A DNA stretch of 32,000 bases from an uncultured Planctomycetia bacterium. Lineage in GTDB: Bacteria; Omnitrophota; Gorgyraeia; Duberdicusellales; 4484-171. The position numbers and the translations under genes were made by a program. A model generated the notes under the pieces. That model made no database searches and was not told the DNA's origin. It saw only the letters and a program-made list of their open reading frames with translations. Below, one piece after another: positions 1 through 32,000 of the stretch; the first letter of the stretch is position 1; every line of letters starts with the position of its first letter. The stretch covers positions 90,001-122,000 of the forward strand of contig CAZHYN010000002.1 in NCBI GenBank assembly GCA_964536865.1, in the 5' to 3' direction.

Positions 1-167
1 CTCAAAAATCTTCCTCCATCTTCATTTATCCACTTCCTTACATCCCCATCCATTATCCTTCTATAGTTTAATCACTTATAAGTAATCCTTCTCATTACCC
101 TATTCTCTCCTTCTAATCATTAAAACAACACTTTCTAAACTAACTCCTAAGAGAAAAACCTTAAATT

Positions 168-680
168 CTAAAATTCAAGAGACTTTAATCTCTCTACATC
201 TTTAAGTATTCTCCTGTGGGAAGAAAAAGGTATGTAAGGAATTTCTTTCTTTCTAAAAAATCTTGCCTCTTTTAATTCATTATTTACGAAAATCCTATCC
301 TTAGAAACCCTTACCAAATAAGCTATTGCCAGAATAGTCCCGTATTTCTTAGTCTTCTGAATATAAACTCCTATTAGATTAGCAATTTCTCCTTCTATCT
401 TAGTTTCTTCTCTTAACTCCCTTAAACAAGCCTCTCGAGGGTCTTCTTCCCACTCAACAAAACCTCCGGGAAGTGCCCATTTATTCTTTCCAGGCTCCAC
501 ATTCCTCTTAGCTAAAAGAATTTTTCCTTCCTTGTCAATCGCTACACCCACTGCTACCGGTAGAGGATTTTTGTAATGTATCCACCCACACCTAAAGCAA
601 ATTTGCCGAAGACAGCCGTCTATCTTTCGCCATCTTAAAGAGTGACTACAAAAAGGACAAAATTTAAAGTTGGTGTTCAT
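168..680 (-). CDS. NUDIX hydrolase with N-terminal zinc ribbon
   Basis: 170-aa ORF. Nudix box GGFVEWEEDPREACLRELREETKIEG fits GX5EX7REUXEEXGU. N-terminal CPFC...CFRC is a zinc-ribbon pattern. ATGA start/stop overlap with the upstream gene at 677-680. Confidence 0.8.
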   Translation of the reverse strand: MNTNFKFCPFCSHSLRWRKIDGCLRQICFRCGWIHYKNPLPVAVGVAIDKEGKILLAKRNVEPGKNKWALPGGFVEWEEDPREACLRELREETKIEGEIANLIGVYIQKTKKYGTILAIAYLVRVSKDRIFVNNELKEARFFRKKEIPYIPFSSHRRILKDVERLKSLEF

Positions 681-943
681 CTCTTACACACTCCATCATC
701 CGAGCAAGGCGGCCTATCGCAACGCTCACTTCTTCCACAACAGGTTCTTCCAGGAGAATTACTATTTTTATAATCAGTAGCGTAGAAGCCTGAGCCTTTA
801 AAAATGAAACCTGCCCCTCCTTCAATAAGACGCCTAACTTTCTGACCACACCGGGGACAAACTTTTACCGGCTCCTCACTCATACTTTGAAATTTCTCAA
901 ACCTATAACCGCACTCTTCACATAAATACTCATAAGTAGGCAT
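677..943 (-). CDS. FmdB-family (CxxC_CxxC_SSSS) zinc-ribbon protein with Cys-rich tail
   Basis: 88-aa ORF. MPTYEYLCEECGYRFE...CPRCG is the typical FmdB-type N-terminus. GSGFYATDY motif is present. The C-terminal tail TCCGRSERCDRPPCSDDGVC is Cys-rich. Confidence 0.75.
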   Translation of the reverse strand: MPTYEYLCEECGYRFEKFQSMSEEPVKVCPRCGQKVRRLIEGGAGFIFKGSGFYATDYKNSNSPGRTCCGRSERCDRPPCSDDGVCKR

Positions 944-953
944 TCTATCCTCC

Positions 954-1775
954 TTATCTTTCTAAGTATGCTATTATCTTCTCTATTATTTCATCTGTAA
1001 CTTTAGAAGCAGCTAAATCTTTATTAAAATATACAAATGGTTTGCCTGAATCAGAAAGCTTAACAATTTCAGGCTCAACCGGTATTCTCCCTAAGAAAGG
1101 AACATTCAACTTTCTCGCTGAAGCTTCTGCCCCTCCCCTACCAAACAAATCTATCTCTTTTCCACAATAAGGACAAATGAAACCACTCATATTCTCTATT
1201 ATCCCAATTACAGGAACGTTTAACTCTTTAGCAAACAATACGCTCTTGCGGGAATCTAAAGTAGCTACATCCTGAGGAGTAGTAACAACTACTGCTCCAT
1301 TCAGGTTTGGTATAAGCTGACACACGCTTAAAGGTTCGTCTCCCGTACCTGGAGGAGAATCTATTACTAAATAATCAAGTCTTCCCCAATTTACATCAGA
1401 TAAGAATTGCTTAATTACGCCCATCTTAAGAGGGCCCCTCCATATAACAGGCTTCTCCTGGTCTTTGCCGACAAAAGCAAGGCTAATTGCCTTAAGATTA
1501 GGAAGCACTTTTATAGGCTCAATACCCTTATCTGAACCTGTAACCCTTGCTCCCTCTACTCCCAGCATTTTAGCAATATTAGGGCCATGAATATCCACAT
1601 CTAATATACCAATTTGCTTACCCCTAAGAGCTAAACTGTAGGCTAAATTTACAGCTATGGTAGTCTTTCCTACTCCACCTTTCCCACTTATAACAATAAT
1701 CTTATAGTTTATGCCGCACATTTTCTCCTTAAGACGTTCGTCTTGGGCTATCTTCTCTTCATTTATATTCTGCAT
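954..1775 (-). CDS. mrp: Mrp/NBP35/ApbC-family Fe-S cluster carrier ATPase
   Basis: 273 aa. Deviant Walker A SGKGGVGKTT. ENMSGFICPYCG carries the CxxC cluster-bridging motif typical of Mrp/NBP35. Confidence 0.85.
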   Translation of the reverse strand: MQNINEEKIAQDERLKEKMCGINYKIIVISGKGGVGKTTIAVNLAYSLALRGKQIGILDVDIHGPNIAKMLGVEGARVTGSDKGIEPIKVLPNLKAISLAFVGKDQEKPVIWRGPLKMGVIKQFLSDVNWGRLDYLVIDSPPGTGDEPLSVCQLIPNLNGAVVVTTPQDVATLDSRKSVLFAKELNVPVIGIIENMSGFICPYCGKEIDLFGRGGAEASARKLNVPFLGRIPVEPEIVKLSDSGKPFVYFNKDLAASKVTDEIIEKIIAYLER

Positions 1776-1799
1776 TACTTCCCTCCTGAAAACAGAAAG

Positions 1800-2660
1800 T
1801 TATGTAATCTCTTCCTCTAATCTATACCAGATTTTAGTAACCTCTCTCTTAGCTTCTGTATCCTGGTATTCTATAATTGTTTTTCCTTCTACCATAGCCT
1901 TTACTACAGACTCGTCAAATTTTATTTTGCCAATTATTGGAATATTATTAATCTGGCAGTAATTTTCTATTCTTTCAGTAACTTCAGTATTTAAATTAAA
2001 TTTATTTATTATCAGTTTAACAGAAACTCCAAAATGCTTAGCTACCTTAATAACTCTATCTGCATCATGCAAGCCTGATAAAGTAGGCTCAACCACCACT
2101 ATTGCATAATCTAAGCCTGATAAAGAAGCAATTACCGGACATCCTATCCCTGGTGAACCATCTATAATTATCAAACTACAATTTTCTTTCTCGGCTATTT
2201 GCTTTGCCTTTTCCCTGACCAAGCTAACGAGTTTGCCTGAGTTTTCTTCAGCTACTCCCAATCTGGCATGGATTAATTTACCAAATCTTGTATTAGATAT
2301 AAACCACTCTCCACAAATCTTTTCCTCCATTCTAATAGCCCCAGCAGGACAAACGTAGCTACAAAAACAGCAACCTTCACAGGAAATAGGGTCAACCACA
2401 AAATCCTCAGTTATAGCAGAAAAACGGCATACAGAGAGGCATTTTCCACAGCGTTGGCAAAACTTCTTATCAATCTCTGCGACTTTACCACTTTTAAACT
2501 TATGTCTTTCTATAATTTCAGGTTTAAGCAAAAGATGTAAATCTGCTGCGTCTACATCACAATCAGCAAAAACAGCATCCTTAGCCAAAGAAGCAAAACC
2601 AGCAGTAATCACAGTCTTACCTGTCCCGCCTTTTCCACTAATAATTCCAATCTGCTTCAT
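1800..2660 (-). CDS. MinD-superfamily P-loop ATPase with inserted 2x[4Fe-4S] ferredoxin domain
   Basis: 286 aa. Walker A SGKGGTGKTV. Two cluster motifs, CQRCGKCLSVC and CEGCCFCSYVCP, sit between the Walker A and the rest of the ATPase fold. 4-nt overlap with the upstream paralog. Confidence 0.85.
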   Translation of the reverse strand: MKQIGIISGKGGTGKTVITAGFASLAKDAVFADCDVDAADLHLLLKPEIIERHKFKSGKVAEIDKKFCQRCGKCLSVCRFSAITEDFVVDPISCEGCCFCSYVCPAGAIRMEEKICGEWFISNTRFGKLIHARLGVAEENSGKLVSLVREKAKQIAEKENCSLIIIDGSPGIGCPVIASLSGLDYAIVVVEPTLSGLHDADRVIKVAKHFGVSVKLIINKFNLNTEVTERIENYCQINNIPIIGKIKFDESVVKAMVEGKTIIEYQDTEAKREVTKIWYRLEEEIT

Positions 2661-3493
2661 TTTACCAATTCTTTAATCTTATAATAGAGAATTTTAAACT
2701 TTTCTCTATATTCAGGAAATCCTTCTATAAGAGGGATGCCTTTTGAATAAGCAACTGCTATTTCTTTTTTAAAAGGAATCTGCATAAGAATAGGGAGCTT
2801 CTTTTGTCTACAAAACTCATCTACTTTGTTATCACCCAATTCAGACCGATTAATAATTACACCAAAAGGAATCTTAAGTTTTCTCAACATCTCCACCGCT
2901 AAAGCCAAATCATTAAGGCCAAAAGGGGTAGGCTCAGTAACTAAGATACAAAAATCACTCCCCTTTACTGCTTCAATAACAGGGCAGGAAGTACCGGGAG
3001 GAACATCAATAATAACATTTTTACCAGAATTTATATGGGCTTTGACCTGGCTAATAAGGGGAGGAGAAATCGCTTCACCAATATTAAGCCTTCCTCCCAC
3101 AAATTCTAAATCGTTTTTTCTACCTATTTCAATAACACCTATTTCCCTCTCAACCTCTTTAATAGCTCCTTGAGGACAAAAGAAGCTGCAAGCTCCACAA
3201 CTATGGCAAAGTTCTTTAAAGACTAAAACATCCTTATTCTTTATTACCGCAATAGCTTTATAAGCACAGACTTCTGCACACTTTCCGCAGAAATTGCACT
3301 TCTCCTTATCTATCTGAGGAACCAGGACAAAAGCTTTTACTTTCTCTGTTATCTGAGGCTTTATAAATATATGAGAGTTAGGCTCCTCTACATCACAATC
3401 TAAAAGCTGGGCAGAAGGTAGAGAAAGAGCTAAATTTACAGCAATAGTAGTCTTTCCTGTTCCACCTTTACCTGAAGCAACTGAAATAACCAT
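2657..3493 (-). CDS. MinD-superfamily P-loop ATPase with inserted 2x[4Fe-4S] ferredoxin domain (paralog)
   Basis: 278 aa. Walker A SGKGGTGKTT. Cluster motifs CNFCGKCAEVC and CHSCGACSFFCP. No obvious Shine-Dalgarno sequence upstream of the ATG at 3493. Confidence 0.85.
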   Translation of the reverse strand: MVISVASGKGGTGKTTIAVNLALSLPSAQLLDCDVEEPNSHIFIKPQITEKVKAFVLVPQIDKEKCNFCGKCAEVCAYKAIAVIKNKDVLVFKELCHSCGACSFFCPQGAIKEVEREIGVIEIGRKNDLEFVGGRLNIGEAISPPLISQVKAHINSGKNVIIDVPPGTSCPVIEAVKGSDFCILVTEPTPFGLNDLALAVEMLRKLKIPFGVIINRSELGDNKVDEFCRQKKLPILMQIPFKKEIAVAYSKGIPLIEGFPEYREKFKILYYKIKELVK

Positions 3494-3592
3494 AGTTTAT
3501 ATAATTTGATGATAAGCCATCATTATCTGCTAAAACTTATAAGATATCCCCAAAGAGGTGGGTCTTCTGGAGGATAAAACCTCTTCTATCTA

Positions 3593-3805
3593 TTACCCAC
3601 GAACCATCCTGGTTCCACACTTAGGACAATTCAAGCTATAACAAGGAACACCTACCTGATGAGGCACTCTCATCCCACAACTAGGACAAACACAATTTCC
3701 TCCTGGACCTGCACCGGGACGATTTCCACCCATTCTACCTCTACCTCTACCACCACCGCTGCCTCTACCTCCTCCAATTGGGCCTCTTCCATCTCCAAAA
3801 GGCAT
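3593..3805 (-). CDS. Small Gly/Arg-rich protein with C-terminal Cys-rich zinc-ribbon
   Basis: 70 aa. N-terminus MPFGDGRGPIGGGRGSGGGRGRGRMGG resembles a DUF5320-type head. C-terminus CVCPSCG...CPKCG. RBS AAAGGAGGTAAAAG lies upstream of the ATG. Confidence 0.6.
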   Translation of the reverse strand: MPFGDGRGPIGGGRGSGGGRGRGRMGGNRPGAGPGGNCVCPSCGMRVPHQVGVPCYSLNCPKCGTRMVRG

Positions 3806-3819
3806 CTTTTACCTCCTTT

Positions 3820-4137
3820 TTAGGCTCTACGAGAATCATTGGAAAGTTTATCTATTCGAGCTAAAACAGAAAAAAGGGTTTCTCTTAACTTCCCAAGTTC
3901 ATCTTTAATTTCTTTTACTTCTCTATCTTTATTTGCTTTTTCAGAAGAAACCATCCTTATTGCCTGAAATGGACAAAATCTTGTGCATACTCCGCAACCT
4001 ACACATTTATCCTCATCAATCCAGGGCCTCCCTCTCACCACTCTTATAGCACCTTGGGGACAACTCGAAATACACTGAAGACAACCCCTGCATATACTTA
4101 AATTAACTACAGCTTTTTTAGATTCTCTAATGCTCAC
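3820..4137 (-). CDS. 2x[4Fe-4S] ferredoxin with C-terminal amphipathic helix
   Basis: 105 aa. Motifs CRGCLQCISSCP and CVGCGVCTRFCP. C-terminal heptad-like segment EVKEIKDELGKLRETLFSVLARIDKL. 11-nt overlap with the upstream gene. Confidence 0.8.
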   Translation of the reverse strand: MSIRESKKAVVNLSICRGCLQCISSCPQGAIRVVRGRPWIDEDKCVGCGVCTRFCPFQAIRMVSSEKANKDREVKEIKDELGKLRETLFSVLARIDKLSNDSRRA

Positions 4138-4453
4138 ACTTATCTGCGCTTTCTTTAAGAACCCCTTTTATAAAATCGTCTATTACCTTATTGATTTCTC
4201 CCTCAGCAAAAATAACCTGGATATTTTTTTCTCTGAATAACTCCTGAGCTCTTGGACCCATACCTCCGCAGATTATCACATTTACCTCCATCTTTGAAAG
4301 ATATTCAGGCAAAAAACCTGGAGTATGACCAGGATTAGAAATAGTCTTTCTTTGCTTTACGCTTTGGCCCTCAGCATCAACAATCTCATACTCAAGACAT
4401 CTTCCAAAATGAGAACTTACTAAATCTCCCTCTTTAGCTATGGCTATCCTCAT
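4127..4453 (-). CDS. NifX/NifB-C-terminal-like (dinitrogenase FeMo-cofactor-binding fold) protein
   Basis: 108 aa. MRIAIAKEGDLVSSHFGRC...VIICGGMGPRAQELF matches the usual pattern of this small-domain family. 4-nt overlap with the upstream gene. Confidence 0.8.
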   Translation of the reverse strand: MRIAIAKEGDLVSSHFGRCLEYEIVDAEGQSVKQRKTISNPGHTPGFLPEYLSKMEVNVIICGGMGPRAQELFREKNIQVIFAEGEINKVIDDFIKGVLKESADKCEH

Positions 4454-5079
4454 TCTTCTGCTCCTTTCTCTAATTCCTGAATTCTTTTGTTTATTAGGCT
4501 CATCTGTTGTTTTAAAAAATCTAACTGCTGTTTTAAAAATTGAAGCTCCTGCTCTTTAGAAACTTGAGGTTGATTAACCTGAGGATAAAATCCTGGTTGA
4601 AAAAACCTTCCTCTTCCCATACCCATACCTCTTCCCATCCCAAAGCCAGGCATAAACCCTGGAGTTGAATAAGGTATATTTTGTTGAGGATTATTAGCTA
4701 ATGCAGAAGGTCCCATCATTCCAAAGTGGCCGAGAACATTAGGGTTAGGAGTGGGGTTGAGCTGGTTTTTTTTAAATTTATCTATGGCCTCTCTTACAGT
4801 TAAACCAGCTAAACCGGTAATAACCTGTATACCTGAAGCCTGAAATACTCCAAAAGAATTAGGTCCCACATTACCAGTCAATACTGCATTTACCCCTTTA
4901 TTGGCTATAAACTGGGCACTGGATATTCCTGCTCCTGAAGGAGAACTAATATTAGGATTAGAGAGACTTTCAAAACTATCCTTTTCTGTATCATAAATTA
5001 TAAAATAAGCACATCTTCCAAAACGAGGATCAACCAGAGAATCTAAATTTCCCCCCTGAGAAGTCACACATATCTTCAT
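4450..5079 (-). CDS. NifX-like domain fused to a low-complexity linker and DUF5320-like coiled-coil tail
   Basis: 209 aa. The N-terminal ~110 aa (MKICVTSQGG...DPRFGRC...GAGISSAQFIANKGVNAVLTGNVGPNSF) are NifX-like. Then comes GFMPGFGMGRGMGMGRGRFFQPGFYP, followed by KEQELQFLKQQLDFLKQQMSLINKRIQELEKG. Confidence 0.75.
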   Translation of the reverse strand: MKICVTSQGGNLDSLVDPRFGRCAYFIIYDTEKDSFESLSNPNISSPSGAGISSAQFIANKGVNAVLTGNVGPNSFGVFQASGIQVITGLAGLTVREAIDKFKKNQLNPTPNPNVLGHFGMMGPSALANNPQQNIPYSTPGFMPGFGMGRGMGMGRGRFFQPGFYPQVNQPQVSKEQELQFLKQQLDFLKQQMSLINKRIQELEKGAEE

Positions 5080-5145
5080 AAAACACCCCTCCTTCTAAAA
5101 ATTGGAAATCCTAAATTCCAATAATTTGGAACAAAGTTATTAAAA

Positions 5146-5466
5146 TTAAGATTCTAACTCCTGGACTCTTTTCTCAATCTGCTCAAGTTGGGCCTTCAAC
5201 GCCTCTGCTTGCTGTTTTAATAGCTGTAACTCCTGTTCTTTAGTAAGTTGAGATACTCCGTAAGGGTCAAAAGGCAAAAATTGGCCTCTTTGAGCCTGGG
5301 GCATATTCTGCCAAGCCCAATTCGCCTGCCAGGTAGGCCAACTCCCGGTCATTAGATACTGAGCCCCTGGAGGCAAAGTCCCCCAACCCGGAGAAAAACC
5401 AAACCTCATCCAGCCAGGTAAACCGGTAAGATAATACATATACCTGTTGCCTCTTCCTCCAACCAT
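5146..5466 (-). CDS. DUF5320-like small protein (W/G/P-rich head plus coiled-coil tail)
   Basis: 106 aa. The head is rich in W, G, P and Q. The tail TKEQELQLLKQQAEALKAQLEQIEKRVQELES is paralogous to the tails at 4450-5079 and 5527-5754. RBS GGGAGGTG lies upstream. Confidence 0.65.
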   Translation of the reverse strand: MVGGRGNRYMYYLTGLPGWMRFGFSPGWGTLPPGAQYLMTGSWPTWQANWAWQNMPQAQRGQFLPFDPYGVSQLTKEQELQLLKQQAEALKAQLEQIEKRVQELES

Positions 5467-5526
5467 ACTAACACCTCCCTCTCTTAGTTTGCAGCTCAGA
5501 ATCAGTAGCCTTGATTTATAAATTAA

Positions 5527-5754
5527 TTATTGGCCTCTCTCTAATTCCTGAATTCGGGCATCTATATCCTTAAGTTGAGCTTCTAAGTTTTGTCTTAATT
5601 GCCTCAAATAACTTAATTCATCCTGCCCAAAAAAGAAAGGAGAAACCCCCCCGAGATAAGGTAATCCATATCCGTAAGAAGCAGGCCAATAAGGATAAAA
5701 ATAAGGCATCATAAACCAACCTGCTGGACCCATCCCAAAAGGCATAACCATCAC
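5527..5754 (-). CDS. DUF5320-like small protein (Met/aromatic/Pro-rich head plus coiled-coil tail)
   Basis: The maximal ORF is 75 aa from a GTG at 5754. The G-rich SD (GGGGGGTG) is best spaced for the ATG at 5745, which gives MPFGMGPAGWFMMPYFYPYW... (72 aa). The tail is ELSYLRQLRQNLEAQLKDIDARIQELERGQ. Confidence 0.65.
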   Translation of the reverse strand: MMVMPFGMGPAGWFMMPYFYPYWPASYGYGLPYLGGVSPFFFGQDELSYLRQLRQNLEAQLKDIDARIQELERGQ

Positions 5755-5783
5755 CCCCCTTTTAAAAATTAAAAGCTGAAAAA

Positions 5784-6017
5784 TTACCTCGTCTGCCCCA
5801 AAGATTGATTACTTCCGTAACCAAAAGGTGTATAACTAAAAGGATTTATTGGCCCATATATACCTGTCCACCACCATCTGGGAAGCCAGGGAAACCACCT
5901 GCAGAAAGGATAAGGATTGCCTCTTCCCCAGCCAAAGTAAGGAAAGTAAGGATAGCCGTAGCCAAAATAACCCCACTTCCAAAAACCAGGACCCCAAAAA
6001 TTTCTTCCTCTAGGCAT
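5784..6017 (-). CDS. Small extremely aromatic/Gly/Pro-rich basic protein (no coiled-coil tail)
   Basis: 77 aa with 9 W, 9 F, 9 Y, 14 G and 11 P, and no Asp or Glu. N-terminus is MPRGRNFWGPGFW. A strong RBS (AGAGGAGGTGA) lies ~8 nt upstream of the ATG. A Fur-type operator lies 35 nt upstream. Confidence 0.55.
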   Translation of the reverse strand: MPRGRNFWGPGFWKWGYFGYGYPYFPYFGWGRGNPYPFCRWFPWLPRWWWTGIYGPINPFSYTPFGYGSNQSLGQTR

Positions 6018-6051
6018 TTTTAATCACCTCCTCTTTTAAATATCATTACCA

Positions 6052-6068
6052 TTGAAAATCATTTTCAA
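6052..6068. promoter_or_regulatory. Fur-family operator (8-1-8 palindrome TTGAAAATcATTTTCAA)
   Basis: Perfect inverted repeat between the fur stop codon (6087) and the start of the 77-aa gene (6017). The inner 7-1-7 TGAAAATnATTTTCA differs by one base per half-site from the Bacillus-type Fur box TGATAATnATTATCA. It may overlap a -35 TTGAAA. Confidence 0.6.
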
Positions 6069-6086
6069 CAATATATTAAAAAAAAA

Positions 6087-6536
6087 TTAGCTACAATTTG
6101 AACATAAACCGTAAAAATGAATTTGATGAGTCTCTATTTTAAAATTATGTTTTTTAGATAATCTTTCTTCTAAACCCTTTATTAATTTTTGTTCATCCTC
6201 TACAAAATCTTTATAATCAATTATCTTCCCACACTTTCTGCAAATTAAATGGTGATGATGTTCTATACCTGGTCCCTGGCTTAATTCAAATCTGGCCCTT
6301 CCGTCTCCAAACTCATATTTCCTTACCAGGCCCATATTAAAAAGAAGTTCTAAAGTTCTGTAAACTGTAGTAAGCCCTATCCCCGGATACCGCTTATGAA
6401 CTTTCAGGAAAATATCCTCAGCACTAAGGTGCTTTTTTTCTTTAGTCAAAACATCCAAGATAACCTGCCTGGGAAAAGTCCACCTAAAACCACAACCTCT
6501 AAATCTTGCTTCTAACCATCTCGGGCCAAAAGGCAT
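6087..6536 (-). CDS. fur: Fur-family metalloregulator (Fur/PerR/Zur subtype not resolved)
   Basis: 149 aa. Winged-helix N-domain (TFPRQVILDVL...HLSAEDI...TVYRTLELL). His cluster HHHHLICRKCGK. Two CxxC pairs (CRKC, CSNC) form a structural Zn site. RBS AAGGAAGGAG lies upstream. Confidence 0.9.
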   Translation of the reverse strand: MPFGPRWLEARFRGCGFRWTFPRQVILDVLTKEKKHLSAEDIFLKVHKRYPGIGLTTVYRTLELLFNMGLVRKYEFGDGRARFELSQGPGIEHHHHLICRKCGKIIDYKDFVEDEQKLIKGLEERLSKKHNFKIETHQIHFYGLCSNCS

Positions 6537-6551
6537 AAAACTCCTTCCTTA

Positions 6552-6568
6552 TTGAAAATGATTTTCAA
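6552..6568. promoter_or_regulatory. Fur-family operator (second copy, TTGAAAATgATTTTCAA)
   Basis: Same 8-1-8 palindrome as 6052-6068, read from the opposite strand. It lies between the predicted -10 and the RBS of fur, a position that suggests autoregulation. An extra half-site-like ATTGAAA sits immediately upstream on the coding strand. Confidence 0.6.
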
Positions 6569-6578
6569 TTTCAATAAA

Positions 6579-6607
6579 ATAATACCATAATAAGCTTCTC
6601 CTGTCAA
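6579..6607 (-). promoter_or_regulatory. Sigma70-type promoter of the fur-led operon
   Basis: The minus strand reads TTGACA (6607-6602), a 17-nt spacer ending in TGg (extended -10), then TATTAT (6584-6579). The operator starts 10 nt downstream of the -10. Confidence 0.55.
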
Positions 6608-6873
6608 GAGTAAAAGACCTGGAGTTTCCCCAAAATTTTTAAGCCAGTAAAGAGAAGAGGAAGAGCTGTTTTTCGGTACTTTGCAATTTTCTTTCCTTCC
6701 ACGGCCACTCCATCTTATATTAAATAGAATTCTAAATATCCCCAAGGCTAAGCAATAGTGTTTGAAGGGTGATATCTGAAAGAATCTTTTTGCCTTTTCA
6801 TAAATCTTCTTAAGAAGAATATTTAATCCCAAATTTTTCATTACCTGCCTGACGGCAGGCCTGCCCGCTGATG

Positions 6874-6910
6874 TTTACCCCGCCCTTTCCTTGAAAGGGC
6901 GGGGTTCGGG
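6874..6910 (-). terminator. GC-rich hairpin 3 nt after the operon stop codon; short copy of a repeated palindromic element
   Basis: The minus strand reads CCCGAACC-CCGCCCTTT-caagg-AAAGGGCGG-GGTAAA, an 11-bp G/C-rich stem with a 5-nt loop. There is no U-tract. A second hairpin (CCTGCC tgac GGCAGG) lies at 6845-6860. It is homologous to the element at 21559-21627. Confidence 0.4.
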
Positions 6911-6912
6911 GG

Positions 6913-7956
6913 TTACTCTAAGTGATCCCCCTTTAGAATCTTTCTAACTAAGTCAAAAACCTCCTCAGGTTTTATTTCTCTAAGACATAAAAATCCCTTA
7001 TTACAGTTATGAGCTAAGCACTTTTTGCACCCTACATCTTTATGTAAGTAGAAAGACTTCTCTCCTAACGGCCTCCATCTTTGAGGAGAAAGACCTTGGT
7101 TGTTTCTTCCAAATATGGAGATAACAGGAGTATTTAAGCTAGCGGCAATGTGCACAGGACCACTATCATTGGAAATAAAAATATTGGCTCGCTTCAAAAG
7201 AGAAGCTAAAGAAGAAATATCTAATCTTCCTCTTAAGTCGATTAAATCAGGATGTTCCTCGATAAGAAGCTGGCCATAAACTATCTCTGATTTAGAAGTA
7301 ATTACTGCAATTTTAGGATAAAATTCTTCTTTTAGTAATCTTATCAAAGATGAAAAGTGTCTTTGAGGCCATCTCTTGGATGGGCAAGAAGCAGAAGGAT
7401 GAATTACAAAGAGTAAATCATCTTCTTCTACTCCTCTACTTTTAAGTAACTGCTCTATATAGCGTTCCTTTTCTTCTTTTATGGGAAAATATAGAGACTT
7501 ATCAATTATCTTAATATCTATCTCTCTGAGAATATCTAAAGTATACTCCAACTCATGCTTCTGGCCTTTATCTTTAGTATGGGGAATTCTTTTAGTAAGA
7601 AGAAAACCACATTTTTTATCCCAGCCAACTCTAAAGGGAATTCCTGCAAAGTAGGTAATTAGGTGTACTCTATTTGTAGGATGCAAAATTATTGCCCAAT
7701 CAAATTTTTTTCTTCTCAACCATAAAGAAAATTTTGCAGAAGAAAACCAGCCTTTATGTCTTCCGTATTTATCATAAATGATTACCTCATCAAGATAAGG
7801 ATTTCCCTCTAATATATCCTTAGTGTAAGGCCGGCACATAAAAGCAATCCAACTATTAGGAAAGGCTATTCTTAAGTTCTTAATCACTGGCGTAGAAAGG
7901 ACTACATCTCCAATTCTGTCTGTACGAACAATCAATATTTTTTTAACTCCTCTCAT
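6913..7956 (-). CDS. Glycosyltransferase family 9 (LPS heptosyltransferase-like)
   Basis: 347 aa. N-terminus ILIVRTDRIGDVVLSTPVIKNL and the C-terminal block FISNDSGPVHIAASLNTPVISIFG are typical GT9 motifs. Confidence 0.8.
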   Translation of the reverse strand: MRGVKKILIVRTDRIGDVVLSTPVIKNLRIAFPNSWIAFMCRPYTKDILEGNPYLDEVIIYDKYGRHKGWFSSAKFSLWLRRKKFDWAIILHPTNRVHLITYFAGIPFRVGWDKKCGFLLTKRIPHTKDKGQKHELEYTLDILREIDIKIIDKSLYFPIKEEKERYIEQLLKSRGVEEDDLLFVIHPSASCPSKRWPQRHFSSLIRLLKEEFYPKIAVITSKSEIVYGQLLIEEHPDLIDLRGRLDISSLASLLKRANIFISNDSGPVHIAASLNTPVISIFGRNNQGLSPQRWRPLGEKSFYLHKDVGCKKCLAHNCNKGFLCLREIKPEEVFDLVRKILKGDHLE

Positions 7957-8872
7957 AGGATAATAACTTTCTTACTGCCTCTATTACTCTATGAGGGGAA
8001 ATCTTCATGCAATCGGAATTATAGGGACAAATTGATCTTCCACAGGGAGAACACAATAGATTTTCATTACGTAGAACTATAGATTTAGTAGACCAAGGAC
8101 CGTAACGAAGAGAAGATGTGGGGCCAAAGATAGCAACGATAGGTAGATCAATATAACTGGCTAAATGAAGAAGAGCGGAATCCACTCCTAAAAAAAGTAT
8201 AGCATAGTTTTCTAAAAGAAAGAATACTTCACTCATTGTAGTTTTACCTACCAAATCTATAACTCCTCTTATTTTAAGAATGTCTTTATAAAACTCTCTA
8301 TCTTCATTTCTCCCTACTATCACTGAAGGATAATCTTTAACTAAATCCATAATTACTTCCTTAAGGTATGGGTAACGTTTAACAGCAGAGCGAGAGGAAC
8401 AGCCCACGAATATCGAAGGAGGTATATTTTCTCGATGCCATTTTTCCTCCTCTTGGGGGGTTAATAAGAAACTACTCTTTTTAATAACTGTATTTTGGGA
8501 GGTAATTTTTCTCACTAAACTGAGATACTCATCTTTCATATGCATATCTTTGCAGGACTTCCTCCAAAACGGTGTTCTCCTCCTAATCCCCAAAAGAAAA
8601 GGCAGGAGAGAGTTTTTAAAATCAATTATTAAATCATACTTGCCCTTTAGATCATAACAGAATCTCATCTTCTCTCTTATTCTCCACCTTTTATCAAACA
8701 CAGCAACATCATCGATAAAATTATTTCTCAGTAGAAACTCCTTAGTCTTAGGAGAAACTATGGCAGTAATCTTAGCTTGAGGATAGGAGGATTTAACTTT
8801 ATCTAACACAGGGAGAGCTAAGATTGTATCTCCTAAATTAGTAGGAAAATTGAAAATTATTCTTTCAGGCAT
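7943..8872 (-). CDS. Glycosyltransferase family 9 (heptosyltransferase-like), divergent
   Basis: 309 aa. NLGDTILALPVLDKV and GVDSALLHLASYIDLPIVAIFGPT are GT9-type motifs. 14-nt overlap with the downstream gene. Confidence 0.7.
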   Translation of the reverse strand: MPERIIFNFPTNLGDTILALPVLDKVKSSYPQAKITAIVSPKTKEFLLRNNFIDDVAVFDKRWRIREKMRFCYDLKGKYDLIIDFKNSLLPFLLGIRRRTPFWRKSCKDMHMKDEYLSLVRKITSQNTVIKKSSFLLTPQEEEKWHRENIPPSIFVGCSSRSAVKRYPYLKEVIMDLVKDYPSVIVGRNEDREFYKDILKIRGVIDLVGKTTMSEVFFLLENYAILFLGVDSALLHLASYIDLPIVAIFGPTSSLRYGPWSTKSIVLRNENLLCSPCGRSICPYNSDCMKISPHRVIEAVRKLLSYERS

Positions 8873-9864
8873 TGGAGAATCTCTTTTGCCTCTCGGAAAA
8901 CCTCCTCAGCAGATACATTCTTCATGCAAATATTATTCCTACAATTCAATTTAAAACAGGGGACTTTGCATTCCTTATTCTTATAAATTAATCTAATCAA
9001 TCCTTTACCTCGTGGTCCACTGATAGAAGGATGAGTAGGACCGAATATAGCTATGAGAGGAGTCCCCACACTTGCAGCTAAGTGCATTATTCCAGTATCT
9101 GCAGAAATAAACAAATTAACTCTCTTTAAAACTGCTCCTAACTCTCTTAAGCTTGTTCTACCTACCAAAAGATAAGGCTTGTTCTTCATTAGCTTCTTTA
9201 TCTGGAAAGCTAAATCTAAATCATCTCTTGTGCCAGTAATTATAACCGAAGCATCTAACTCCTCTATTAACTTATCCCCTAACTGAGCGAAATACTCTTT
9301 TGGCCACATCTTAAGGGCCCAGTTAGCCTTAGGATGGAGAACTACTTTTAATCTACTATTTAAAATAGACGAAGGAAGAATTGAACCTACTTGTTCGATT
9401 TCTTGAGGCAAGAGAAAAAATTCTGGTTCTTTCTTACTTACTTTGAGACCTATACTCTCTATCAAATTTAAATAGTAATCCATCTTATGAGTACCTTTGG
9501 GGGGAAGGGAAATCTTCCTATTTATAAAAGTAATTTTTTTTGATTCGTATCCGTAAATATCTTTGATGTGTGCTAACTTACACATCAACGATTTAGTAAA
9601 GGAAGGTTTAAGTAGAAAGGCAGTATCAAACTCTTTCTTTGATATCCTCTTGGTAATTTTTAAATTAGAGAGCAAATCTCGGTGAGAAGAAAAAGTTATA
9701 ATCTCGTCCACAAAAGGACTGTGGATAAAAATCTGCTCCACTCTTTTATGAATTAAAATACCTATCCAACAATGAGGTTTATTTTCTTTTAAACTACGTA
9801 AGAGAGGGGTAGCCATAAGAGAATCTCCTATCCAGTTAGGTAGAAATACCAAAATCTTTTTCAT
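8857..9864 (-). CDS. Glycosyltransferase family 9 (heptosyltransferase II/WaaF-like)
   Basis: 335 aa. ILVFLPNWIGDSLMATPLLRSL and FISADTGIMHLAASVGTPLIAIFGPT. The specific acceptor cannot be assigned from sequence alone. Confidence 0.75.
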   Translation of the reverse strand: MKKILVFLPNWIGDSLMATPLLRSLKENKPHCWIGILIHKRVEQIFIHSPFVDEIITFSSHRDLLSNLKITKRISKKEFDTAFLLKPSFTKSLMCKLAHIKDIYGYESKKITFINRKISLPPKGTHKMDYYLNLIESIGLKVSKKEPEFFLLPQEIEQVGSILPSSILNSRLKVVLHPKANWALKMWPKEYFAQLGDKLIEELDASVIITGTRDDLDLAFQIKKLMKNKPYLLVGRTSLRELGAVLKRVNLFISADTGIMHLAASVGTPLIAIFGPTHPSISGPRGKGLIRLIYKNKECKVPCFKLNCRNNICMKNVSAEEVFREAKEILQCLKE

Positions 9865-9866
9865 AC

Positions 9867-10964
9867 TTAATTACTGTGGATTAAAACCTCCTCATATACC
9901 TGATAAGTAGACTCCCCCATCCTCTCTAAACTAAATCTCTCCTCCACCCTCTTTTTAGCGTTAGCTACCATCCGCCTCCTTAAATCGTTATCCTCTAAAA
10001 GAAGTTCGATAGCCTCTAAGATTTCTTTAGAATCACTCCTCTTTAAAACGACACCTGTTACTCTATTTTCTACTATCTCCTTTAAAGCGCCAGAATTTGT
10101 TACTATTACAGGGATACCCACATACTGAGCTTCAACAACTGAAAATCCAAAAGGCTCTCCCTCACTTAAGGAGAGGAAAATATCTAAATTTCTCAATACT
10201 ACTAAAGACGACAGTTTCTTTAAAAAGACAACTCTATTATCTACACCTAAATTCTTACTCATTTCCTTTAATTTTGCCTCTTCTTTCCCCTCTCCTAAAA
10301 TTAAAGTAACTGCCTTAGGATACTTCTTCAGAATAAGAGGCATAGTTTGGATAAGCAAAGAAATATTCTTTTCTGGAGCCAAGCGAGATATCATCCCTAT
10401 AACAGGATAACCATTAAAGCCTACAGGTAAGACCTCTTCCTTAATAGAATTATCTATTTGAGAAAAAGAATTGATATCAATACCGTTATAAATTACTCGT
10501 ACTTTCTTAGGATCAATCTTAAGATTTCTGATTAAGTGGTCTTTTACATAATTACTCACTGCTATGGTTCTTAACCCTGCGAAGGGAAATAGTCTTCTAA
10601 ATAGATGGGGTCGATAACATCCATGGAAAGTGGATACATAAGGAATTTTTCTAGTTGCCCATAAACGATGAGCTAAAGATTGAGTTACTCTAGTGTTAGC
10701 ATGAATAATGTCTACTTTCCTCTTTTTAAGAAATCTACTTAATATGTGAAACGATTTAGCTATCTTAGGAGAAAGAATAGACTTTGTAGCTATAGGAAGG
10801 TTTAAGACTACCGTATTACTTACTCCTACCAACTTTTTCTCCCATTCTCCTCCACTGGTTGCTACAATAACAAAATTCTTCCTTGCTAAAAATTTCGCTA
10901 AATTTATTACATAGCGGGGGATACCTCCCACATTAAGATGAGTAGTAAGAAGGAGAATCCTCAT
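9867..10964 (-). CDS. Glycosyltransferase family 4 (GT-B, retaining)
   Basis: 365 aa. N-terminus MRILLLTTHLNVGGIPRY. EX7E-type motif EGEPFGFSVVEAQYVGIPVIVT. Confidence 0.8.
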   Translation of the reverse strand: MRILLLTTHLNVGGIPRYVINLAKFLARKNFVIVATSGGEWEKKLVGVSNTVVLNLPIATKSILSPKIAKSFHILSRFLKKRKVDIIHANTRVTQSLAHRLWATRKIPYVSTFHGCYRPHLFRRLFPFAGLRTIAVSNYVKDHLIRNLKIDPKKVRVIYNGIDINSFSQIDNSIKEEVLPVGFNGYPVIGMISRLAPEKNISLLIQTMPLILKKYPKAVTLILGEGKEEAKLKEMSKNLGVDNRVVFLKKLSSLVVLRNLDIFLSLSEGEPFGFSVVEAQYVGIPVIVTNSGALKEIVENRVTGVVLKRSDSKEILEAIELLLEDNDLRRRMVANAKKRVEERFSLERMGESTYQVYEEVLIHSN

Positions 10965-13012
10965 CTTTCTATAATCTCTTTGATCTTCCTAAAAACTTCT
11001 TGGGGGCTAATACTTTTCATACAAGTATTTAACCGGCACCTTGGCTTATAACAGAAGGAGCAAGGAAGTTGTTTATATAATACATAAAGATTTCTGCTCT
11101 CTACTATATGACGTTTAGGATCGGTAGGACCAAATAGAGCGACAGTCTCTACTCCTAATGCTGCAGAAATATGCAGAGTAGCAGTATCTTGACATACAAA
11201 CACTTTAAGGATACTTAAGAGTACTATTAGTTCTTTTAGATTGGTCTTGCCACAGAGATTGATAACTCCATCTTTAAAGTTTTTTCTTATATGATTTGCT
11301 GCTTCCCTGCTATGAGAATCTCCTACTAAAACTATCTTATAAGAAGGGAATTCTTTCCTTATAAATTCTATAAGTTTAATAATATTCACTATAGGCCAGT
11401 TCTTTGTCTTCCATCTCACCGAAGCAGAAACACTTATCCCAATCAAATTTTTCTCTCCGGATAACCCTAACTTCTCTATAGAGGTAAGGGATGGCTTCTT
11501 CATAATCAATTTTCTTTCCTTTATCTCGATCCCCAATAACCGTAAGATTCTATTTTGTGACTGAAGAGGGTTGATTCTTTCTTTGGGAAACTTTACCGAG
11601 GATGTAAGAAGAAAACCAAGCTTACGGGAGAAACCGAAAGACTTCTGAGGAAAACTTAAAAAAGCAATAAGATGTGTAGCTAGATTATTCTGCAAATCTA
11701 TTATATAATCAAAACTCTCTCTCCGTAAACTATTAGAAATTTTAATAATCCTCTTCATCTTCTTATAATCTCTATCTATCCCTATTACCTTATCCACAAA
11801 GGGAAACTCATAAAACAGAGAAGCATATTTTTTTAAAGTCAAAACTACCAGTTTACTTTTAGGAAAACTCTCCTTTATCGCCTTAAGTGAAGGAATAGCT
11901 AACACTACATCACCCAAGGAAGAAACTTTTATAACTAAAATTCTTTTAAACTCTATAGCTTCTCGGTAAGTCTGAAGAATTTTACTATAACAGTTTTGGA
12001 GGGTATAAAGCGTTTCTACTTTCTTGCGCCCATTATAAGCCAGCTTCCTTGCTAAAGATGGATTATCTATCAGAGTTAAAATAGCTTCCTTTATCTGGTT
12101 GGAATCACCAGGTAAAACTAAAATGCCGTTTTTTTTATCTTCTACAATTTCCTCCAGAGCACCTACCTTGGTAGCAATTACTGGAACTCCACTAGCAAAT
12201 GCTTCTACCACCACCCTCCCAAAAGACTCCTTAGCAACGGAAGGAACTACCATAAGAGAGGCTTTTTCTAATATTCTCTCTACGTTAGACTGATACCCCA
12301 AAAATTCCACATGATAATCTAAAGATAAGCGTCTCACTAAATTCTTTAAATACTCAAAGTAATTCCATTTAGACTTCTCCGCCTCTCCTACGATAAGAAG
12401 ATTCAGATAAGGTTTCACTCTTATAACCTTATGAAATGCCTGAATAAGATACTCAAAGCCCTTAGAGGGAGATATTCTTCCTATACTTACTATTATATTG
12501 GAAGCTAACCTCTGAGAAGGATCTTTAAAAGTAAATCGAGATAGATCTACCCAACGACTGATTATTCTAATTTTTTCTTCACTGACACCGAAATTTTTCA
12601 TCATATGACGAGCAATCACCTTGGAAGGACATATAACAAATTTACCCCACCCCATTACCTTACTAAATGTATGTTTAGAATAGGCTCCATGAGCAGTAGT
12701 GATAAAGGGAATATCTCTCCCTCGAGTAGCAAAAAAAGTAACCCATGCAGGAACACGAGAGCGAGCATGAACTATCTCTGCCTTCTCTTGCTGAATAATT
12801 TTTCTCACTTTTCTTATCAGCCGAAGAGTAAGAGGGGATTTTTTATGTATGGGAAGATTATAGCAAGTTACTCCTTCTTCTTTTAATTTTGCGATTAGCC
12901 TTCCTCCCCCAGAAATAACTACCATCTCCTCCTTAAAATACTTAGCTAAATCTAAAACTCCTCGTTCCACTCCTCCTAAATCCATTTTGGGAAGAACTTG
13001 AATAACCTTCAT
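10961..13012 (-). CDS. Bifunctional GT4-GT9 fusion glycosyltransferase
   Basis: 683 aa. Residues 1 to ~350 are GT4 (GGVERGVLDL..., ESFGRVVVEAFASGVPVIAT). Residues ~357 to 683 are GT9 (ILVIKVSSLGDVVLAIPSLKAI..., VCQDTATLHISAALGVETVALFGPT). Confidence 0.8.
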   Translation of the reverse strand: MKVIQVLPKMDLGGVERGVLDLAKYFKEEMVVISGGGRLIAKLKEEGVTCYNLPIHKKSPLTLRLIRKVRKIIQQEKAEIVHARSRVPAWVTFFATRGRDIPFITTAHGAYSKHTFSKVMGWGKFVICPSKVIARHMMKNFGVSEEKIRIISRWVDLSRFTFKDPSQRLASNIIVSIGRISPSKGFEYLIQAFHKVIRVKPYLNLLIVGEAEKSKWNYFEYLKNLVRRLSLDYHVEFLGYQSNVERILEKASLMVVPSVAKESFGRVVVEAFASGVPVIATKVGALEEIVEDKKNGILVLPGDSNQIKEAILTLIDNPSLARKLAYNGRKKVETLYTLQNCYSKILQTYREAIEFKRILVIKVSSLGDVVLAIPSLKAIKESFPKSKLVVLTLKKYASLFYEFPFVDKVIGIDRDYKKMKRIIKISNSLRRESFDYIIDLQNNLATHLIAFLSFPQKSFGFSRKLGFLLTSSVKFPKERINPLQSQNRILRLLGIEIKERKLIMKKPSLTSIEKLGLSGEKNLIGISVSASVRWKTKNWPIVNIIKLIEFIRKEFPSYKIVLVGDSHSREAANHIRKNFKDGVINLCGKTNLKELIVLLSILKVFVCQDTATLHISAALGVETVALFGPTDPKRHIVESRNLYVLYKQLPCSFCYKPRCRLNTCMKSISPQEVFRKIKEIIER

Positions 13013-13013
13013 C

Positions 13014-14822
13014 TTAAAGAAGCACCTCTTTTGCTTTCTGTAGTTGAGAGTAATTATACTCCCATAAACTTTTCTGAGGAGCTTGAAAAGTAAAATTATT
13101 GTAAGGAAAAACTAAAAAGTTTAGAAAATCATCCTTTAAAGAATTCAAAAAATTTAGATGACGGGATCTCATCTTCTCCAGAAGAACACTCACTGTAAGT
13201 TTACCTATACTAAGGCTCTCAGAAATCATGGAAACACTATCGCTAGAGACAAAAACAATCTCACTTAAAGAAACAAACGTTTCCATTATAAAAGGATAAT
13301 TTTTTTCTCTAACTACTATTAAAGACTCTAAATTAGGAAAGTTAGCTAAACTCTCTCTAATTATCTTCTCTACAGAAAGAGAAGTACGTCTTGAAGTAGA
13401 AACAAGTAGTTTATAGCCTTCAGTAAAGGAGAACTCTTTTAACCTACTCAGAAAAATTTTCAAATTCTCACAGAACTCCTCCTCTCTATGAAGAAAATTT
13501 CCTAAGAACAAAGAAATTTTCTTACACTCTCCTAAATTAAGAAATCTTTTGCCTTCCTCCACTTTTTTTTGAAGATCCTTAAAATGCGTTAATGCTCCTT
13601 TTATCTGCACTACATTCTTTCCTCTAACTCCATCATGATGAGGGACTATAACTAAATCGAATTTAGAAAGAGCTACATTGGGTTTTAAAATGCAACATGA
13701 CTTTGCTCCTAAACTTTTAGAATAAATAGCACATACCGGAGCACACAAAGAACCAGCACTCACTACTAAATCAAAAAAATTCTTCGACATAAACTCAGCA
13801 GTGTAGGAATCAAGAAAAAGTTTTAGACATCTACCACATCCTAAGCAATTCTTTGTTGAGAAAAAAGCAAAAATTTCTGCTAATAATCTGGCAAATCTAT
13901 TTTTGTAATTTATCTCCAATATATCTTTTTCTATAGAATAAGGAAGCTCCTCAAGCACATCTACCAAACTTAAAGACTGCTTAAGGTGACCGACCTTCCC
14001 ATCGGTAAGAATGAGAATTCTCCTCTTCTTTTTTCTCTTAAACCTTTTATACCACCAAAGATAGGACCAAGGGTAAGAAGTTAAGAAATCTTCAAAAACT
14101 TCGTTTATTTCTCTTAATATTTCTCTACTCTCCCTTCCTTCACAATCTATAGGCTTCTCTATAATTCCTATATGATAGTTACCTTCTCTATATCCAAAAG
14201 CAGGATAAATTTTTCTTCCAAATTTCTTAGCTAAATACACTGCCCCCCCAGGAGTAGGAACAGGGATATTAAAAAAATCTACAATCTCAGAATTTTTCTC
14301 TGCTCCATGATCCGCTACCATCCCTACCCACCAGTTTTTTTTAAGTAGTTTTACAACTTCTTTTAAAGAAGTGCATATCTTTAAACTACTCTTCTCTCTA
14401 AGTTCATTTAAAAATTTATTCATAGCAGGGTTTCTCTGCTCTCTAACAAAGATAGCGTATTTAAACCTGTCTGCTAAACAACTATTATAAAGCTCCCAAC
14501 TCCCCTCATGGATGCCTACTAAAATATTTCCCCAAGGAGGCAAAGCTTCTCGGAATTGAATGCGAACTCTATTTTTTAATCTATCTACGATAAGTGTTTC
14601 TATAAAACTTATCCCAAAAGAGATAAAACTCTTTCTGATGATGGAAAATATAGACTTATTAGTTTTTTTAGGAAATACTTGCTTTAAGTTTATAAAGGCA
14701 ATTCTCTTTTTTTTCTTATCAAAGTAGTAAAATCCTAACCCTACTACTTTCCCTAAGGCCAAAGAAAGAGATAGAGGTAATAATCTAACCAACCTATAGA
14801 CTAACCTTATCAGTAAGTACAT
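13014..14822 (-). CDS. Lipid A late acyltransferase (LpxL/HtrB family) fused to an ELM1/DUF1022-like domain
   Basis: 602 aa. The N-terminal ~260 aa have a TM anchor and the HX4E catalytic dyad (GIHEGSWE) of the LpxL/LpxM family. The C-terminal ~340 aa begin RRILILTDGKVGHLKQSLSLVDVL, which resembles ELM1-family proteins. Confidence 0.7.
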   Translation of the reverse strand: MYLLIRLVYRLVRLLPLSLSLALGKVVGLGFYYFDKKKKRIAFINLKQVFPKKTNKSIFSIIRKSFISFGISFIETLIVDRLKNRVRIQFREALPPWGNILVGIHEGSWELYNSCLADRFKYAIFVREQRNPAMNKFLNELREKSSLKICTSLKEVVKLLKKNWWVGMVADHGAEKNSEIVDFFNIPVPTPGGAVYLAKKFGRKIYPAFGYREGNYHIGIIEKPIDCEGRESREILREINEVFEDFLTSYPWSYLWWYKRFKRKKKRRILILTDGKVGHLKQSLSLVDVLEELPYSIEKDILEINYKNRFARLLAEIFAFFSTKNCLGCGRCLKLFLDSYTAEFMSKNFFDLVVSAGSLCAPVCAIYSKSLGAKSCCILKPNVALSKFDLVIVPHHDGVRGKNVVQIKGALTHFKDLQKKVEEGKRFLNLGECKKISLFLGNFLHREEEFCENLKIFLSRLKEFSFTEGYKLLVSTSRRTSLSVEKIIRESLANFPNLESLIVVREKNYPFIMETFVSLSEIVFVSSDSVSMISESLSIGKLTVSVLLEKMRSRHLNFLNSLKDDFLNFLVFPYNNFTFQAPQKSLWEYNYSQLQKAKEVLL

Positions 14823-15825
14823 CTTCTATATACCTTAAGAATTTGCCCTCCTCCAAGATTTTTAACTCTACCCAGAAGATAAAGTAGTTAAGATTTGCTC
14901 TTGTGAAATCTAAATGGTAGTAATCTTTATAAGTAATTATTATATCTTCTATCCCTTCTTTTATGAAGGATTCTTCAAGAAGAGCAATCTCCTCAGGGCT
15001 AAAACAGTAGTGGTCAGGAAAAATTTCTACCTTCCCTATCCAGAGCTTCCTATTTGTAAGCTTCTCCAAAAATCCTTGAGGATATCCGGTAGCAGTCAAG
15101 ACACCCAGCTTTCTACCTCTAAAGTAATCTAAACTAATCAATTTTTTATCTTTATCTAAAAATCCCTTAAATACATAATCAGCAAAAAAAACTTTTAGTT
15201 TGCTATTTACCCTTAACACCTTCTCCCTATAAGAATCACAAAGTTTAGCTCCACTATAGGTAATAACCACTATATCTGCCCTCCTTAAAGAAGTTAGAGA
15301 TTCACGAAAATAGGAAGCCGGCAAAAGGTATTTACTTCTTGCCAGCTCATCTTTTCTTATAACAACGATATCCAAATCCCGGTCTAACCTTCTGTATTGA
15401 AAAGCGTCATCAAGAATAAAGAGATCGAAATTATTAGCAAGTCTCCTAATAAGACTGATTCTGTTTTTACCATCAAAAACCTTTTTTAAGTTATCTTTAA
15501 GAAGACGATATTCATCCTCAGCATATCCTTTAGTAATTACAGCTACCCTAAATTTAGAGGCTAGCTTGCGGAAAAGATAAATTGCCAAAGAGGTCTTGCC
15601 TGACCCTCCCCAACAGATGTTCCCTATGCTAATTACTTTTTTATTTAAGCGATAAACCTTAAGAATACGTTTATCGTAAAGAAAGTTCCTCAAACTCACT
15701 ATCATACCAAAAAGATAAGAACTAATTAACAGAAAGAAAAAAAGAATATTTTCTAACCAATTCTTTTTCTCTTTCTCCAGAAAAGTTAAGTACCACCTTT
15801 TTATACCTAAAGAATAAGAGTTCAT
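14794..15825 (-). CDS. lpxK: Tetraacyldisaccharide 4'-kinase
   Basis: 343 aa. N-terminal TM segment. P-loop GNICWGGSGKTSLAIYL is typical of LpxK. The gene is sandwiched between waaA and the lpxL-like gene. Confidence 0.85.
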   Translation of the reverse strand: MNSYSLGIKRWYLTFLEKEKKNWLENILFFFLLISSYLFGMIVSLRNFLYDKRILKVYRLNKKVISIGNICWGGSGKTSLAIYLFRKLASKFRVAVITKGYAEDEYRLLKDNLKKVFDGKNRISLIRRLANNFDLFILDDAFQYRRLDRDLDIVVIRKDELARSKYLLPASYFRESLTSLRRADIVVITYSGAKLCDSYREKVLRVNSKLKVFFADYVFKGFLDKDKKLISLDYFRGRKLGVLTATGYPQGFLEKLTNRKLWIGKVEIFPDHYCFSPEEIALLEESFIKEGIEDIIITYKDYYHLDFTRANLNYFIFWVELKILEEGKFLRYIEDVLTDKVSL

Positions 15826-17102
15826 AAGTAGGTGCTGATAATATCTATATTCCTTTTTAATATAGCTTCCCCTTCTTCAAATACTCGAGAAGCTCTCAAA
15901 GAAAGTTCCTCTCTTGCTCCAGAATCACTAATTAACTTCTCTAAAATTTCCCTTAATTCCTTTTTGTCTTTAACTTTTATTCCTGCTTTCTTCTCTAATA
16001 CTACTTCTTCAATTTCTTTAAAGTTTTCCATATAGGGACCAAAGAGGGTGGGTCTCAAAAAATACAGAGGCTCTAAAATATTATGTCCCCCAAATTTTAC
16101 CCAACTGCCTCCCACCAGACATATATCGGCTAAGCTATAGAAGTAGAATAGTTCTCCTATAGTATCTAAAATATAAATACTTGGTGGCTGAAGATTTCCC
16201 CATCCCCCTCTGGTTACTCTCTGAGGCAGAAATCCCTTTGACTCTATCGTCTTCTCCAGCAAAGGTATTCTCTGTAAGTGCCTAGGTCCAATGAGCAACT
16301 TTAGATTGGGAAATTTTTCTAGCAGCTGTTGGTAAACTTCTATAATCATTTCTTCCTCCCCCGGATGGGTGCTACCCGCTACTAAAAGCATCTCCCCTTT
16401 CTTCTTTAGCTTGCTATACTTTAGATAGAAGTCATCTAAATCTTTTTTCTCAGCATATAAACTGGCTAATTTTAAATTTCCTACAACAGAAACTTTCTCT
16501 TCTTCCATCCCTAAAGACAAAAACCTCTCTCGAGAAATATTATCCTTAACTCCTACATAATCTATCAATGAAAAAATCTTCTTCATAAAAAACTTAACTT
16601 TCTTATAGTAAGAGAAAGCTTTCTCAGAAATTCTTCCATTAATAATTAATATCTTAGTTCCCCTTCTTTTTAAATGATAGTAAAGATTAGGCCAAATCTC
16701 TGTCTCCACAGCAATAAAGATTTTGGGCTTAAATAAGTTGAGTGCTCTTAAGAGCGAGAAGGTAAAATCAAAGGGGAAATAAACTACAGCAAGATTAGGG
16801 TAAAATTTTTTAGCTACTCTCTTCCCTGTCAAAGTAGTTGTGGTAATAAGAATTGTGTAGTTTTTTAACCCTAATTCTTTAATTAATCTCCGCACAAGTA
16901 AAACCTCTCCTACACTTACAGCTTGAATCCAGATGGAAGCACCAGTTTGAGCAAATAGGCTCCTTATCTGGCTTGAGTAAAAGGTAAATTTCTCCAACAA
17001 ACCTTCCCAGTCAACTTTCTTTTTATAAATATAGGGAAAGAGATTGACAACTAATCCTACCAGAAGAAGAATCTCGTAAACTGCAACTAAAAATACCATC
17101 AT
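15822..17102 (-). CDS. waaA: 3-deoxy-D-manno-octulosonic acid (Kdo) transferase
   Basis: 426 aa. IWIQAVSVGEVLL matches the WaaA/KdtA signature. The C-terminal half is GT-B-like. 4-nt overlaps on both sides. Confidence 0.85.
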   Translation of the reverse strand: MMVFLVAVYEILLLVGLVVNLFPYIYKKKVDWEGLLEKFTFYSSQIRSLFAQTGASIWIQAVSVGEVLLVRRLIKELGLKNYTILITTTTLTGKRVAKKFYPNLAVVYFPFDFTFSLLRALNLFKPKIFIAVETEIWPNLYYHLKRRGTKILIINGRISEKAFSYYKKVKFFMKKIFSLIDYVGVKDNISRERFLSLGMEEEKVSVVGNLKLASLYAEKKDLDDFYLKYSKLKKKGEMLLVAGSTHPGEEEMIIEVYQQLLEKFPNLKLLIGPRHLQRIPLLEKTIESKGFLPQRVTRGGWGNLQPPSIYILDTIGELFYFYSLADICLVGGSWVKFGGHNILEPLYFLRPTLFGPYMENFKEIEEVVLEKKAGIKVKDKKELREILEKLISDSGAREELSLRASRVFEEGEAILKRNIDIISTYL

Positions 17103-17980
17103 GCTCTGGGATGTGCTCTTTGATAAACTTTTTTCAAACTTTCAATAGAAAGGTGGGTATATACCTGAGTGGTAGAGATACTCGCGTGCCCTAAGAGTTC
17201 CTGAACACTTCGTAAGTCCGCTCCTCGATTCAAAAGATGAGTAGCAAATGAGTGTCTAAAGGTATGGGGAGAAACTTTTAAACTTAAAGCGGCTTTTCTT
17301 ATATACCTATCTACTATCAATCTAAATGCTCTCTCACTAAGCTTAGTCCCTCTTCTATTTATAAAAAGGTAAGGATTGCTGTCTTTGCGCGACTTAAGGT
17401 AGTTTCTTATTGCTAAGATAGCTGGTTCTCCCAAAGGAAGAAGACGTTCTTTTCTCCCTTTTCCTTTTACCTTGACAATCCCTCCTAATAAGTCTACATC
17501 CTCTATTTTAAGAGAAGCTGCTTCAGAAACTCTTGCTCCGGTGGAGTAAAGAAATTCCAGAATTGCTTTATCCCTCAAACTGATGAAGGTATCTCCTCCT
17601 GGCATATTTAAGATTTTTGCTACTTCCTCCTCAGTAAGAAACTTTGGGAGTGGCTTTTCTAACTTAGGATAAATTAGGGCAGTTGCAGGATTACTTTTTA
17701 TAATTCCTTCTCTATAGAGAAATTTGAAGAAACTCTTCAAAGTAGAGATTTTCCTCGAGATACTTCTCCTACTAAGGTCTCTGGTAGCTAAATTGCCTAA
17801 AAATTTTCTTAGAGTAAAGTAATCTATCTCTTTTATATCTCTATTCTGGCAATGTTTCTGTAAGAAATCTCCAAACTCCTGGAGATCACGGAGATAATTA
17901 GAAATAGTATGATGAGAATAATTCCTCTCCATTTTCAAGTAAGAGATAAACTTATTAAGGTAATAAGAAAATAGATTCAT
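17099..17980 (-). CDS. xerC: Tyrosine recombinase XerC/XerD family
   Basis: 293 aa. Catalytic residues are in context: ARVSE (R), HTFRHSFATHLL (HxxR), LGHASISTTQVYTHL (H, Y). The dprA-topA-xer arrangement resembles the conserved Bacillus-type smf-topA-codV neighbourhood. The XerC versus XerD assignment is tentative. Confidence 0.75.
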   Translation of the reverse strand: MNLFSYYLNKFISYLKMERNYSHHTISNYLRDLQEFGDFLQKHCQNRDIKEIDYFTLRKFLGNLATRDLSRRSISRKISTLKSFFKFLYREGIIKSNPATALIYPKLEKPLPKFLTEEEVAKILNMPGGDTFISLRDKAILEFLYSTGARVSEAASLKIEDVDLLGGIVKVKGKGRKERLLPLGEPAILAIRNYLKSRKDSNPYLFINRRGTKLSERAFRLIVDRYIRKAALSLKVSPHTFRHSFATHLLNRGADLRSVQELLGHASISTTQVYTHLSIESLKKVYQRAHPRA

Positions 17981-17981
17981 A

Positions 17982-19922
17982 TTAACTTTGAGGCAACCTT
18001 TTTGTAGTATACCTACATTTGGGAAATCGTGAGCATCCGTAAAAGAAATAACCTTTTTTATTCCTTCTCTCTATAAGAACTCCCTCTTTACATTCTGGAC
18101 AACTTACTCCTGTATCTATACTTTTAGCATACTTGCATTGGGGAAATCGAGAGCAACTTAAGAATTTACCCCTTCTTGACCATTTTACCACAAGAAAGCT
18201 TCCACATTTAGGACATCTTTCTTTAGTAACCTCCTGATGCTTTTTTATTGCCTGAGTAGCCTTTACTACCCTATCTCTAAATGAAGGATAAAATTCTTCT
18301 AAGATTCTTATCCCTTCTAACTTTCCTTCTTCCACTGCATCAAGCTTCTCCTCCATCTTAGCAGTAAAACTCTCATCCATAATTTCAGGGAAATACTCCA
18401 TAAGTAAATCACATACTTTAATCCCCAACTCCCGAGGAACAAAATACCCTCTCTCTCTCCTGATATAATTCCTTTTAATTAAAGTAGAAATTGTAGGAGC
18501 GTAGGTAGAAGGTCTACCAATACCTTTTTCTTCCAGGAGCTTTACTAAAGAAGCATCGGTAAATCTAGCAGGAGGTTTGGTCTTATGTTCCACTACTCTA
18601 CAATCGGACAAAATAAGCTGCTCTTCCTCTCTTAAAGGAGGAAGAATGGCCTCTTCATCTCTTCCTGTAACTTTTTGATAGCCATCGAATATTATCTTTT
18701 TCCCTTCCAATAAAAACTCTGCTTTACCATCTTGAGAAGTTATCTCTACCTTAGTAGTTCTAAGTATTGCTTCCTTCATAAAGGAAGCTAGGAACCTCTG
18801 CCATATAAGTTCATATAGTTTCCCTAAATCAAGAGAAACGTACTTCTTTAACTCCTCAGGAGTTAAAGAAACATCTGTAGGCCTTATTGCTTCGTGAGCG
18901 CCTTGGGTTTGTTTTCTCTCCTTATACTTCCGCTCCTTAAGAAATAGATAATCTGAACCATAAACTTTTCTAATGTAATCTCTTACCTCTCTCTTTGCCT
19001 TCTCTGAAACAGTGTAAGAATCAGTTCTCATATAGGTAATGACTCCTACCATCTTATCAGCAATTTCCACTCCTTCGTATAACTTCTGAGCTAAAATCAT
19101 AGTCTTTTGGGAAGAAAACCTAAATTTGTTAAATGCCTCCTGCTGCAGAGAAGAAGTAATAAAAGGAGGAGGGGGTCTCTTTCTATAATCTCTTTCTTTA
19201 ATACTTCTTACAAAAAAATTCTTACCTTTTATCTCTTCTATTACTTCTTTGGCTTCCTCTTTTTTAGAGAAAGGAGCCTTCTTAGTCCCAAATCTCATAA
19301 GCTTTGATTTAAAACTCTTGCCCTCTATAGTAAAATTACCTTCTACTCCGTAACTAAACTGAGGAGTAAAACTTTCAATTTCCCTTTCTCTCTCTACAAT
19401 AAACTTTAAAGCTACCGATTGAACTCTCCCTGCAGAAAGTCCTCTTACAATCTTCTTCCAAAGAAGAGGAGAAAGAAAGTAACCTACGATTCTATCTAAA
19501 ATTCTTCTTGCCTTCTGAGCATTAACTTTATTCATATCTATATCTTGAGGAGAGGTGAAAGCCTCCTTTATCGCATCCTCAGTTATCTCATGAAATATTA
19601 CTCTAAGAAAGGCCTTACCGTATCTAGCTAATTTATTCTTTATATGCCATCCAATAGCTTCTCCTTCTCTATCCGGGTCTGTAGCTAAGTAGATAGCTTC
19701 TTTGCCCTTAGCTTTTTCCCTTAAAAGTTTAATGATTTTCTCTTTCCCCGGAATAGTTCTATAATAAGGAAGAAAACCTTTTTTTATACTCACCCCTAAA
19801 CTGTTAGGAGGTAAATCTACTACATGCCCCATAGAGGAAGTTACCTCAAAATCTTTTCCCAAAATTTTAGAAATAGTTTTAGCCTTAGTAGGAGATTCTA
19901 CAACAACCAAATACCTACCCAT
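17982..19922 (-). CDS. topA: DNA topoisomerase I
   Basis: 646 aa. TOPRIM start LVVVESPTKAKTISKIL. Active-site tyrosine context ITYMRTDS. Two C-terminal C4 zinc ribbons (CPKCG...CSRFPQC and CPEC...CSRFPKC). Confidence 0.95.
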   Translation of the reverse strand: MGRYLVVVESPTKAKTISKILGKDFEVTSSMGHVVDLPPNSLGVSIKKGFLPYYRTIPGKEKIIKLLREKAKGKEAIYLATDPDREGEAIGWHIKNKLARYGKAFLRVIFHEITEDAIKEAFTSPQDIDMNKVNAQKARRILDRIVGYFLSPLLWKKIVRGLSAGRVQSVALKFIVEREREIESFTPQFSYGVEGNFTIEGKSFKSKLMRFGTKKAPFSKKEEAKEVIEEIKGKNFFVRSIKERDYRKRPPPPFITSSLQQEAFNKFRFSSQKTMILAQKLYEGVEIADKMVGVITYMRTDSYTVSEKAKREVRDYIRKVYGSDYLFLKERKYKERKQTQGAHEAIRPTDVSLTPEELKKYVSLDLGKLYELIWQRFLASFMKEAILRTTKVEITSQDGKAEFLLEGKKIIFDGYQKVTGRDEEAILPPLREEEQLILSDCRVVEHKTKPPARFTDASLVKLLEEKGIGRPSTYAPTISTLIKRNYIRRERGYFVPRELGIKVCDLLMEYFPEIMDESFTAKMEEKLDAVEEGKLEGIRILEEFYPSFRDRVVKATQAIKKHQEVTKERCPKCGSFLVVKWSRRGKFLSCSRFPQCKYAKSIDTGVSCPECKEGVLIERRNKKGYFFYGCSRFPKCRYTTKRLPQS

Positions 19923-19923
19923 A

Positions 19924-21006
19924 CTAAAGATTTACGGTTCTTACAAAATGTAAAGGAGTTCTTTCCTTTATTAATCCCTTTAGGCGCAAACTGACCACAG
20001 TCTTGTTTACCATATCAAAACTTAAGCCAGTCTTTAAAATAAGTTCCTCTAAGTGAGTTCCTTTTTCTGAAATAGCTTCTAACGTCCTTCTCTCCTGAGG
20101 AGAAAGAGATAATCCCCTTTTGCCTTTGTGAGCTTCTATCTCTATATCTAAGTTTAGTTCTTCTAAGATATCTTCTATACCCTCCACTAACTTTGCTCCT
20201 TCTCTTATAAGAAAATTAGTCCCTTTACTCAAAGGAGAATTAGCCTGCCCGGGAAGAGCAAAGACCTCACGATTCTGTTCACAGGCGTAGCGAGCAGTAA
20301 TTAAAGCCCCGCTCTTAGCAGAGGCTTCAACTACCAGTACCCCCTTAGAAAGTCCACTTATTATCCTATTACGCCGGGGAAAATTCTCTCTTAACGGTGG
20401 CTCAAAGAGAGAGAATTCACTAACTAAAGCTCCTTCTTCTGAAATCTTGTAAGCTAACTTCCTGTTCTCTTTAGGATAGAGATTAAGAAGACCACTTCCT
20501 AATACAGCAACCGTTTTCCCTCCTCTTAAGGCAGATCTGTGAACCTGAGTATCTATTCCTCGAGCTAAACCAGAAACAACTACTATCCCTAAAGAGGCGA
20601 GACCAAAAGAAAACCTTTCTGCCATACTCAAACCGTAAACAGTAGGTATCCTACTTCCTACAATAGCAAAACATATTTGACTTAATACCTCTCTTTCTCC
20701 TTTAACGTAGAGGACAGGGGGAGCAAAAACTATCTCTTTAAGAAGAGGGGGATAATCTTGAGAAAAAATATCTATAATCTCTATCCCTTCTTTTTCTGCA
20801 ATCTCTAATTCCTTCTCTATCTGGAATGAGTTCTTTACTGAGAAAAACTTTTCTATCTCATAATCTTTAAAGTGTAGCTTCTCTCTTAGAGATCCGCTAC
20901 CCATTTTTAGAATTTCATCAGGGTCAGCAAAAATAGAAACTGCTCTTTGAATCTTTTGAGGCGATATCTTTATGTGATTAAGCAGAAGGAGTGATTTTTT
21001 TATCAT
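19924..21006 (-). CDS. dprA: DNA processing protein DprA (Smf)
   Basis: 360 aa. Rossmann-like core with AIVGSRIPTVYG and GLARGIDTQVHRSAL. C-terminal winged-helix-like extension. Confidence 0.9.
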   Translation of the reverse strand: MIKKSLLLLNHIKISPQKIQRAVSIFADPDEILKMGSGSLREKLHFKDYEIEKFFSVKNSFQIEKELEIAEKEGIEIIDIFSQDYPPLLKEIVFAPPVLYVKGEREVLSQICFAIVGSRIPTVYGLSMAERFSFGLASLGIVVVSGLARGIDTQVHRSALRGGKTVAVLGSGLLNLYPKENRKLAYKISEEGALVSEFSLFEPPLRENFPRRNRIISGLSKGVLVVEASAKSGALITARYACEQNREVFALPGQANSPLSKGTNFLIREGAKLVEGIEDILEELNLDIEIEAHKGKRGLSLSPQERRTLEAISEKGTHLEELILKTGLSFDMVNKTVVSLRLKGLIKERTPLHFVRTVNL

Positions 21007-21508
21007 CTTTTAGAATCTCCATAATCTTATCCACCACTTGAGAGGGATTTAAACCAGAAGTATCTACTCTTAAGGGAACCTGGTGATAAAAAGGAGAACG
21101 ATAAGCAAGAAGCTCCTCTATCTTTTTCTTAGGGTCAGCTACATTGAGAAGAGGACGATGCGTGTAACTTTTCGTCCTTTCATAGATTACCTCAACACTG
21201 GCTTCAAGACATACAGGTATTCCTGTAGCTTTAAGAATTTGTAAATTCTCTCTATCGATTACTATCCCTCCTCCACAGCTTACCACTAAATTTTTTCTCT
21301 CAGCAATTTCTTTTAAAACTTCTTTTTCAACTTTTCTAAAATAACTCTCTCCATATAAGGAAAATATGTCTACAATTTTTTTGTTCTCTTTCTTTTCTAT
21401 CTCTTCATCCATCTCTATAAATTCTCTATTTAGCCTTTTAGCTAAAAGCTTACCCACAGTGGTTTTGCCTGTTCCCATAAATCCTACGATATATATGTTC
21501 TTATCCAT
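20978..21508 (-). CDS. aroK: Shikimate kinase
   Basis: 176 aa. P-loop GFMGTGKTTVGKLLAKRL, then FIEMDEEIE and VVSCGGGIV motifs. Confidence 0.9.
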   Translation of the reverse strand: MDKNIYIVGFMGTGKTTVGKLLAKRLNREFIEMDEEIEKKENKKIVDIFSLYGESYFRKVEKEVLKEIAERKNLVVSCGGGIVIDRENLQILKATGIPVCLEASVEVIYERTKSYTHRPLLNVADPKKKIEELLAYRSPFYHQVPLRVDTSGLNPSQVVDKIMEILKDDKKITPSA

Positions 21509-21518
21509 TTTCTCAAAA

Positions 21519-21545
21519 TTTATACTACAAATGGCGATTTGTCAA
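21519..21545 (-). promoter_or_regulatory. Candidate sigma70 promoter for aroK-dprA-topA (very short leader)
   Basis: The minus strand reads TTGACA (21545-21540), a 15-nt spacer, then TATAAA (21524-21519). The -10 ends only 10 nt before the aroK ATG and no clear SD is present. The spacer is shorter than optimal. Confidence 0.3.
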
Positions 21546-21558
21546 CTCTTAAGTAAAA

Positions 21559-21627
21559 CCCGAACCACGGGCTTACCCTCGCCCTTTCAAGGAAAGGGCG
21601 AGGTGGCTTTCTGTGGTTCGGGGTAAA
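21559..21627. repeat. GC-rich compound palindromic element (long copy)
   Basis: The outer stem pairs CCCGAACCAC (21559-21568) with GTGGTTCGGG (21613-21622). The inner stem CCTCGCCCTTT-caagg-AAAGGGCGAGG spans 21577-21603. It shares its termini (CCCGAACC...GGGGTAAA), loop and stem with the reverse complement of 6874-6910. It lies in a divergent promoter region. Confidence 0.6.
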
Positions 21628-21698
21628 TACTTCAATATATATTTTACTTGAAGAGAGAGTAAAGAGATGATAAGATTGAGAAGAAAGGGAGGAGGATT

Positions 21699-22322
21699 AT
21701 GAAAGACGAAATGGATATCTTAAAAGAAGTAGGAAACACCGCTGCTGCTCATGGTAGTATTGCTCTCTCAGAAATCTTAGGGAAAAAAATCAAACTTCAT
21801 CTTCCTGTTGTAGACATAATTCCTTGCAAGAATATAGGAAAAGCAATGCCTCAGGAAGGAATGAGTATAACTCTACAAACTCAACTCTTAAGTGGTTTAG
21901 ATGGGAAAGTTGTTTTTATTTTGGAGGAAAAGCAAGCCTACAAACTTATCGATATATGCTATACAGGGGGAGAGATCAAAAAAACTGGAATATTTACGGA
22001 AATGGGAATGAGTCTAATAAAAGAAGTAGGAAATGTAGTTATTGCTAGTTACATAAGTGCTTTAGGGTTCTTTCTAAGAAAATTAATTGTTCCCTCTCTA
22101 CCTATACTTATAAATGCTCCACTCCAAGAGATTATAAAACTTGTAGTTGCCGGTTACGGGGAACATGACTACGTATTGGTAGTAGAGAGTATCTTTGAAG
22201 AGTCAGAAACTAAAATAAAAGGGACTTTCTGGCTCCTTCTTGCTCCTGATTCTGTAAAGCAGATAAAGGAAGCTTGTAAGAAGCTGTTAGAAGAAGTAGG
22301 TAAAAATGATGGAGGAAACTAG
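21699..22322 (+). CDS. cheC: CheC-family CheY-P phosphatase (both active-site motifs intact)
   Basis: 207 aa. Two copies of D/S-x3-E-x2-N-x22-P are present: DILKEVGN...(22)...P and SLIKEVGN...(22)...P. RBS GGGAGGAGG. 17-nt overlap with the downstream REC-GGDDF gene. Confidence 0.8.
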   Translation: MKDEMDILKEVGNTAAAHGSIALSEILGKKIKLHLPVVDIIPCKNIGKAMPQEGMSITLQTQLLSGLDGKVVFILEEKQAYKLIDICYTGGEIKKTGIFTEMGMSLIKEVGNVVIASYISALGFFLRKLIVPSLPILINAPLQEIIKLVVAGYGEHDYVLVVESIFEESETKIKGTFWLLLAPDSVKQIKEACKKLLEEVGKNDGGN

Positions 22323-23238
22323 TAACATCTTAATCTTTACTCCGGATTCCGAACTAAAGGAGTATATCCAAAAACTTATCAAAGGAGAAGGTTATGAGGT
22401 GGATGAAGTCAATCAATTAGAGATGCTTCAGGAGAAGCTATCTCAAGAGAAAGTGGGACTTCTTCTCATTGATTCCATGGGAAGCAGTACCATAGATATA
22501 TGTAAAAAAGTAAGATCTGATTTTACGTTACGCCATATTCCTATAATTGTAATAGTGGAAAAGGAAAGTACTATAGAAAAGATAAAAGTTATTTATGCGG
22601 GAGCTGACGACTATGTAGAAAAACCTATTAATGCAGGAGAGTTGCTTATACGGATAAAAGCAAACCTTTGGCGAGCTAACCGTGACTTAGATGCCAATCC
22701 TTTAACCAAACTTCCTGGTAATGTTTCTATATTTAGGGAGTTAGAAAAGAGACTAAGAAACAAAGAATTTTTCTGTGTAGGATATGCGGATTTAGATAAG
22801 TTTAAAGAATACAACGACTACTATGGATTTGAGTGGGGAGACAAAGTAATAAAACATACAGCTAAAATTTTAACTAATGCTCTAAAAGAAGCAGGTTCAC
22901 CCAACGATTTTCTTGGACATATAGGAGGTGACGATTTCATCTTTATTACCGGCTGGGAAAGTATTAATAATGTATGCGAAAATATCATAGAGAACTTCGA
23001 TAAAACTATTCCTTCCTTCTATAAAGAGGAAGATTTAAAAAAGAGATATATTATTGTAAAAAACCGTTTAGGGAAAGTAACTTCTGTCCCTATACTCACA
23101 ATCTCCATTGGAGTAGCTACTAATGAAAAGAGATCTTTAGCTCACGTGGGTCAAATAATTCAAATAGCTACGGAATTAAAAACCTACGCTAAAACTTTTT
23201 CTAAGAGCTTGTATATAATCGATCGTCGAAGAGGTTAA
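22306..23238 (+). CDS. Receiver-domain protein with GGDEF-type domain carrying a non-canonical GGDDF motif
   Basis: 310 aa. The REC-like N-domain keeps the acceptor Asp context LLLIDS and the Lys in YVEKP. The acidic pair is replaced (ILIFTPDSE) and the T/S position is Val. The GGDEF-like domain has NPLTKLPGN and [11 protein letters not shown]. The signature is GGDDF (nt 22924-22938) and there is no RxxD I-site. Confidence 0.75.
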
Positions 23239-24857
23239 CTACCTTCAAACTTAAATTTCTTCATTAACTCTTCCACTGACTTCGCTAGTTCACTTAGCTG
23301 CTGTGCTGAACTGACCATCTCTTCCATAGAGGTAGTCTGCTCCTGGATAGAAGCACTAGCTTCTTCTACTCCTGCAGATGTCCCTTCAATGATAGAGGCT
23401 ACCTCCTCTACTGCCTTTACTCCTTCTTCAGTTCGAGCAAGCTGCTCAGATATGACTTTTACTATCTGCTGAGCCATAGTATTGGCTTCATTTACCGAAG
23501 AAATCACTTCCTTTAAAGTATTTCTTACCTCTATTACTACGTTTCTTCCTTCAGTTACTTCTTTGGAACCAATCTCTATAGAAGAAATCGCTTTACCTAT
23601 ATCTTCCTGAATACTCTTTATCAAACCACCAATACGGCTAGCAGCTTGAGCAGAATTTTCTGCTAACTTTCTTATCTCATCAGCAACTACACCAAAACCT
23701 CTTCCTGCTTCTCCAGCACGTGCTGCTTCAATGGCAGCATTCAAGGATAAAAGATTAGTTTGGTCAGCAATATTAGTAATGGTAACAGTGATCTCTCCAA
23801 TCTGTTGAGACCTTTCCTCTAAGATACGCATAACCTCCACGTTTTTATTTACCGTATCAAATACTCTATCCATTTTTTCTGATAAAGTGGGAATTTTCTC
23901 TCCACTTAAATTTACTTGAGAAGCTGCAGAAGCAGAAACATCAGCGGTGTTTTTTGCCTTATCACCAACTTCTCTTAAGGATACATTAACCTCTCCCATA
24001 ATCCTAGATACATTTTCCACCTTAACTGTCTGGTCAGTAACGCCCTTGGAGAGTTGAGCCATGGCAGCACTTATCTGCTGTATAACTTCACTCATCTGAT
24101 GAGTTATATCTACAAACTGATGAGACGTCTCACTAATCTTTCTCCCCACTCTGCTGATTTCTAAAAGCGTGCCTTTCCAGAAAGAAACTATCTTATTTAG
24201 AATGTTATTCAGTTTCCCTACTTTCTCTATACTTTTCTCTATTTCCTTAGGAAATCTTCCCTCTGCTATCTCTTCAAAGATAGAAACGAAACGATCAATA
24301 GGATGAAAAAGACGAGCAGAGAGGAATTTTACTAAAAAGAAAACTAACACCACTCCTGCCAAGAGAGGAATCACAATAGTAGTTGCTACCTTAGAAACTG
24401 CTTTTGTTACTATCTTAGAATTTTTGACTAAGGAGAGGAATCCCAATAGCTTACCTTCTTCGTCCTTTATAGGATGAAGAACACCAATCACTCTGTAGCC
24501 TAAGAGTTTCTCTATCCTCTCCTTATCTAGTTTGTTAATATCTATACTCTTATCTAACAATTTTGGGCTGCTACTAATTTCCACTCTTCCTTTCCTATCA
24601 GTAACAGCAACTACAAAATTCTGTAAAGTTTTGCTAAAAACTTTCAGGCTATCCTCTATTCCAGACTTACCCTCCTTAACCCACCTATTACTTACCGCAG
24701 CCTCTAAAACTTTTGCTAAATTCTTTAAAGCTTCTCCTTCTCGACTATAAATAACACTCTTTTGGTAGAAAAAACTAACTACACCCATAATAAAGAAAAA
24801 TATGCACAGAACAGTGGTAATCCAAATAGTAATTTTATCCTTCAAAAATTTTGGCAC
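23235..24857 (-). CDS. Methyl-accepting chemotaxis protein (two TM segments, periplasmic sensor, HAMP, MA domain)
   Basis: 540 aa with a GTG start behind AAGGAGG. TM1 is [23 protein letters not shown] and TM2 is [21 protein letters not shown]. The conserved hairpin tip is [32 protein letters not shown]. Confidence 0.9.
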
Positions 24858-24992
24858 CCCGCCCTCCTTGTTAACAACTTTTCTCGTTCATCAAAATTAT
24901 ATTTAAAAAAAGACGCACTCCCCCCTTTAAGGCAAAGTTTCAGGATAACACTTCCTTATCCAGAAAATTAGGCTTCTAAATTAACTAGGAAA

Positions 24993-25286
24993 TTAAGCTT
25001 CTAAAGGTAGTGTACTTACTTTCTCAAATTCAACTGCTACTTCCCACATCCCTTCCTTTTCCATCACTCTACTAACTTTACCTCTAACAAAGAAAGAACC
25101 TATAGTGGGAAGAATTTTGAACTCTCCGTAGATAATCGAACCTATCTCCACAGGGCGAGAAAGGTTAATCTTCATTCCTCCTGCGCTAATATCAACGACC
25201 TTCCCTTCTTCTCTTACCCCCGCACAGGAAATAACTGCCTTCTCCTCCTCTACGTACCAACGATTAAATTTGCGTCTCTCTTCCAT
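24993..25286 (-). CDS. Stand-alone PilZ-domain protein (canonical c-di-GMP-binding motifs)
   Basis: 97 aa. RxxxR motif (RKFNR) at the N-terminus and DxSxxG (DISAGG) about 25 residues later. Confidence 0.8.
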   Translation of the reverse strand: MEERRKFNRWYVEEEKAVISCAGVREEGKVVDISAGGMKINLSRPVEIGSIIYGEFKILPTIGSFFVRGKVSRVMEKEGMWEVAVEFEKVSTLPLEA

Positions 25287-25302
25287 CTTTTATCCCTCCT
25301 TT

Positions 25303-25926
25303 CTATTCACCTTCTTTAACTCCTAAAGCCTTAAATAATTTCCTTAAAGATTCTAAATCAGGAAAAAATAAAAGGCAACCCCCAAAATCCATATCTCTTA
25401 CTTTTAATTCTGTTCTTATAAAAATGGCTTCATCGCTATGCTGAGCTATATGGATGAAAAAAAAGTCCATTATTGCTCCCACCATATCCATAGCTAATGA
25501 GGGGGTAGTATACATTATAGTAAAACCAGTCATATCAGAAAGAACATTCATATAAGCTCCTACTAAAATGTTAACCATTTCTCTCAAAGAGGAAAGGAAC
25601 ATGCCATCGTTAAGGTCTACTTCCTCAGGAGGTTTCCCTAACAGAGTGCTCCCTAGGATCTTACCCTCTTGAGGTGCTAAAAGAAAGAATACCCTACCAG
25701 AGATTTCTCCCTCTACCCCAATATCTAAAACAAAATATAAATCTTCCGGATTACCCAAAACTTTATGGAGAGACTCTAAAGGTACTAATTTTGTCTCAGG
25801 GAGAGTAATCTCTACTTTGCAATTAAGAAGCTCAGCTAAAGCAGTAGCGGATCTACCTGCTCCGATAGTCCCTACTTCTTTAAGAACATCTAACTGGTTC
25901 GAAGAAATTTTTTTAGTTTCATCCAT
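25303..25926 (-). CDS. cheC: CheC-family protein (first active-site motif degenerate, second intact)
   Basis: 207 aa. Site 1 is DVLKEVGT...(22)...P, with Asn replaced by Thr. Site 2 is SSLREMVN...(22)...P and is intact. 8-nt overlap with cheB. Confidence 0.75.
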   Translation of the reverse strand: MDETKKISSNQLDVLKEVGTIGAGRSATALAELLNCKVEITLPETKLVPLESLHKVLGNPEDLYFVLDIGVEGEISGRVFFLLAPQEGKILGSTLLGKPPEEVDLNDGMFLSSLREMVNILVGAYMNVLSDMTGFTIMYTTPSLAMDMVGAIMDFFFIHIAQHSDEAIFIRTELKVRDMDFGGCLLFFPDLESLRKLFKALGVKEGE

Positions 25927-26953
25927 CTTTCAAATATTCTAAAATTTTGTCAGGTATTTTACTTACAGGTAAAATTTCATCAGCCAATTTTGCCTCTATT
26001 ACTGCCCTAGGCATCCCATAAACCACACAACTTGCCTCATCCTGAGCAATTATCCTACCTCCTTTTTCTTTCACCTTCCTTGCTCCTTCTAACCCATCTT
26101 TACCCATTCCAGTAAGAATTACCACTACTATCTCACCATCAAATACTTCCGCCAAAGAAGTTAAAGTCACGTCTATCGCTGGTCTTACATAGTTTACCAA
26201 TGCTGTCTCATCTAATCTTATGCAATAACCCTCTAGGGCCTTTTCTATCATCATATGATATCCTGAGGGAGCTACAAATCCTGCTCCTTTTATAAGAAAA
26301 TCCCCATCTTCGGCTTCCTTTATCTTGATATTTGAATACCACGAAAGTCTCTCAGCAAAACTTCTGGTAAATCCTGGGGGCATATGTTGAATAATCAGAA
26401 AAGTATAATCACAGTAGGAAGGAAATGTTTGCATTAAATCTAGTATGGCTTTAGGGCCACCAGTAGAAGCGCCTATTGCCACTATCTTTTTTACTGCTAG
26501 TTTCTCTTTATCAACGACTTTCTCTACCGTTAGAGAAAGAAACTTATTTAAATCTACCCTAGCAGTTAACTTAATCTTGGAGATTATTTCCTCTCTAAAA
26601 TTATATAAATCTAAGGATACTTCCCCGCTAGGTTTAGGAATGAAGTCCAATGCTCCAAGTTCTAACGCTTTCATAGTAACTTTTGCCCCTCTCTGGGTAT
26701 AGGCGGAGAGCATAACTACTCGTGTAGGGAAATTATGCATAAGTTCTTCTAGTACTTTCAACCCACTTATATCAGGAAGATTTACATCCAAGGTCACTAC
26801 ATCGGGCTTCAGCTCTGGAATCCTTTGGAGAGCCTCTCTTCCCAACTTAGTAGATCCTACCACTTCTATTTGAGGCTCACTGGATAAAATATCTCCTATT
26901 ACTTTCTGCATTAAAATTGAATCTTCTACAATAAAGACTCTTACTTTTCTCAT
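25919..26953 (-). CDS. cheB: Chemotaxis response regulator protein-glutamate methylesterase
   Basis: 344 aa. REC domain (VFIVEDS, VTLDVNLP). Esterase domain with GASTGGP, IIQHMPPGFT and LTGMGKDG motifs. Confidence 0.92.
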   Translation of the reverse strand: MRKVRVFIVEDSILMQKVIGDILSSEPQIEVVGSTKLGREALQRIPELKPDVVTLDVNLPDISGLKVLEELMHNFPTRVVMLSAYTQRGAKVTMKALELGALDFIPKPSGEVSLDLYNFREEIISKIKLTARVDLNKFLSLTVEKVVDKEKLAVKKIVAIGASTGGPKAILDLMQTFPSYCDYTFLIIQHMPPGFTRSFAERLSWYSNIKIKEAEDGDFLIKGAGFVAPSGYHMMIEKALEGYCIRLDETALVNYVRPAIDVTLTSLAEVFDGEIVVVILTGMGKDGLEGARKVKEKGGRIIAQDEASCVVYGMPRAVIEAKLADEILPVSKIPDKILEYLKDG

Positions 26954-27447
26954 ACTTCTTTTTCTCCCTGAAACATCGTCTTTATTCTAACTTTGCCTGT
27001 ATCTAAATCAAAGAAAATAGTTCTTCCGTAGCTACCCCCAGTATCCTCTCCTACAATTTTGATCCCATGAGAAGCCAAAATCTCTCTTGCCTTATCGATA
27101 TTTTTACCTCCTACATTAAAAGGGCTATCTAAAGGAATAGAACTAAACATATGAGCTCCACCGAAAAGTTTTGCTACCAGTTGATGAGGTTGAACCCCCC
27201 GCTTCTTTAACTCATCAATCATAATGCCCACGGCAGAATCTACATACTTAGCAGGGTTAAACTTAGCTTTCGCATCAGCGATAGAAGGCAACATAGCATG
27301 AGCTAAAGCTCCTATCTTTTTTCTAGGTTCATAGACAGCGATACCAATACAAGATCCTAACCCCCGAGTGACGAGTACATCTGGAAAGCTTCCTACTCTT
27401 ACCTCTGCCATACCTACTTCTATAAGATTACCTTTCCTTGCCTCCAT
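26950..27447 (-). CDS. cheD: Chemoreceptor glutamine deamidase CheD
   Basis: 165 aa. GLGSCIGIAVYE (catalytic Cys context), ALAHAMLP and KLFGGAHMF motifs. Confidence 0.9.
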   Translation of the reverse strand: MEARKGNLIEVGMAEVRVGSFPDVLVTRGLGSCIGIAVYEPRKKIGALAHAMLPSIADAKAKFNPAKYVDSAVGIMIDELKKRGVQPHQLVAKLFGGAHMFSSIPLDSPFNVGGKNIDKAREILASHGIKIVGEDTGGSYGRTIFFDLDTGKVRIKTMFQGEKEV

Positions 27448-27462
27448 GTTGAGAGATTTCTC

Positions 27463-27837
27463 CTATTCTCCTAACACTCTCCTTATAGCTTCTACAACAC
27501 GAGATGGCTGAAATGGTTTTACGATAAAGTCCTTAGCTCCTGCCTGAATTGCTTCTACTACTAAAGCGTGCTGGCCCATAGCAGAAACCATTACAATTTT
27601 AGCATTAGGATCAATCCGCATAATCTCCTTTACCGCTCCAATCCCATCGATCTCTTCCATCTTAGGCATAACAATATCCATTGTAACTAAATCTGGCTTT
27701 AACTCCTTATACTTCTCAATCGCCTCTTTACCATTCTCTGCTTCGCCACAAATTTCAAAACCTTCTTTCTTTAAGATGTCTCCTAGCATCCTACGCATGA
27801 AGAGAGCATCATCAACTATTAAGATTTTTGTCGGCAT
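27463..27837 (-). CDS. cheY: Chemotaxis response regulator CheY
   Basis: 124 aa, single REC domain. ILIVDDALFMRR, LVTMDIVMP, VMVSAMG and FIVKPF are present, so all canonical phosphorylation-site residues are retained. Confidence 0.9.
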   Translation of the reverse strand: MPTKILIVDDALFMRRMLGDILKKEGFEICGEAENGKEAIEKYKELKPDLVTMDIVMPKMEEIDGIGAVKEIMRIDPNAKIVMVSAMGQHALVVEAIQAGAKDFIVKPFQPSRVVEAIRRVLGE

Positions 27838-27866
27838 ACTAACCTCCTTTTTAACCTCGCCCTTTT

Positions 27867-28712
27867 CTATATCTTAACAAATATTTTATCAAGTAGACTT
27901 ACAGGTTTAAAATAATTCCTTAGAGAAACACCTACACTCTCTACTTTCCCGAGAACTAAGTATCCTCCCTCCTTTAAGGACTTATGTACCTCTAAGAGAA
28001 TTCTCTCGCTTTCCTCTAAACTAAAATATATTCTTACATTTCTAAAAAAGACCACATCTATAAACTTTAAGGGTGGGTCAAATAGTAAGTTGTGTTTTCT
28101 AAAAGTAACCACTTCCTTTAAAGTATCTTTAACTTGATAAAGCCCTTTGCCTAAGGGAGTAAAATACTTATTTAAAATTAGAGGATCTACATTCCTCAAA
28201 GATCTCTCTGAGTAAATACCTTCCCTGGCTTTCTTTAAAGCTTGCTCATCAATATCGGTACCGTATATTTTTAAAACAAACTTATCGTTTATATTTATAT
28301 TTTTTAACTTCTCCAAAAAAATAATTGCTAAAGAATAGGGCTCCTCCCCACAAGAACACCCAGATGACCAACACCGTATCGTTTTCTCTCTTTGCTCTCT
28401 TTTCCTCTCTATTAGAGAGGGGATACAGATATCTCTAAACGTAGCAAAGACTTCGGGATCACGGAAAAGTTCAGAAACATTTATACTGAGGTTATCAAAA
28501 AAAATATCCCATTCTTGAGGTTGTTTTTTTAATATCTGAATATAACCCAATAAATTATCCAAACCTAAATGGCTAAGTCTTAGCTTCAGTCTGCGGGTAA
28601 GAAAGCTTTTTCTATAGGAGGTTAAGTCTATTCCTCGATGTTTCCTTACAAAATTAAAGAAAAGGTCAATCTCATGGGAAGAAAAAAAATCTTTCTTTTC
28701 CACTTCCACCAT
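27867..28712 (-). CDS. cheR: Chemotaxis protein methyltransferase CheR
   Basis: 281 aa. N-terminal helical domain. SAM-binding block IRCWSSGCSCGEEPYSLAI. FRNVRIYF motif. Confidence 0.9.
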   Translation of the reverse strand: MVEVEKKDFFSSHEIDLFFNFVRKHRGIDLTSYRKSFLTRRLKLRLSHLGLDNLLGYIQILKKQPQEWDIFFDNLSINVSELFRDPEVFATFRDICIPSLIERKREQREKTIRCWSSGCSCGEEPYSLAIIFLEKLKNININDKFVLKIYGTDIDEQALKKAREGIYSERSLRNVDPLILNKYFTPLGKGLYQVKDTLKEVVTFRKHNLLFDPPLKFIDVVFFRNVRIYFSLEESERILLEVHKSLKEGGYLVLGKVESVGVSLRNYFKPVSLLDKIFVKI

Positions 28713-28716
28713 GCTT

Positions 28717-28980
28717 TTAATGTTGGGGAGCCTTTTTAACCTTCTCTATTGCCTTGGTGAGCTCTTTAACTACATCAGCTCTAAGCTGAAGTTCAAGTTC
28801 AGCTATTTTAGTGTATACTCTCCCTTTATCGGTAACCACATATTTAGAGGGGAGATTATTTAAAGCTAAAGCCATTATATCCAATGTACACTTTTCACAT
28901 TTGCATACATCGTTTCTTCTGGAAAGTAAATTTTCCAAAGTATTTTTCACTATATCCTCCATGTAATTATGGCATTCCAT
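28717..28980 (-). CDS. ComFB-family (late competence development protein ComFB-like) small protein
   Basis: 87 aa. NYMEDIVKNTLENLL...CKCEKCTLDIMALALNNLPSKYVVT matches the ComFB-family pattern. Four Cys (C3, C26, C28, C31) are positioned for a Zn site. RBS AAGGAGGTGGATA lies upstream. Confidence 0.7.
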   Translation of the reverse strand: MECHNYMEDIVKNTLENLLSRRNDVCKCEKCTLDIMALALNNLPSKYVVTDKGRVYTKIAELELQLRADVVKELTKAIEKVKKAPQH

Positions 28981-29003
28981 TATCCACCTCCTTAGAAAAT
29001 AGT

Positions 29004-29032
29004 AGTATAAAATTAATTATTTTATACGTCAA
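29004..29032 (-). promoter_or_regulatory. Candidate internal sigma70 promoter upstream of comFB-cheR-cheY-cheD-cheB
   Basis: The minus strand reads TTGACG (29032-29027), a 17-nt spacer, then TATACT (29009-29004), 23 nt before the comFB ATG. AT-rich DNA raises the chance of a spurious match. Confidence 0.4.
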
Positions 29033-29057
29033 TAGAAAAATCATTTTTAACTATAAA

Positions 29058-30977
29058 TTACTTTATATTAACTACATCCAAGATTAAAGCTATCCGACCG
29101 TCACCTAAGATAGTTCCTCCTGCAATCCCTCTTATTCTTTTAACGAAGGAACCCAAAGGTTTTACTACAATATCCTGCTCACCTATCACTTTATCTACAA
29201 CCAGACCCATACTTTTTGTTCTACCTTCTACTATCACTACCGAGATTTCTTCCTTCTCGTAAGTAGCTAATGTCTTCATCCCTAACTCCTTATCTAACCT
29301 AAGAATAGGAACAATCTCTTCTCTTACACGCATCACTTCTATATCTTTTATTCTTTTTAGCTCCGCTTCTTTTACCTTTACTGTCTCTCGGATGTTCATA
29401 AGAGGAATAGCATAAATCTGTTCTCCAATAACGACTAACATAGCTTTTATAATAGCTAAAGTTAAAGGTAAAGTAAGAATAAATTTTGTTCCCTTCCCTC
29501 GCTGCGTCTCCAAATCCAATCTTCCTCCCAGAGCATCTAACTTGTTACGTACTACATCTAATCCCACTCCTCGGCCTGATACATCAGTCACTTTCTCACT
29601 GGTAGAGAAACCAGGCATAGTAAGGATATCTAAAATTTGACGATAGTCATTTTTGGAAACCTCTTGAGGAGAAATTAGTCCTTTTTCTGCTGCAGCAGCT
29701 ACCACCTTATCTATATCTATCCCCCTCCCATCGTCACTAATCTCTATTATAATATGACCCTTCTCTCGGGATACTTTGATAAGTATCTTACCACGGGGGG
29801 GTTTACCTATTTTCCTTCTCTCTTGAGGAGTCTCTATTCCATGGTCTATAGCATTTCTAATAAGGTGTACTAAAGGATCACCTATCTCATCTAAAACTAC
29901 CCTGTCTAACTCTATCTCACTGCCCACTATGTCTAAATCTACCTCCTTACCTTCTTTCCGAGATAGATCTCTTACAATCCGAGGGAAATTATCCAGGATA
30001 TAAGAAACAGGTAAGAGCCTCATCTTCAATGCCTCATCCTGAAGAGAAGAGACCAATCTTTCGATAAGATAAGTGGTCTCTTCTAAAGCTGTATAATCCT
30101 TGCTTATTACAGTCTGAGTAAGTCTACTTTTAGTAATAGCTAACTCCCCCATCAGATTCATAATCTTATCTAATCGCTCTACCGGTATCCGCATACTCTG
30201 AATCTTCTTAATATAAGGGGTAGTTTTTCCTTTTTTTCTTTCTACTTTCTCAGCAGAAGAAGTGAATTTAGAAACTCTAATCTCCTTAACTTCTAAAATC
30301 TTAGAAACTTCTTCTTTGATTTTTTCTGGCGGTTCCTTAGTAGCCAAAAAGAAATGAAATGAATTTCCAAATGTACCGGCTTTCAACTTATCCTCAGAAG
30401 GGATAACCTGGATTATTTGACCTAACATTCTCACTCTCTTAAGAATAAGAAAGGCCCTTGCCCCTTTAAGAAGACAGTCATCTTGCAGGGTTACTTCCAC
30501 TTTTAAGAGTTCCTTATTCTCCTTCCTTAACTTTTTAATATACTCCTCATCTATGTGTGTTGGATATTCCTGAAGAACTTGAGGATATTCTTTTCTCTCT
30601 TCTTTAGAGACTAAACTACTTAACCTTACTAAATAGGAAGGAATATCTACAGATATAGGTTTCTCTTCTCTTAACTCCTCTACAACAGTAGTAAAGGCAT
30701 CGATACTCTCAAAAACAACATCCATTATCTCAGGCGTCAGTGTTGATTTACCAGACCGGAAATTATCAAAAGTGTCCTCTAAATGATGAGCAAACTCTGC
30801 CAACTCTTTATATCCCATAGTTGCTGCCATCCCTTTAAGGGTATGCATATGTCGGAATATCTCATTTATGGATTGTTCATCATGAGGATTCTTTTCTAAA
30901 TTAACTAAAGCTTTATTTATCTCCTTCAGATACTCTTGGGACTCACTGAAGAATAGCTCACGATAATTCTTTTCCAT
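29058..30977 (-). CDS. cheA: Chemotaxis histidine kinase CheA
   Basis: 639 aa. Hpt domain with FRHMHTLKGMAA. Dimerisation region, then HATPase (HLIRNAIDHGIE, DDGRGID, GRGVGLDVV). C-terminal CheW-like domain. Confidence 0.95.
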   Translation of the reverse strand: MEKNYRELFFSESQEYLKEINKALVNLEKNPHDEQSINEIFRHMHTLKGMAATMGYKELAEFAHHLEDTFDNFRSGKSTLTPEIMDVVFESIDAFTTVVEELREEKPISVDIPSYLVRLSSLVSKEERKEYPQVLQEYPTHIDEEYIKKLRKENKELLKVEVTLQDDCLLKGARAFLILKRVRMLGQIIQVIPSEDKLKAGTFGNSFHFFLATKEPPEKIKEEVSKILEVKEIRVSKFTSSAEKVERKKGKTTPYIKKIQSMRIPVERLDKIMNLMGELAITKSRLTQTVISKDYTALEETTYLIERLVSSLQDEALKMRLLPVSYILDNFPRIVRDLSRKEGKEVDLDIVGSEIELDRVVLDEIGDPLVHLIRNAIDHGIETPQERRKIGKPPRGKILIKVSREKGHIIIEISDDGRGIDIDKVVAAAAEKGLISPQEVSKNDYRQILDILTMPGFSTSEKVTDVSGRGVGLDVVRNKLDALGGRLDLETQRGKGTKFILTLPLTLAIIKAMLVVIGEQIYAIPLMNIRETVKVKEAELKRIKDIEVMRVREEIVPILRLDKELGMKTLATYEKEEISVVIVEGRTKSMGLVVDKVIGEQDIVVKPLGSFVKRIRGIAGGTILGDGRIALILDVVNIK

Positions 30978-30983
30978 AATGAT

Positions 30984-31589
30984 TTAAATTTCGGTAGCTT
31001 TAAGAAGAATCTCCAAGCCCTTAGGATTGGGTAGGAGAAAAAAATGTCCGGTAACTTTTGTTGTGGCTTCACTAAACTCTGATTTTATAAGTAAAGCGTA
31101 AGGAGAAATATTACTCAATTCTATAAGAATGTAATCTACCATTGCTCCTGCCATATCCTCAATAACTTCAGGGACGGTGGGAACAAGTCCCCACTTTACA
31201 AACACGGAGAGTGCTCCCAGATAAGCGTTGGCTAGAATCACTCCTATTTCTTTAAGAGCTGAACGTTCCATATCAGTTATTACTCCTCCGTTAGATGACT
31301 TTCTATTAGTTAACAGAGAAGCTAATCCTAACGCATCTTTATGGGAAAAGATAAGAAGAATCACACTGGGAAAGTCACCTAGAATTCTTACAATTAACCC
31401 TACAACTAATTTCTCTTCTCCTACAATTTGAGGAACTTTCTCCACAGGAAGAAAATAAATTTCGGGGACATTTATTTCTATTTTCTTATTGGTAAGTTGA
31501 GATAGAGCAGTAGCAGCGTTACCTGCACAGATATTCCCAATTTCTCTTAGAGCATCTTTTTGAAACTCATCGAACTTTATCTCTTCCAT
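30984..31589 (-). CDS. cheC: CheC-family protein (first active-site motif intact, second degenerate)
   Basis: 201 aa. Site 1 is DALREIGN...(22)...P and is intact. Site 2 is SALKEIGV...(22)...P, with Asn replaced by Val. Confidence 0.75.
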   Translation of the reverse strand: MEEIKFDEFQKDALREIGNICAGNAATALSQLTNKKIEINVPEIYFLPVEKVPQIVGEEKLVVGLIVRILGDFPSVILLIFSHKDALGLASLLTNRKSSNGGVITDMERSALKEIGVILANAYLGALSVFVKWGLVPTVPEVIEDMAGAMVDYILIELSNISPYALLIKSEFSEATTKVTGHFFLLPNPKGLEILLKATEI

Positions 31590-31979
31590 CTACTTATTTT
31601 CCGAAGAGATGGCTTTCTTTATTACCTCCAAGAGCTTCTCTGCAGTAAAGGGTTTAATCACGAAGTCCTTAGCCCCATAAGCTAAAGCCTCCTGAACCAA
31701 TCTCCTATCCCCCAAAGCGGAAATAACCACAATTTTTGCCTCAGGATCAAAGGATATAATTTCCCTTACTGCACTAATCCCATCCATTTCTTCCATCATA
31801 GGCATTACAATATCCAAAGTAACTAAATCTGGATTGAGCTCCTTATACTTCTGCACTCCCTCTAAGGCGTTGGATGCTTCTCCACAGATCTCAAAACCTG
31901 CCTTTACTAGAATATCCCTTATAAGATTTCTCATGAATAAAGCATCATCAACTATTAATACACGTTTCCTCTCCATCAT
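31590..31979 (-). CDS. cheY: Chemotaxis response regulator CheY (second paralog)
   Basis: 129 aa, single REC domain. VLIVDDALFMRN, LVTLDIVMP, VVISALG and FVIKPF are present. The start may be the second ATG (31976). Confidence 0.9.
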   Translation of the reverse strand: MMERKRVLIVDDALFMRNLIRDILVKAGFEICGEASNALEGVQKYKELNPDLVTLDIVMPMMEEMDGISAVREIISFDPEAKIVVISALGDRRLVQEALAYGAKDFVIKPFTAEKLLEVIKKAISSENK

Positions 31980-32000
31980 TACTTATTATACCTTCTTCTT

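Follow-up and report, generated by a model that had tools for sequence, protein, structure and literature searches.

A conserved ORP-type gene cluster headed by a Fur-family regulator: a candidate iron-responsive system for handling Fe-S material

The stretch of DNA analysed here (the window, 32 kb in length) carries thirteen tightly packed minus-strand open reading frames (ORFs), which run from position 6536 down to 168. These genes, their putative control elements and the flanking features are as follows.

1..53, minus strand: start (17 codons) of a class-I SAM methyltransferase gene truncated at the window edge
168..680, minus strand: Nudix hydrolase with N-terminal Zn_ribbon_Nudix (Pfam NUDIX, 8e-20)
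677..943, minus strand: FmdB-type zinc-ribbon protein with a Cys-rich C-terminal tail (Zn_ribbon_8, PF09723, E 1e-17)
954..1775, minus strand: Mrp/NBP35/ApbC-type Fe-S carrier ATPase with CPYC motif (PF10609, E 7e-96)
1800..2660, minus strand: MinD-type P-loop ATPase B with inserted ferredoxin domain (Pfam), paralogue of A
2657..3493, minus strand: MinD-type P-loop ATPase A with inserted 2x[4Fe-4S] ferredoxin domain (ParA/CbiA and Fer4, Pfam)
3593..3805, minus strand: Orp5-like Cys-rich protein, 70 aa, with MPFGDGRGP tag and CxCPxCG...CPxCG knuckle
3820..4137, minus strand: 2x[4Fe-4S] ferredoxin (Fer4 families) with charged C-terminal helix
4127..4453, minus strand: second NifX-like protein, 108 aa (Nitro_FeMo-Co, 5e-19; MrpORP model)
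4450..5079, minus strand: ORP-fold (NifX-like) protein, 209 aa (Nitro_FeMo-Co and DUF5320, Pfam)
5146..5466, minus strand: S106, DUF5320-like, 106 aa, with core YYLTGLPGWMRFGFSPGW and C-terminal coiled coil QELQLLKQQAEALKAQLEQIEKRVQELE
5527..5754, minus strand: S75, N-terminal half rich in aromatic residues, Gly, Pro and Met, C-terminal helix of coiled-coil type
5784..6017, minus strand: W77, 77 aa, starting MPRGRNFWGP, with core motif GNPYPFCRWFPWLPRWWW
6052..6068, no strand: putative operator O2, TTGAAAATCATTTTCAA (exact match)
6087..6536, minus strand: putative Fur-family repressor, 149 aa (PF01475, E 2e-35)
6552..6568, no strand: putative operator O1, palindrome TTGAAAATGATTTTCAA (exact match)
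6579..6607, minus strand: sigma-70-type promoter P1, TTGACA, 17-nt spacer, TATTAT, TG-extended -10
6838..6915, minus strand: double GC-rich hairpin, 3' of the upstream heptosyltransferase gene (RNA fold)

The ORF list and junction table reproduce the thirteen same-strand ORFs and the spacing given in a first-pass annotation, with gaps of 69, 29, 60, 66, 14, 99, 24 and 10 nt and overlaps of 4, 11, 4 and 4 nt. A Shine-Dalgarno sequence is visible at most ORF starts. The shared orientation, taken earlier as a sign of an operon, is true but weak evidence alone, because nearly every gene in the window lies on the minus strand. What does support an operon is the gene content and order kept in other genomes. 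The run might instead be a chance product of this strong strand bias, with Fur regulating only itself. A 99-nt gap and a Fur-box-like sequence lie ahead of the first ATPase gene, and O2 overlaps a weak promoter-like site (TTGAAA-18-GATATT), so that there may be more than one transcript. However, the same content and order are met again in other phyla, neighbouring genes overlap at four junctions (4-11 nt), an operator is conserved past the fur stop codon in other loci (see below), and the terminator scan gave no convincing intrinsic terminator at the gene junctions, its terminator-like matches with placed coordinates lying inside coding sequence. A chance run is therefore very improbable.

Upstream, the hairpin at 6838..6915 folds with -43.7 kcal/mol (z = -4.6), and none of 200 shuffles folds equally well. 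It has no T-run and is therefore absent from the terminator scan list. The upstream LPS operon probably ends at this hairpin, which would then be the upstream boundary of the ORP unit. At the opposite end, the methyltransferase starting at 53 is a possible 14th gene of the unit. Its window sequence equals the start of L081:5753-6316, and homologues lie in or beside ORP clusters at four loci (L017, L087, L040, L058). A DJ-1/PfpI gene is found downstream in the same genome.

The locus was compared with 80 related loci from many bacterial and archaeal groups. Profile-HMM searches (Pfam) reproduced every domain call of the first-pass annotation. Two operon proteins contain a Nitro_FeMo-Co domain (1e-25 and 5e-19). 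The 209-aa protein, which has more than 3500 homologues, comprises an ORP-fold domain (residues 1-115), a cationic disordered tail that is Pro-rich and then GMGRG (119-171), and a DUF5320 coiled-coil helix (175-208; 42.7 bits, above the Pfam cut-off). Its AF2 model has a pLDDT of >93 in the domain, <50 at residues 119-171 and ~90 in the helix. The best solved match is 2WFB, the ORP of D. gigas (E 1.7e-23), and we regard the protein as the counterpart of Orp8/ORP, plus an IssA-like tail. The fusion, in one protein, of an ORP domain with a coiled coil and a disordered cationic tail like that of IssA appears to be new. The 108-aa protein matches positions 265-364 of the NCBIfam MrpORP model (E 6e-27) and is the equivalent of the C-terminal 'Di-Nase' domain of MrpORP (Orp9), here encoded by a separate gene. 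Towards its N-terminal end it has SHFGRC and towards its C-terminal end CEH, which are similar to the published motifs CxHFGHCE and CDH (PMC6345978). The ferredoxin has eight Cys in two CxxCxxCxxxCP motifs, and its C-terminal helix is a loose match to the coiled-coil pattern seen in the small proteins. Triple fusions of NifX, Fer4 and DUF5320 are known elsewhere (P0115, P0116).

The two CbiA/ParA P-loop proteins contain two Fer4 motifs each (Pfam), and the start of ATPase B overlaps the stop of ATPase A by 4 nt. With its insert, ATPase A is of the Orp3/Orp4 type. Its Walker A motif (SGKGGTGKT), Cys33 (in DCDV) and Cys170 (PPGTSC170PV) show at least 95% conservation across 58 homologues. The AF2 model of ATPase A (pLDDT 91) predicts a C-terminal helix at 261-277, and the nearest solved folds are archaeal MinD, FleN, HypB, ApbC, McdA, BchL and NifH, none of which has the ferredoxin insert. 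The Mrp protein (954..1775; ParA/NUBPL) contains ICPYCG and lacks a fused NifX domain; its best solved relatives are the Fe-S carrier proteins 3KB1/6OBY (7e-67) and Cfd1.

The 70-aa protein, previously called a zinc ribbon, is indeed Cys-rich, with only a weak Zn_ribbon_3 match in Pfam and a Gly/Arg-rich segment of 50% Gly and pI 12. Its family comprises 1485 representative clusters at E<=1e-3 and is present in 52/80 related loci, where the gene usually stands just ahead of the ATPase pair or one methyltransferase gene apart, in the order orp5-orp4-orp3. As it takes the place of the small Fe-S protein Orp5, it is possibly a [2Fe-2S] protein and not a zinc-binding one. The FmdB-type protein occurs in 27/80 related clusters. 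The Nudix gene, listed earlier as operon cargo, shares a 4-nt overlap with the stop of the gene before it, which makes co-transcription probable. However, the run contains a Nudix gene in 0/80 related clusters, and by this count it does not belong to the conserved set.

W77 consists of 35% Trp/Tyr/Phe, 18% Gly and 14% Pro, has no acidic residues and gave no Pfam or NCBIfam match. Its homologues (~70 clusters, bacteria and archaea) share the invariant motif C39/R40/F42/P43/L45/P46/R47/W49/W50, and some retain a DUF5320 coiled coil. The start of the 75-aa ORF S75 is most probably the ATG at 5745, giving a 72-aa protein that begins MPFGMGPAGWF. Its homologues in L001, L023 and L067, read after trimming upstream alternative start codons picked by the ORF caller, begin MPFGMGP or a near variant (MPFGMGR, MPYGMGR), and in a contig of the same species (L082) the gene caller gives 72 aa. 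S106, with homologues in 29/80 related loci, scores 23.7 bits for DUF5320, below the 27-bit Pfam cut-off. An N-terminal tag, MPRGDGTGP, is common to the small proteins and the repressor itself; 85 of its 89 occurrences fall inside clusters, and it appears to be new. The coiled coil of the ORP-fold protein is shared by two small proteins and, more weakly, by the ferredoxin. The low-complexity segments contain 0-3% acidic residues, carry a net positive charge in 141/148 homologues and are acid-poor and cationic across phyla. This conserved composition fits the scaffold or matrix role proposed earlier for these proteins. Nucleic-acid binding, or self-association alone, would explain RG-rich cationic tails equally well.

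Gene set and order are common to the 80 loci across bacterial and archaeal groups. Among 50 related loci with sufficient sequence, the MinD-ferredoxin pair and the small Cys-rich protein are each found in 39, which bears out the claim of a conserved, co-occurring set. On these comparative grounds, the operon is real, widely conserved in anaerobes and a version of the partly studied ORP complex cluster. The earlier view of an uncharacterised system without assigned function must be dropped, since this is the named ORP complex cluster of Desulfovibrio (DVU2103-2109 in D. vulgaris), for which there is published work on the subunit composition, on the passage of Fe-S from Mrp to Orp3/4 and on redox regulation (PMC6345978, PMC8359166, PMC3897727). 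The two MinD-ferredoxin ATPases correspond to Orp3/4, the MrpORP of Desulfovibrio is split here into Mrp and a separate NifX-like protein, and the genes of the small Cys-rich protein and the two ATPases follow one another as in orp5-orp4-orp3. The absence of nif genes, noted before, holds for the 32-kb window. NifU_N (IscU-type) scaffold genes recur in other genomes (6/68 in-cluster extras, 5/82 downstream neighbours), and no Mo, W or Cu genes are among the 25 most frequent families of each neighbour or in-cluster census. These counts support a link to Fe-S, and the earlier reading of the operon holds in part.

The Desulfovibrio literature proposes a role of ORP in cell division. If this applied here, the cluster would serve spatial organisation or cell division, with the MinD-type ATPases as a ParA/MinD-like positioning pair, the disordered coiled-coil small proteins as McdB-/MinE-like adaptors docking via the MPRGDGTGP tag, and the Fe-S clusters acting only as redox or iron sensors. 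The nearest solved ATPase folds (MinD, FleN/FlhG, ParA/Soj, McdA), the deviant Walker A motif in both ATPases, the helix predicted at 261-277 and the cluster-specific tag are consistent with this, and in D. vulgaris cells that have lost OrpR are morphologically defective, MrpORP has a polar location and an amphipathic helix like that of MinD is present at the C-terminus of Orp3/4 (PMC6345978, PMC8359166). However, this division phenotype is indirect, and the same fold class includes the metal or cluster delivery ATPases HypB, ApbC and NifH. Furthermore, three neighbour censuses, each read for its 25 most frequent Pfam families, show no genes for division or segregation (minC/E, ftsZ, parB) within the clusters or beside them, and a Fur-type regulator along with the recurrence of NifU_N, Mrp and NifX as partners speaks for metal-cluster chemistry. 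We thus consider a division system unlikely. With its own Fur-type repressor and extra disordered cationic proteins, the operon context points to Fe-S handling or storage instead.

The near-consensus promoter reported before the fur gene is present: P1 matches 11/12 consensus positions and is the best site within 1-7000 (promoter scan). The 17-bp palindrome TTGAAAAT(C/G)ATTTTCAA occurs in exactly two copies, at 6052-6068 and 6552-6568, and no further copy with <=3 mismatches exists elsewhere in the 32 kb. The copies are mutual reverse complements and therefore have identical arms, in agreement with the two identical operators described earlier. O1 is separated by 10 nt from the -10 hexamer on its upstream side and by 15 nt from the fur ATG on its downstream side; O2 lies 18 nt past the fur stop codon and 34 nt ahead of the next ATG. 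The operator core motif is found upstream of fur in 30/47 Fur-headed loci (4.1 sites per kb vs 0.046 per kb elsewhere) and just past the fur stop in 21/51 (4.3 sites per kb). The operator TGAAAATNATTTTCA, ~90-fold enriched at two fixed positions in Fur-headed loci, appears to be new. Compared with what we take to be the classical Fur 7-1-7 box, it differs at one position per half-site.

The regulator carries an HHHH motif and two CxxC pairs, and its N-terminus is extended by a degenerate MPFGP...RFRGCGFR sequence. Its best NCBIfam match is Bacillus-type Fur (131 bits, below the 220-bit cut-off), followed by PerR (89.7 bits), and none of the models reaches the equivalog cut-off for a Fur subtype. 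The best solved relatives are true Fur proteins (104 bits vs 72.5 bits for solved PerR). As to whether Fur commonly heads the cluster, it does so recurrently and with a conserved operator: the gene is present in 28/80 related loci, as the first gene in 27 of these, and Fur-headed clusters span at least 8 named phylum-level groups. ORP genes follow in 21/26 loci of Fur relatives with at least 46% identity, versus 0/33 for more distant Furs, and this dedicated subclade appears to be new. Other lineages have an OrpR-like sigma-54 activator instead of Fur. This PAS/sigma-54 protein is encoded directly upstream in nine related loci, including one (L001) that also carries W77, S75 and S106 homologues.

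The second-best PerR scores raise the question whether the regulator is a PerR-like peroxide or redox sensor and the cluster serves Fe-S protein repair or protection under oxidative or redox stress. The accessory Nudix and downstream DJ-1/PfpI genes are typical of damage control, and ARMT1-like damage-control phosphatases recur in related clusters. However, true Fur scores clearly above PerR in both comparisons, and the operator is presumably nearer the Fur box than the PerR box. The Desulfovibrio regulator OrpR is a redox sensor, yet the orp genes there are switched off, not on, as redox potential rises (PMC8359166). We give the stress hypothesis a low probability.

With moderate confidence, we propose that the Fur-family-controlled ORP cluster encodes an iron-responsive machine that binds, buffers and passes on Fe-S (metal-sulfide) material; its signal, the sign of the signal and its chemistry we infer. 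A dedicated Fur-type dimer would bind and repress at two 7-1-7 palindromes, sites that are present and conserved. One lies over the start region of the strong sigma-70 promoter and the other between fur and the structural genes, so that both together would silence fur and the downstream genes. The co-repressor would most likely be Fe(II), with the operon on when free Fe(II) is low, although the sign is uncertain. By homology with the Desulfovibrio proteins, for which this has been demonstrated in vitro, an Mrp dimer would hold a bridging [4Fe-4S] cluster on CPYC and load the two MinD-ferredoxin ATPases. This pair, with four [4Fe-4S] clusters, may couple ATP to electron delivery or partner gating. 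The ORP-fold protein, two small proteins and the ferredoxin would co-assemble via their common C-terminal coiled coil. The cationic, acid-free Gly/Arg/Met/aromatic tails of these proteins, of W77 and of the Orp5-like protein would together make up a multivalent matrix, in which anionic metal-sulfide species would be retained non-covalently, as thioferrate is by IssA and the thiometallate cluster by ORP.

The ligand might also be a thiometallate (Mo or W with Cu), or the matrix a Mo/W store, in sulfidic habitats. The ORP-fold domain is most closely related to D. gigas ORP, and purified ORP contains a non-covalent [S2MoS2CuS2MoS2] cluster, thus Mo/Cu and not Fe-S (PMC6345978); cationic tails would suit any anionic metal sulfide. 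However, molybdate/tungstate transport, molybdopterin and copper genes are missing from the 25 most frequent families among 188 neighbouring or in-cluster genes, where IscU-type scaffolds do appear, and the regulator is Fur-like, not ModE- or CsoR-like. There is only a slim chance of Mo or W as the cargo, and Fe-S material remains our favoured ligand.

For the combination of cationic low-complexity sequence with a NifX fold there is a characterised precedent in IssA, which has a NifX-fold domain and a cationic tail and stores thioferrate (PMC5524996). The low-complexity segments here match the description of the IssA tail in composition (PMC5524996). The ORP-tail protein itself departs from the IssA clade in two of three numerical criteria: its pI is 8.9 (IssA clade, >=9), and it is poor in Gly over the last 40 residues because the coiled coil sits there. 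IssA is made when iron and sulfide are abundant (PMC5524996), the opposite of the pattern that a classical holo-Fur repressor would give. In M. voltae cells that perceive Fe(II) as limiting, IssA homologues rise, and an Fe-S phase accumulates at the same time (PMC8516115). The Desulfovibrio OrpR is a [4Fe-4S]-dependent activator that turns orp on at low redox potential (PMC8359166), which is not obviously the same logic as the low-iron derepression proposed here. Within the Desulfovibrio complex, Fe-S transfer from MrpORP to Orp3/4/8 has been reported (PMC6345978).

The 13 open reading frames run from 6536 to 168 on the minus strand, in the order fur, three low-complexity proteins of 77, 75 and 106 aa (W77, S75 and S106), a 209-aa NifX-like/DUF5320 protein (ORP-tail), a second NifX-like protein, a ferredoxin, a 70-aa Cys-knuckle protein (Orp5-like), ATPases A and B, Mrp, an FmdB ribbon and a Nudix protein. 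Intergenic gaps measure 69, 29, 60, 66, 14, 99, 24 and 10 nt; at the other four junctions the genes overlap, by 4, 11, 4 and 4 nt. A Shine-Dalgarno sequence is visible at most of the starts. Their shared orientation is little evidence of one unit, because almost all genes of the window lie on the minus strand. The first-pass annotation had described an operon with these ORFs, gap and overlap sizes, a promoter and two palindromes, all of which were found again, and the profile searches it proposed reproduced every domain call (Pfam, NCBIfam). The domains and sites are:

Operon, minus strand: fur product, Fur domain (Pfam/NCBIfam)
Operon, minus strand: two Nitro_FeMo-Co (NifX-like) proteins, one also above the DUF5320 threshold (Pfam)
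Operon, minus strand: ferredoxin, 2x[4Fe-4S] (Pfam)
2657-3493 and 1800-2660, minus strand: two MinD/CbiA P-loop ATPases with two Fer4 motifs each (Pfam)
Operon, minus strand: Mrp/NUBPL ATPase with CPYC motif (Pfam)
Operon, minus strand: FmdB zinc ribbon (Pfam)
Operon, minus strand: Nudix hydrolase with zinc ribbon (Pfam)
6607..6579, minus strand: promoter TTGACA-17-TATTAT, TG-extended, 11/12 matches
6552-6568 and 6052-6068: 17-bp palindrome TTGAAAAT(C/G)ATTTTCAA
6838-6915, minus strand: double GC-rich hairpin without a T-run, -43.7 kcal/mol, z = -4.6, 3' of the last heptosyltransferase gene and before the Fur promoter
53-1, minus strand: first 17 codons of a class-I SAM methyltransferase, cut by the window edge (full copy at L081:5753-6316, on a contig of the same species)
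6913-17102: LPS-core/lipid A block with three heptosyltransferases, GT4 enzymes, a lipid A acyltransferase-ELM1 fusion, LpxK and KdtA
23235-31979: chemotaxis operon with MCP, PilZ, CheC, CheB, CheD, CheR and CheA

The palindromes were located by a pattern search and a scan of our own; an inverted-repeat search with a 9-nt seed misses their 8-nt arms. No further copy occurs in the whole 32 kb with up to 3 mismatches. The hairpin pair at 6838-6915 is likely a terminator or boundary element, and an Rfam scan of 1-7200 at E<=0.1 returned no RNA family. A 109-aa minus-strand ORF (6512-6841), annotated as a gene in a public assembly, overlaps the promoter and the start of fur. It has no Pfam match and 0 homologues in 160 loci; we rejected it as a gene, and it is probably spurious. 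In the 99-nt gap before the first ATPase gene lies GATAATGATGGCTTATCATC (3508-3527, minus strand), whose first nine bases are the start of the classical 19-bp Fur box. This candidate third, weaker regulatory site could instead be an internal promoter region.

The flanking LPS-core/lipid A and chemotaxis genes are housekeeping, and the rest of the window also carries XerC/D, topoisomerase I, DprA, shikimate kinase and a GGDEF response regulator. An unusual architecture at 13014-14822 joins an acyltransferase to a 'mitochondrial fission ELM1' domain. As the first-pass annotation had stated, there are no nif genes: nifHDK, nifEN and radical-SAM nifB were not found in 22 of the 23 other window ORFs of at least 90 aa (Pfam), a scan that left out the small ORFs at 27463-27837 and 31590-31979.

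The gene set can be recognised in the orange protein (ORP) system of Desulfovibrio. In the ORP complex of D. vulgaris, Orp3 and Orp4 are MinD-like with two [4Fe-4S] motifs each, Orp5 is a small protein homologous to a [2Fe-2S]-binding protein, Orp8 is the orange protein with its non-covalently bound Mo/Cu sulfide cluster, and Orp9, or MrpORP, is an Mrp/NBP35 protein fused to a NifX-like 'Di-Nase' domain; control of the orp genes involves sigma-54, IHF and the PAS-AAA+-HTH activator OrpR (PMC6345978, PMC3897727, PMC8359166). Both NifX-like proteins of the window match the C-terminal domain of the NCBIfam model 'MrpORP'. ORP-tail residues 2-114 align with the solved D. gigas ORP (PDB 2WFB) over its full length (E 1.7e-23). 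The 108-aa NifX-like protein covers MrpORP model positions 265-364 (6e-27, far under the 450-bit whole-protein cut-off), and Mrp itself (273 aa, CPYC) carries no NifX domain and is closest to solved Fe-S carriers and Cfd1, so that the parts of MrpORP are present, unfused. As in orp5-orp4-orp3, a small Cys-rich protein is followed by two ATPases. By position, the 70-aa Cys-knuckle protein stands where Orp5 does, as does its family in 52 of 80 related loci, including those of Desulfobacterota type. No sigma-54 EBP gene was found among the window ORFs, and a sigma-54 promoter scan of the window gave matches at chance level, none of them in a promoter position.

Since the gene set matches the Desulfovibrio ORP proteins, we assign it to this named system. 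The interpretation in the first-pass annotation thus stands in part. Its Fur-headed, conserved set without nif genes is retained; its label 'uncharacterised' is not borne out, as the set maps onto a named and partly characterised system.

A scan of one genome per species yielded 80 loci, onto which the window's 13 proteins were mapped. These span Omnitrophota, Planctomycetota, Dehalococcoidia, Clostridia, WOR-3, TA06, KSB1, Aminicenantes, Atribacterota and others, as well as Thermodesulfobacteriota, Nitrospirota-type Thermodesulfovibrionales, Bathyarchaeia and Thermoplasmatales. The gene order that recurs runs from the small low-complexity proteins through NifX, ORP-tail, (ferredoxin), Orp5-like, ATPase A and ATPase B to (Mrp) and (FmdB ribbon). 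The ATPase pair and the Orp5-like gene are each present in 39, and Mrp in 22, of the 50 loci whose sequence was sufficient. The FmdB ribbon occurs in 27 of the 80 loci and Nudix in none (0/80). The ORP-tail protein has more than 3500 homologues. Its architecture is constant, the ORP domain being followed by a Pro-rich linker, then by low-complexity sequence of GMGRG type and finally by a coiled coil of 35 residues. For the ATPase alone there are more than 8000 matches at E<=1e-20. The closest named homologues (~70% identity) come from Candidatus Omnitrophota.

The neighbourhood comparison suggested in the first-pass annotation places Fur in the cluster in 28 of the 80 loci, as the first gene in 27 of these, and the 28 loci carry at least 8 named phylum-level labels and include several MAGs that have no phylum label. 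In the 38 loci without Fur for which upstream sequence is available, an OrpR-like PAS/sigma-54 activator lies directly upstream in 9 and a DUF134 protein in 4. One sigma-54-type locus (L001) has homologues of W77, S75 and S106, which means that the small proteins belong to ORP systems whichever regulator is used. In a metagenome scan that started from Fur, ORP genes came next in 21 of 26 relatives that were at least 46% identical and had 1 kb or more of sequence downstream, and in 0 of 33 more distant relatives. This split marks a dedicated Fur subclade.

The operator is conserved along with this subclade. With up to 2 mismatches, TGAAAATNATTTTCA occurs at 4.1 sites/kb in the 150 nt upstream of fur (30/47 loci) and at 4.3 sites/kb around the fur stop (-15 to +80 nt; 21/51 loci), against a background of 0.046/kb elsewhere in Fur-headed loci and 0.024/kb in non-Fur ORP loci. 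Over the 51 Fur-headed loci, the motif is thus enriched ~90-fold at both fixed positions. Classical 7-1-7 boxes are TGATAATNATTATCA for Fur, TTATAATNATTATAA for PerR and TCGTAATNATTACGA for Zur. From the Fur box the operator departs at a single position in each half-site, and in some loci the Fur form itself is present. The protein has a Fur fold (PF01475, E 2e-35) with a His-rich region and two CxxC pairs; H93-H96, C99, C102, C145 and C148 are invariant in the subclade alignment. NCBIfam models score it at 131 bits for Bacillus-type Fur, 89.7 for PerR and 37 for Zur, and the best of these stays under the curated equivalog cut-off (131 vs 220 bits), none being reached for Fur, PerR, Zur or Irr. 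Against solved proteins, the scores are 104 bits for Fur and 72.5 for PerR. This ranking favours an iron Fur over PerR or Zur.

Both ATPase paralogues keep the deviant Walker A motif, the Cys of DCDV, the Cys of PPG(T/I)xCPV and both CxxCxxCxxxCP motifs in at least 95% of 51-58 homologues. Outside the ferredoxin insert, the cysteines are Cys33 (DCDV) and Cys170 (PPGTSCPV) in ATPase A, with equivalents in B, and these could provide the dimer interface with an additional site for a metal or cluster. Equating Cys170 (D163+7) with the NifH ligand Cys132 is unsupported and no more than a lead: against a NifH sequence entered by hand, hhalign aligned the N-terminus only (DCDV with GCDPKAD), and BLASTP of the C-terminal half against the same sequence gave no match. 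The AF2 model of the ATPase has a pLDDT of 91. Foldseek retrieved archaeal MinD, FleN/FlhG, a HypB-type ATPase, ApbC, McdA, BchL and NifH from the PDB, matches that do not separate positioning, metal-delivery and electron-transfer ATPases. Neither Foldseek nor a sequence search brought up a solved protein with the ferredoxin insert.

The low-complexity proteins are conserved families and not noise. The families, and the four minus-strand window starts of the form MP[FR]G, are:

Orp5-like: MPRGDGTGP, a Gly/Arg-rich stretch and CxCPxCG...CPxCG; 1485 representative clusters at E<=1e-3, with a weak sub-cut-off Zn_ribbon_3 match (Pfam)
W77: invariant C-R-x-F-P-x-L-P-R-x-W-W core, in bacteria and archaea; some members with a DUF5320 coiled coil
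S106 type: YYLTGLPGWMRFGFSPGW plus coiled coil
S75 type: MPFGMGPAGWF plus coiled coil
6494-6536: Fur start, MPFGPRW
5988-6017: W77 start, MPRGRNFWGP
5716-5745: S75 start, MPFGMGP
3779-3805: Orp5-like start, MPFGDGRGP

Over the 80 loci, low-complexity parts hold 0-3% acidic residues, are rich in Gly, Pro, Met and aromatics, and are net positive in 141 of 148 cases. At the DUF5320 gathering threshold (PF17253, 27 bits), the 209-aa protein scores above (42.7) and the 106-aa protein below (23.7), and the 77-, 75- and 70-aa window proteins have no match (Pfam). Homologues of W77 and many unassigned in-cluster genes of other loci do reach this threshold. A C-terminal helix with the pattern (E/Q)EL..LK.Q...L..QL..I..RI.ELE ends S75, S106 and ORP-tail and recurs more loosely in the ferredoxin, from which we infer that these four proteins may co-assemble. 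In two homologous proteins (P0115 and P0116), NifX, ferredoxin and DUF5320 are fused in a single chain; these fusions support a functional link between ORP-tail and ferredoxin, which are separate genes in the window. The Cys-knuckle module of the Orp5-like protein is also found in the representative library in 3-10 repeats within very long proteins of ~1000-1500 aa (P0311-P0313, P0318 and P0327).

The N-terminal tag MP[RGF]G[DN]G[T]GP is specific to these clusters. It occurs in 89 of the 8136 ORFs of the 80 loci, and 85 of the 89 lie inside clusters on the cluster strand. The tag starts Orp5-like proteins, canonical DUF5320 proteins and, in degenerate form, the dedicated Fur, where it stands, as MPRGDGTGP-PWWHGRFRGCGYR, in place of the usual first helix. 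Partners of ParA/MinD ATPases commonly act through N-terminal peptides, and by this analogy a role as a docking peptide for the MinD-type ATPases is an attractive possibility. Desulfovibrio Orp5 co-purifies with Orp3/4.

Two contigs of the same species (L081 and L082) hold an identical operon, in which the Nudix gene is followed by a 114-nt gap and then a SAM methyltransferase. Homologues of this post-Nudix enzyme occur inside or beside ORP clusters in L017, L087, L040 and L058. Eight loci have a second type, of 203 aa, located between the Orp5-like gene and those of the ATPases, and in three others it lies no more than ~30 nt from where ATPase B ends. The two were considered as orthologues and rejected as such, since they share only generic class-I similarity (22% identity), so that they represent two types. 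Methylation of the RG-rich proteins by in-cluster methyltransferases is a tempting idea.

The ORP-tail protein invites comparison with IssA, the iron-sulfur storage protein of Pyrococcus furiosus. Pfam places Nitro_FeMo-Co at residues 13-104, with an unstructured tail behind it. In the AF2 model, the ORP domain exceeds a pLDDT of 93, residues 119-171 are disordered (<50) and 175-208 form one long helix (~90). The IssA tail begins Pro-rich and then turns cationic, aromatic and rich in glycine; it is unstructured and has been suggested to wrap around anionic thioferrate (PMC5524996). Judged by composition, the low-complexity tail matches it in chemistry. A protein passes the published IssA clade filter if its pI is 9 or more, it has under 5 Cys and Gly makes up 20% or more of its final 40 residues (PMC5524996, supplement). 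ORP-tail falls outside it, with a pI of 8.9, 2 Cys and a last stretch of 37 residues that is coiled coil with 3% Gly; it misses the numbers because the coiled coil fills its C-terminus. Segment 109-172 alone has a pI of 10.9 and 19% Gly.

The genes that accompany ORP clusters elsewhere bear on the chemistry involved. Among 68 unassigned in-cluster genes of other genomes are 14 DUF5320 proteins, 10 SAM methyltransferases, 6 NifU_N/IscU scaffolds, 5 radical SAM, 4 ARMT1-like and 4 metallo-beta-lactamase proteins. The 82 downstream neighbours of the first 39 loci include 7 metallo-beta-lactamase, 7 radical SAM and 5 NifU_N genes. Mo, W, Cu or division genes are absent from the 25 most frequent families of each neighbour census. 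The presence of NifU_N, together with this absence, favours Fe-S chemistry over two other readings of the cluster, one centred on thiometallates and one on cell division. The window itself is without the NifU_N, radical-SAM, metallo-beta-lactamase-fold and ARMT1-like genes that recur at other ORP clusters.

The best-supported reading is an iron-responsive machine for handling and storing Fe-S or metal sulfide. If its Fur acts as a classical holo-Fur repressor, the operon would be expressed when Fe(II) is low. Activation of orp by OrpR occurs at low redox potential and depends on the activator's own [4Fe-4S] cluster (PMC8359166), and IssA is made when iron and sulfide are plentiful (PMC5524996). 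These patterns could be reconciled if the relevant condition is sulfidic, in which case iron would come in as FeS(aq), with little free Fe(II) present. Growth of M. voltae on FeS2 raises an Fe(II)-limitation response together with two IssA homologues, while an Fe-S phase builds up in the cells (PMC8516115). Another possibility is that this Fur represses in its apo form or senses a different signal.

The handling and storage reading can be extended further, in a form that we consider improbable as it stands. Many anaerobic bacteria and archaea would possess an ATP-serviced, protein-scaffolded iron-sulfide store, a condensate or nanoparticle and a counterpart of ferritin. Its parts would be the docking tag MPRGDGTGP, the acid-free cationic and aromatic segment and the shared coiled coil, joined to ORP/NifX and ferredoxin domains. 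As the dedicated Fur carries this tag too, the machine could titrate its own regulator, and the ORP complex would be the core of the store and not a division factor.

What appears new here is the wiring of an ORP cluster to Fur and its extension by IssA-like tails and coiled coils, for which we found no description in the searchable literature; absence there is not proof. Searches on DUF5320 likewise gave nothing relevant, and those on COG1149 nothing. Among gene sets specific to anaerobes, the ORP cluster ranks with the most widespread. Its physiological role has been a question since 2011 and is called 'unclear' in the literature, the only proposals being that it is linked to cell division or matures its own Fe-S subunits (PMC6345978, PMC8359166). 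The dedicated Fur-type repressor with a conserved operator in many phyla, the recruitment of IscU-type scaffolds and the fusion of ORP to an IssA-like tail provide new handles on this question. They bring the ORP and IssA/thioferrate literatures together in one hypothesis of iron/sulfide buffering by anaerobes. In addition, large small-protein families without a Pfam model (Orp5-like, W77 and S75 type) and a cluster-specific N-terminal tag are defined.

Of the known systems, the closest is the ORP system of D. vulgaris Hildenborough (DVU2103-DVU2109; Orp3, Orp4, Orp5, Orp7, Orp8, Orp9/MrpORP and OrpR). Both have two paralogous ATPases of MinD type, each with a 2x[4Fe-4S] domain as an insert, and directly before them a small Cys-rich protein, further an ORP-fold NifX-like protein, and an Mrp/NBP35 carrier with CxxC and a 'Di-Nase' NifX domain, and both are confined to anaerobes. 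The OrpR-like PAS/sigma-54 activator is shared as well, but in related loci of other lineages. Here, however, the genes form a single co-directional operon instead of two divergent ones, and a Fur-family repressor, sigma-70 promoter and palindromic operators take the place of sigma-54, IHF and OrpR. MrpORP is split into two genes, and a disordered cationic tail and a coiled coil follow the ORP domain. The extras are three low-complexity proteins, a ferredoxin with a C-terminal helix, the FmdB zinc ribbon and Nudix.

With IssA, which forms thioferrate nanoparticles in P. furiosus, and the 'IssX' clade, the ORP-tail protein shares an N-terminal IPR003731/NifX fold followed by a Pro-rich, cationic, Gly/aromatic disordered tail. 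This tail is almost without acidic residues and has few Cys, in an anaerobe protein tied to Fe and S supply. In contrast to IssA, a conserved coiled coil closes the tail, separate small proteins carry much of the aromatic and cationic residues, the domain is nearer to ORP than to any other solved protein, and the gene is set in an ATPase/Mrp operon. NifX, NafY, the C-terminal domain of NifB and NifH offer a further parallel, in the common NifX fold and in a SIMIBI-class Fe-S ATPase beside cluster carriers. Unlike in nitrogenase cofactor trafficking, the window has no nifHDK, nifEN or radical-SAM nifB, and its ATPases are MinD-like with a ferredoxin insert, not NifH.

McdA-McdB, which positions carboxysomes, and MinD-MinE resemble the cluster only in the way they work. 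They too are built on deviant-Walker-A ATPases of one fold class, with small partners that have a charged disordered N-terminus and a coiled coil, but here the ATPases carry Fe-S domains, no cargo organelle is known, and the pairing of tag and ATPase is hypothetical. Finally, the regulation resembles classical Fur regulons such as the Fur-repressed suf operon for Fe-S assembly in E. coli. Common to both are a repressor of the Fur family carrying HHHH and two CxxC pairs, probable autoregulation, an AT-rich 7-1-7 palindrome over the promoter and Fe-S cluster machinery as the target. The Fur described here differs in belonging to a cluster-dedicated subclade, in which the N-terminal helix is replaced by a Pro/Gly/Trp-rich extension, in its box (TGAAAATNATTTTCA instead of TGATAATNATTATCA) and in having a second operator after the fur stop.

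Follow-up and report, generated by a model that had tools for sequence, protein, structure and literature searches.

Small DUF5320-type proteins encoded with NifX-like proteins and a Fur-family regulator in a relative of Candidatus Omnitrophota

The window analyzed here, a stretch of 32,000 nucleotides, comes from a bacterium that is a relative of Candidatus Omnitrophota. It carries a cluster that opens with fur, is accompanied by two Fur-box-like palindromes and includes four kinds of small-protein genes, termed types A to D (Table 1). All of the open reading frames named in a preliminary description of this DNA were found, on the minus strand and at the coordinates given there. As had been claimed, a good SD sequence was present upstream of each small-protein gene, and also of fur and the 209-aa gene, and the overlapping downstream genes for the 108-aa NifX-like protein and the 105-aa ferredoxin had weak or absent SD sequences. 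The preliminary description had named fur and drawn no link to operator sites. Two perfect Fur-box-like palindromes were found in the window, compared with 0.08 expected, and the same sequence was detected upstream of fur in three related Omnitrophota loci (L002, L003 and L007); it was also present in loci L011 and L019. In L002, fur and type A share 4 nt, the stop of one overlapping the start of the other. This context suggests putative Fur-family control of the cluster at predicted operator sites.

Table 1. Genes and sites of the cluster, with positions in the window
Feature	Position	Strand	Basis
Sigma-70-like promoter TTGACA-17-TATTAT upstream of fur	6579..6607	-	consensus match only, 11/12, with TG
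Fur-box-like perfect palindrome TGAAAAT-G-ATTTTCA	6553..6567	.	upstream of fur, just downstream of promoter-like site
Fur-family regulator, first gene of the cluster	6087..6536	-	PF01475 121.9 bits
Fur-box-like palindrome TGAAAAT-C-ATTTTCA	6053..6067	.	fur / type A intergenic region
Type A, 77-aa aromatic cationic protein, no coiled-coil tail	5784..6017	-	sequence, composition, 85 homologues
Type B, 72-aa, DUF5320-type heptad tail	5527..5745	-	start choice, orthologues, DUF5320 14.6 bits (sub-threshold)
Type C, 106-aa DUF5320 protein, 30-residue C-terminal helix	5146..5466	-	240 homologues, invariant columns
209-aa NifX-like (ORP/IssA-type) protein with DUF5320 tail	4450..5079	-	PF02579 90 bits, PF17253 42.7 bits
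108-aa stand-alone NifX-like domain	4127..4453	-	PF02579 68.7 bits
105-aa 2x[4Fe-4S] ferredoxin, four-heptad C-terminal helix	3820..4137	-	Fer4 families
Type D, 70-aa, RG-rich head and Cys4 ribbon	3593..3805	-	sequence, at least 999 homologues
Two MinD/CbiA-type P-loop ATPases, each with an inserted 2x[4Fe-4S] motif (Orp3/Orp4-like)	1800..3493	-	profile search
Mrp/NBP35-type Fe-S carrier	954..1775	-	NF041136 MrpORP 360.5 bits (cut-off 450; profile positions 3-250 of 365)

The 209-aa protein comprises, in order, a NifX-like domain, a Pro/Asn linker, a cationic GFMPGFGMGRGMGMGRGRFF segment (residues 106-170, pI 10.9) and a DUF5320 tail, and its best solved relative was 2WFB 'ORP' (E 1.7e-23). 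The ferredoxin helix keeps a heptad register (8/10 a/d positions) and had no sequence similarity to the DUF5320 tail in a pairwise comparison. On sequence, the cluster belongs to the ORP (orange protein) and IssA type. Like Desulfovibrio ORP operons, it has genes for a pair of MinD-like ATPases bearing 2x[4Fe-4S] motifs, for a NifX-domain protein resembling ORP, for a carrier of the Mrp/NBP35 type and for a small protein rich in Cys. However, the MrpORP-like carrier lacks the fused Di-Nase domain, which here is a separate gene (the 108-aa protein matched the C-terminal Di-Nase domain of MrpORP, positions 265-364, at 94.8 bits), and three extra small DUF5320-type genes and the helix-tailed ferredoxin are present. 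Where the Desulfovibrio operons have sigma-54/OrpR, this cluster has fur, Fur-box-like sites and a sigma-70-like promoter (the promoter search covered the sigma-70 type). The ORP complex contains Orp3, 4, 5, 8 and 9 (PMC6345978), of which Orp5 (DVU2105 / Dde_3197) was reported to bind [2Fe-2S] (PMID 27240719); in the literature the complex is described as 'putatively involved in cell division'.

The 77-aa type A protein was an outlier in composition. Recomputation gave W9, F9, Y9, G14, P11, R6, K1 and C1 with no D/E (pI 10.0), reproducing exactly the 35% aromatic content and the 68% contributed by W, F, Y, G and P that had been described; the long open reading frames of the window averaged 8.5% aromatic residues (maximum, 15.5%). 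Homologues (n=85) were found in bacteria and archaea, and the family comprised 170 clusters (50% identity) among 1.84 billion proteins. In the alignment, Arg/Gly/aromatic-rich (G/F/W/Y/R) spacers that vary in length and sequence lead into an invariant core, GRGNPYPFCRWFPWLPRWWWTGIYGP, of the pattern CRxFPWLPRxWW...GxYGP, with C39, R40, F42, P43, P46, R47, W49, W50 and P59 as invariant columns. The single Cys39 was retained even in divergent members, e.g., CQRFPWLPRWWW and CVRFPWMTRWWW, and Asp and Glu were absent from 51 of 54 tail-less type A proteins. Because about a third of type A relatives bear a DUF5320 coiled-coil tail, the 77-aa protein appears to belong, as a form without the tail, to an undescribed branch of DUF5320 with an aromatic core; the literature and database searches made found no prior description of the aromatic core CRWFPWLPRWWWTGIYGP.

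The small open reading frames, above all that of 77 aa, might have been spurious or the wrong frame of a conserved antisense gene, a condition named in the preliminary description. Antisense frames of 72 and 54 aa do overlap 5784-6017, and the 77-aa protein had no match in Pfam or NCBIfam profile searches. Set against this are protein-level conservation over two domains of life with invariant residues, a strong SD sequence, a gene order around type A that was conserved among the loci compared, and a predominance of third-codon-position substitutions in the type A frame (6/5/33 by position in an example comparison, with 26 synonymous versus 10 non-synonymous changes). Conservation and third-position changes together rule out the antisense reading, and the chance that the frame is spurious is negligible. 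The 77-aa open reading frame is a real gene.

The type B frame also opens at GTG 5754 (75 aa), and the earlier preference for ATG 5745 (72 aa) was borne out by an SD sequence (GGGGGGTGA) ending 5-6 nt upstream of that ATG, by a gene caller that predicts 72 aa on the identical contig and by orthologues, which start MPFGMGPAGW. Type B orthologues are present in Omnitrophota, Aminicenantes and Clostridia loci. Its head (MPFGMGPAGW..YPYW), followed by a heptad tail, by itself resembles the heads of archaeal core-plus-tail proteins (E about 1e-3). Type C has the invariant motif TGLPGWMRFGFSPGW (alignment pattern TGLPGWMRFGxSPGW), and many of its homologues match PF17253. Neither type B nor type C has a conserved Cys. 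Type D joins an RG-rich head (MPFGDGRGP...GNRPGAGPGG) to a Cys ribbon (CxCPxCG...PHQxGVPC...CPxCG), as had been described, with four of its six Cys in two CPxCG pairs; the heads of its homologues matched DUF5320 profile positions 1-40 at 27-28 bits.

The heptad tails of the 106-aa (TKEQELQLLKQQAEALKAQLEQIEKRVQELES), 209-aa (SKEQELQFLKQQLDFLKQQMSLINKRIQELEK) and 75-aa (ELSYLRQLRQNLEAQLKDIDARIQELE) proteins read as claimed previously. Pairwise BLASTP aligned the 106- and 209-aa tails with 64% identity over 33 aa (E 4e-12), the 72- and 106-aa proteins at E 3e-9 and the 72-aa protein and the 209-aa tail at E 5e-8. Each tail follows a 3-4 heptad register, with L/I/V/M at 7-8 of 9-11 a/d positions, in line with the proposed coiled coil.

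DUF5320 is an uncharacterised family of bacteria and archaea that is named only in passing in the literature found. At the Pfam cut-off of 27 bits (PF17253), the earlier assignment to this family held for the 209-aa protein and for close homologues of the 106-aa protein, for tail-bearing 77-aa homologues (27-36 bits) and for 70-aa homologues (head only); the window's own 77-, 75-, 106- (23.7 bits) and 70-aa proteins fell below the threshold or had no match in the Pfam search. NCBI labels several homologues, including some of type C, 'DUF5320 domain-containing protein', and the head / middle / heptad-tail layout is that of DUF5320, from which the 77-aa form differs in having no tail. The claim of one related family stood insofar as the proteins are built around DUF5320, but profile comparison found that the 77-aa and 106-aa families share the tail and not the cores. 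The recurring modules are a cationic MPxG/RG-rich head, the TGLPGWMRFGxSPGW motif, an aromatic core (NPYPFCRWFPWLPRWWWTGIYGP) with one invariant Cys, and a four-heptad helix, KEQExxxLxxQxxxLxxQLxxIxKRxxELE. In other genomes, they are joined in single chains (GLPGW, core and tail in P0231 and P0262; a further combination in P0219) or attached to another domain, whether NifX-like, ferredoxin or Cys4-ribbon (ferredoxin with type A core in P0319 and P0322; NifX with type D in L015, L017 and L048). The pattern is beyond chance, because conservation of these protein families extends to both bacteria and archaea. Collectively, the small genes are real and encode modular members or relatives of DUF5320.

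AlphaFold gave no confident fold for the two small proteins modeled (pLDDT 51 and 59; 50.6 in the AF2 model of type A), and in type C only the helix at 76-105 was predicted with pLDDT 70-81. The earlier view of these proteins as low-complexity and disordered agrees with these models but not with their invariant, position-specific motifs, by which they read as motif-bearing modules rather than merely low-complexity sequence. A related reading, which we consider distinctly unlikely, is that composition-driven disordered FG/RG/Met modules assemble into a condensate or gel, held together by the coiled coil and by multivalent contacts between aromatic residues and Arg. Low AF2 confidence outside the tail helix, the variable spacers, the (GMGRG)n repeats of NifX-like partners and the 20-300 nm particles made by IssA-thioferrate (PMC5524996) would all suit such a material. 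It is less apt because such modules would not need invariant position-specific motifs, whose presence across bacteria and archaea compositional selection alone does not predict; it also overlaps the metal-sulfide explanation given below rather than excluding it.

Linkage of the small-protein genes to genes of NifX-like proteins (orange-protein / IssA-type) is tight and specific. In 57/80 loci, the aromatic-core gene had a NifX-like gene no more than 1 kb away, in 30 of the 34 loci with full flanks type A had one within 4 kb, and NifX-like gene density was 2.91 per 10 kb within 3 kb of type A versus 0.03 beyond 5 kb. Extensions of at least 35 aa were present in 56 of 122 NifX-like neighbours of type A, most of them composed of (GMGRG)n, a linker and a DUF5320-type tail, as in the 209-aa protein. 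Fusions of a CDF metal transporter, a NifX-like domain and a W/R/G tail also adjoin type A genes.

The link to MinD-type Fe-S ATPases is looser (within 4 kb of type A in 22 of the 34 full-flank loci). Such proximity raises the possibility, in our view an unlikely one, that the small proteins are McdB-like partners or adaptors of MinD/ParA-class (Orp3/Orp4-like) ATPases. McdB-type partners combine a basic disordered N-terminus, a coiled coil and an invariant Trp. The proteins described here have a comparable layout (a comparison of layout only), a cationic head preceding a heptad helix, with conserved Trp and genes beside ParA/MinD-class ATPases, and they pair invariant short motifs with no monomer fold, as in linear interaction motifs. 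In that case, the head would act on the ATPase, stimulating or recruiting it, the coiled coil would serve for both oligomerisation and cargo binding, and the system would position or partition an Fe-S particle or the division site; septum positioning and polar MrpORP localisation are described in the ORP literature (PMC3897727, PMC6345978). However, unlike in McdB systems, the strongest linkage is to NifX-like proteins (30 versus 22 of 34 loci), and L002 retains types A, B, C and D with no MinD-Fer4 ATPase in the cluster. Moreover, the heptad tail is fused to NifX-like proteins and was never seen on ATPases among the fusions examined, and the ATPases concerned, with their ferredoxin inserts, are equally like metallocentre-maturation and positioning ATPases.

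Two further readings concern the aromatic core itself. Tritrpticin (VRRFPWWWPFLRR) and indolicidin are Trp/Arg-rich membrane-active peptides. With a similar composition, the acid-free Trp/Arg/Pro-rich core (pI 10) might act as a membrane-interface anchor for an Fe-S complex, at either the cytoplasmic membrane or the cell pole; W/R/G tails occur on the membrane CDF transporter and NifX-like fusion, and MrpORP is polar in D. vulgaris (PMC6345978). This is very unlikely, given that membrane-interface binding rarely needs an invariant 20-residue sequence or an invariant Cys, that no transmembrane or amphipathic helix was predicted for the 77-aa protein and that the linkage is to soluble NifX-like proteins. 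Alternatively, the core protein could be a small Fe-S or metal-binding subunit in which Cys39 of two to four chains ligates a cluster that bridges them, as happens at the dimer interfaces of Mrp/NBP35 or NifH. The persistence of Cys39 in divergent members and the neighbouring Fe-S carriers fit this idea, and a parallel coiled coil in tail-bearing homologues would juxtapose the Cys residues. We hold it to be highly improbable, since each chain offers a single Cys and neither His nor another ligand, the tail-less 77-aa form lacks an evident oligomerisation element, and types B and C have no conserved Cys.

Because DUF5320 relatives of anaerobic bacteria and archaea adjoin NifX-like genes in an operon that, in the present organism, also holds fur and Fur-box-like sites, the small proteins probably serve as accessory components of a machine that handles or stores iron-sulfur, a context that fits the iron-related role proposed earlier. 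Compared with the condensate, soft-metal and chaperone roles suggested in the preliminary description, the context speaks for something more specific, the handling of metal sulfides by NifX-like (ORP/IssA-type) proteins under putative Fur-family control. IssA (P. furiosus PF2025) has one Cys per monomer and shapes thioferrate-like particles (PMC8219758); its tail, Pro-rich and then cationic/aromatic/Gly with conserved W, G and R, is proposed to wrap anionic thioferrate (PMC5524996). By composition as described in PMC5524996, not by alignment, the proteins studied here are similar, in that a NifX-like domain (IPR003731) goes together with a Pro-rich, then cationic/aromatic/Gly-rich unstructured segment with the same conserved residue types, a high pI and very few Cys. 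Iron-dependent expression of IssA in P. furiosus has its counterpart here in fur and the Fur-box-like sites. Unlike in IssA, most of the aromatic/cationic segments are encoded by small genes of their own, and the fused tail has a coiled coil at its end. Placement of the 209-aa protein in the IssA clade was rejected by the criteria of the IssA paper (pI 8.91, below 9; Gly 2.5% over the last 40 residues).

By analogy with IssA, our tentative preference (probability about 0.42) is that the small proteins are coiled-coil-docked cationic/aromatic subunits that hold anionic metal-sulfide species as the IssA tail does, but in trans. The shared heptad helix would dock them onto the NifX-(GMGRG)n-helix protein, forming a hetero-oligomer, with the helix-tailed ferredoxin perhaps a further docking partner. 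Acid-free Arg/aromatic/Gly (and Met) segments with no fold of their own would become ordered as they surround an inorganic, anionic partner that the NifX-like domain holds, through charge and aromatic packing as proposed for the covalent IssA C-terminal tail. Candidate partners are thioferrate-like (FeS2-)n, as chains or as clusters, and a thiometallate cluster like that of orange protein, which binds an anionic Mo-Cu-S cluster non-covalently (PMC6345978). The invariant Cys may contribute an inter-subunit ligand, and Fe-S loading or unloading would be the task of the ATPases and Mrp.

The modeled lack of an autonomous fold despite invariant motifs, the near-complete absence of Asp and Glu from tail-less type A proteins and, as side evidence, the CDF transporter fusions next to type A genes would support this in-trans reading. 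Against it, electrostatic wrapping requires no precise positioning (PMC5524996), and the strict invariance of CRWFPWLPRWWW and TGLPGWMRFG fits a specific protein-protein contact better than loose wrapping. Also against it, type B (pI 4.7) and the tails are acidic, not cationic, and the tail-less 77-aa protein has no obvious docking element. In the in-trans reading, Fur would couple expression of the cluster to iron supply. A DtxR-type repressor was present in one archaeal type A locus.

Recomputation upheld the composition of the 77-aa protein (type A) as first described, with 9 Trp, 9 Phe, 9 Tyr, 14 Gly, 11 Pro, 6 Arg, 1 Lys, 1 Cys and neither Asp nor Glu. Aromatic residues make up 35% of the protein, the mean among the 34 long ORFs of the window being 8.5% and the maximum 15.5%; W, F, Y, G and P together account for 68%, and the pI is 10.0. 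All of the small ORFs were found on the minus strand as reported, and no other copies of the family were found elsewhere in the window.

Features of the cluster and its upstream region, in minus-strand order (the C-terminal heptad helix is termed the tail)
Feature	Position	Strand	Length	Description
Putative LPS-core-type region	6913-13012	minus		same strand as cluster, upstream of it
GC-rich hairpin	6878-6904	minus		perfect 12-bp stem
ORF	6512-6841	minus	109 aa	probably spurious
Fur-box-like palindrome TGAAAAT-N-ATTTTCA	6553-6567			between promoter-like site and fur
fur	6087-6536	minus		
Fur-box-like palindrome TGAAAAT-N-ATTTTCA	6053-6067			between fur and type A, directly upstream of the 77-aa gene
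Type A	5784-6017	minus	77 aa	aromatic core
Type B	5527-5745	minus	72 aa	head MPFGMGPAGW..YPYW + tail
Type C	5146-5466	minus	106 aa	invariant TGLPGWMRFGxSPGW + tail
Tailed NifX-like	4450-5079	minus	209 aa	NifX-like + GMGRG + tail
NifX-like	4127-4453	minus	108 aa	stand-alone
Ferredoxin	3820-4137	minus	105 aa	with four-heptad helix
Type D	3593-3805	minus	70 aa	head MPxGDGxGP...GNRPGAGPxG + Cys4 ribbon
Two MinD/CbiA ATPases	1800-3493	minus		with ferredoxin inserts
Mrp	954-1775	minus		
FmdB ribbon		minus		
Nudix		minus		

A search with the 77-aa protein returned 85 homologues at E ≤ 0.01, from Omnitrophota, other bacteria, Thermoplasmata, Methanocellales, Hydrothermarchaeota, Alkanophaga and Nitrososphaeria. 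Alignment of 31 of these revealed a G/F/W/Y/R-rich spacer of variable length and sequence, followed by an invariant core, GRGNP(Y/F)PFCRWFPWLPRWWWTGIYGP. Columns C39, R40, F42, P43, P46, R47, W49, W50 and P59 were invariant, and the window protein has each of them, its core reading C-R-x-F-P-W-L-P-R-x-W-W...G-x-Y-G-P with the invariant Cys. Nucleotide differences from orthologues clustered at third codon positions; in the comparison with locus L010 they numbered 6, 5 and 33 by codon position, and of the codon changes 26 were synonymous and 10 non-synonymous. This third-position excess indicates that the 77-aa frame is right and that antisense ORFs are irrelevant, which answers the concern, raised in the preliminary description, that the ORF might be the wrong frame of an antisense gene. 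Homologues, invariant columns and third-position substitutions thus rule out a spurious ORF.

An exhaustive profile search of 1.84 billion proteins yielded 170 type A clusters at 50% identity, and the motif CR[WNF]FPWLPR occurred in 158 of 185,579 species genomes, the best 80 of which were used for all locus counts. These 80 were nearly all metagenome-assembled genomes (MAGs), with a few single-cell genomes, from uncultured lineages, many hydrothermal or subsurface; the lineages are in general regarded as anaerobes. The nearest genome listed among the 80 was a Guaymas Candidatus Omnitrophota MAG (L007, 93% identity). By a simple criterion, the tail was present in 26 of the 80 type A genes, and Asp and Glu were absent from 51 of the 54 tail-less proteins. 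Pfam and NCBIfam models did not match the 77-aa protein, a PDB sequence search with the type A profile gave only chance coiled-coil matches to prefoldin (E about 0.07), and AlphaFold2 with the family alignment produced no confident fold (pLDDT 50.6). A RiPP precursor reading was dropped because the sequences have no leader/core pattern and are conserved in bacteria and archaea; in addition, a radical-SAM gene lay near only one (L006) of the loci whose neighbours were inspected.

All four gene types, A to D, were recurrent and conserved in bacteria and archaea. The three heptad tails, in the 106-, 209- and 75-aa ORFs, read as originally reported, and each has a clean 3-4 heptad register. Pairwise BLASTP showed 64% identity over 33 residues between the 106- and 209-aa tails (E = 4e-12) and aligned the 72-aa with the 106-aa protein (E = 3e-9). 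For the ORF at 5527-5754, the ATG at 5745 proved the better start, as had been proposed, on the basis of SD spacing, a 72-aa gene call on the identical contig and orthologues that begin MPFGMGPAGW. The 106-aa type C protein shares 96% identity with a protein from an Omnitrophota MAG. When the A and C families were compared by hhalign, only the tail aligned (98.6% probability), so the cores are distinct modules. Accordingly, the claim of a paralogous family holds at the level of shared modules and does not extend to the A and C cores. The head of type B alone matched the heads of archaeal core-plus-tail proteins (E about 1e-3), which suggests that type B is a protein of this kind minus its core.

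The label of low complexity was only partly apt. AlphaFold2 with the family alignment predicted only the tail helix of the 106-aa protein and gave no other confident fold, in keeping with the label, whereas the motifs are sequence-invariant. Invariance despite the lack of a confident fold points to folding on a partner, and much of this low-complexity-looking sequence is under strong constraint. These observations bear on a rival explanation in which the small proteins form condensates driven by composition.

Membership of DUF5320 (PF17253; gathering score 27 bits for the whole protein), suggested by the layout in the preliminary description, was borne out in part. The 209-aa protein scored 42.7 bits, above the cut-off; the 106-aa protein fell narrowly below at 23.7, the 75-aa form scored 14.6, and the 77- and 70-aa proteins gave no match. 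The C-terminal heptad helix, of the form KEQE...L..Q...L..QL..I.KR..ELE (profile positions about 70-99), is present in the 72/75-, 106- and 209-aa proteins and absent from the 77- and 70-aa proteins. Since the small proteins of the window are sub-threshold or unmatched in Pfam and NCBIfam, family assignment was drawn from homologues, of which those of type C (P0090, 28.5 bits), tailed type A (P0011, P0044 and P0013; 34.2, 36.2 and 27.2 bits, positions 35-99) and, by its head, type D (P0388, P0412 and P0446; 27.3-28.4 bits, positions 1-40) all passed. The tail-bearing proteins are ordinary members or near-members of an existing Pfam family that has passing mentions in two papers and no functional literature. 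No description of the aromatic-core branch, which current Pfam and NCBIfam models miss, or of this modular picture of the family was found in the searchable literature.

The 209-aa protein matched PF02579 (IPR003731, NifX-like; 90 bits), and the nearest solved relative of this domain was the orange protein 2WFB (E = 1.7e-23). Mrp scored 360.5 bits against the NCBIfam MrpORP model NF041136, below its 450 cut-off, and covered positions 3-250 of 365, while the 108-aa protein matched positions 265-364. The MrpORP equivalog combines Mrp and Di-Nase domains, whereas the window Mrp lacks the latter; judged by model coverage, this is a split MrpORP, with the Di-Nase domain encoded apart as the 108-aa gene. 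The Desulfovibrio ORP complex contains the Orp3/4 ATPases, the orange protein Orp8, the MrpORP Orp9 and the small Orp5 (PMC6345978), and its gene set is that of the window: Orp3/Orp4-like MinD ATPases with two [4Fe-4S] motifs, an ORP-like NifX protein and Mrp. Size, Cys content and cluster position, the only links drawn, suggest that type D may be a homologue of Orp5, a small [2Fe-2S] protein (DVU2105/Dde_3197). The helix of the 2x[4Fe-4S] ferredoxin is C-terminal, with L, I, V or M at 8 of 10 a/d positions, and no sequence similarity between it and the DUF5320 tail was detected; an Omnitrophota orthologue (L002, 9363-9626) also carries such a helix.

The order fur-A-B-C-NifX+tail-Fd-NifX-D-Mrp was preserved in L002, another Omnitrophota genome, with the fur stop overlapping the type A start. 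In archaeal loci, A, C and D were retained with NifX-like proteins and MinD-Fer4 ATPases as neighbours, and ZnuABC, or a DtxR-type repressor and DUF134, lay nearby. Of the best 80 loci from the 158 genomes, 57 had a NifX-like gene no more than 1 kb from type A, at a median gap of 188 bp, and 56 had type C at that range; a MinD-Fer4 gene lay within 3 kb in 38, and type D was found in 24. Of the 34 loci flanked by at least 4 kb on each side, 30 had a NifX-like gene within 4 kb, 26 had type C and 22 the ATPases. The density of NifX-like genes was 2.91 per 10 kb within 3 kb of type A versus 0.03 beyond 5 kb, a difference of about 100-fold. Extensions of at least 35 aa were present at the C terminus of 56 of the 122 neighbouring NifX-like proteins, and in most of these a P/Q linker follows (GMGRG)n repeats and leads into the same heptad tail. 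No earlier description of this quantitative linkage to tailed NifX-like proteins was found in the searchable literature. The small proteins could alternatively be McdB-like adaptors of the neighbouring MinD/ParA-class ATPases; a NifX-centred reading is favoured by linkage that is closer to NifX-like genes than to ATPases, and by one locus with A to D and no MinD-Fer4 genes.

The modules also occurred as fusions. Single chains carried GLPGW, core and tail (P0231, P0262), type C, tail, type A and tail (P0219), or a 2x[4Fe-4S] ferredoxin, GR/GM repeats and core (P0319, P0322), and a NifX-like domain was fused to the type D ribbon in L015, L017 and L048. Fusion of NifX to the aromatic core, which would tie the core to IssA-like proteins, was not found in the best 150 type A representatives. 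In archaea, CDF fusions of 440-450 aa adjoin type A genes (L015, 2717-4039; L017, 6646-7998; L085, 9830-11161) and comprise Cation_efflux (147 bits), ZT_dimer (73 bits) and NifX-like (51 bits) domains and a C-terminal W/R/G tail (RRWGRWRRRGPWWRRIWG; YRGWGRRGWWWRGRGPWWRR), so that a metal transporter is physically joined to an IssA-like module. Directly upstream of the type C gene of L006 lies an acid-free 103-aa W/Y/G/P/R protein (4993-5304; MAWGWFGRGRGGWAGPWPGRGPFSYLPPWQRPGWW...), whose head recurs in P0245, P0317 and P0324, where a core-like motif and two tails are joined to it.

To our knowledge, only two studied systems are relevant, Pyrococcus IssA and the orange protein, and only IssA has so far been tied to the question of iron and sulfide storage, buffering and traffic in strict anaerobes. 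IssA consists of a NifX-like domain and a 70-residue tail, predicted to be unstructured, that is Pro-rich and then cationic (7), aromatic (14) and Gly-containing (15), with W, G and R as conserved residue types; the role proposed for the tail is to wrap anionic thioferrate (FeS2-)n through charge, with stabilising aromatic contacts (PMC5524996). IssA has one Cys, requires both iron and sulfide to be expressed and shapes particles but does not create them (PMC8219758), and its homologues increase in FeS2-grown Methanococcus voltae (PMC8516115). The orange protein binds an anionic Mo-Cu-S cluster non-covalently (PMC6345978). By published composition, the IssA tail has the same chemistry as the small proteins, which, unlike that fused tail, are separate genes here. 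A docking-type helix is common to them and the NifX-like protein. The IssA clade is defined (Vaccaro et al. 2017, Supplementary Fig. 7) by a NifX-like domain (IPR003731), pI ≥ 9, a Cys count below 5 and a Gly content of at least 20% over the last 40 residues. The 209-aa protein has the domain and 2 Cys, and falls outside the clade with a pI of 8.91 and 2.5% Gly in its last 40 residues, a value that is low because the coiled coil follows the Gly/Arg segment; its Gly/Arg/Met segment (residues 106-170) has a pI of 10.9.

Because IssA-tail-like chemistry resides in separate genes and the helix is shared with the NifX-like protein, we propose a hetero-oligomer. The coiled coil would assemble the small proteins with the NifX-like protein. 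The NifX-like domains would hold an anionic metal-sulfide species, around which acid-free Arg/aromatic/Gly (and Met) segments would become ordered; loading or unloading of the cluster would fall to the ATPases and Mrp, with Fur controlling the level. The linkage, modules and fusions of the small proteins are observed, as are the palindromes at the level of sequence; their docking, the ligand and the binding of Fur are inferred. We assign this mechanism as a whole a probability of roughly 40%. Several points count against it: loose electrostatic wrapping would account for motif invariance less well than a specific contact with a protein, the 77-aa form lacks a tail for docking, and the 209-aa protein lies outside the published IssA clade. 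Further rival explanations are that a cluster is bound through bridging by the invariant Cys39 of the core, or that Trp and Arg form a membrane-interface anchor. The finding contributes a conserved set of small partners with sharp motifs and a plausible docking helix, found beside fur and operator-like sites that match it. It makes a testable hypothesis out of a Pfam domain of unknown function, with short invariant sequences and one Cys as targets for mutation, and interest would be high if the small proteins do bind thioferrate. A wider reading, which we consider improbable, is that the aromatic-core and GLPGW proteins are trans-acting mineral-binding peptides, an unrecognised class common to bacteria and archaea, which would cap, template or solubilise thioferrate-like iron-sulfide polymers on NifX-like proteins; tailed NifX, MinD-type Fe-S ATPases and, for some archaea, fusions to CDF transporters would join them in an anoxic-world counterpart of ferritin, whose expression Fur or DtxR would set.

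A sigma-70-like promoter with a strong consensus match, TTGACA-17-TATTAT with TG, lies upstream of fur. The two TGAAAAT-N-ATTTTCA sites, both perfect palindromes, are the only ones in 32 kb (0.08 expected) and differ from the 7-1-7 Fur box TGATAAT-N-ATTATCA by two symmetric mismatches, one per half-site. In L002, L003 and L007, which are related Omnitrophota loci, fur is closely preceded by an identical box, and the box also occurs, counted regardless of position relative to fur, in L011 and L019 (Aminicenantes). No earlier description of the Fur boxes of this cluster was found in the searchable literature. The obvious reading of these sequence features is autoregulated, iron-responsive expression of the cluster through putative Fur sites, which Fur would bind.

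The 109-aa ORF, which gene calling on the identical public contig accepted and for which no Pfam family is recorded, spans the first Fur box as well as the promoter-like site and overlaps the start of fur. The N-terminus of Fur is unusual in two orthologues, reading MPFGPRW in the window and MPHGPRW in L002 (7546-8004), and its resemblance to the MPxG start of the small proteins may be due to chance. The hairpin, CCCCGCCCTTTC-AAG-GAAAGGGCGGGG, lies just past the stop (6913) of the upstream heptosyltransferase-like gene and was missed by the terminator scan because no T run follows it. Farther upstream, the ORFs resemble heptosyltransferases and glycosyltransferases by eye, and this region appears unrelated to the finding. 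In L002, a sigma-54 gene and a sigma-54-dependent response regulator (3171-6943) lie directly upstream of fur, a pair reminiscent of the way in which sigma-54/OrpR controls the orp operons of Desulfovibrio.

Follow-up and report, generated by a model that had tools for sequence, protein, structure and literature searches.

The locus raises the question of why a fur-family gene should be bracketed by two identical palindromes. We searched for an answer in the window, a stretch of 32,000 nt, and in related loci. On the forward strand positions 6052–6068 read TTGAAAATCATTTTCAA and positions 6552–6568 read TTGAAAATGATTTTCAA. Each site is a perfect 8-1-8 inverted repeat and the two are reverse complements of each other, so that coordinates and sequence agree with what an earlier note on this DNA had described. 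We consider it likely, judging from the sequence and its relatives, that both palindromes are operators of the Fur-family repressor encoded between them and that this protein represses itself as well as the gene cluster behind it.

No further copy of the 17-mer was found in the 32 kb; by eye only perfect copies had been looked for, and the result extends to matches with up to three mismatches. Given the base composition we would expect 1.1e-4 exact copies per window, and two were observed. Loose matches (up to three mismatches) occurred with a mean of 1.18 in shuffled sequences and hence the loose count by itself is not significant. The signal is the two exact copies, both of which are intergenic. 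Counting any sequence, there are five perfect 8-1-8 palindromes in the window; apart from our two they are unrelated to each other, occur once each and fall within long ORFs. The identity between the two regions extends over 18 nt, read as a direct repeat, and ends with the operator. The flanks are not repeated, and we rejected a larger repeat or mobile element that would include the sites. An RNA-level element was also rejected: Rfam returned nothing below E 0.5, its sole match lies elsewhere (6838–6906) and a 1-nt loop cannot form a hairpin. The genome has 36% G+C and shuffles give about one loose match per window, but with exact copies expected at only 1e-4, no repetition of the flanks, nothing in Rfam and conservation that is position-specific across phyla, there is next to no chance that the palindromes are fortuitous AT-rich sequence or dispersed repeat copies without a regulatory role, a reading already refuted by the comparative data.

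The sequence of the sites is a known one. Both match, with 0 mismatches, the 17-bp Fur-box consensus of delta-proteobacteria, WTGAAAATNATTTTCAW, which is found upstream of feoAB and fur genes in Geobacter, Desulfuromonas and Desulfovibrio (dFUR-box; Rodionov et al. 2004, PMC545781). The earlier note had taken the sites for Fur-type operators unaware of this consensus. The dFUR-box likewise has a 7-1-7 architecture and likewise occurs upstream of fur itself. However, it was defined mainly on feoAB operons, whereas here no feoAB is in view and an orange-protein/DUF5320 cluster is found instead; our boxes come from Omnitrophota and other uncultured phyla, and one of them is intercistronic. The B. 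subtilis Fur, PerR and Zur boxes (TGATAATnATTATCA, TTATAATnATTATAA and TCGTAATnATTACGA, respectively; consensus in PMC545781) share the 7-1-7 architecture. Our sites are one mismatch per half-site away from the Fur box, with A and not T at half-site position 4, and the previous comparison with the three Bacillus boxes proved accurate against the published consensus sequences. The B. subtilis repressors are autoregulated, as we propose here, with an operator that overlaps the promoter or transcription-start region. The operators themselves are textbook Fur biology with a consensus that is already published. They matter because of their context, a large Fur subfamily tied to an orange-protein/DUF5320/MinD-ferredoxin/Mrp cluster across Omnitrophota, Atribacterota, Nitrospirota and other uncultured anaerobes.

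For the comparison of loci we used fur relatives with at least 48% identity, which come from many uncultured anaerobes, and 442 kb of related loci. The upstream site, O1, was counted if it scored at least 12 bits at the same position (background 0.003 per window). We detected O1 in 54 of 56 testable loci and the downstream site, O2, in 25 of 59. The complete layout of TTGACA, 17 nt, TAtAAT, 3–10 nt, operator and TAAGGAGG recurs in 54/56 subfamily loci at a background of 2e-5 per position. This shared arrangement in front of orthologous fur genes bears out the view that the sites are Fur-family operators. Across the 442 kb we counted 84 operator matches flanking fur genes versus 6 elsewhere, and approximately 20 kb of added contig sequence, obtained by looking up three window proteins, held no further site. 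For three close relatives with differing upstream genes the alignment begins ∼10 nt before the −35 hexamer and continues through the operator.

O1 (6552..6568; TTGAAAATCATTTTCAA on the fur strand) is located between the −10 hexamer of fur and its ribosome-binding site. All promoter elements lie on the minus strand. The −35 hexamer TTGACA (6602..6607) is nearly invariant in orthologous loci and the extended −10 element (6579..6587) consists of TG (6587–6586), one base and TATTAT (6584–6579), which is TAtAAT in the orthologues. With its 17-nt spacer this promoter reaches a sigma-70 score of 11/12, the best in the 3.6-kb region scanned, and O1 begins 10 nt past the −10 hexamer, as had been read off the sequence before. 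An extra, putative TTGAAA half-site (6569..6574, minus strand), also read from the sequence, abuts O1 and is conserved in two of the related loci (L001 and L007). Further upstream a perfect 13-bp GC-rich hairpin (6877..6905, minus strand), visible as a repeat pair after the heptosyltransferase gene, is probably a terminator that isolates the fur promoter. One assembly calls a 109-aa ORF (6512..6841) across the promoter; we judged it spurious because its sequence is not conserved in either of these two loci and has no Pfam match.

The conservation of the sites and the synteny of the cluster lend good support to self-repression together with control of the cluster, both of which had been proposed earlier: O1 and O2 recur at the frequencies given above and the cluster travels with the subfamily. 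Most likely the sensor shuts off itself and the cluster behind fur. O1 would cover roughly +4 to +20 of the strong sigma-70 promoter, so occupancy would block initiation of a transcript that encodes fur and, via read-through, presumably the DUF5320, orange-protein-like, MinD-ferredoxin and Mrp genes. Loss or oxidation of the metal would then derepress both fur and the cluster.

The earlier note had also suggested that the two operators, at a distance of exactly 500 bp, might act through a loop. The centres, 6060 and 6560, are indeed 500 bp apart in the window, but the distance does not hold among relatives: it is 499 bp in the closest one, 508–552 bp in other lineages and 681 bp in one locus. 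A loop that encloses fur, with O1 and O2 cooperating and the 500-bp spacing being functional, would agree with the identity of the two sites, with the central base on the coding strand, where O1 mostly has C and O2 mostly G (an inverted relative orientation), and with a one-sided A/T-tract adjoining O2. Rayleigh tests on 21 centre-to-centre distances gave a weak periodicity of ∼10–10.5 bp (p 0.002–0.02 before correction). However, the peak is broad (9.5–11 bp) and comes from related loci and from trials of several periods, and we judged helical phasing to be unconvincing. Together with the variable spacing and the complete lack of O2 in 34/59 loci, more than half, this leaves looping as a rather improbable explanation.

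The sites could also be bound by another, global Fur paralogue, with the local Fur-like protein merely one of its targets. The box is the general Fur box of delta-proteobacteria and the scan covered local sequence. On the other hand, the sites track the fur subfamily in 54/56 loci and are nearly absent elsewhere in the 442 kb, and such almost one-to-one tracking is a signature of autoregulation. The recognition-helix region of the regulator, GLTTVYRTLE, is moreover conserved together with the box. We regard control by a paralogue as unlikely and retain the encoded protein as the probable ligand of both operators.

The regulator (6087..6536, minus strand) has 149 aa and matches PF01475, the profile of a winged helix plus dimerisation domain, with E 2.2e-35 over profile positions 3–121 of 121; its Fur fold signature is intact. 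It matches 26 solved Fur-family structures, the best of which is the Fur structure 9ire_A (6e-29). None of the NCBIfam models for Fur, PerR and Zur reaches its cutoff. The best score was obtained for the Bacillus-type Fur model NF051892 (131 bits, cutoff 220), the Fur model NF006999 gave 95.6 bits (cutoff 146) and the Clostridial PerR model 89.7 bits. H36, E84, H94, H96, D107 and two CxxC pairs do not vary within the subfamily. Based on the residue roles described for PerR (PMC4866751), C99/C102 and C145/C148 align with C96/C99/C136/C139 of the structural Cys4 zinc site, and the other five residues, those of the regulatory site, occupy the positions of the ligands His37, Asp85, His91, His93 and Asp104. 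Four of these are identical and Glu replaces Asp85, a replacement also present in B. licheniformis BL00950 (PMC4866751). Zur proteins carry Cys at the Asp85 position and have no His37 equivalent (PMC4866751); here both E84 and H36 are present, and at 37 bits the Zur model stays far below its cutoff of 167. Both results speak against Zur.

Asp107 falls on the position of B. subtilis Fur Glu108 and PerR Asp104. The Glu that is typical of Fur, and that two solved Fur structures carry at the equivalent position, is absent and Asp is invariant in the subfamily. In PerR this Asp is proposed to decide H2O2 access, whereas Fur proteins have Glu there (PMC4866751). The regulator differs from B. subtilis Fur, PerR and Zur in that it mixes Fur-like overall similarity with a PerR-type Asp ligand and reaches no equivalog cutoff, and the caution voiced earlier about its metal specificity was justified. 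By analogy with delta-proteobacterial Fur, for which the box is identical, Fe(II) is the most likely co-repressor. A feoAB or other classical iron-uptake gene carrying this box was seen neither in ∼90 kb from this species nor in the 442 kb that cover related loci, so iron specificity rests on the identity of the box and the ranking of the HMMs.

The same residues could also point to a PerR-type peroxide or redox sensor in place of an iron sensor. The Fe(II)-loaded protein would then repress, and metal-catalysed oxidation of its His ligands would release it and induce the Fe-S trafficking cluster after oxidative damage. The invariant Asp107, a PerR-type ligand set with all five positions occupied (Glu taking the place of Asp85, as it does in BL00950), the score on the Clostridial PerR model and the redox control of the homologous Desulfovibrio orp operons by OrpR (PMC8359166) are in line with such a sensor. 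Nevertheless the Fur models score higher, the box is the dFUR-box and not the PerR box TTATAATNATTATAA, from which it differs at two positions per half-site, and no rubrerythrin, ahpC or other peroxide gene adjoins the sites. Asp is also found in a distant Fur-like protein with a classical Fur box (L008). A peroxide sensor is conceivable, at perhaps one chance in a few, and less likely than an iron-responsive repressor.

The genes behind O2 are all on the minus strand. The first (5784..6017) encodes 77 aa rich in Trp, Gly, Phe, Tyr, Pro and Arg, starting with MPRGRNFWGP. It has no Pfam match, is 93% identical in L001, and its position is held by a DUF5320 gene in orthologous loci. Domain searches and synteny assign the rest of the putatively controlled cluster to 954..5754, in the following order: 75-aa and 106-aa DUF5320-like proteins, a 209-aa protein with an orange-protein-like domain fused to a DUF5320 tail, a 108-aa Nitro_FeMo-Co protein, a 105-aa ferredoxin with two [4Fe-4S] motifs, a 70-aa zinc ribbon, two MinD-ferredoxin ATPases (278 and 286 aa, with CbiA/ParA plus Fer4 domains) and an Mrp/NBP35 ATPase. 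PF02579 was found twice in the cluster and the orange-protein (ORP) structure 2WFB was matched at 1.7e-23. The Mrp protein scores 360 bits on the MrpORP model, below the cutoff of 450; the Di-Nase domain forms the separate 108-aa gene, unlike in MrpORP of Desulfovibrio, where it is joined to the P-loop domain. With its Orp8-type Nitro_FeMo-Co protein, its two MinD-type ATPases with ferredoxin inserts and its Mrp/NBP35 ATPase the cluster has the make-up of an ORP gene cluster. The cluster probably serves Fe-S or metal-cluster trafficking. It follows most fur genes of the subfamily in Omnitrophota, Atribacterota, Nitrospirota-type and other metagenomic contigs, and does not follow Fur relatives with at most 44% identity. 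At E ≤ 1e-20 we obtained 2,646 proteins, the best 120 of which are all at least 58% identical. The idea that Rodionov et al. 2004 had assigned MTH1175-like/P-loop ATPase genes to the Fur regulon was discarded, with 0 occurrences in PMC545781.

Homologous targets, namely the ORP domain, MinD-ferredoxin ATPases and Mrp, are encoded by the orp operons of D. vulgaris Hildenborough (Orp3, Orp4, Orp8 and Orp9/MrpORP). There, too, two 17-bp palindromic sites enclose the gene of a dedicated regulator (PMC8359166). However, OrpR activates as a sigma-54 enhancer-binding protein, carries an Fe-S PAS domain and serves two divergent operons, whereas here we find a Fur-family repressor, a sigma-70 promoter and a single direction of transcription. 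The regulator has therefore been replaced non-orthologously. A Fur-type switch provides a testable cue, iron limitation or oxidation, for a cluster that was described in Desulfovibrio and whose function has stayed unclear ever since. A second comparison is with IssA, the thioferrate iron-sulfur storage protein of Pyrococcus furiosus, in which an IPR003731/Nitro_FeMo-Co domain is followed by a disordered tail rich in Gly, Arg, aromatic residues and Pro (PMC5524996). The 209-aa protein and the free-standing 75–106-aa proteins are IssA-like in composition, although here a coiled-coil (DUF5320) closes the tails. An abundance of iron and sulfide induces IssA (PMC5524996), the opposite of classical Fur repression. 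Fur repression of an Fe-S-rich cluster is counter-intuitive if the job of the cluster is storage, a point against our main model.

O2 (6052..6068; TTGAAAATGATTTTCAA on the fur strand) is placed within the 69 nt that separate the fur stop codon (6089–6087) from the start codon of the first small-protein gene (6017). L001, a relative with 99% identity, carries the site with one mismatch. Equivalent sites were found 15–36 nt past the fur stop in 25/59 orthologous loci, typically 6–15 nt from the ribosome-binding site. In loci without O2 fur and the next gene are 10–30 nt apart, which indicates a plain operon. The earlier note had seen O2 overlap a possible −35 hexamer, TTGAAA, for the small-protein genes. 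On this reading O2 would be the operator of a separate promoter with its −35 hexamer inside the operator, and the regulator would repress fur and the cluster side by side as two transcription units. The promoter-like match itself is there: TTGAAA-18 nt-GATATT starts in O2 and scores a weak 9/12, which leaves some room for an internal promoter in the window. One further locus (L006) has TTGAAA-16 nt-TATATT with 10/12, and the 69-nt gap exceeds that of the operonic loci. The match is not borne out by the orthologues, however. The best promoter scores at the 26 loci with O2 have a median of 7–8/12, no better than shuffled sequence, which reaches 9 or more in ∼25% of the shuffles, whereas 52/55 upstream sites have a promoter of at least 10/12. 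We therefore rejected a canonical sigma-70 promoter at O2 in the orthologues. A 6-nt indel between the window and L001 also disrupts the −10 candidate, and the ribosome-binding site is typically only 6–15 nt away. A separate promoter in the window has some chance of being real, though we would bet against it.

What accompanies O2 instead is a run of Ts. In the window nine Ts (6078..6086, minus strand) directly follow the fur stop, 9 nt upstream of O2. At least six Ts on the coding strand at −16 to −9 were observed for 21/26 downstream operators versus 2/55 upstream operators, and the run co-occurs with O2 across loci (Fisher p 6e-7). We rejected an intrinsic terminator: the 40 nt before the run fold with a mean z of −0.33 and a hairpin is missing in most loci, with plausible ones in 2–4 loci only (e.g. 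L024 and L092). No terminator was found in the 69-nt gap after fur. The lack of a canonical promoter and the T-run ∼8 nt upstream suggest that O2 is an intercistronic roadblock and not a promoter operator. O2 may thus add a second, cluster-specific layer of repression, most likely as a roadblock to polymerases arriving from the fur promoter, which would keep the cluster tightly off yet allow basal synthesis of Fur. In the roadblock repression known for PurR, GalR, ArsR, CcpA and CodY the operator likewise lies downstream of the promoter, in an intergenic position and without a promoter of its own, according to a review that we searched by terms (PMC10310618). In this search no Fur-family example appeared among the natural roadblocks named there (the five above and others), and the passages found describe no T-tract that is conserved at a constant distance of 8 nt upstream of an operator ('U-rich': 0 occurrences).

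The combination of fur stop, T7–9, ∼8 nt, operator and ribosome-binding site might even act as a repressor-dependent, hairpin-independent terminator, with the state of the orange-protein/DUF5320 machinery as the signal. We offer this two-part idea as speculation that is more probably wrong than right. Fur bound to O2 would stall polymerases from the fur promoter with a weak rU:dA hybrid in the active-site region and the stall would release the transcript, so that fur is expressed while the cluster stays off. If true, T-tract and operator would form a simple natural module that uncouples expression of a repressor gene from that of its operon. The signal would be received through binding of a partner or cluster rather than free Fe(II). 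It could be the state of this machinery because the N-terminal extension of the regulator copies a motif of the proteins that it may control: it reads MPFGPRW..FRGCGFR (MPRGDGTGP..WWH..FRGCGYR in the orthologues) and resembles the N-terminal motif of the DUF5320 proteins encoded downstream.

Comparative genomics and a published box of identical consensus give good support to the proposal of the earlier note that a Fur-family repressor would control its own gene and the adjacent metallocluster genes downstream. The two-operator finding is real, but it is ordinary in kind. Less ordinary are the dedicated link to orange-protein/DUF5320 genes, a promoter-less second operator with a T-tract and the DUF5320-like N-terminus of the regulator.

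All factual statements made earlier were confirmed against the window sequence. The palindrome before fur (O1, 6552-6568) reads TTGAAAATGATTTTCAA and the one after it (O2, 6052-6068) reads TTGAAAATCATTTTCAA. Both are perfect 8-1-8 inverted repeats, they are reverse complements of each other and their centres lie 500 bp apart. Across the 32 kb we found no copy of the 17-mer at up to 3 mismatches besides these two; base composition predicts 1.1e-4 exact copies. The flanks of O1 and O2 show no repeat and the identity ends after 18 nt. Between the two sites the fur gene (6087..6536, minus strand) encodes a 149-aa Fur-family protein (PF01475, E 2e-35). Its promoter on the same strand (TTGACA, 17 nt, TG-n-TATTAT; 11/12 match) has the top score within the 3.6-kb region scanned and lies 5' of O1, which is located 10 nt past the -10 hexamer and ahead of the fur ribosome-binding site. 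The fur stop codon and a 77-aa ORF are separated by 69 nt, and O2 falls in this gap. A TTGAAA hexamer (6569-6574) directly adjoins O1, giving TTGAAATTGAAAATCATTTTCAA, and may be a third half-site like those of overlapping Fur boxes. One Logan assembly annotates a 109-aa gene (6512-6841, minus strand) across the fur promoter, O1 and the start of fur; close relatives do not share the sequence of this ORF, so the call is probably spurious.

With the protein as guide, we scanned one genome for each species. The fur locus was detected at 99-100% identity in Candidatus Omnitrophota MAGs; orthologues with 56-64% identity came from Atribacterota, a further Omnitrophota, one MAG of Spirochaetota and an unclassified bacterium. 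In all these loci TTGACA, 17 nt and TAtAAT are followed within a few nt by a palindrome of the form aTGaAAAyCATTwTCAA and then by TAAGGAGG. A metagenome scan added 80 further loci, and the PWM made from the collected sites was run over every locus with a fur relative at least 48% identical. Sites of at least 12 bits were observed before fur in 54 of the 56 loci with enough upstream sequence and 15-36 nt past the fur stop in 25 of 59 loci; the background in the same loci was 0.003 for each search window (2e-5 per position). With a 14-bit minimum, 84 matches in 442 kb flank fur and 6 lie elsewhere, 2 of which in truth flank fur too. The layout of two operators around fur is conserved in ~40% of the subfamily. 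We also aligned three closely related Omnitrophota genomes with differing genes upstream of fur: the shared sequence begins only ~10 nt before the -35 and takes in the -10, the operator and the fur ribosome-binding site. This position-specific conservation, together with the site counts, rules out a chance palindrome or a dispersed repeat.

The other boxes that do not flank fur precede a CGGC-domain gene, itself the immediate upstream neighbour of fur, a DUF364/DUF4213 'heavy-metal chelation' gene, an FmdB-type zinc-ribbon gene and, weakly, a BrnQ-type transporter gene; the first three are strong boxes at two of the loci (L024:5275, L047:446, L047:1766). An FmdB-type zinc ribbon also ends the cluster of the window (677-943). 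Across L002-L092, the further related loci, O1 and O2 both extend to a 21-23-bp palindrome (tTA, 17-mer, TAa). On the coding strand, C prevails as the central base at O1 (28 C, 17 G) and G at O2 (22/27), and the variants AAAACCATTTT at O1 and AAAATGGTTTT at O2 mean that the sites tend to relative inversion.

The earlier comparison with the Bacillus-type box was accurate, though a nearer and exact precedent exists. Rodionov et al. 2004 derived the Fur box of Geobacter, Desulfuromonas and Desulfovibrio, WTGAAAATNATTTTCAW, from regions upstream of feoAB operons and fur genes (PMC545781), and O1 and O2 each show 0 mismatches to it. For the 149-aa protein none of the curated Fur/PerR models reached its cutoff; the best were Bacillus-type Fur with 131 bits (cutoff 220), enterobacterial Fur with 95.6 and Clostridial PerR with 89.7, and the Zur model scored 37 bits. 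The top solved structure was a Fur (9ire_A, 6e-29). In an alignment to B. subtilis PerR, with the sequence verified against 2FE3, the subfamily retains the Cys4 zinc site and all 5 regulatory-site positions are filled (H36, E84, H94, H96, D107). Overall similarity and the box favour a Fur identity for the predicted protein. Fur proteins carry Glu at the position of PerR Asp104, a residue proposed to govern H2O2 access (PMC4866751), and the invariant Asp107 of the subfamily keeps alive a PerR-like mechanism, which we consider unlikely. The reserve expressed earlier about metal specificity was appropriate. We would rank Fe(II) sensing first, at about even odds, and the PerR-like mechanism second. 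A Zur identity was excluded because H36 is present and E84 stands at the Asp85 position, where Zur proteins have Cys and also lack a His37 equivalent (PMC4866751).

The subfamily is sizeable: with an E-value limit of 1e-20 the search gave 2,646 proteins, and the best 120 of these all show at least 58% identity. They bear generic names only, and the few organism-named matches are Omnitrophica, Nitrospirae and unclassified MAGs. The N-terminal extension, noted in the window and in L033, L032, L042 and L024, reads MPRGDGTGP..WWHG.FRGCGYR in many orthologues and MPFGPRW..FRGCGFR in the window, and the motif is shared with the DUF5320 genes immediately downstream (MPRGDGTGP.G.GPMTGR..GYCAG). On residues 1-20 of an orthologous Fur the DUF5320 profile gave 14 bits (E 0.1). 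The start MP(R/F)G is seen in the window fur, the 77-aa ORF (5784-6017) and the 70-aa ORF (3593-3805), and the 75-aa ORF (5527-5754) has MPFG from residue 4.

The simplest reading of O2 is that fur and the cluster would form one transcription unit with O2 as an intercistronic operator acting by roadblock repression, as is known for PurR, GalR, ArsR, CcpA and CodY (PMC10310618). In most loci without O2 the fur stop is followed by 10-30 nt, a ribosome-binding site and the DUF5320 start codon, and judged by this arrangement these loci are plain operons. A run of T6-9 on the coding strand was found at -16..-9 from O2 in 21 of 26 loci, compared to 2 of 55 at O1, and it occurred in 20 of 25 loci with O2 versus 5 of 34 without (Fisher p 6e-7). 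The run is strand-specific and keeps a fixed offset of ~8 nt on the upstream side of O2; in the window it is a T9 run (6086-6078, minus strand) directly after the fur stop codon. Folding detected no hairpin before the run in most loci (mean z -0.33). The T-tract might make a polymerase complex stalled at O2 fall off; alternatively it could bend the DNA or be part of an unusual promoter. The earlier suggestion of a second promoter whose possible -35 overlaps O2 was not supported by the orthologues: the window candidate (TTGAAA, 18 nt, GATATT) matches at 9/12, and the median best match over 26 loci with O2 was 7-8/12, no better than for shuffled sequence, against at least 10/12 in 52 of 55 sites at O1. 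Looping between the two sites is not supported either; the spacing varies across loci. The 500 bp recur in Logan contig L011 with both sites exact, but elsewhere the distance is 499 (L001, a 99%-identical relative), 508-552 and, in one locus, 681. In Rayleigh tests the peak was broad and weak, at 9.5-11 bp (p 0.002-0.02, uncorrected for relatedness and for the periods tried), which we do not regard as evidence for helical phasing. In essence, the distance is made up of the fur gene and two short untranslated segments.

The downstream genes lie on the same strand as fur. Three small ORFs in a row (77, 75 and 106 aa; 5146-6017) encode proteins with an extremely high content of Trp, Gly, Phe, Tyr, Pro and Arg, and two of these proteins have a coiled-coil end. 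They are 91-96% conserved in L001, which indicates real genes. The 77-aa protein had no Pfam match and the other two only sub-threshold DUF5320 matches. They are accompanied by a 209-aa protein with Nitro_FeMo-Co domain and DUF5320 tail (4450-5079), a 108-aa Nitro_FeMo-Co protein (4127-4453), a ferredoxin with two [4Fe-4S] motifs, the 70-aa zinc ribbon, two MinD/CbiA ATPases with ferredoxin inserts and a 273-aa Mrp/NBP35 ATPase (954-1775). The top match of the N-domain of the 209-aa protein was the Desulfovibrio gigas orange protein (2WFB, 1.7e-23). The Mrp scored 360 bits on the MrpORP model (cutoff 450) and spans its positions 3-250 of 365, and the 108-aa protein covers 265-364, the Di-Nase domain, so MrpORP appears to be split over two genes here. 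By its predicted products the cluster corresponds to the genes for the 'orange protein complex' of Desulfovibrio (Orp3, Orp4, Orp8, Orp9). Expression of the Desulfovibrio orp genes depends on sigma-54 and on OrpR, an Fe-S redox sensor, in contrast to the Fur-family regulator here, yet there too the regulator gene is flanked by two 17-bp palindromes (PMC6345978, PMC8359166). Our literature search found no published link between a Fur-family regulator and an orange-protein/DUF5320 cluster. In composition the window tails and small proteins recall the tail of IssA, a thioferrate storage protein, which is rich in Gly, Arg, aromatic residues and Pro (PMC5524996). In the 4450-5079 product an ORP/Orp8-like Nitro_FeMo-Co domain is joined with a DUF5320 tail (Gly/Arg/aromatic) and a coiled-coil, an architecture intermediate between Desulfovibrio ORP and Pyrococcus IssA. 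Synteny of fur and cluster was observed in most orthologous loci with enough downstream sequence, where the first gene past fur is usually a bona fide DUF5320 (Pfam 1e-23 to 1e-29), and was absent among Fur relatives at 44% identity or less.

The genes around the locus are ordinary. ORF lengths agree with those of genes annotated by Pfam on two related contigs, L014 and L015, and on this basis indicate a long run with heptosyltransferase-type (GT9) and other glycosyltransferase-like genes (6913-15825) and, on the other side, a chemotaxis cluster with CheA, CheR, CheB, CheD, CheC/X, an MCP gene and response regulators (25303-31979); one heptosyltransferase was checked directly with Pfam. Just past the heptosyltransferase gene a perfect 13-bp GC-rich hairpin (ACCCCGCCCTTTC / GAAAGGGCGGGGT, 6877-6905) and a smaller GC-rich inverted repeat (~6848-6863) probably form a terminator parting the LPS genes from the fur unit. 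The smaller repeat was seen by eye and not picked up by the repeat finder.

Follow-up and report, generated by a model that had tools for sequence, protein, structure and literature searches.

Gene content and organization of the cluster

We report that the window, i.e. the whole stretch of 32,000 nucleotides analysed here, which derives from an uncultivated Omnitrophota bacterium, carries a chemosensory gene cluster. On the minus strand the order is cheY, cheC, cheA, comFB, cheR, cheY, cheD, cheB, cheC, pilZ and mcp, while a CheC-family gene followed by a gene for a REC-GGDDF protein lies on the plus strand and converges on this operon. All features described in an initial annotation of this DNA were found where it had placed them; the profile searches that it had proposed, with the ComFB, PilZ and GGDEF models, all gave matches, and its domain calls and motifs for ComFB, PilZ and CheC were borne out by family matches. 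The genes are as follows.

31590..31979, minus strand: CheY-type single-domain response regulator, first operon gene (NCBIfam CheY_Halo, E=1.6e-30)
30984..31589, minus strand: CheC paralog a, first active-site motif only (Pfam CheC, E=1.6e-18; CheC_Thtogales, E=4.6e-43)
29058..30977, minus strand: CheA histidine kinase with C-terminal CheW-like domain (NCBIfam CheA, E=1e-145)
28717..28980, minus strand: stand-alone ComFB-family protein, 87 aa, predicted c-di-NMP receptor (PF10719, E=1.5e-27)
27867..28712, minus strand: CheR methyltransferase (CheR_N + CheR, E=5.5e-52)
27463..27837, minus strand: second CheY-type response regulator (Response_reg, E=4.4e-31)
26950..27447, minus strand: CheD (PF03975, E=5.8e-33)
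25919..26953, minus strand: CheB methylesterase (NCBIfam PRK00742, E=2e-120, above cutoff)
25303..25926, minus strand: CheC paralog b, second active-site motif only (Pfam CheC, E=2.1e-15; CheC_Thtogales, E=8.7e-50)
24993..25286, minus strand: stand-alone PilZ protein, 97 aa, predicted c-di-GMP receptor (PF07238, E=7e-12)
23235..24857, minus strand: methyl-accepting chemotaxis protein (MCP) with two TM segments, HAMP and MCPsignal domains (MCPsignal, E=2.3e-40)
21699..22322, plus strand: CheC paralog c, both active-site motifs intact (Pfam CheC, E=1.5e-6; CheC_Thtogales, E=2.4e-25)
22306..23238, plus strand: REC-GGDDF protein (GGDEF, E=2e-15; REC, E=4.4e-12)

Shine-Dalgarno sites and family matches are present for all genes of the cluster, with AGGAGG ribosome-binding sites 5' of comFB, pilZ and mcp. 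The genes for cheC paralog b and cheB overlap by 8 nt, and the stop codons of mcp and the REC-GGDDF gene overlap in TTAA. Hpt, P2, H-kinase_dim, HATPase_c and CheW domains were found in the CheA of the related cluster L006, which is identical to the CheA of the window, and the second CheY is the best-conserved gene of the cluster (78-96% identity across relatives). In L006 and L008 an unrelated acyl-CoA dehydrogenase gene lies upstream of the first cheY. No flagellar or pilus genes were found within the window.

The ComFB protein

ComFB was recognized between 2023 and 2025 as a third widespread family of c-di-GMP receptors; to our knowledge no direct protein target has been established for it, nor has the route by which B. 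subtilis ComFB blocks motility. The window protein has a full-length match to PF10719 (1-83/83; 95.9 bits against a cutoff of 25); further matches are to B. subtilis ComFB (4WAI, E=8.9e-6) and to 8HJA (E=0.04). The zinc-binding Cys25/27/30 (B. subtilis numbering) correspond to C26, C28 and C31 and are invariant in the family alignment, as are H87, a candidate fourth ligand that would complete a Cys3-His site, and the dimer residues N5 and E8. According to Samir et al. 2025 (PMC12448109), c-di-GMP is contacted by Asp33, Asn40, Arg/Lys41, Ala36, Leu37, Val47 and Tyr55 (B. subtilis numbering). Here D34, A37, L38, N41, V48 and Y56 are present and Y47 is conserved as well, and seven of the eight listed c-di-GMP and dimer residues are kept; the Arg/Lys41 position is N42, i.e. 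one of the three electrostatic contacts is missing. Asn occupies this position also in P0001, while most che-linked relatives have R or K. That ComFB binds c-di-GMP or c-di-AMP had been stated in the initial annotation, and this holds for the family: members have been shown by experiment to be receptors for these nucleotides that control motility (PMC12448109, PMC12265714). The window ComFB is a predicted c-di-NMP receptor.

The protein resembles the ComFB/CdgR receptors described in PMC12448109 in Pfam family, zinc Cys triad, most ligand and dimer residues, small stand-alone size and motility-related gene context, and it differs from them in having Asn at the R/K41 contact and in being accompanied by a PilZ protein and a dedicated cyclase.

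Linkage between ComFB and CheR

The comFB stop codon lies 4 nt ahead of the cheR start. Among the best 80 ComFB loci from species-representative genomes, 15 have the order cheA-comFB-cheR-cheY-cheD-cheB-cheC, and all 15 are Omnitrophota-type MAGs. Whatever else differs, comFB is directly upstream of cheR in each of them, with ComFB identities of ≈54-91% and CheR identities of 37-87%; the adjacency is also seen in metagenome contigs. Chance does not account for this, given that 15 species-level genomes share the adjacency at ComFB identities as low as ≈54%, and this sharing rules out that the arrangement is unique to one genome, an outcome that the initial annotation had weighed against its own reading.

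Moreover, the two genes are fused in L003 (363 aa) and L094 (370 aa). A ComFB-CheR fusion in Candidatus Omnitrophota was already noted in one sentence of Samir et al. 2025 (PMC12448109; UniProt A0A1G1PT98), and the phylum is the same as here; in our case comFB instead stands as a gene of its own just ahead of cheR in a full cheA...cheC operon, and such a che operon context is not described in the available text of that report. Both fused ComFB domains lack the equivalents of N41, R/K42 and Y47, and that of L003 also lacks D34; therefore the fusion speaks for a link between ComFB and CheR rather than for control of that link by ligand. Synteny in 15 species together with the fusions backs the earlier proposal that these genes are tied to the adaptation machinery, and CheR is the likely partner of ComFB as judged from gene order and fusion.

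The same data bear on another reading, in which ComFB would be a ligand-independent, zinc-binding accessory or adaptor of CheR and only PilZ would sense c-di-GMP. The retention of fused ComFB domains that have lost most ligand-contact residues would fit this, as would the missing R/K contact in the window protein and the fact that the Cys3-His site and dimer residues are the invariant features of the family. For example, ComFB might tether CheR to receptors without a C-terminal pentapeptide, and the C-terminus of the window MCP, ...KFKFEGS, lacks an NWETF-type pentapeptide. On the other side, the stand-alone che-linked ComFBs keep D34, A37, N41, Y47, V48 and Y/F56 and mostly R or K at position 42, and every ComFB assayed to date bound c-di-GMP (PMC12448109). 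We consider the adaptor role improbable; a ComFB that binds nucleotide and acts on CheR is the reading followed below.

The REC-GGDDF protein is a putative diguanylate cyclase

The initial annotation had described a REC-GGDEF-type protein; the REC and GGDEF domains were recovered by the profile matches, while the motif at residues 207-211 reads GGDDF, a family-wide variant that had been missed and that departs from the canonical [G/A/S]G[D/E]E[F/Y]. Among the 120 best homologs, 114 have GGDDF and four GGDDY. Across 117 homologs D162, K167, N170, D179, GGDDF, K292 and K296 are invariant. With D327, K332, N335, D344, K442 and R446 of PleD as reference, the metal, phosphate and guanine residues are thus represented by D162, K167, N170, D179 and K296, with K300 at the R446 position (the equivalences of K296 and K300 to K442 and R446 come from motif alignment). 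An RxxD I-site was not found, the position being S-P-N-D and variable without Arg across the family; this site is not required for catalysis. The domain search revealed no EAL or HD-GYP partner domain in the protein. In the receiver the phospho-acceptor D56 is present (D in 102, E in 13 and N in two of the 117 homologs) and D14 and K106 are mostly conserved, with V, M or I always at the Thr/Ser position.

The AF2 model (pLDDT 91) has WspR (PDB 3BRE) as its best fold match (E=6e-20); DgcR, PleD and upwards of 40 further diguanylate cyclase structures match it as well. Separately from the model, the protein matches DgcR 6ZXM with E=6.5e-18. A Cas10-type palm fold was rejected, with no Cas10 among the top 50 structure matches. 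Together, sequence and model suggest a response-regulator diguanylate cyclase of WspR/DgcR architecture with a variant motif and putative activity. Since the protein departs from the canonical residues in its GGDDF motif, in an H where PleD has R366 and in a K at the R446 position, its activity may be low or altered.

Taken further, the Asp that replaces Glu as fourth motif residue, the H at R366 and the atypical receiver would fit a catalytically inactive protein, acting as a phosphate sink or GTP-binding Che effector while other cyclases supply the messenger. Yet the metal, phosphate and guanine contacts are strictly invariant, GGDDF included, and this therefore looks like selection on catalysis rather than decay; neither an I-site nor an EAL or HD-GYP partner domain is present, and the GGDDF domain of GSU1937 from Geobacter sulfurreducens is active (PMC8835794), the one precedent for activity with this motif that we found in the literature. 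We therefore give an inactive protein little weight and prefer an active cyclase. GSU1937 is a Hypr-GGDEF membrane enzyme that shares the motif variant and bears Ser348, the Hypr signature for cGAMP; the window protein carries a receiver domain and keeps Asp (D179) at the corresponding guanine-specifying position, and its product is therefore predicted to be c-di-GMP.

Pairing of the cyclase with CheC and regrouping of the components

The cyclase gene overlaps cheC paralog c by 17 nt and the two are translationally coupled. Scanning for D/S-x3-E-x2-N-x22-P sites in the three CheC paralogs revealed both sites in paralog c, the first in paralog a and the second in paralog b. The three CheCs with such sites and the presence of CheD recall the CheC/CheX/FliY CheY-P phosphatases and the CheC-CheD system of B. 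subtilis and T. maritima, with the difference that one CheC is here coupled translationally to a response-regulator cyclase and not to CheY.

Pairing of cheC and REC-GGDDF is seen in L003, L008-10, L014, L020 and L095 (at least six distinct relatives), and the REC-GGDDF gene co-localizes with the che cluster in the window, L003, L008-10, L014 and L020. In L014 and L020 the pair follows pilZ and runs in the same direction as the operon; in L095 cheC-REC-GGDDF and pilZ-cheW are convergent, and L094 has [ComFB-CheR][REC-GGDDF][PilZ] with cheW and an mcp. In L001 and L078 the cluster has no REC-GGDDF gene beside it. Hence ComFB/CheR, REC-GGDDF and PilZ re-associate in differing gene orders. The convergent pair had been regarded as a neighbouring unit, and its presence is confirmed; the comparative data suggest that it is in addition part of the same circuit and the likely source of the messenger.

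The PilZ protein and the neighbouring MCP gene

As had been proposed, both PilZ motifs are intact, i.e. RxxxR (R5-K-F-N-R9) and DxSxxG (D32-I-S-A-G-G37), as read from the residues of the PF07238 match. In the family (27 members) R5, R9, D32 and G37 are invariant and S34 is at least 90% conserved. The AF2 model (pLDDT 77) is a six-stranded barrel. PilZ domains fill at least the first 30 places among its PDB matches, and many of these structures are c-di-GMP-bound; BcsA, VCA0042, Alg44, MapZ, MotI and YcgR are among the proteins matched. The motifs and the model thus make the stand-alone PilZ protein a predicted c-di-GMP receptor.

No fusion or strict adjacency ties PilZ to cheR among the clusters compared. 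A second subtype of the cluster has no pilZ, and the gene is missing from about five of the 11 assessable clusters. The mcp gene that separates pilZ from the cyclase is lacking in relatives with ≈90% identical ComFB (present in L006 and L007, absent in L008-L010) and is a strain-variable accessory gene. The earlier argument from the position of pilZ beside the receptor gene is accordingly weak, given the variable MCP and the subtype without PilZ.

In another reading, the receptors would sense the global c-di-GMP level and have the flagellar motor or type IV pilus machinery as their target, with the position in the che operon serving co-expression only. It would agree with the inhibition of flagellar function by B. 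subtilis ComFB (PMC12265714), with the action of YcgR and MotI, both among the fold matches, on motors, with PilZ family members away from che genes (e.g. L093, beside groEL), with the type IV pilus genes that flank the L003 and L094 clusters, and with clostridial ComFB homologs that adjoin pilin genes. Against it stand the CheR-fused ComFB in two lineages, the invariable position of comFB before cheR, and the co-localization of PilZ with REC-GGDDF, CheW and MCP even far from motility genes. We regard action on the motility organelle alone as unlikely and prefer action within the chemosensory pathway.

Discussion

Since the cluster carries ComFB, PilZ and its own cyclase, and this arrangement is kept in many related species, the chemosensory pathway probably both makes and reads c-di-GMP. 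Our model, which we hold to have an even chance of being correct, is that CheA drives a WspR-like cyclase, the paired CheC resets it, and ComFB (on CheR) and PilZ read the product. Specifically, CheA would phosphorylate the two CheYs, CheB and the receiver of the REC-GGDDF protein, and the coupled CheC paralog would dephosphorylate, and so reset, the cyclase. The c-di-GMP made would be read by the two small operon-encoded receptors, where ComFB would act on the CheR encoded 4 nt downstream, hence on receptor methylation and adaptation, and PilZ on some partner, be it a Che component, CheW or MCP, or the motility organelle. The net effect would be a feedback loop closing among kinase activity, second-messenger level and adaptation. 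The model is based on family membership, motif and active-site conservation, predicted folds, recurring gene neighbourhoods and ComFB-CheR fusions; from these we infer cyclase activity, phosphotransfer from CheA to REC, nucleotide binding by ComFB and PilZ, contact between ComFB and CheR, and the direction of any regulation. In this reading the window contains the whole chemosensory cluster of its Candidatus Omnitrophota host, with c-di-GMP connections on the output as well as the input side, and we rate it at even odds.

The locus is a new combination on known themes, namely Wsp, MapZ-CheR1 and ComFB receptors. As in Wsp, a Che-like pathway is encoded together with a REC-GGDEF response regulator, and WspR, the cyclase output of that pathway, is the best structural match of our cyclase model. 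Unlike WspR, the window protein has GGDDF instead of GGEEF and no RxxD I-site, and unlike Wsp the cluster belongs to the CheC/CheD type, contains two CheYs, pairs the cyclase with a CheC-type phosphatase of its own, and encodes predicted receptors for the cyclase product. By analogy, the MapZ-CheR1 complex (PDB 5XLY, 5Y4R) is a precedent for c-di-GMP acting on CheR: MapZ (PA4608) of Pseudomonas aeruginosa is a small single-domain c-di-GMP receptor, and here too a small predicted receptor is proposed to control the chemotaxis methyltransferase. The CheR-linked protein by fusion and adjacency is here ComFB, which has an unrelated fold, and not PilZ; the window PilZ model has no C-terminal helix and is no nearer to MapZ than to other PilZ domains (TM 0.58, E about 7e-4).

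With a putative writer (REC-GGDDF and CheC), predicted readers (ComFB and PilZ) and a chemosensory core packed in ≈10 kb, the locus is a compact system for the integration of second-messenger with phosphorelay/methylation signalling. Should activity be shown for the GGDDF cyclase family, of which we found more than 100 members, the accepted catalytic motif would become broader. The adjacency in 15 species and the fusions nominate CheR as a concrete ComFB target. Finally, we tentatively suggest that Omnitrophota arrays might operate a self-contained loop, with a kinase-driven GGDDF cyclase, its own CheC and feedback through ComFB-CheR and PilZ at the array. If so, a slow chemical memory would be added to methylation, and CheR would be the first ComFB target protein, a solution convergent with that of PilZ (MapZ)-CheR1.

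Organisation of the chemosensory operon

One minus-strand chemosensory operon takes up the right-hand third of the window, and a plus-strand gene pair converges on it. The names of homologs assign the host to Candidatus Omnitrophota. The initial annotation had placed a PilZ protein, a ComFB protein and a convergent CheC plus REC-GGDEF-type pair here, and this gene description is accurate.

Genes of the operon and of the convergent pair (position, strand, gene)
31590-31979, minus, cheY (cheY1)
30984-31589, minus, cheC-a
29058-30977, minus, cheA
28717-28980, minus, comFB
27867-28712, minus, cheR
27463-27837, minus, second cheY
26950-27447, minus, cheD
25919-26953, minus, cheB
25303-25926, minus, cheC-b
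24993-25286, minus, pilZ
23235-24857, minus, mcp
21699-22322, plus, cheC-c, converging on the operon
22306-23238, plus, REC-GGDEF-type gene (cyclase, GGDDF), converging on the operon

The operon genes are densely packed, e.g. cheR starts 4 nt past the comFB stop codon and cheC-b shares 8 nt with cheB, and an AGGAGG ribosome-binding site is positioned ahead of comFB, pilZ and mcp. On the opposite strand cheC-c and the cyclase gene overlap by 17 nt, and the stop codons of the convergent mcp and cyclase genes overlap in a TTAA palindrome (23235-23238), which leaves no space for terminators between them. A promoter/terminator scan gave fewer matches than in shuffled controls, and the Rfam and tRNA scans of the window detected no families, no tRNAs and no c-di-GMP riboswitch. 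Copies of the che locus identical to that in the window are present in two public assemblies (loci L006 and L007).

The remaining genes of the window are ordinary housekeeping genes, i.e. those for Fe-S and NifX-like proteins, Fur, LPS core and lipid A functions and shikimate kinase, together with a XerC/D-type recombinase, topoisomerase I and DprA, which were assigned via Pfam matches of the homologous genes in the related locus L008. The region 168-6536 encodes two MinD/ParA-like P-loop proteins with inserted 4Fe-4S domains, a NUBPL/Mrp-type ATPase, a ferredoxin, two NifX/NifB-like (Nitro_FeMo-Co) proteins, two DUF5320 proteins and Fur. It includes a stretch of approximately 600 nt (5467-6086) with no ORF of ≥80 aa, and the 1-kb bin 5001-6000 has the highest GC content of the window (0.42).

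ComFB and its pairing with cheR

The Pfam ComFB match is strong and spans the full protein (E=1.5e-27), which also aligns gap-free with B. subtilis ComFB (4WAI; E=8.9e-6) and has a weak match to the cyanobacterial c-di-GMP receptor 8HJA. Using the dimer and ligand residues listed by Samir et al. (PMC12448109), we found that N5, E8, D34, A37, L38, N41, Y47, V48 and Y56 are kept in the window protein. The zinc triad C26/C28/C31 is present, and the invariant His87 may be a fourth zinc ligand. At the Arg/Lys41 contact the window protein and its closest relative have Asn42, and the majority of the other che-linked homologs have R or K.

A ComFB alignment was used to scan a single genome for each GTDB species, and the best 80 loci of 416 relatives were subjected to tblastn with the window proteins. 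In 15 of these best 80 loci (L011-L018, L020, L023, L024, L068, L070, L072 and L078) comFB is located immediately 5' of cheR within the order cheY-cheC-cheA-comFB-cheR-cheY-cheD-cheB-cheC, so the occurrence of ComFB in a CheC/CheD-type operon, on which the initial annotation had based a probable direct reading of second-messenger levels by the chemosensory machinery, is not unique to this genome. All 15 are labelled Omnitrophota or "uncultured Planctomycetia/bacterium" MAGs of the same synteny. The gene order in L060 is comFB-cheY-cheC-cheC, and che genes are absent near comFB in the other 64 of the best 80 loci, which include Actinomycetota, Bacillota, Goldbacteria, Firestonebacteria and FCPU426. 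In a separate look-up, the gene of a clostridial ComFB relative (L004) adjoins pilin genes; comFB beside pilin genes is reported for Thermoanaerobacterales in PMC12448109.

Variation among the clusters

A PilZ HMM places pilZ directly after cheC-b in L001, L003/L023, L006-L011, L014, L017, L020 and L078. It detected no pilZ in L012, L015, L018, L068 and L072, which form a second subtype of the cluster; in some of these cheW or unrelated genes take its place, and a gene for a 712-aa protein is located between cheC and comFB. Between cheA and comFB the second subtype (L012 5861-7999; L072 5854-8001; also L024 and L068) has one more CheC-like gene and encodes this protein of 712-715 aa, in which an N-terminus that is FtsA/PilM-like by eye precedes a long C-terminal part of uncharacterised nature. 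The window mcp (23235-24857) is also present in L006 and L007 and absent in L008-L010 (compare 13985-14313), where ComFB is about 90% and the Che proteins are about 83-96% identical. We therefore set aside the PilZ-MCP adjacency as the key signal, since the MCP is missing from close relatives. A GNAT acetyltransferase gene recurs at or in the che cluster (L001 6725-7177, L006 4631-5089, L008 5324-5782), flanked by cheW and cheC in L001 and located two genes 5' of cheY in the close relatives of the window; it may be tied to Che protein acetylation.

The PilZ protein

Both PilZ motifs are intact (R5xxxR9 and D32xSxxG37), and among 27 family members R5, R9, D32 and G37 are invariant, S34 is nearly so, and a C-terminal FxKVSTxP tail is common to all. 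The AF2 model (pLDDT 77) is a bare barrel of six strands with c-di-GMP-bound PilZ domains as its top PDB fold matches, i.e. BcsA, VCA0042, Alg44, MapZ with CheR1, PlzA and MotI. That the protein is a MapZ orthologue was rejected, as there is no sequence match to any PDB PilZ and the MapZ fold match is no better than the others. Distant PilZ relatives (42-47% identity) outside che operons are positioned tail-to-tail with an MCP gene (L091 10001-12119, L092 10001-12015), and another adjoins groEL; the repeated PilZ-MCP proximity on two different contigs is kept as a hint.

The putative REC-GGDDF cyclase and the CheC paralogs

Both domains of the REC-GGDEF-type protein align with Leptospira DgcR (E=6.5e-18), and its AF2 model (pLDDT 91) best matches WspR (3BRE; E=6e-20), followed by DgcR and PleD. 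The active-site motif is GGDDF, which is not decay, because 114/120 of the closest homologs have GGDDF and 4/120 GGDDY; the equivalents of PleD D327, K332, N335 and D344 and two downstream lysines are invariant, and an RxxD I-site is absent. To judge from the motif, activity may be reduced or altered, and we regard it as improbable that the protein is a dead cyclase serving as a phosphate sink or GTP-binding effector, with the messenger made by other cyclases. A weak Pfam Cas10 palm2 match and the GGDD suggested a Cas10-like cyclase; this was rejected because the model matches diguanylate cyclases only, with Cas10 absent among the top 50 fold matches, and because N170 and D179, which specify guanine, do not vary. 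Our search found a single published GGDDF enzyme with activity, the Hypr enzyme GSU1937 (PMC8835794), which raised a Hypr-GGDEF (cGAMP) identity; this is unsupported, since the specificity position is Asp and not Ser.

In the receiver the phospho-acceptor position (window residue 56, 22471-22473) is D in 102, E in 13 and N in 2 of 117 family members. The Lys is mostly kept and the conserved Thr/Ser is present in none of the 117, which makes the receiver atypical, and some members may be permanently "on" or phosphorylation-independent.

Both D/S-x3-E-x2-N-x22-P sites are present in cheC-c, only the first in cheC-a and only the second in cheC-b, and each CheC gene has a gene with a receiver domain as its direct neighbour (cheY1 for cheC-a, cheB for cheC-b, the cyclase gene for cheC-c). 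The complementary sites and this adjacency suggest one dedicated phosphatase per phospho-acceptor.

Re-associations and fusions

In L003, a relative's locus, a ComFB-CheR fusion (363 aa) is present besides the separate comFB and cheR pair, with cheC-REC-GGDDF-cheW converging. The cheC and REC-GGDDF pair is co-directional and directly after pilZ, hence inside the operon, in L014 and L020. A more distant Omnitrophota genome (L094) has three consecutive genes for a ComFB-CheR fusion (370 aa), REC-GGDDF and a PilZ of the window's family, on which cheW and an mcp converge and which type IV pilus genes adjoin, and in L095 cheC-REC-GGDDF is convergent with pilZ-cheW, apart from any main che operon. 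ComFB/CheR, the cyclase with its CheC, PilZ and array proteins hence come together repeatedly, in no fewer than four gene orders, a classical signature of a functional module that rules out chance.

The fused ComFB domains (L003, L094) are without equivalents of N41, R/K42 and Y47, and that of L003 also without D34, so the fusions are better evidence that ComFB and CheR are partners than that a ligand controls this partnership. We consider it improbable that ComFB is a ligand-independent CheR adaptor and that PilZ alone senses c-di-GMP.

Type IV pilus genes (pilin, PilC, PilM, PilO and secretin) flank the che/c-di-GMP genes in L003 (134-5988, 18301-20267) and L094 (1-3929). These flanking genes hint at pili, in place of flagella, as a possible output of the pathway; the window has neither type IV pilus nor flagellar genes, and the Omnitrophota motility literature gave nothing usable on flagella versus pili as output. 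A somewhat larger, still small, probability is given to receptors that read global c-di-GMP and act on the motility organelle and not on chemosensory proteins; the flanking pilus genes speak for this reading and the ComFB-CheR fusions against it.

Proposed mechanism and implications

In known systems the PilZ protein MapZ inhibits CheR1 (PDB 5XLY/5Y4R), WspR is the cyclase through which a Che-like pathway gives its output, and CheC/CheD adaptation is a known precedent. The most economical model would be a Wsp-like output combined with MapZ-like feedback: CheA would phosphorylate the cyclase receiver, the cheC-c product would reset the cyclase, and c-di-GMP would be sensed by ComFB, acting on CheR, and by PilZ as well. 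The model rests on the protein families, their conserved active sites, predicted folds, synteny and gene fusion, from which we infer catalysis, phosphotransfer, ligand binding and protein contacts. Sequence comparison adds two caveats: the basic contact residue is missing from the window's own ComFB, and PilZ and the cyclase are present in some clusters and not universal.

ComFB proteins are described as c-di-GMP/c-di-AMP receptors with an effect on motility in two reports (PMC12448109, PMC12265714), the former of which mentions ComFB-CheR fusions in Omnitrophota in one sentence. Our literature search found no description of a separate comFB gene that is conserved as the partner of cheR within a CheC/CheD-type operon, of this pairing combined with PilZ and a dedicated CheC-coupled GGDDF cyclase, or of the GGDDF cyclase family itself. 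Every element of the locus has precedent; the combination appears to be new. The locus makes CheR a concrete candidate, the first, for the target of a ComFB receptor, and it represents a compact writer-reader-array module for experiments.
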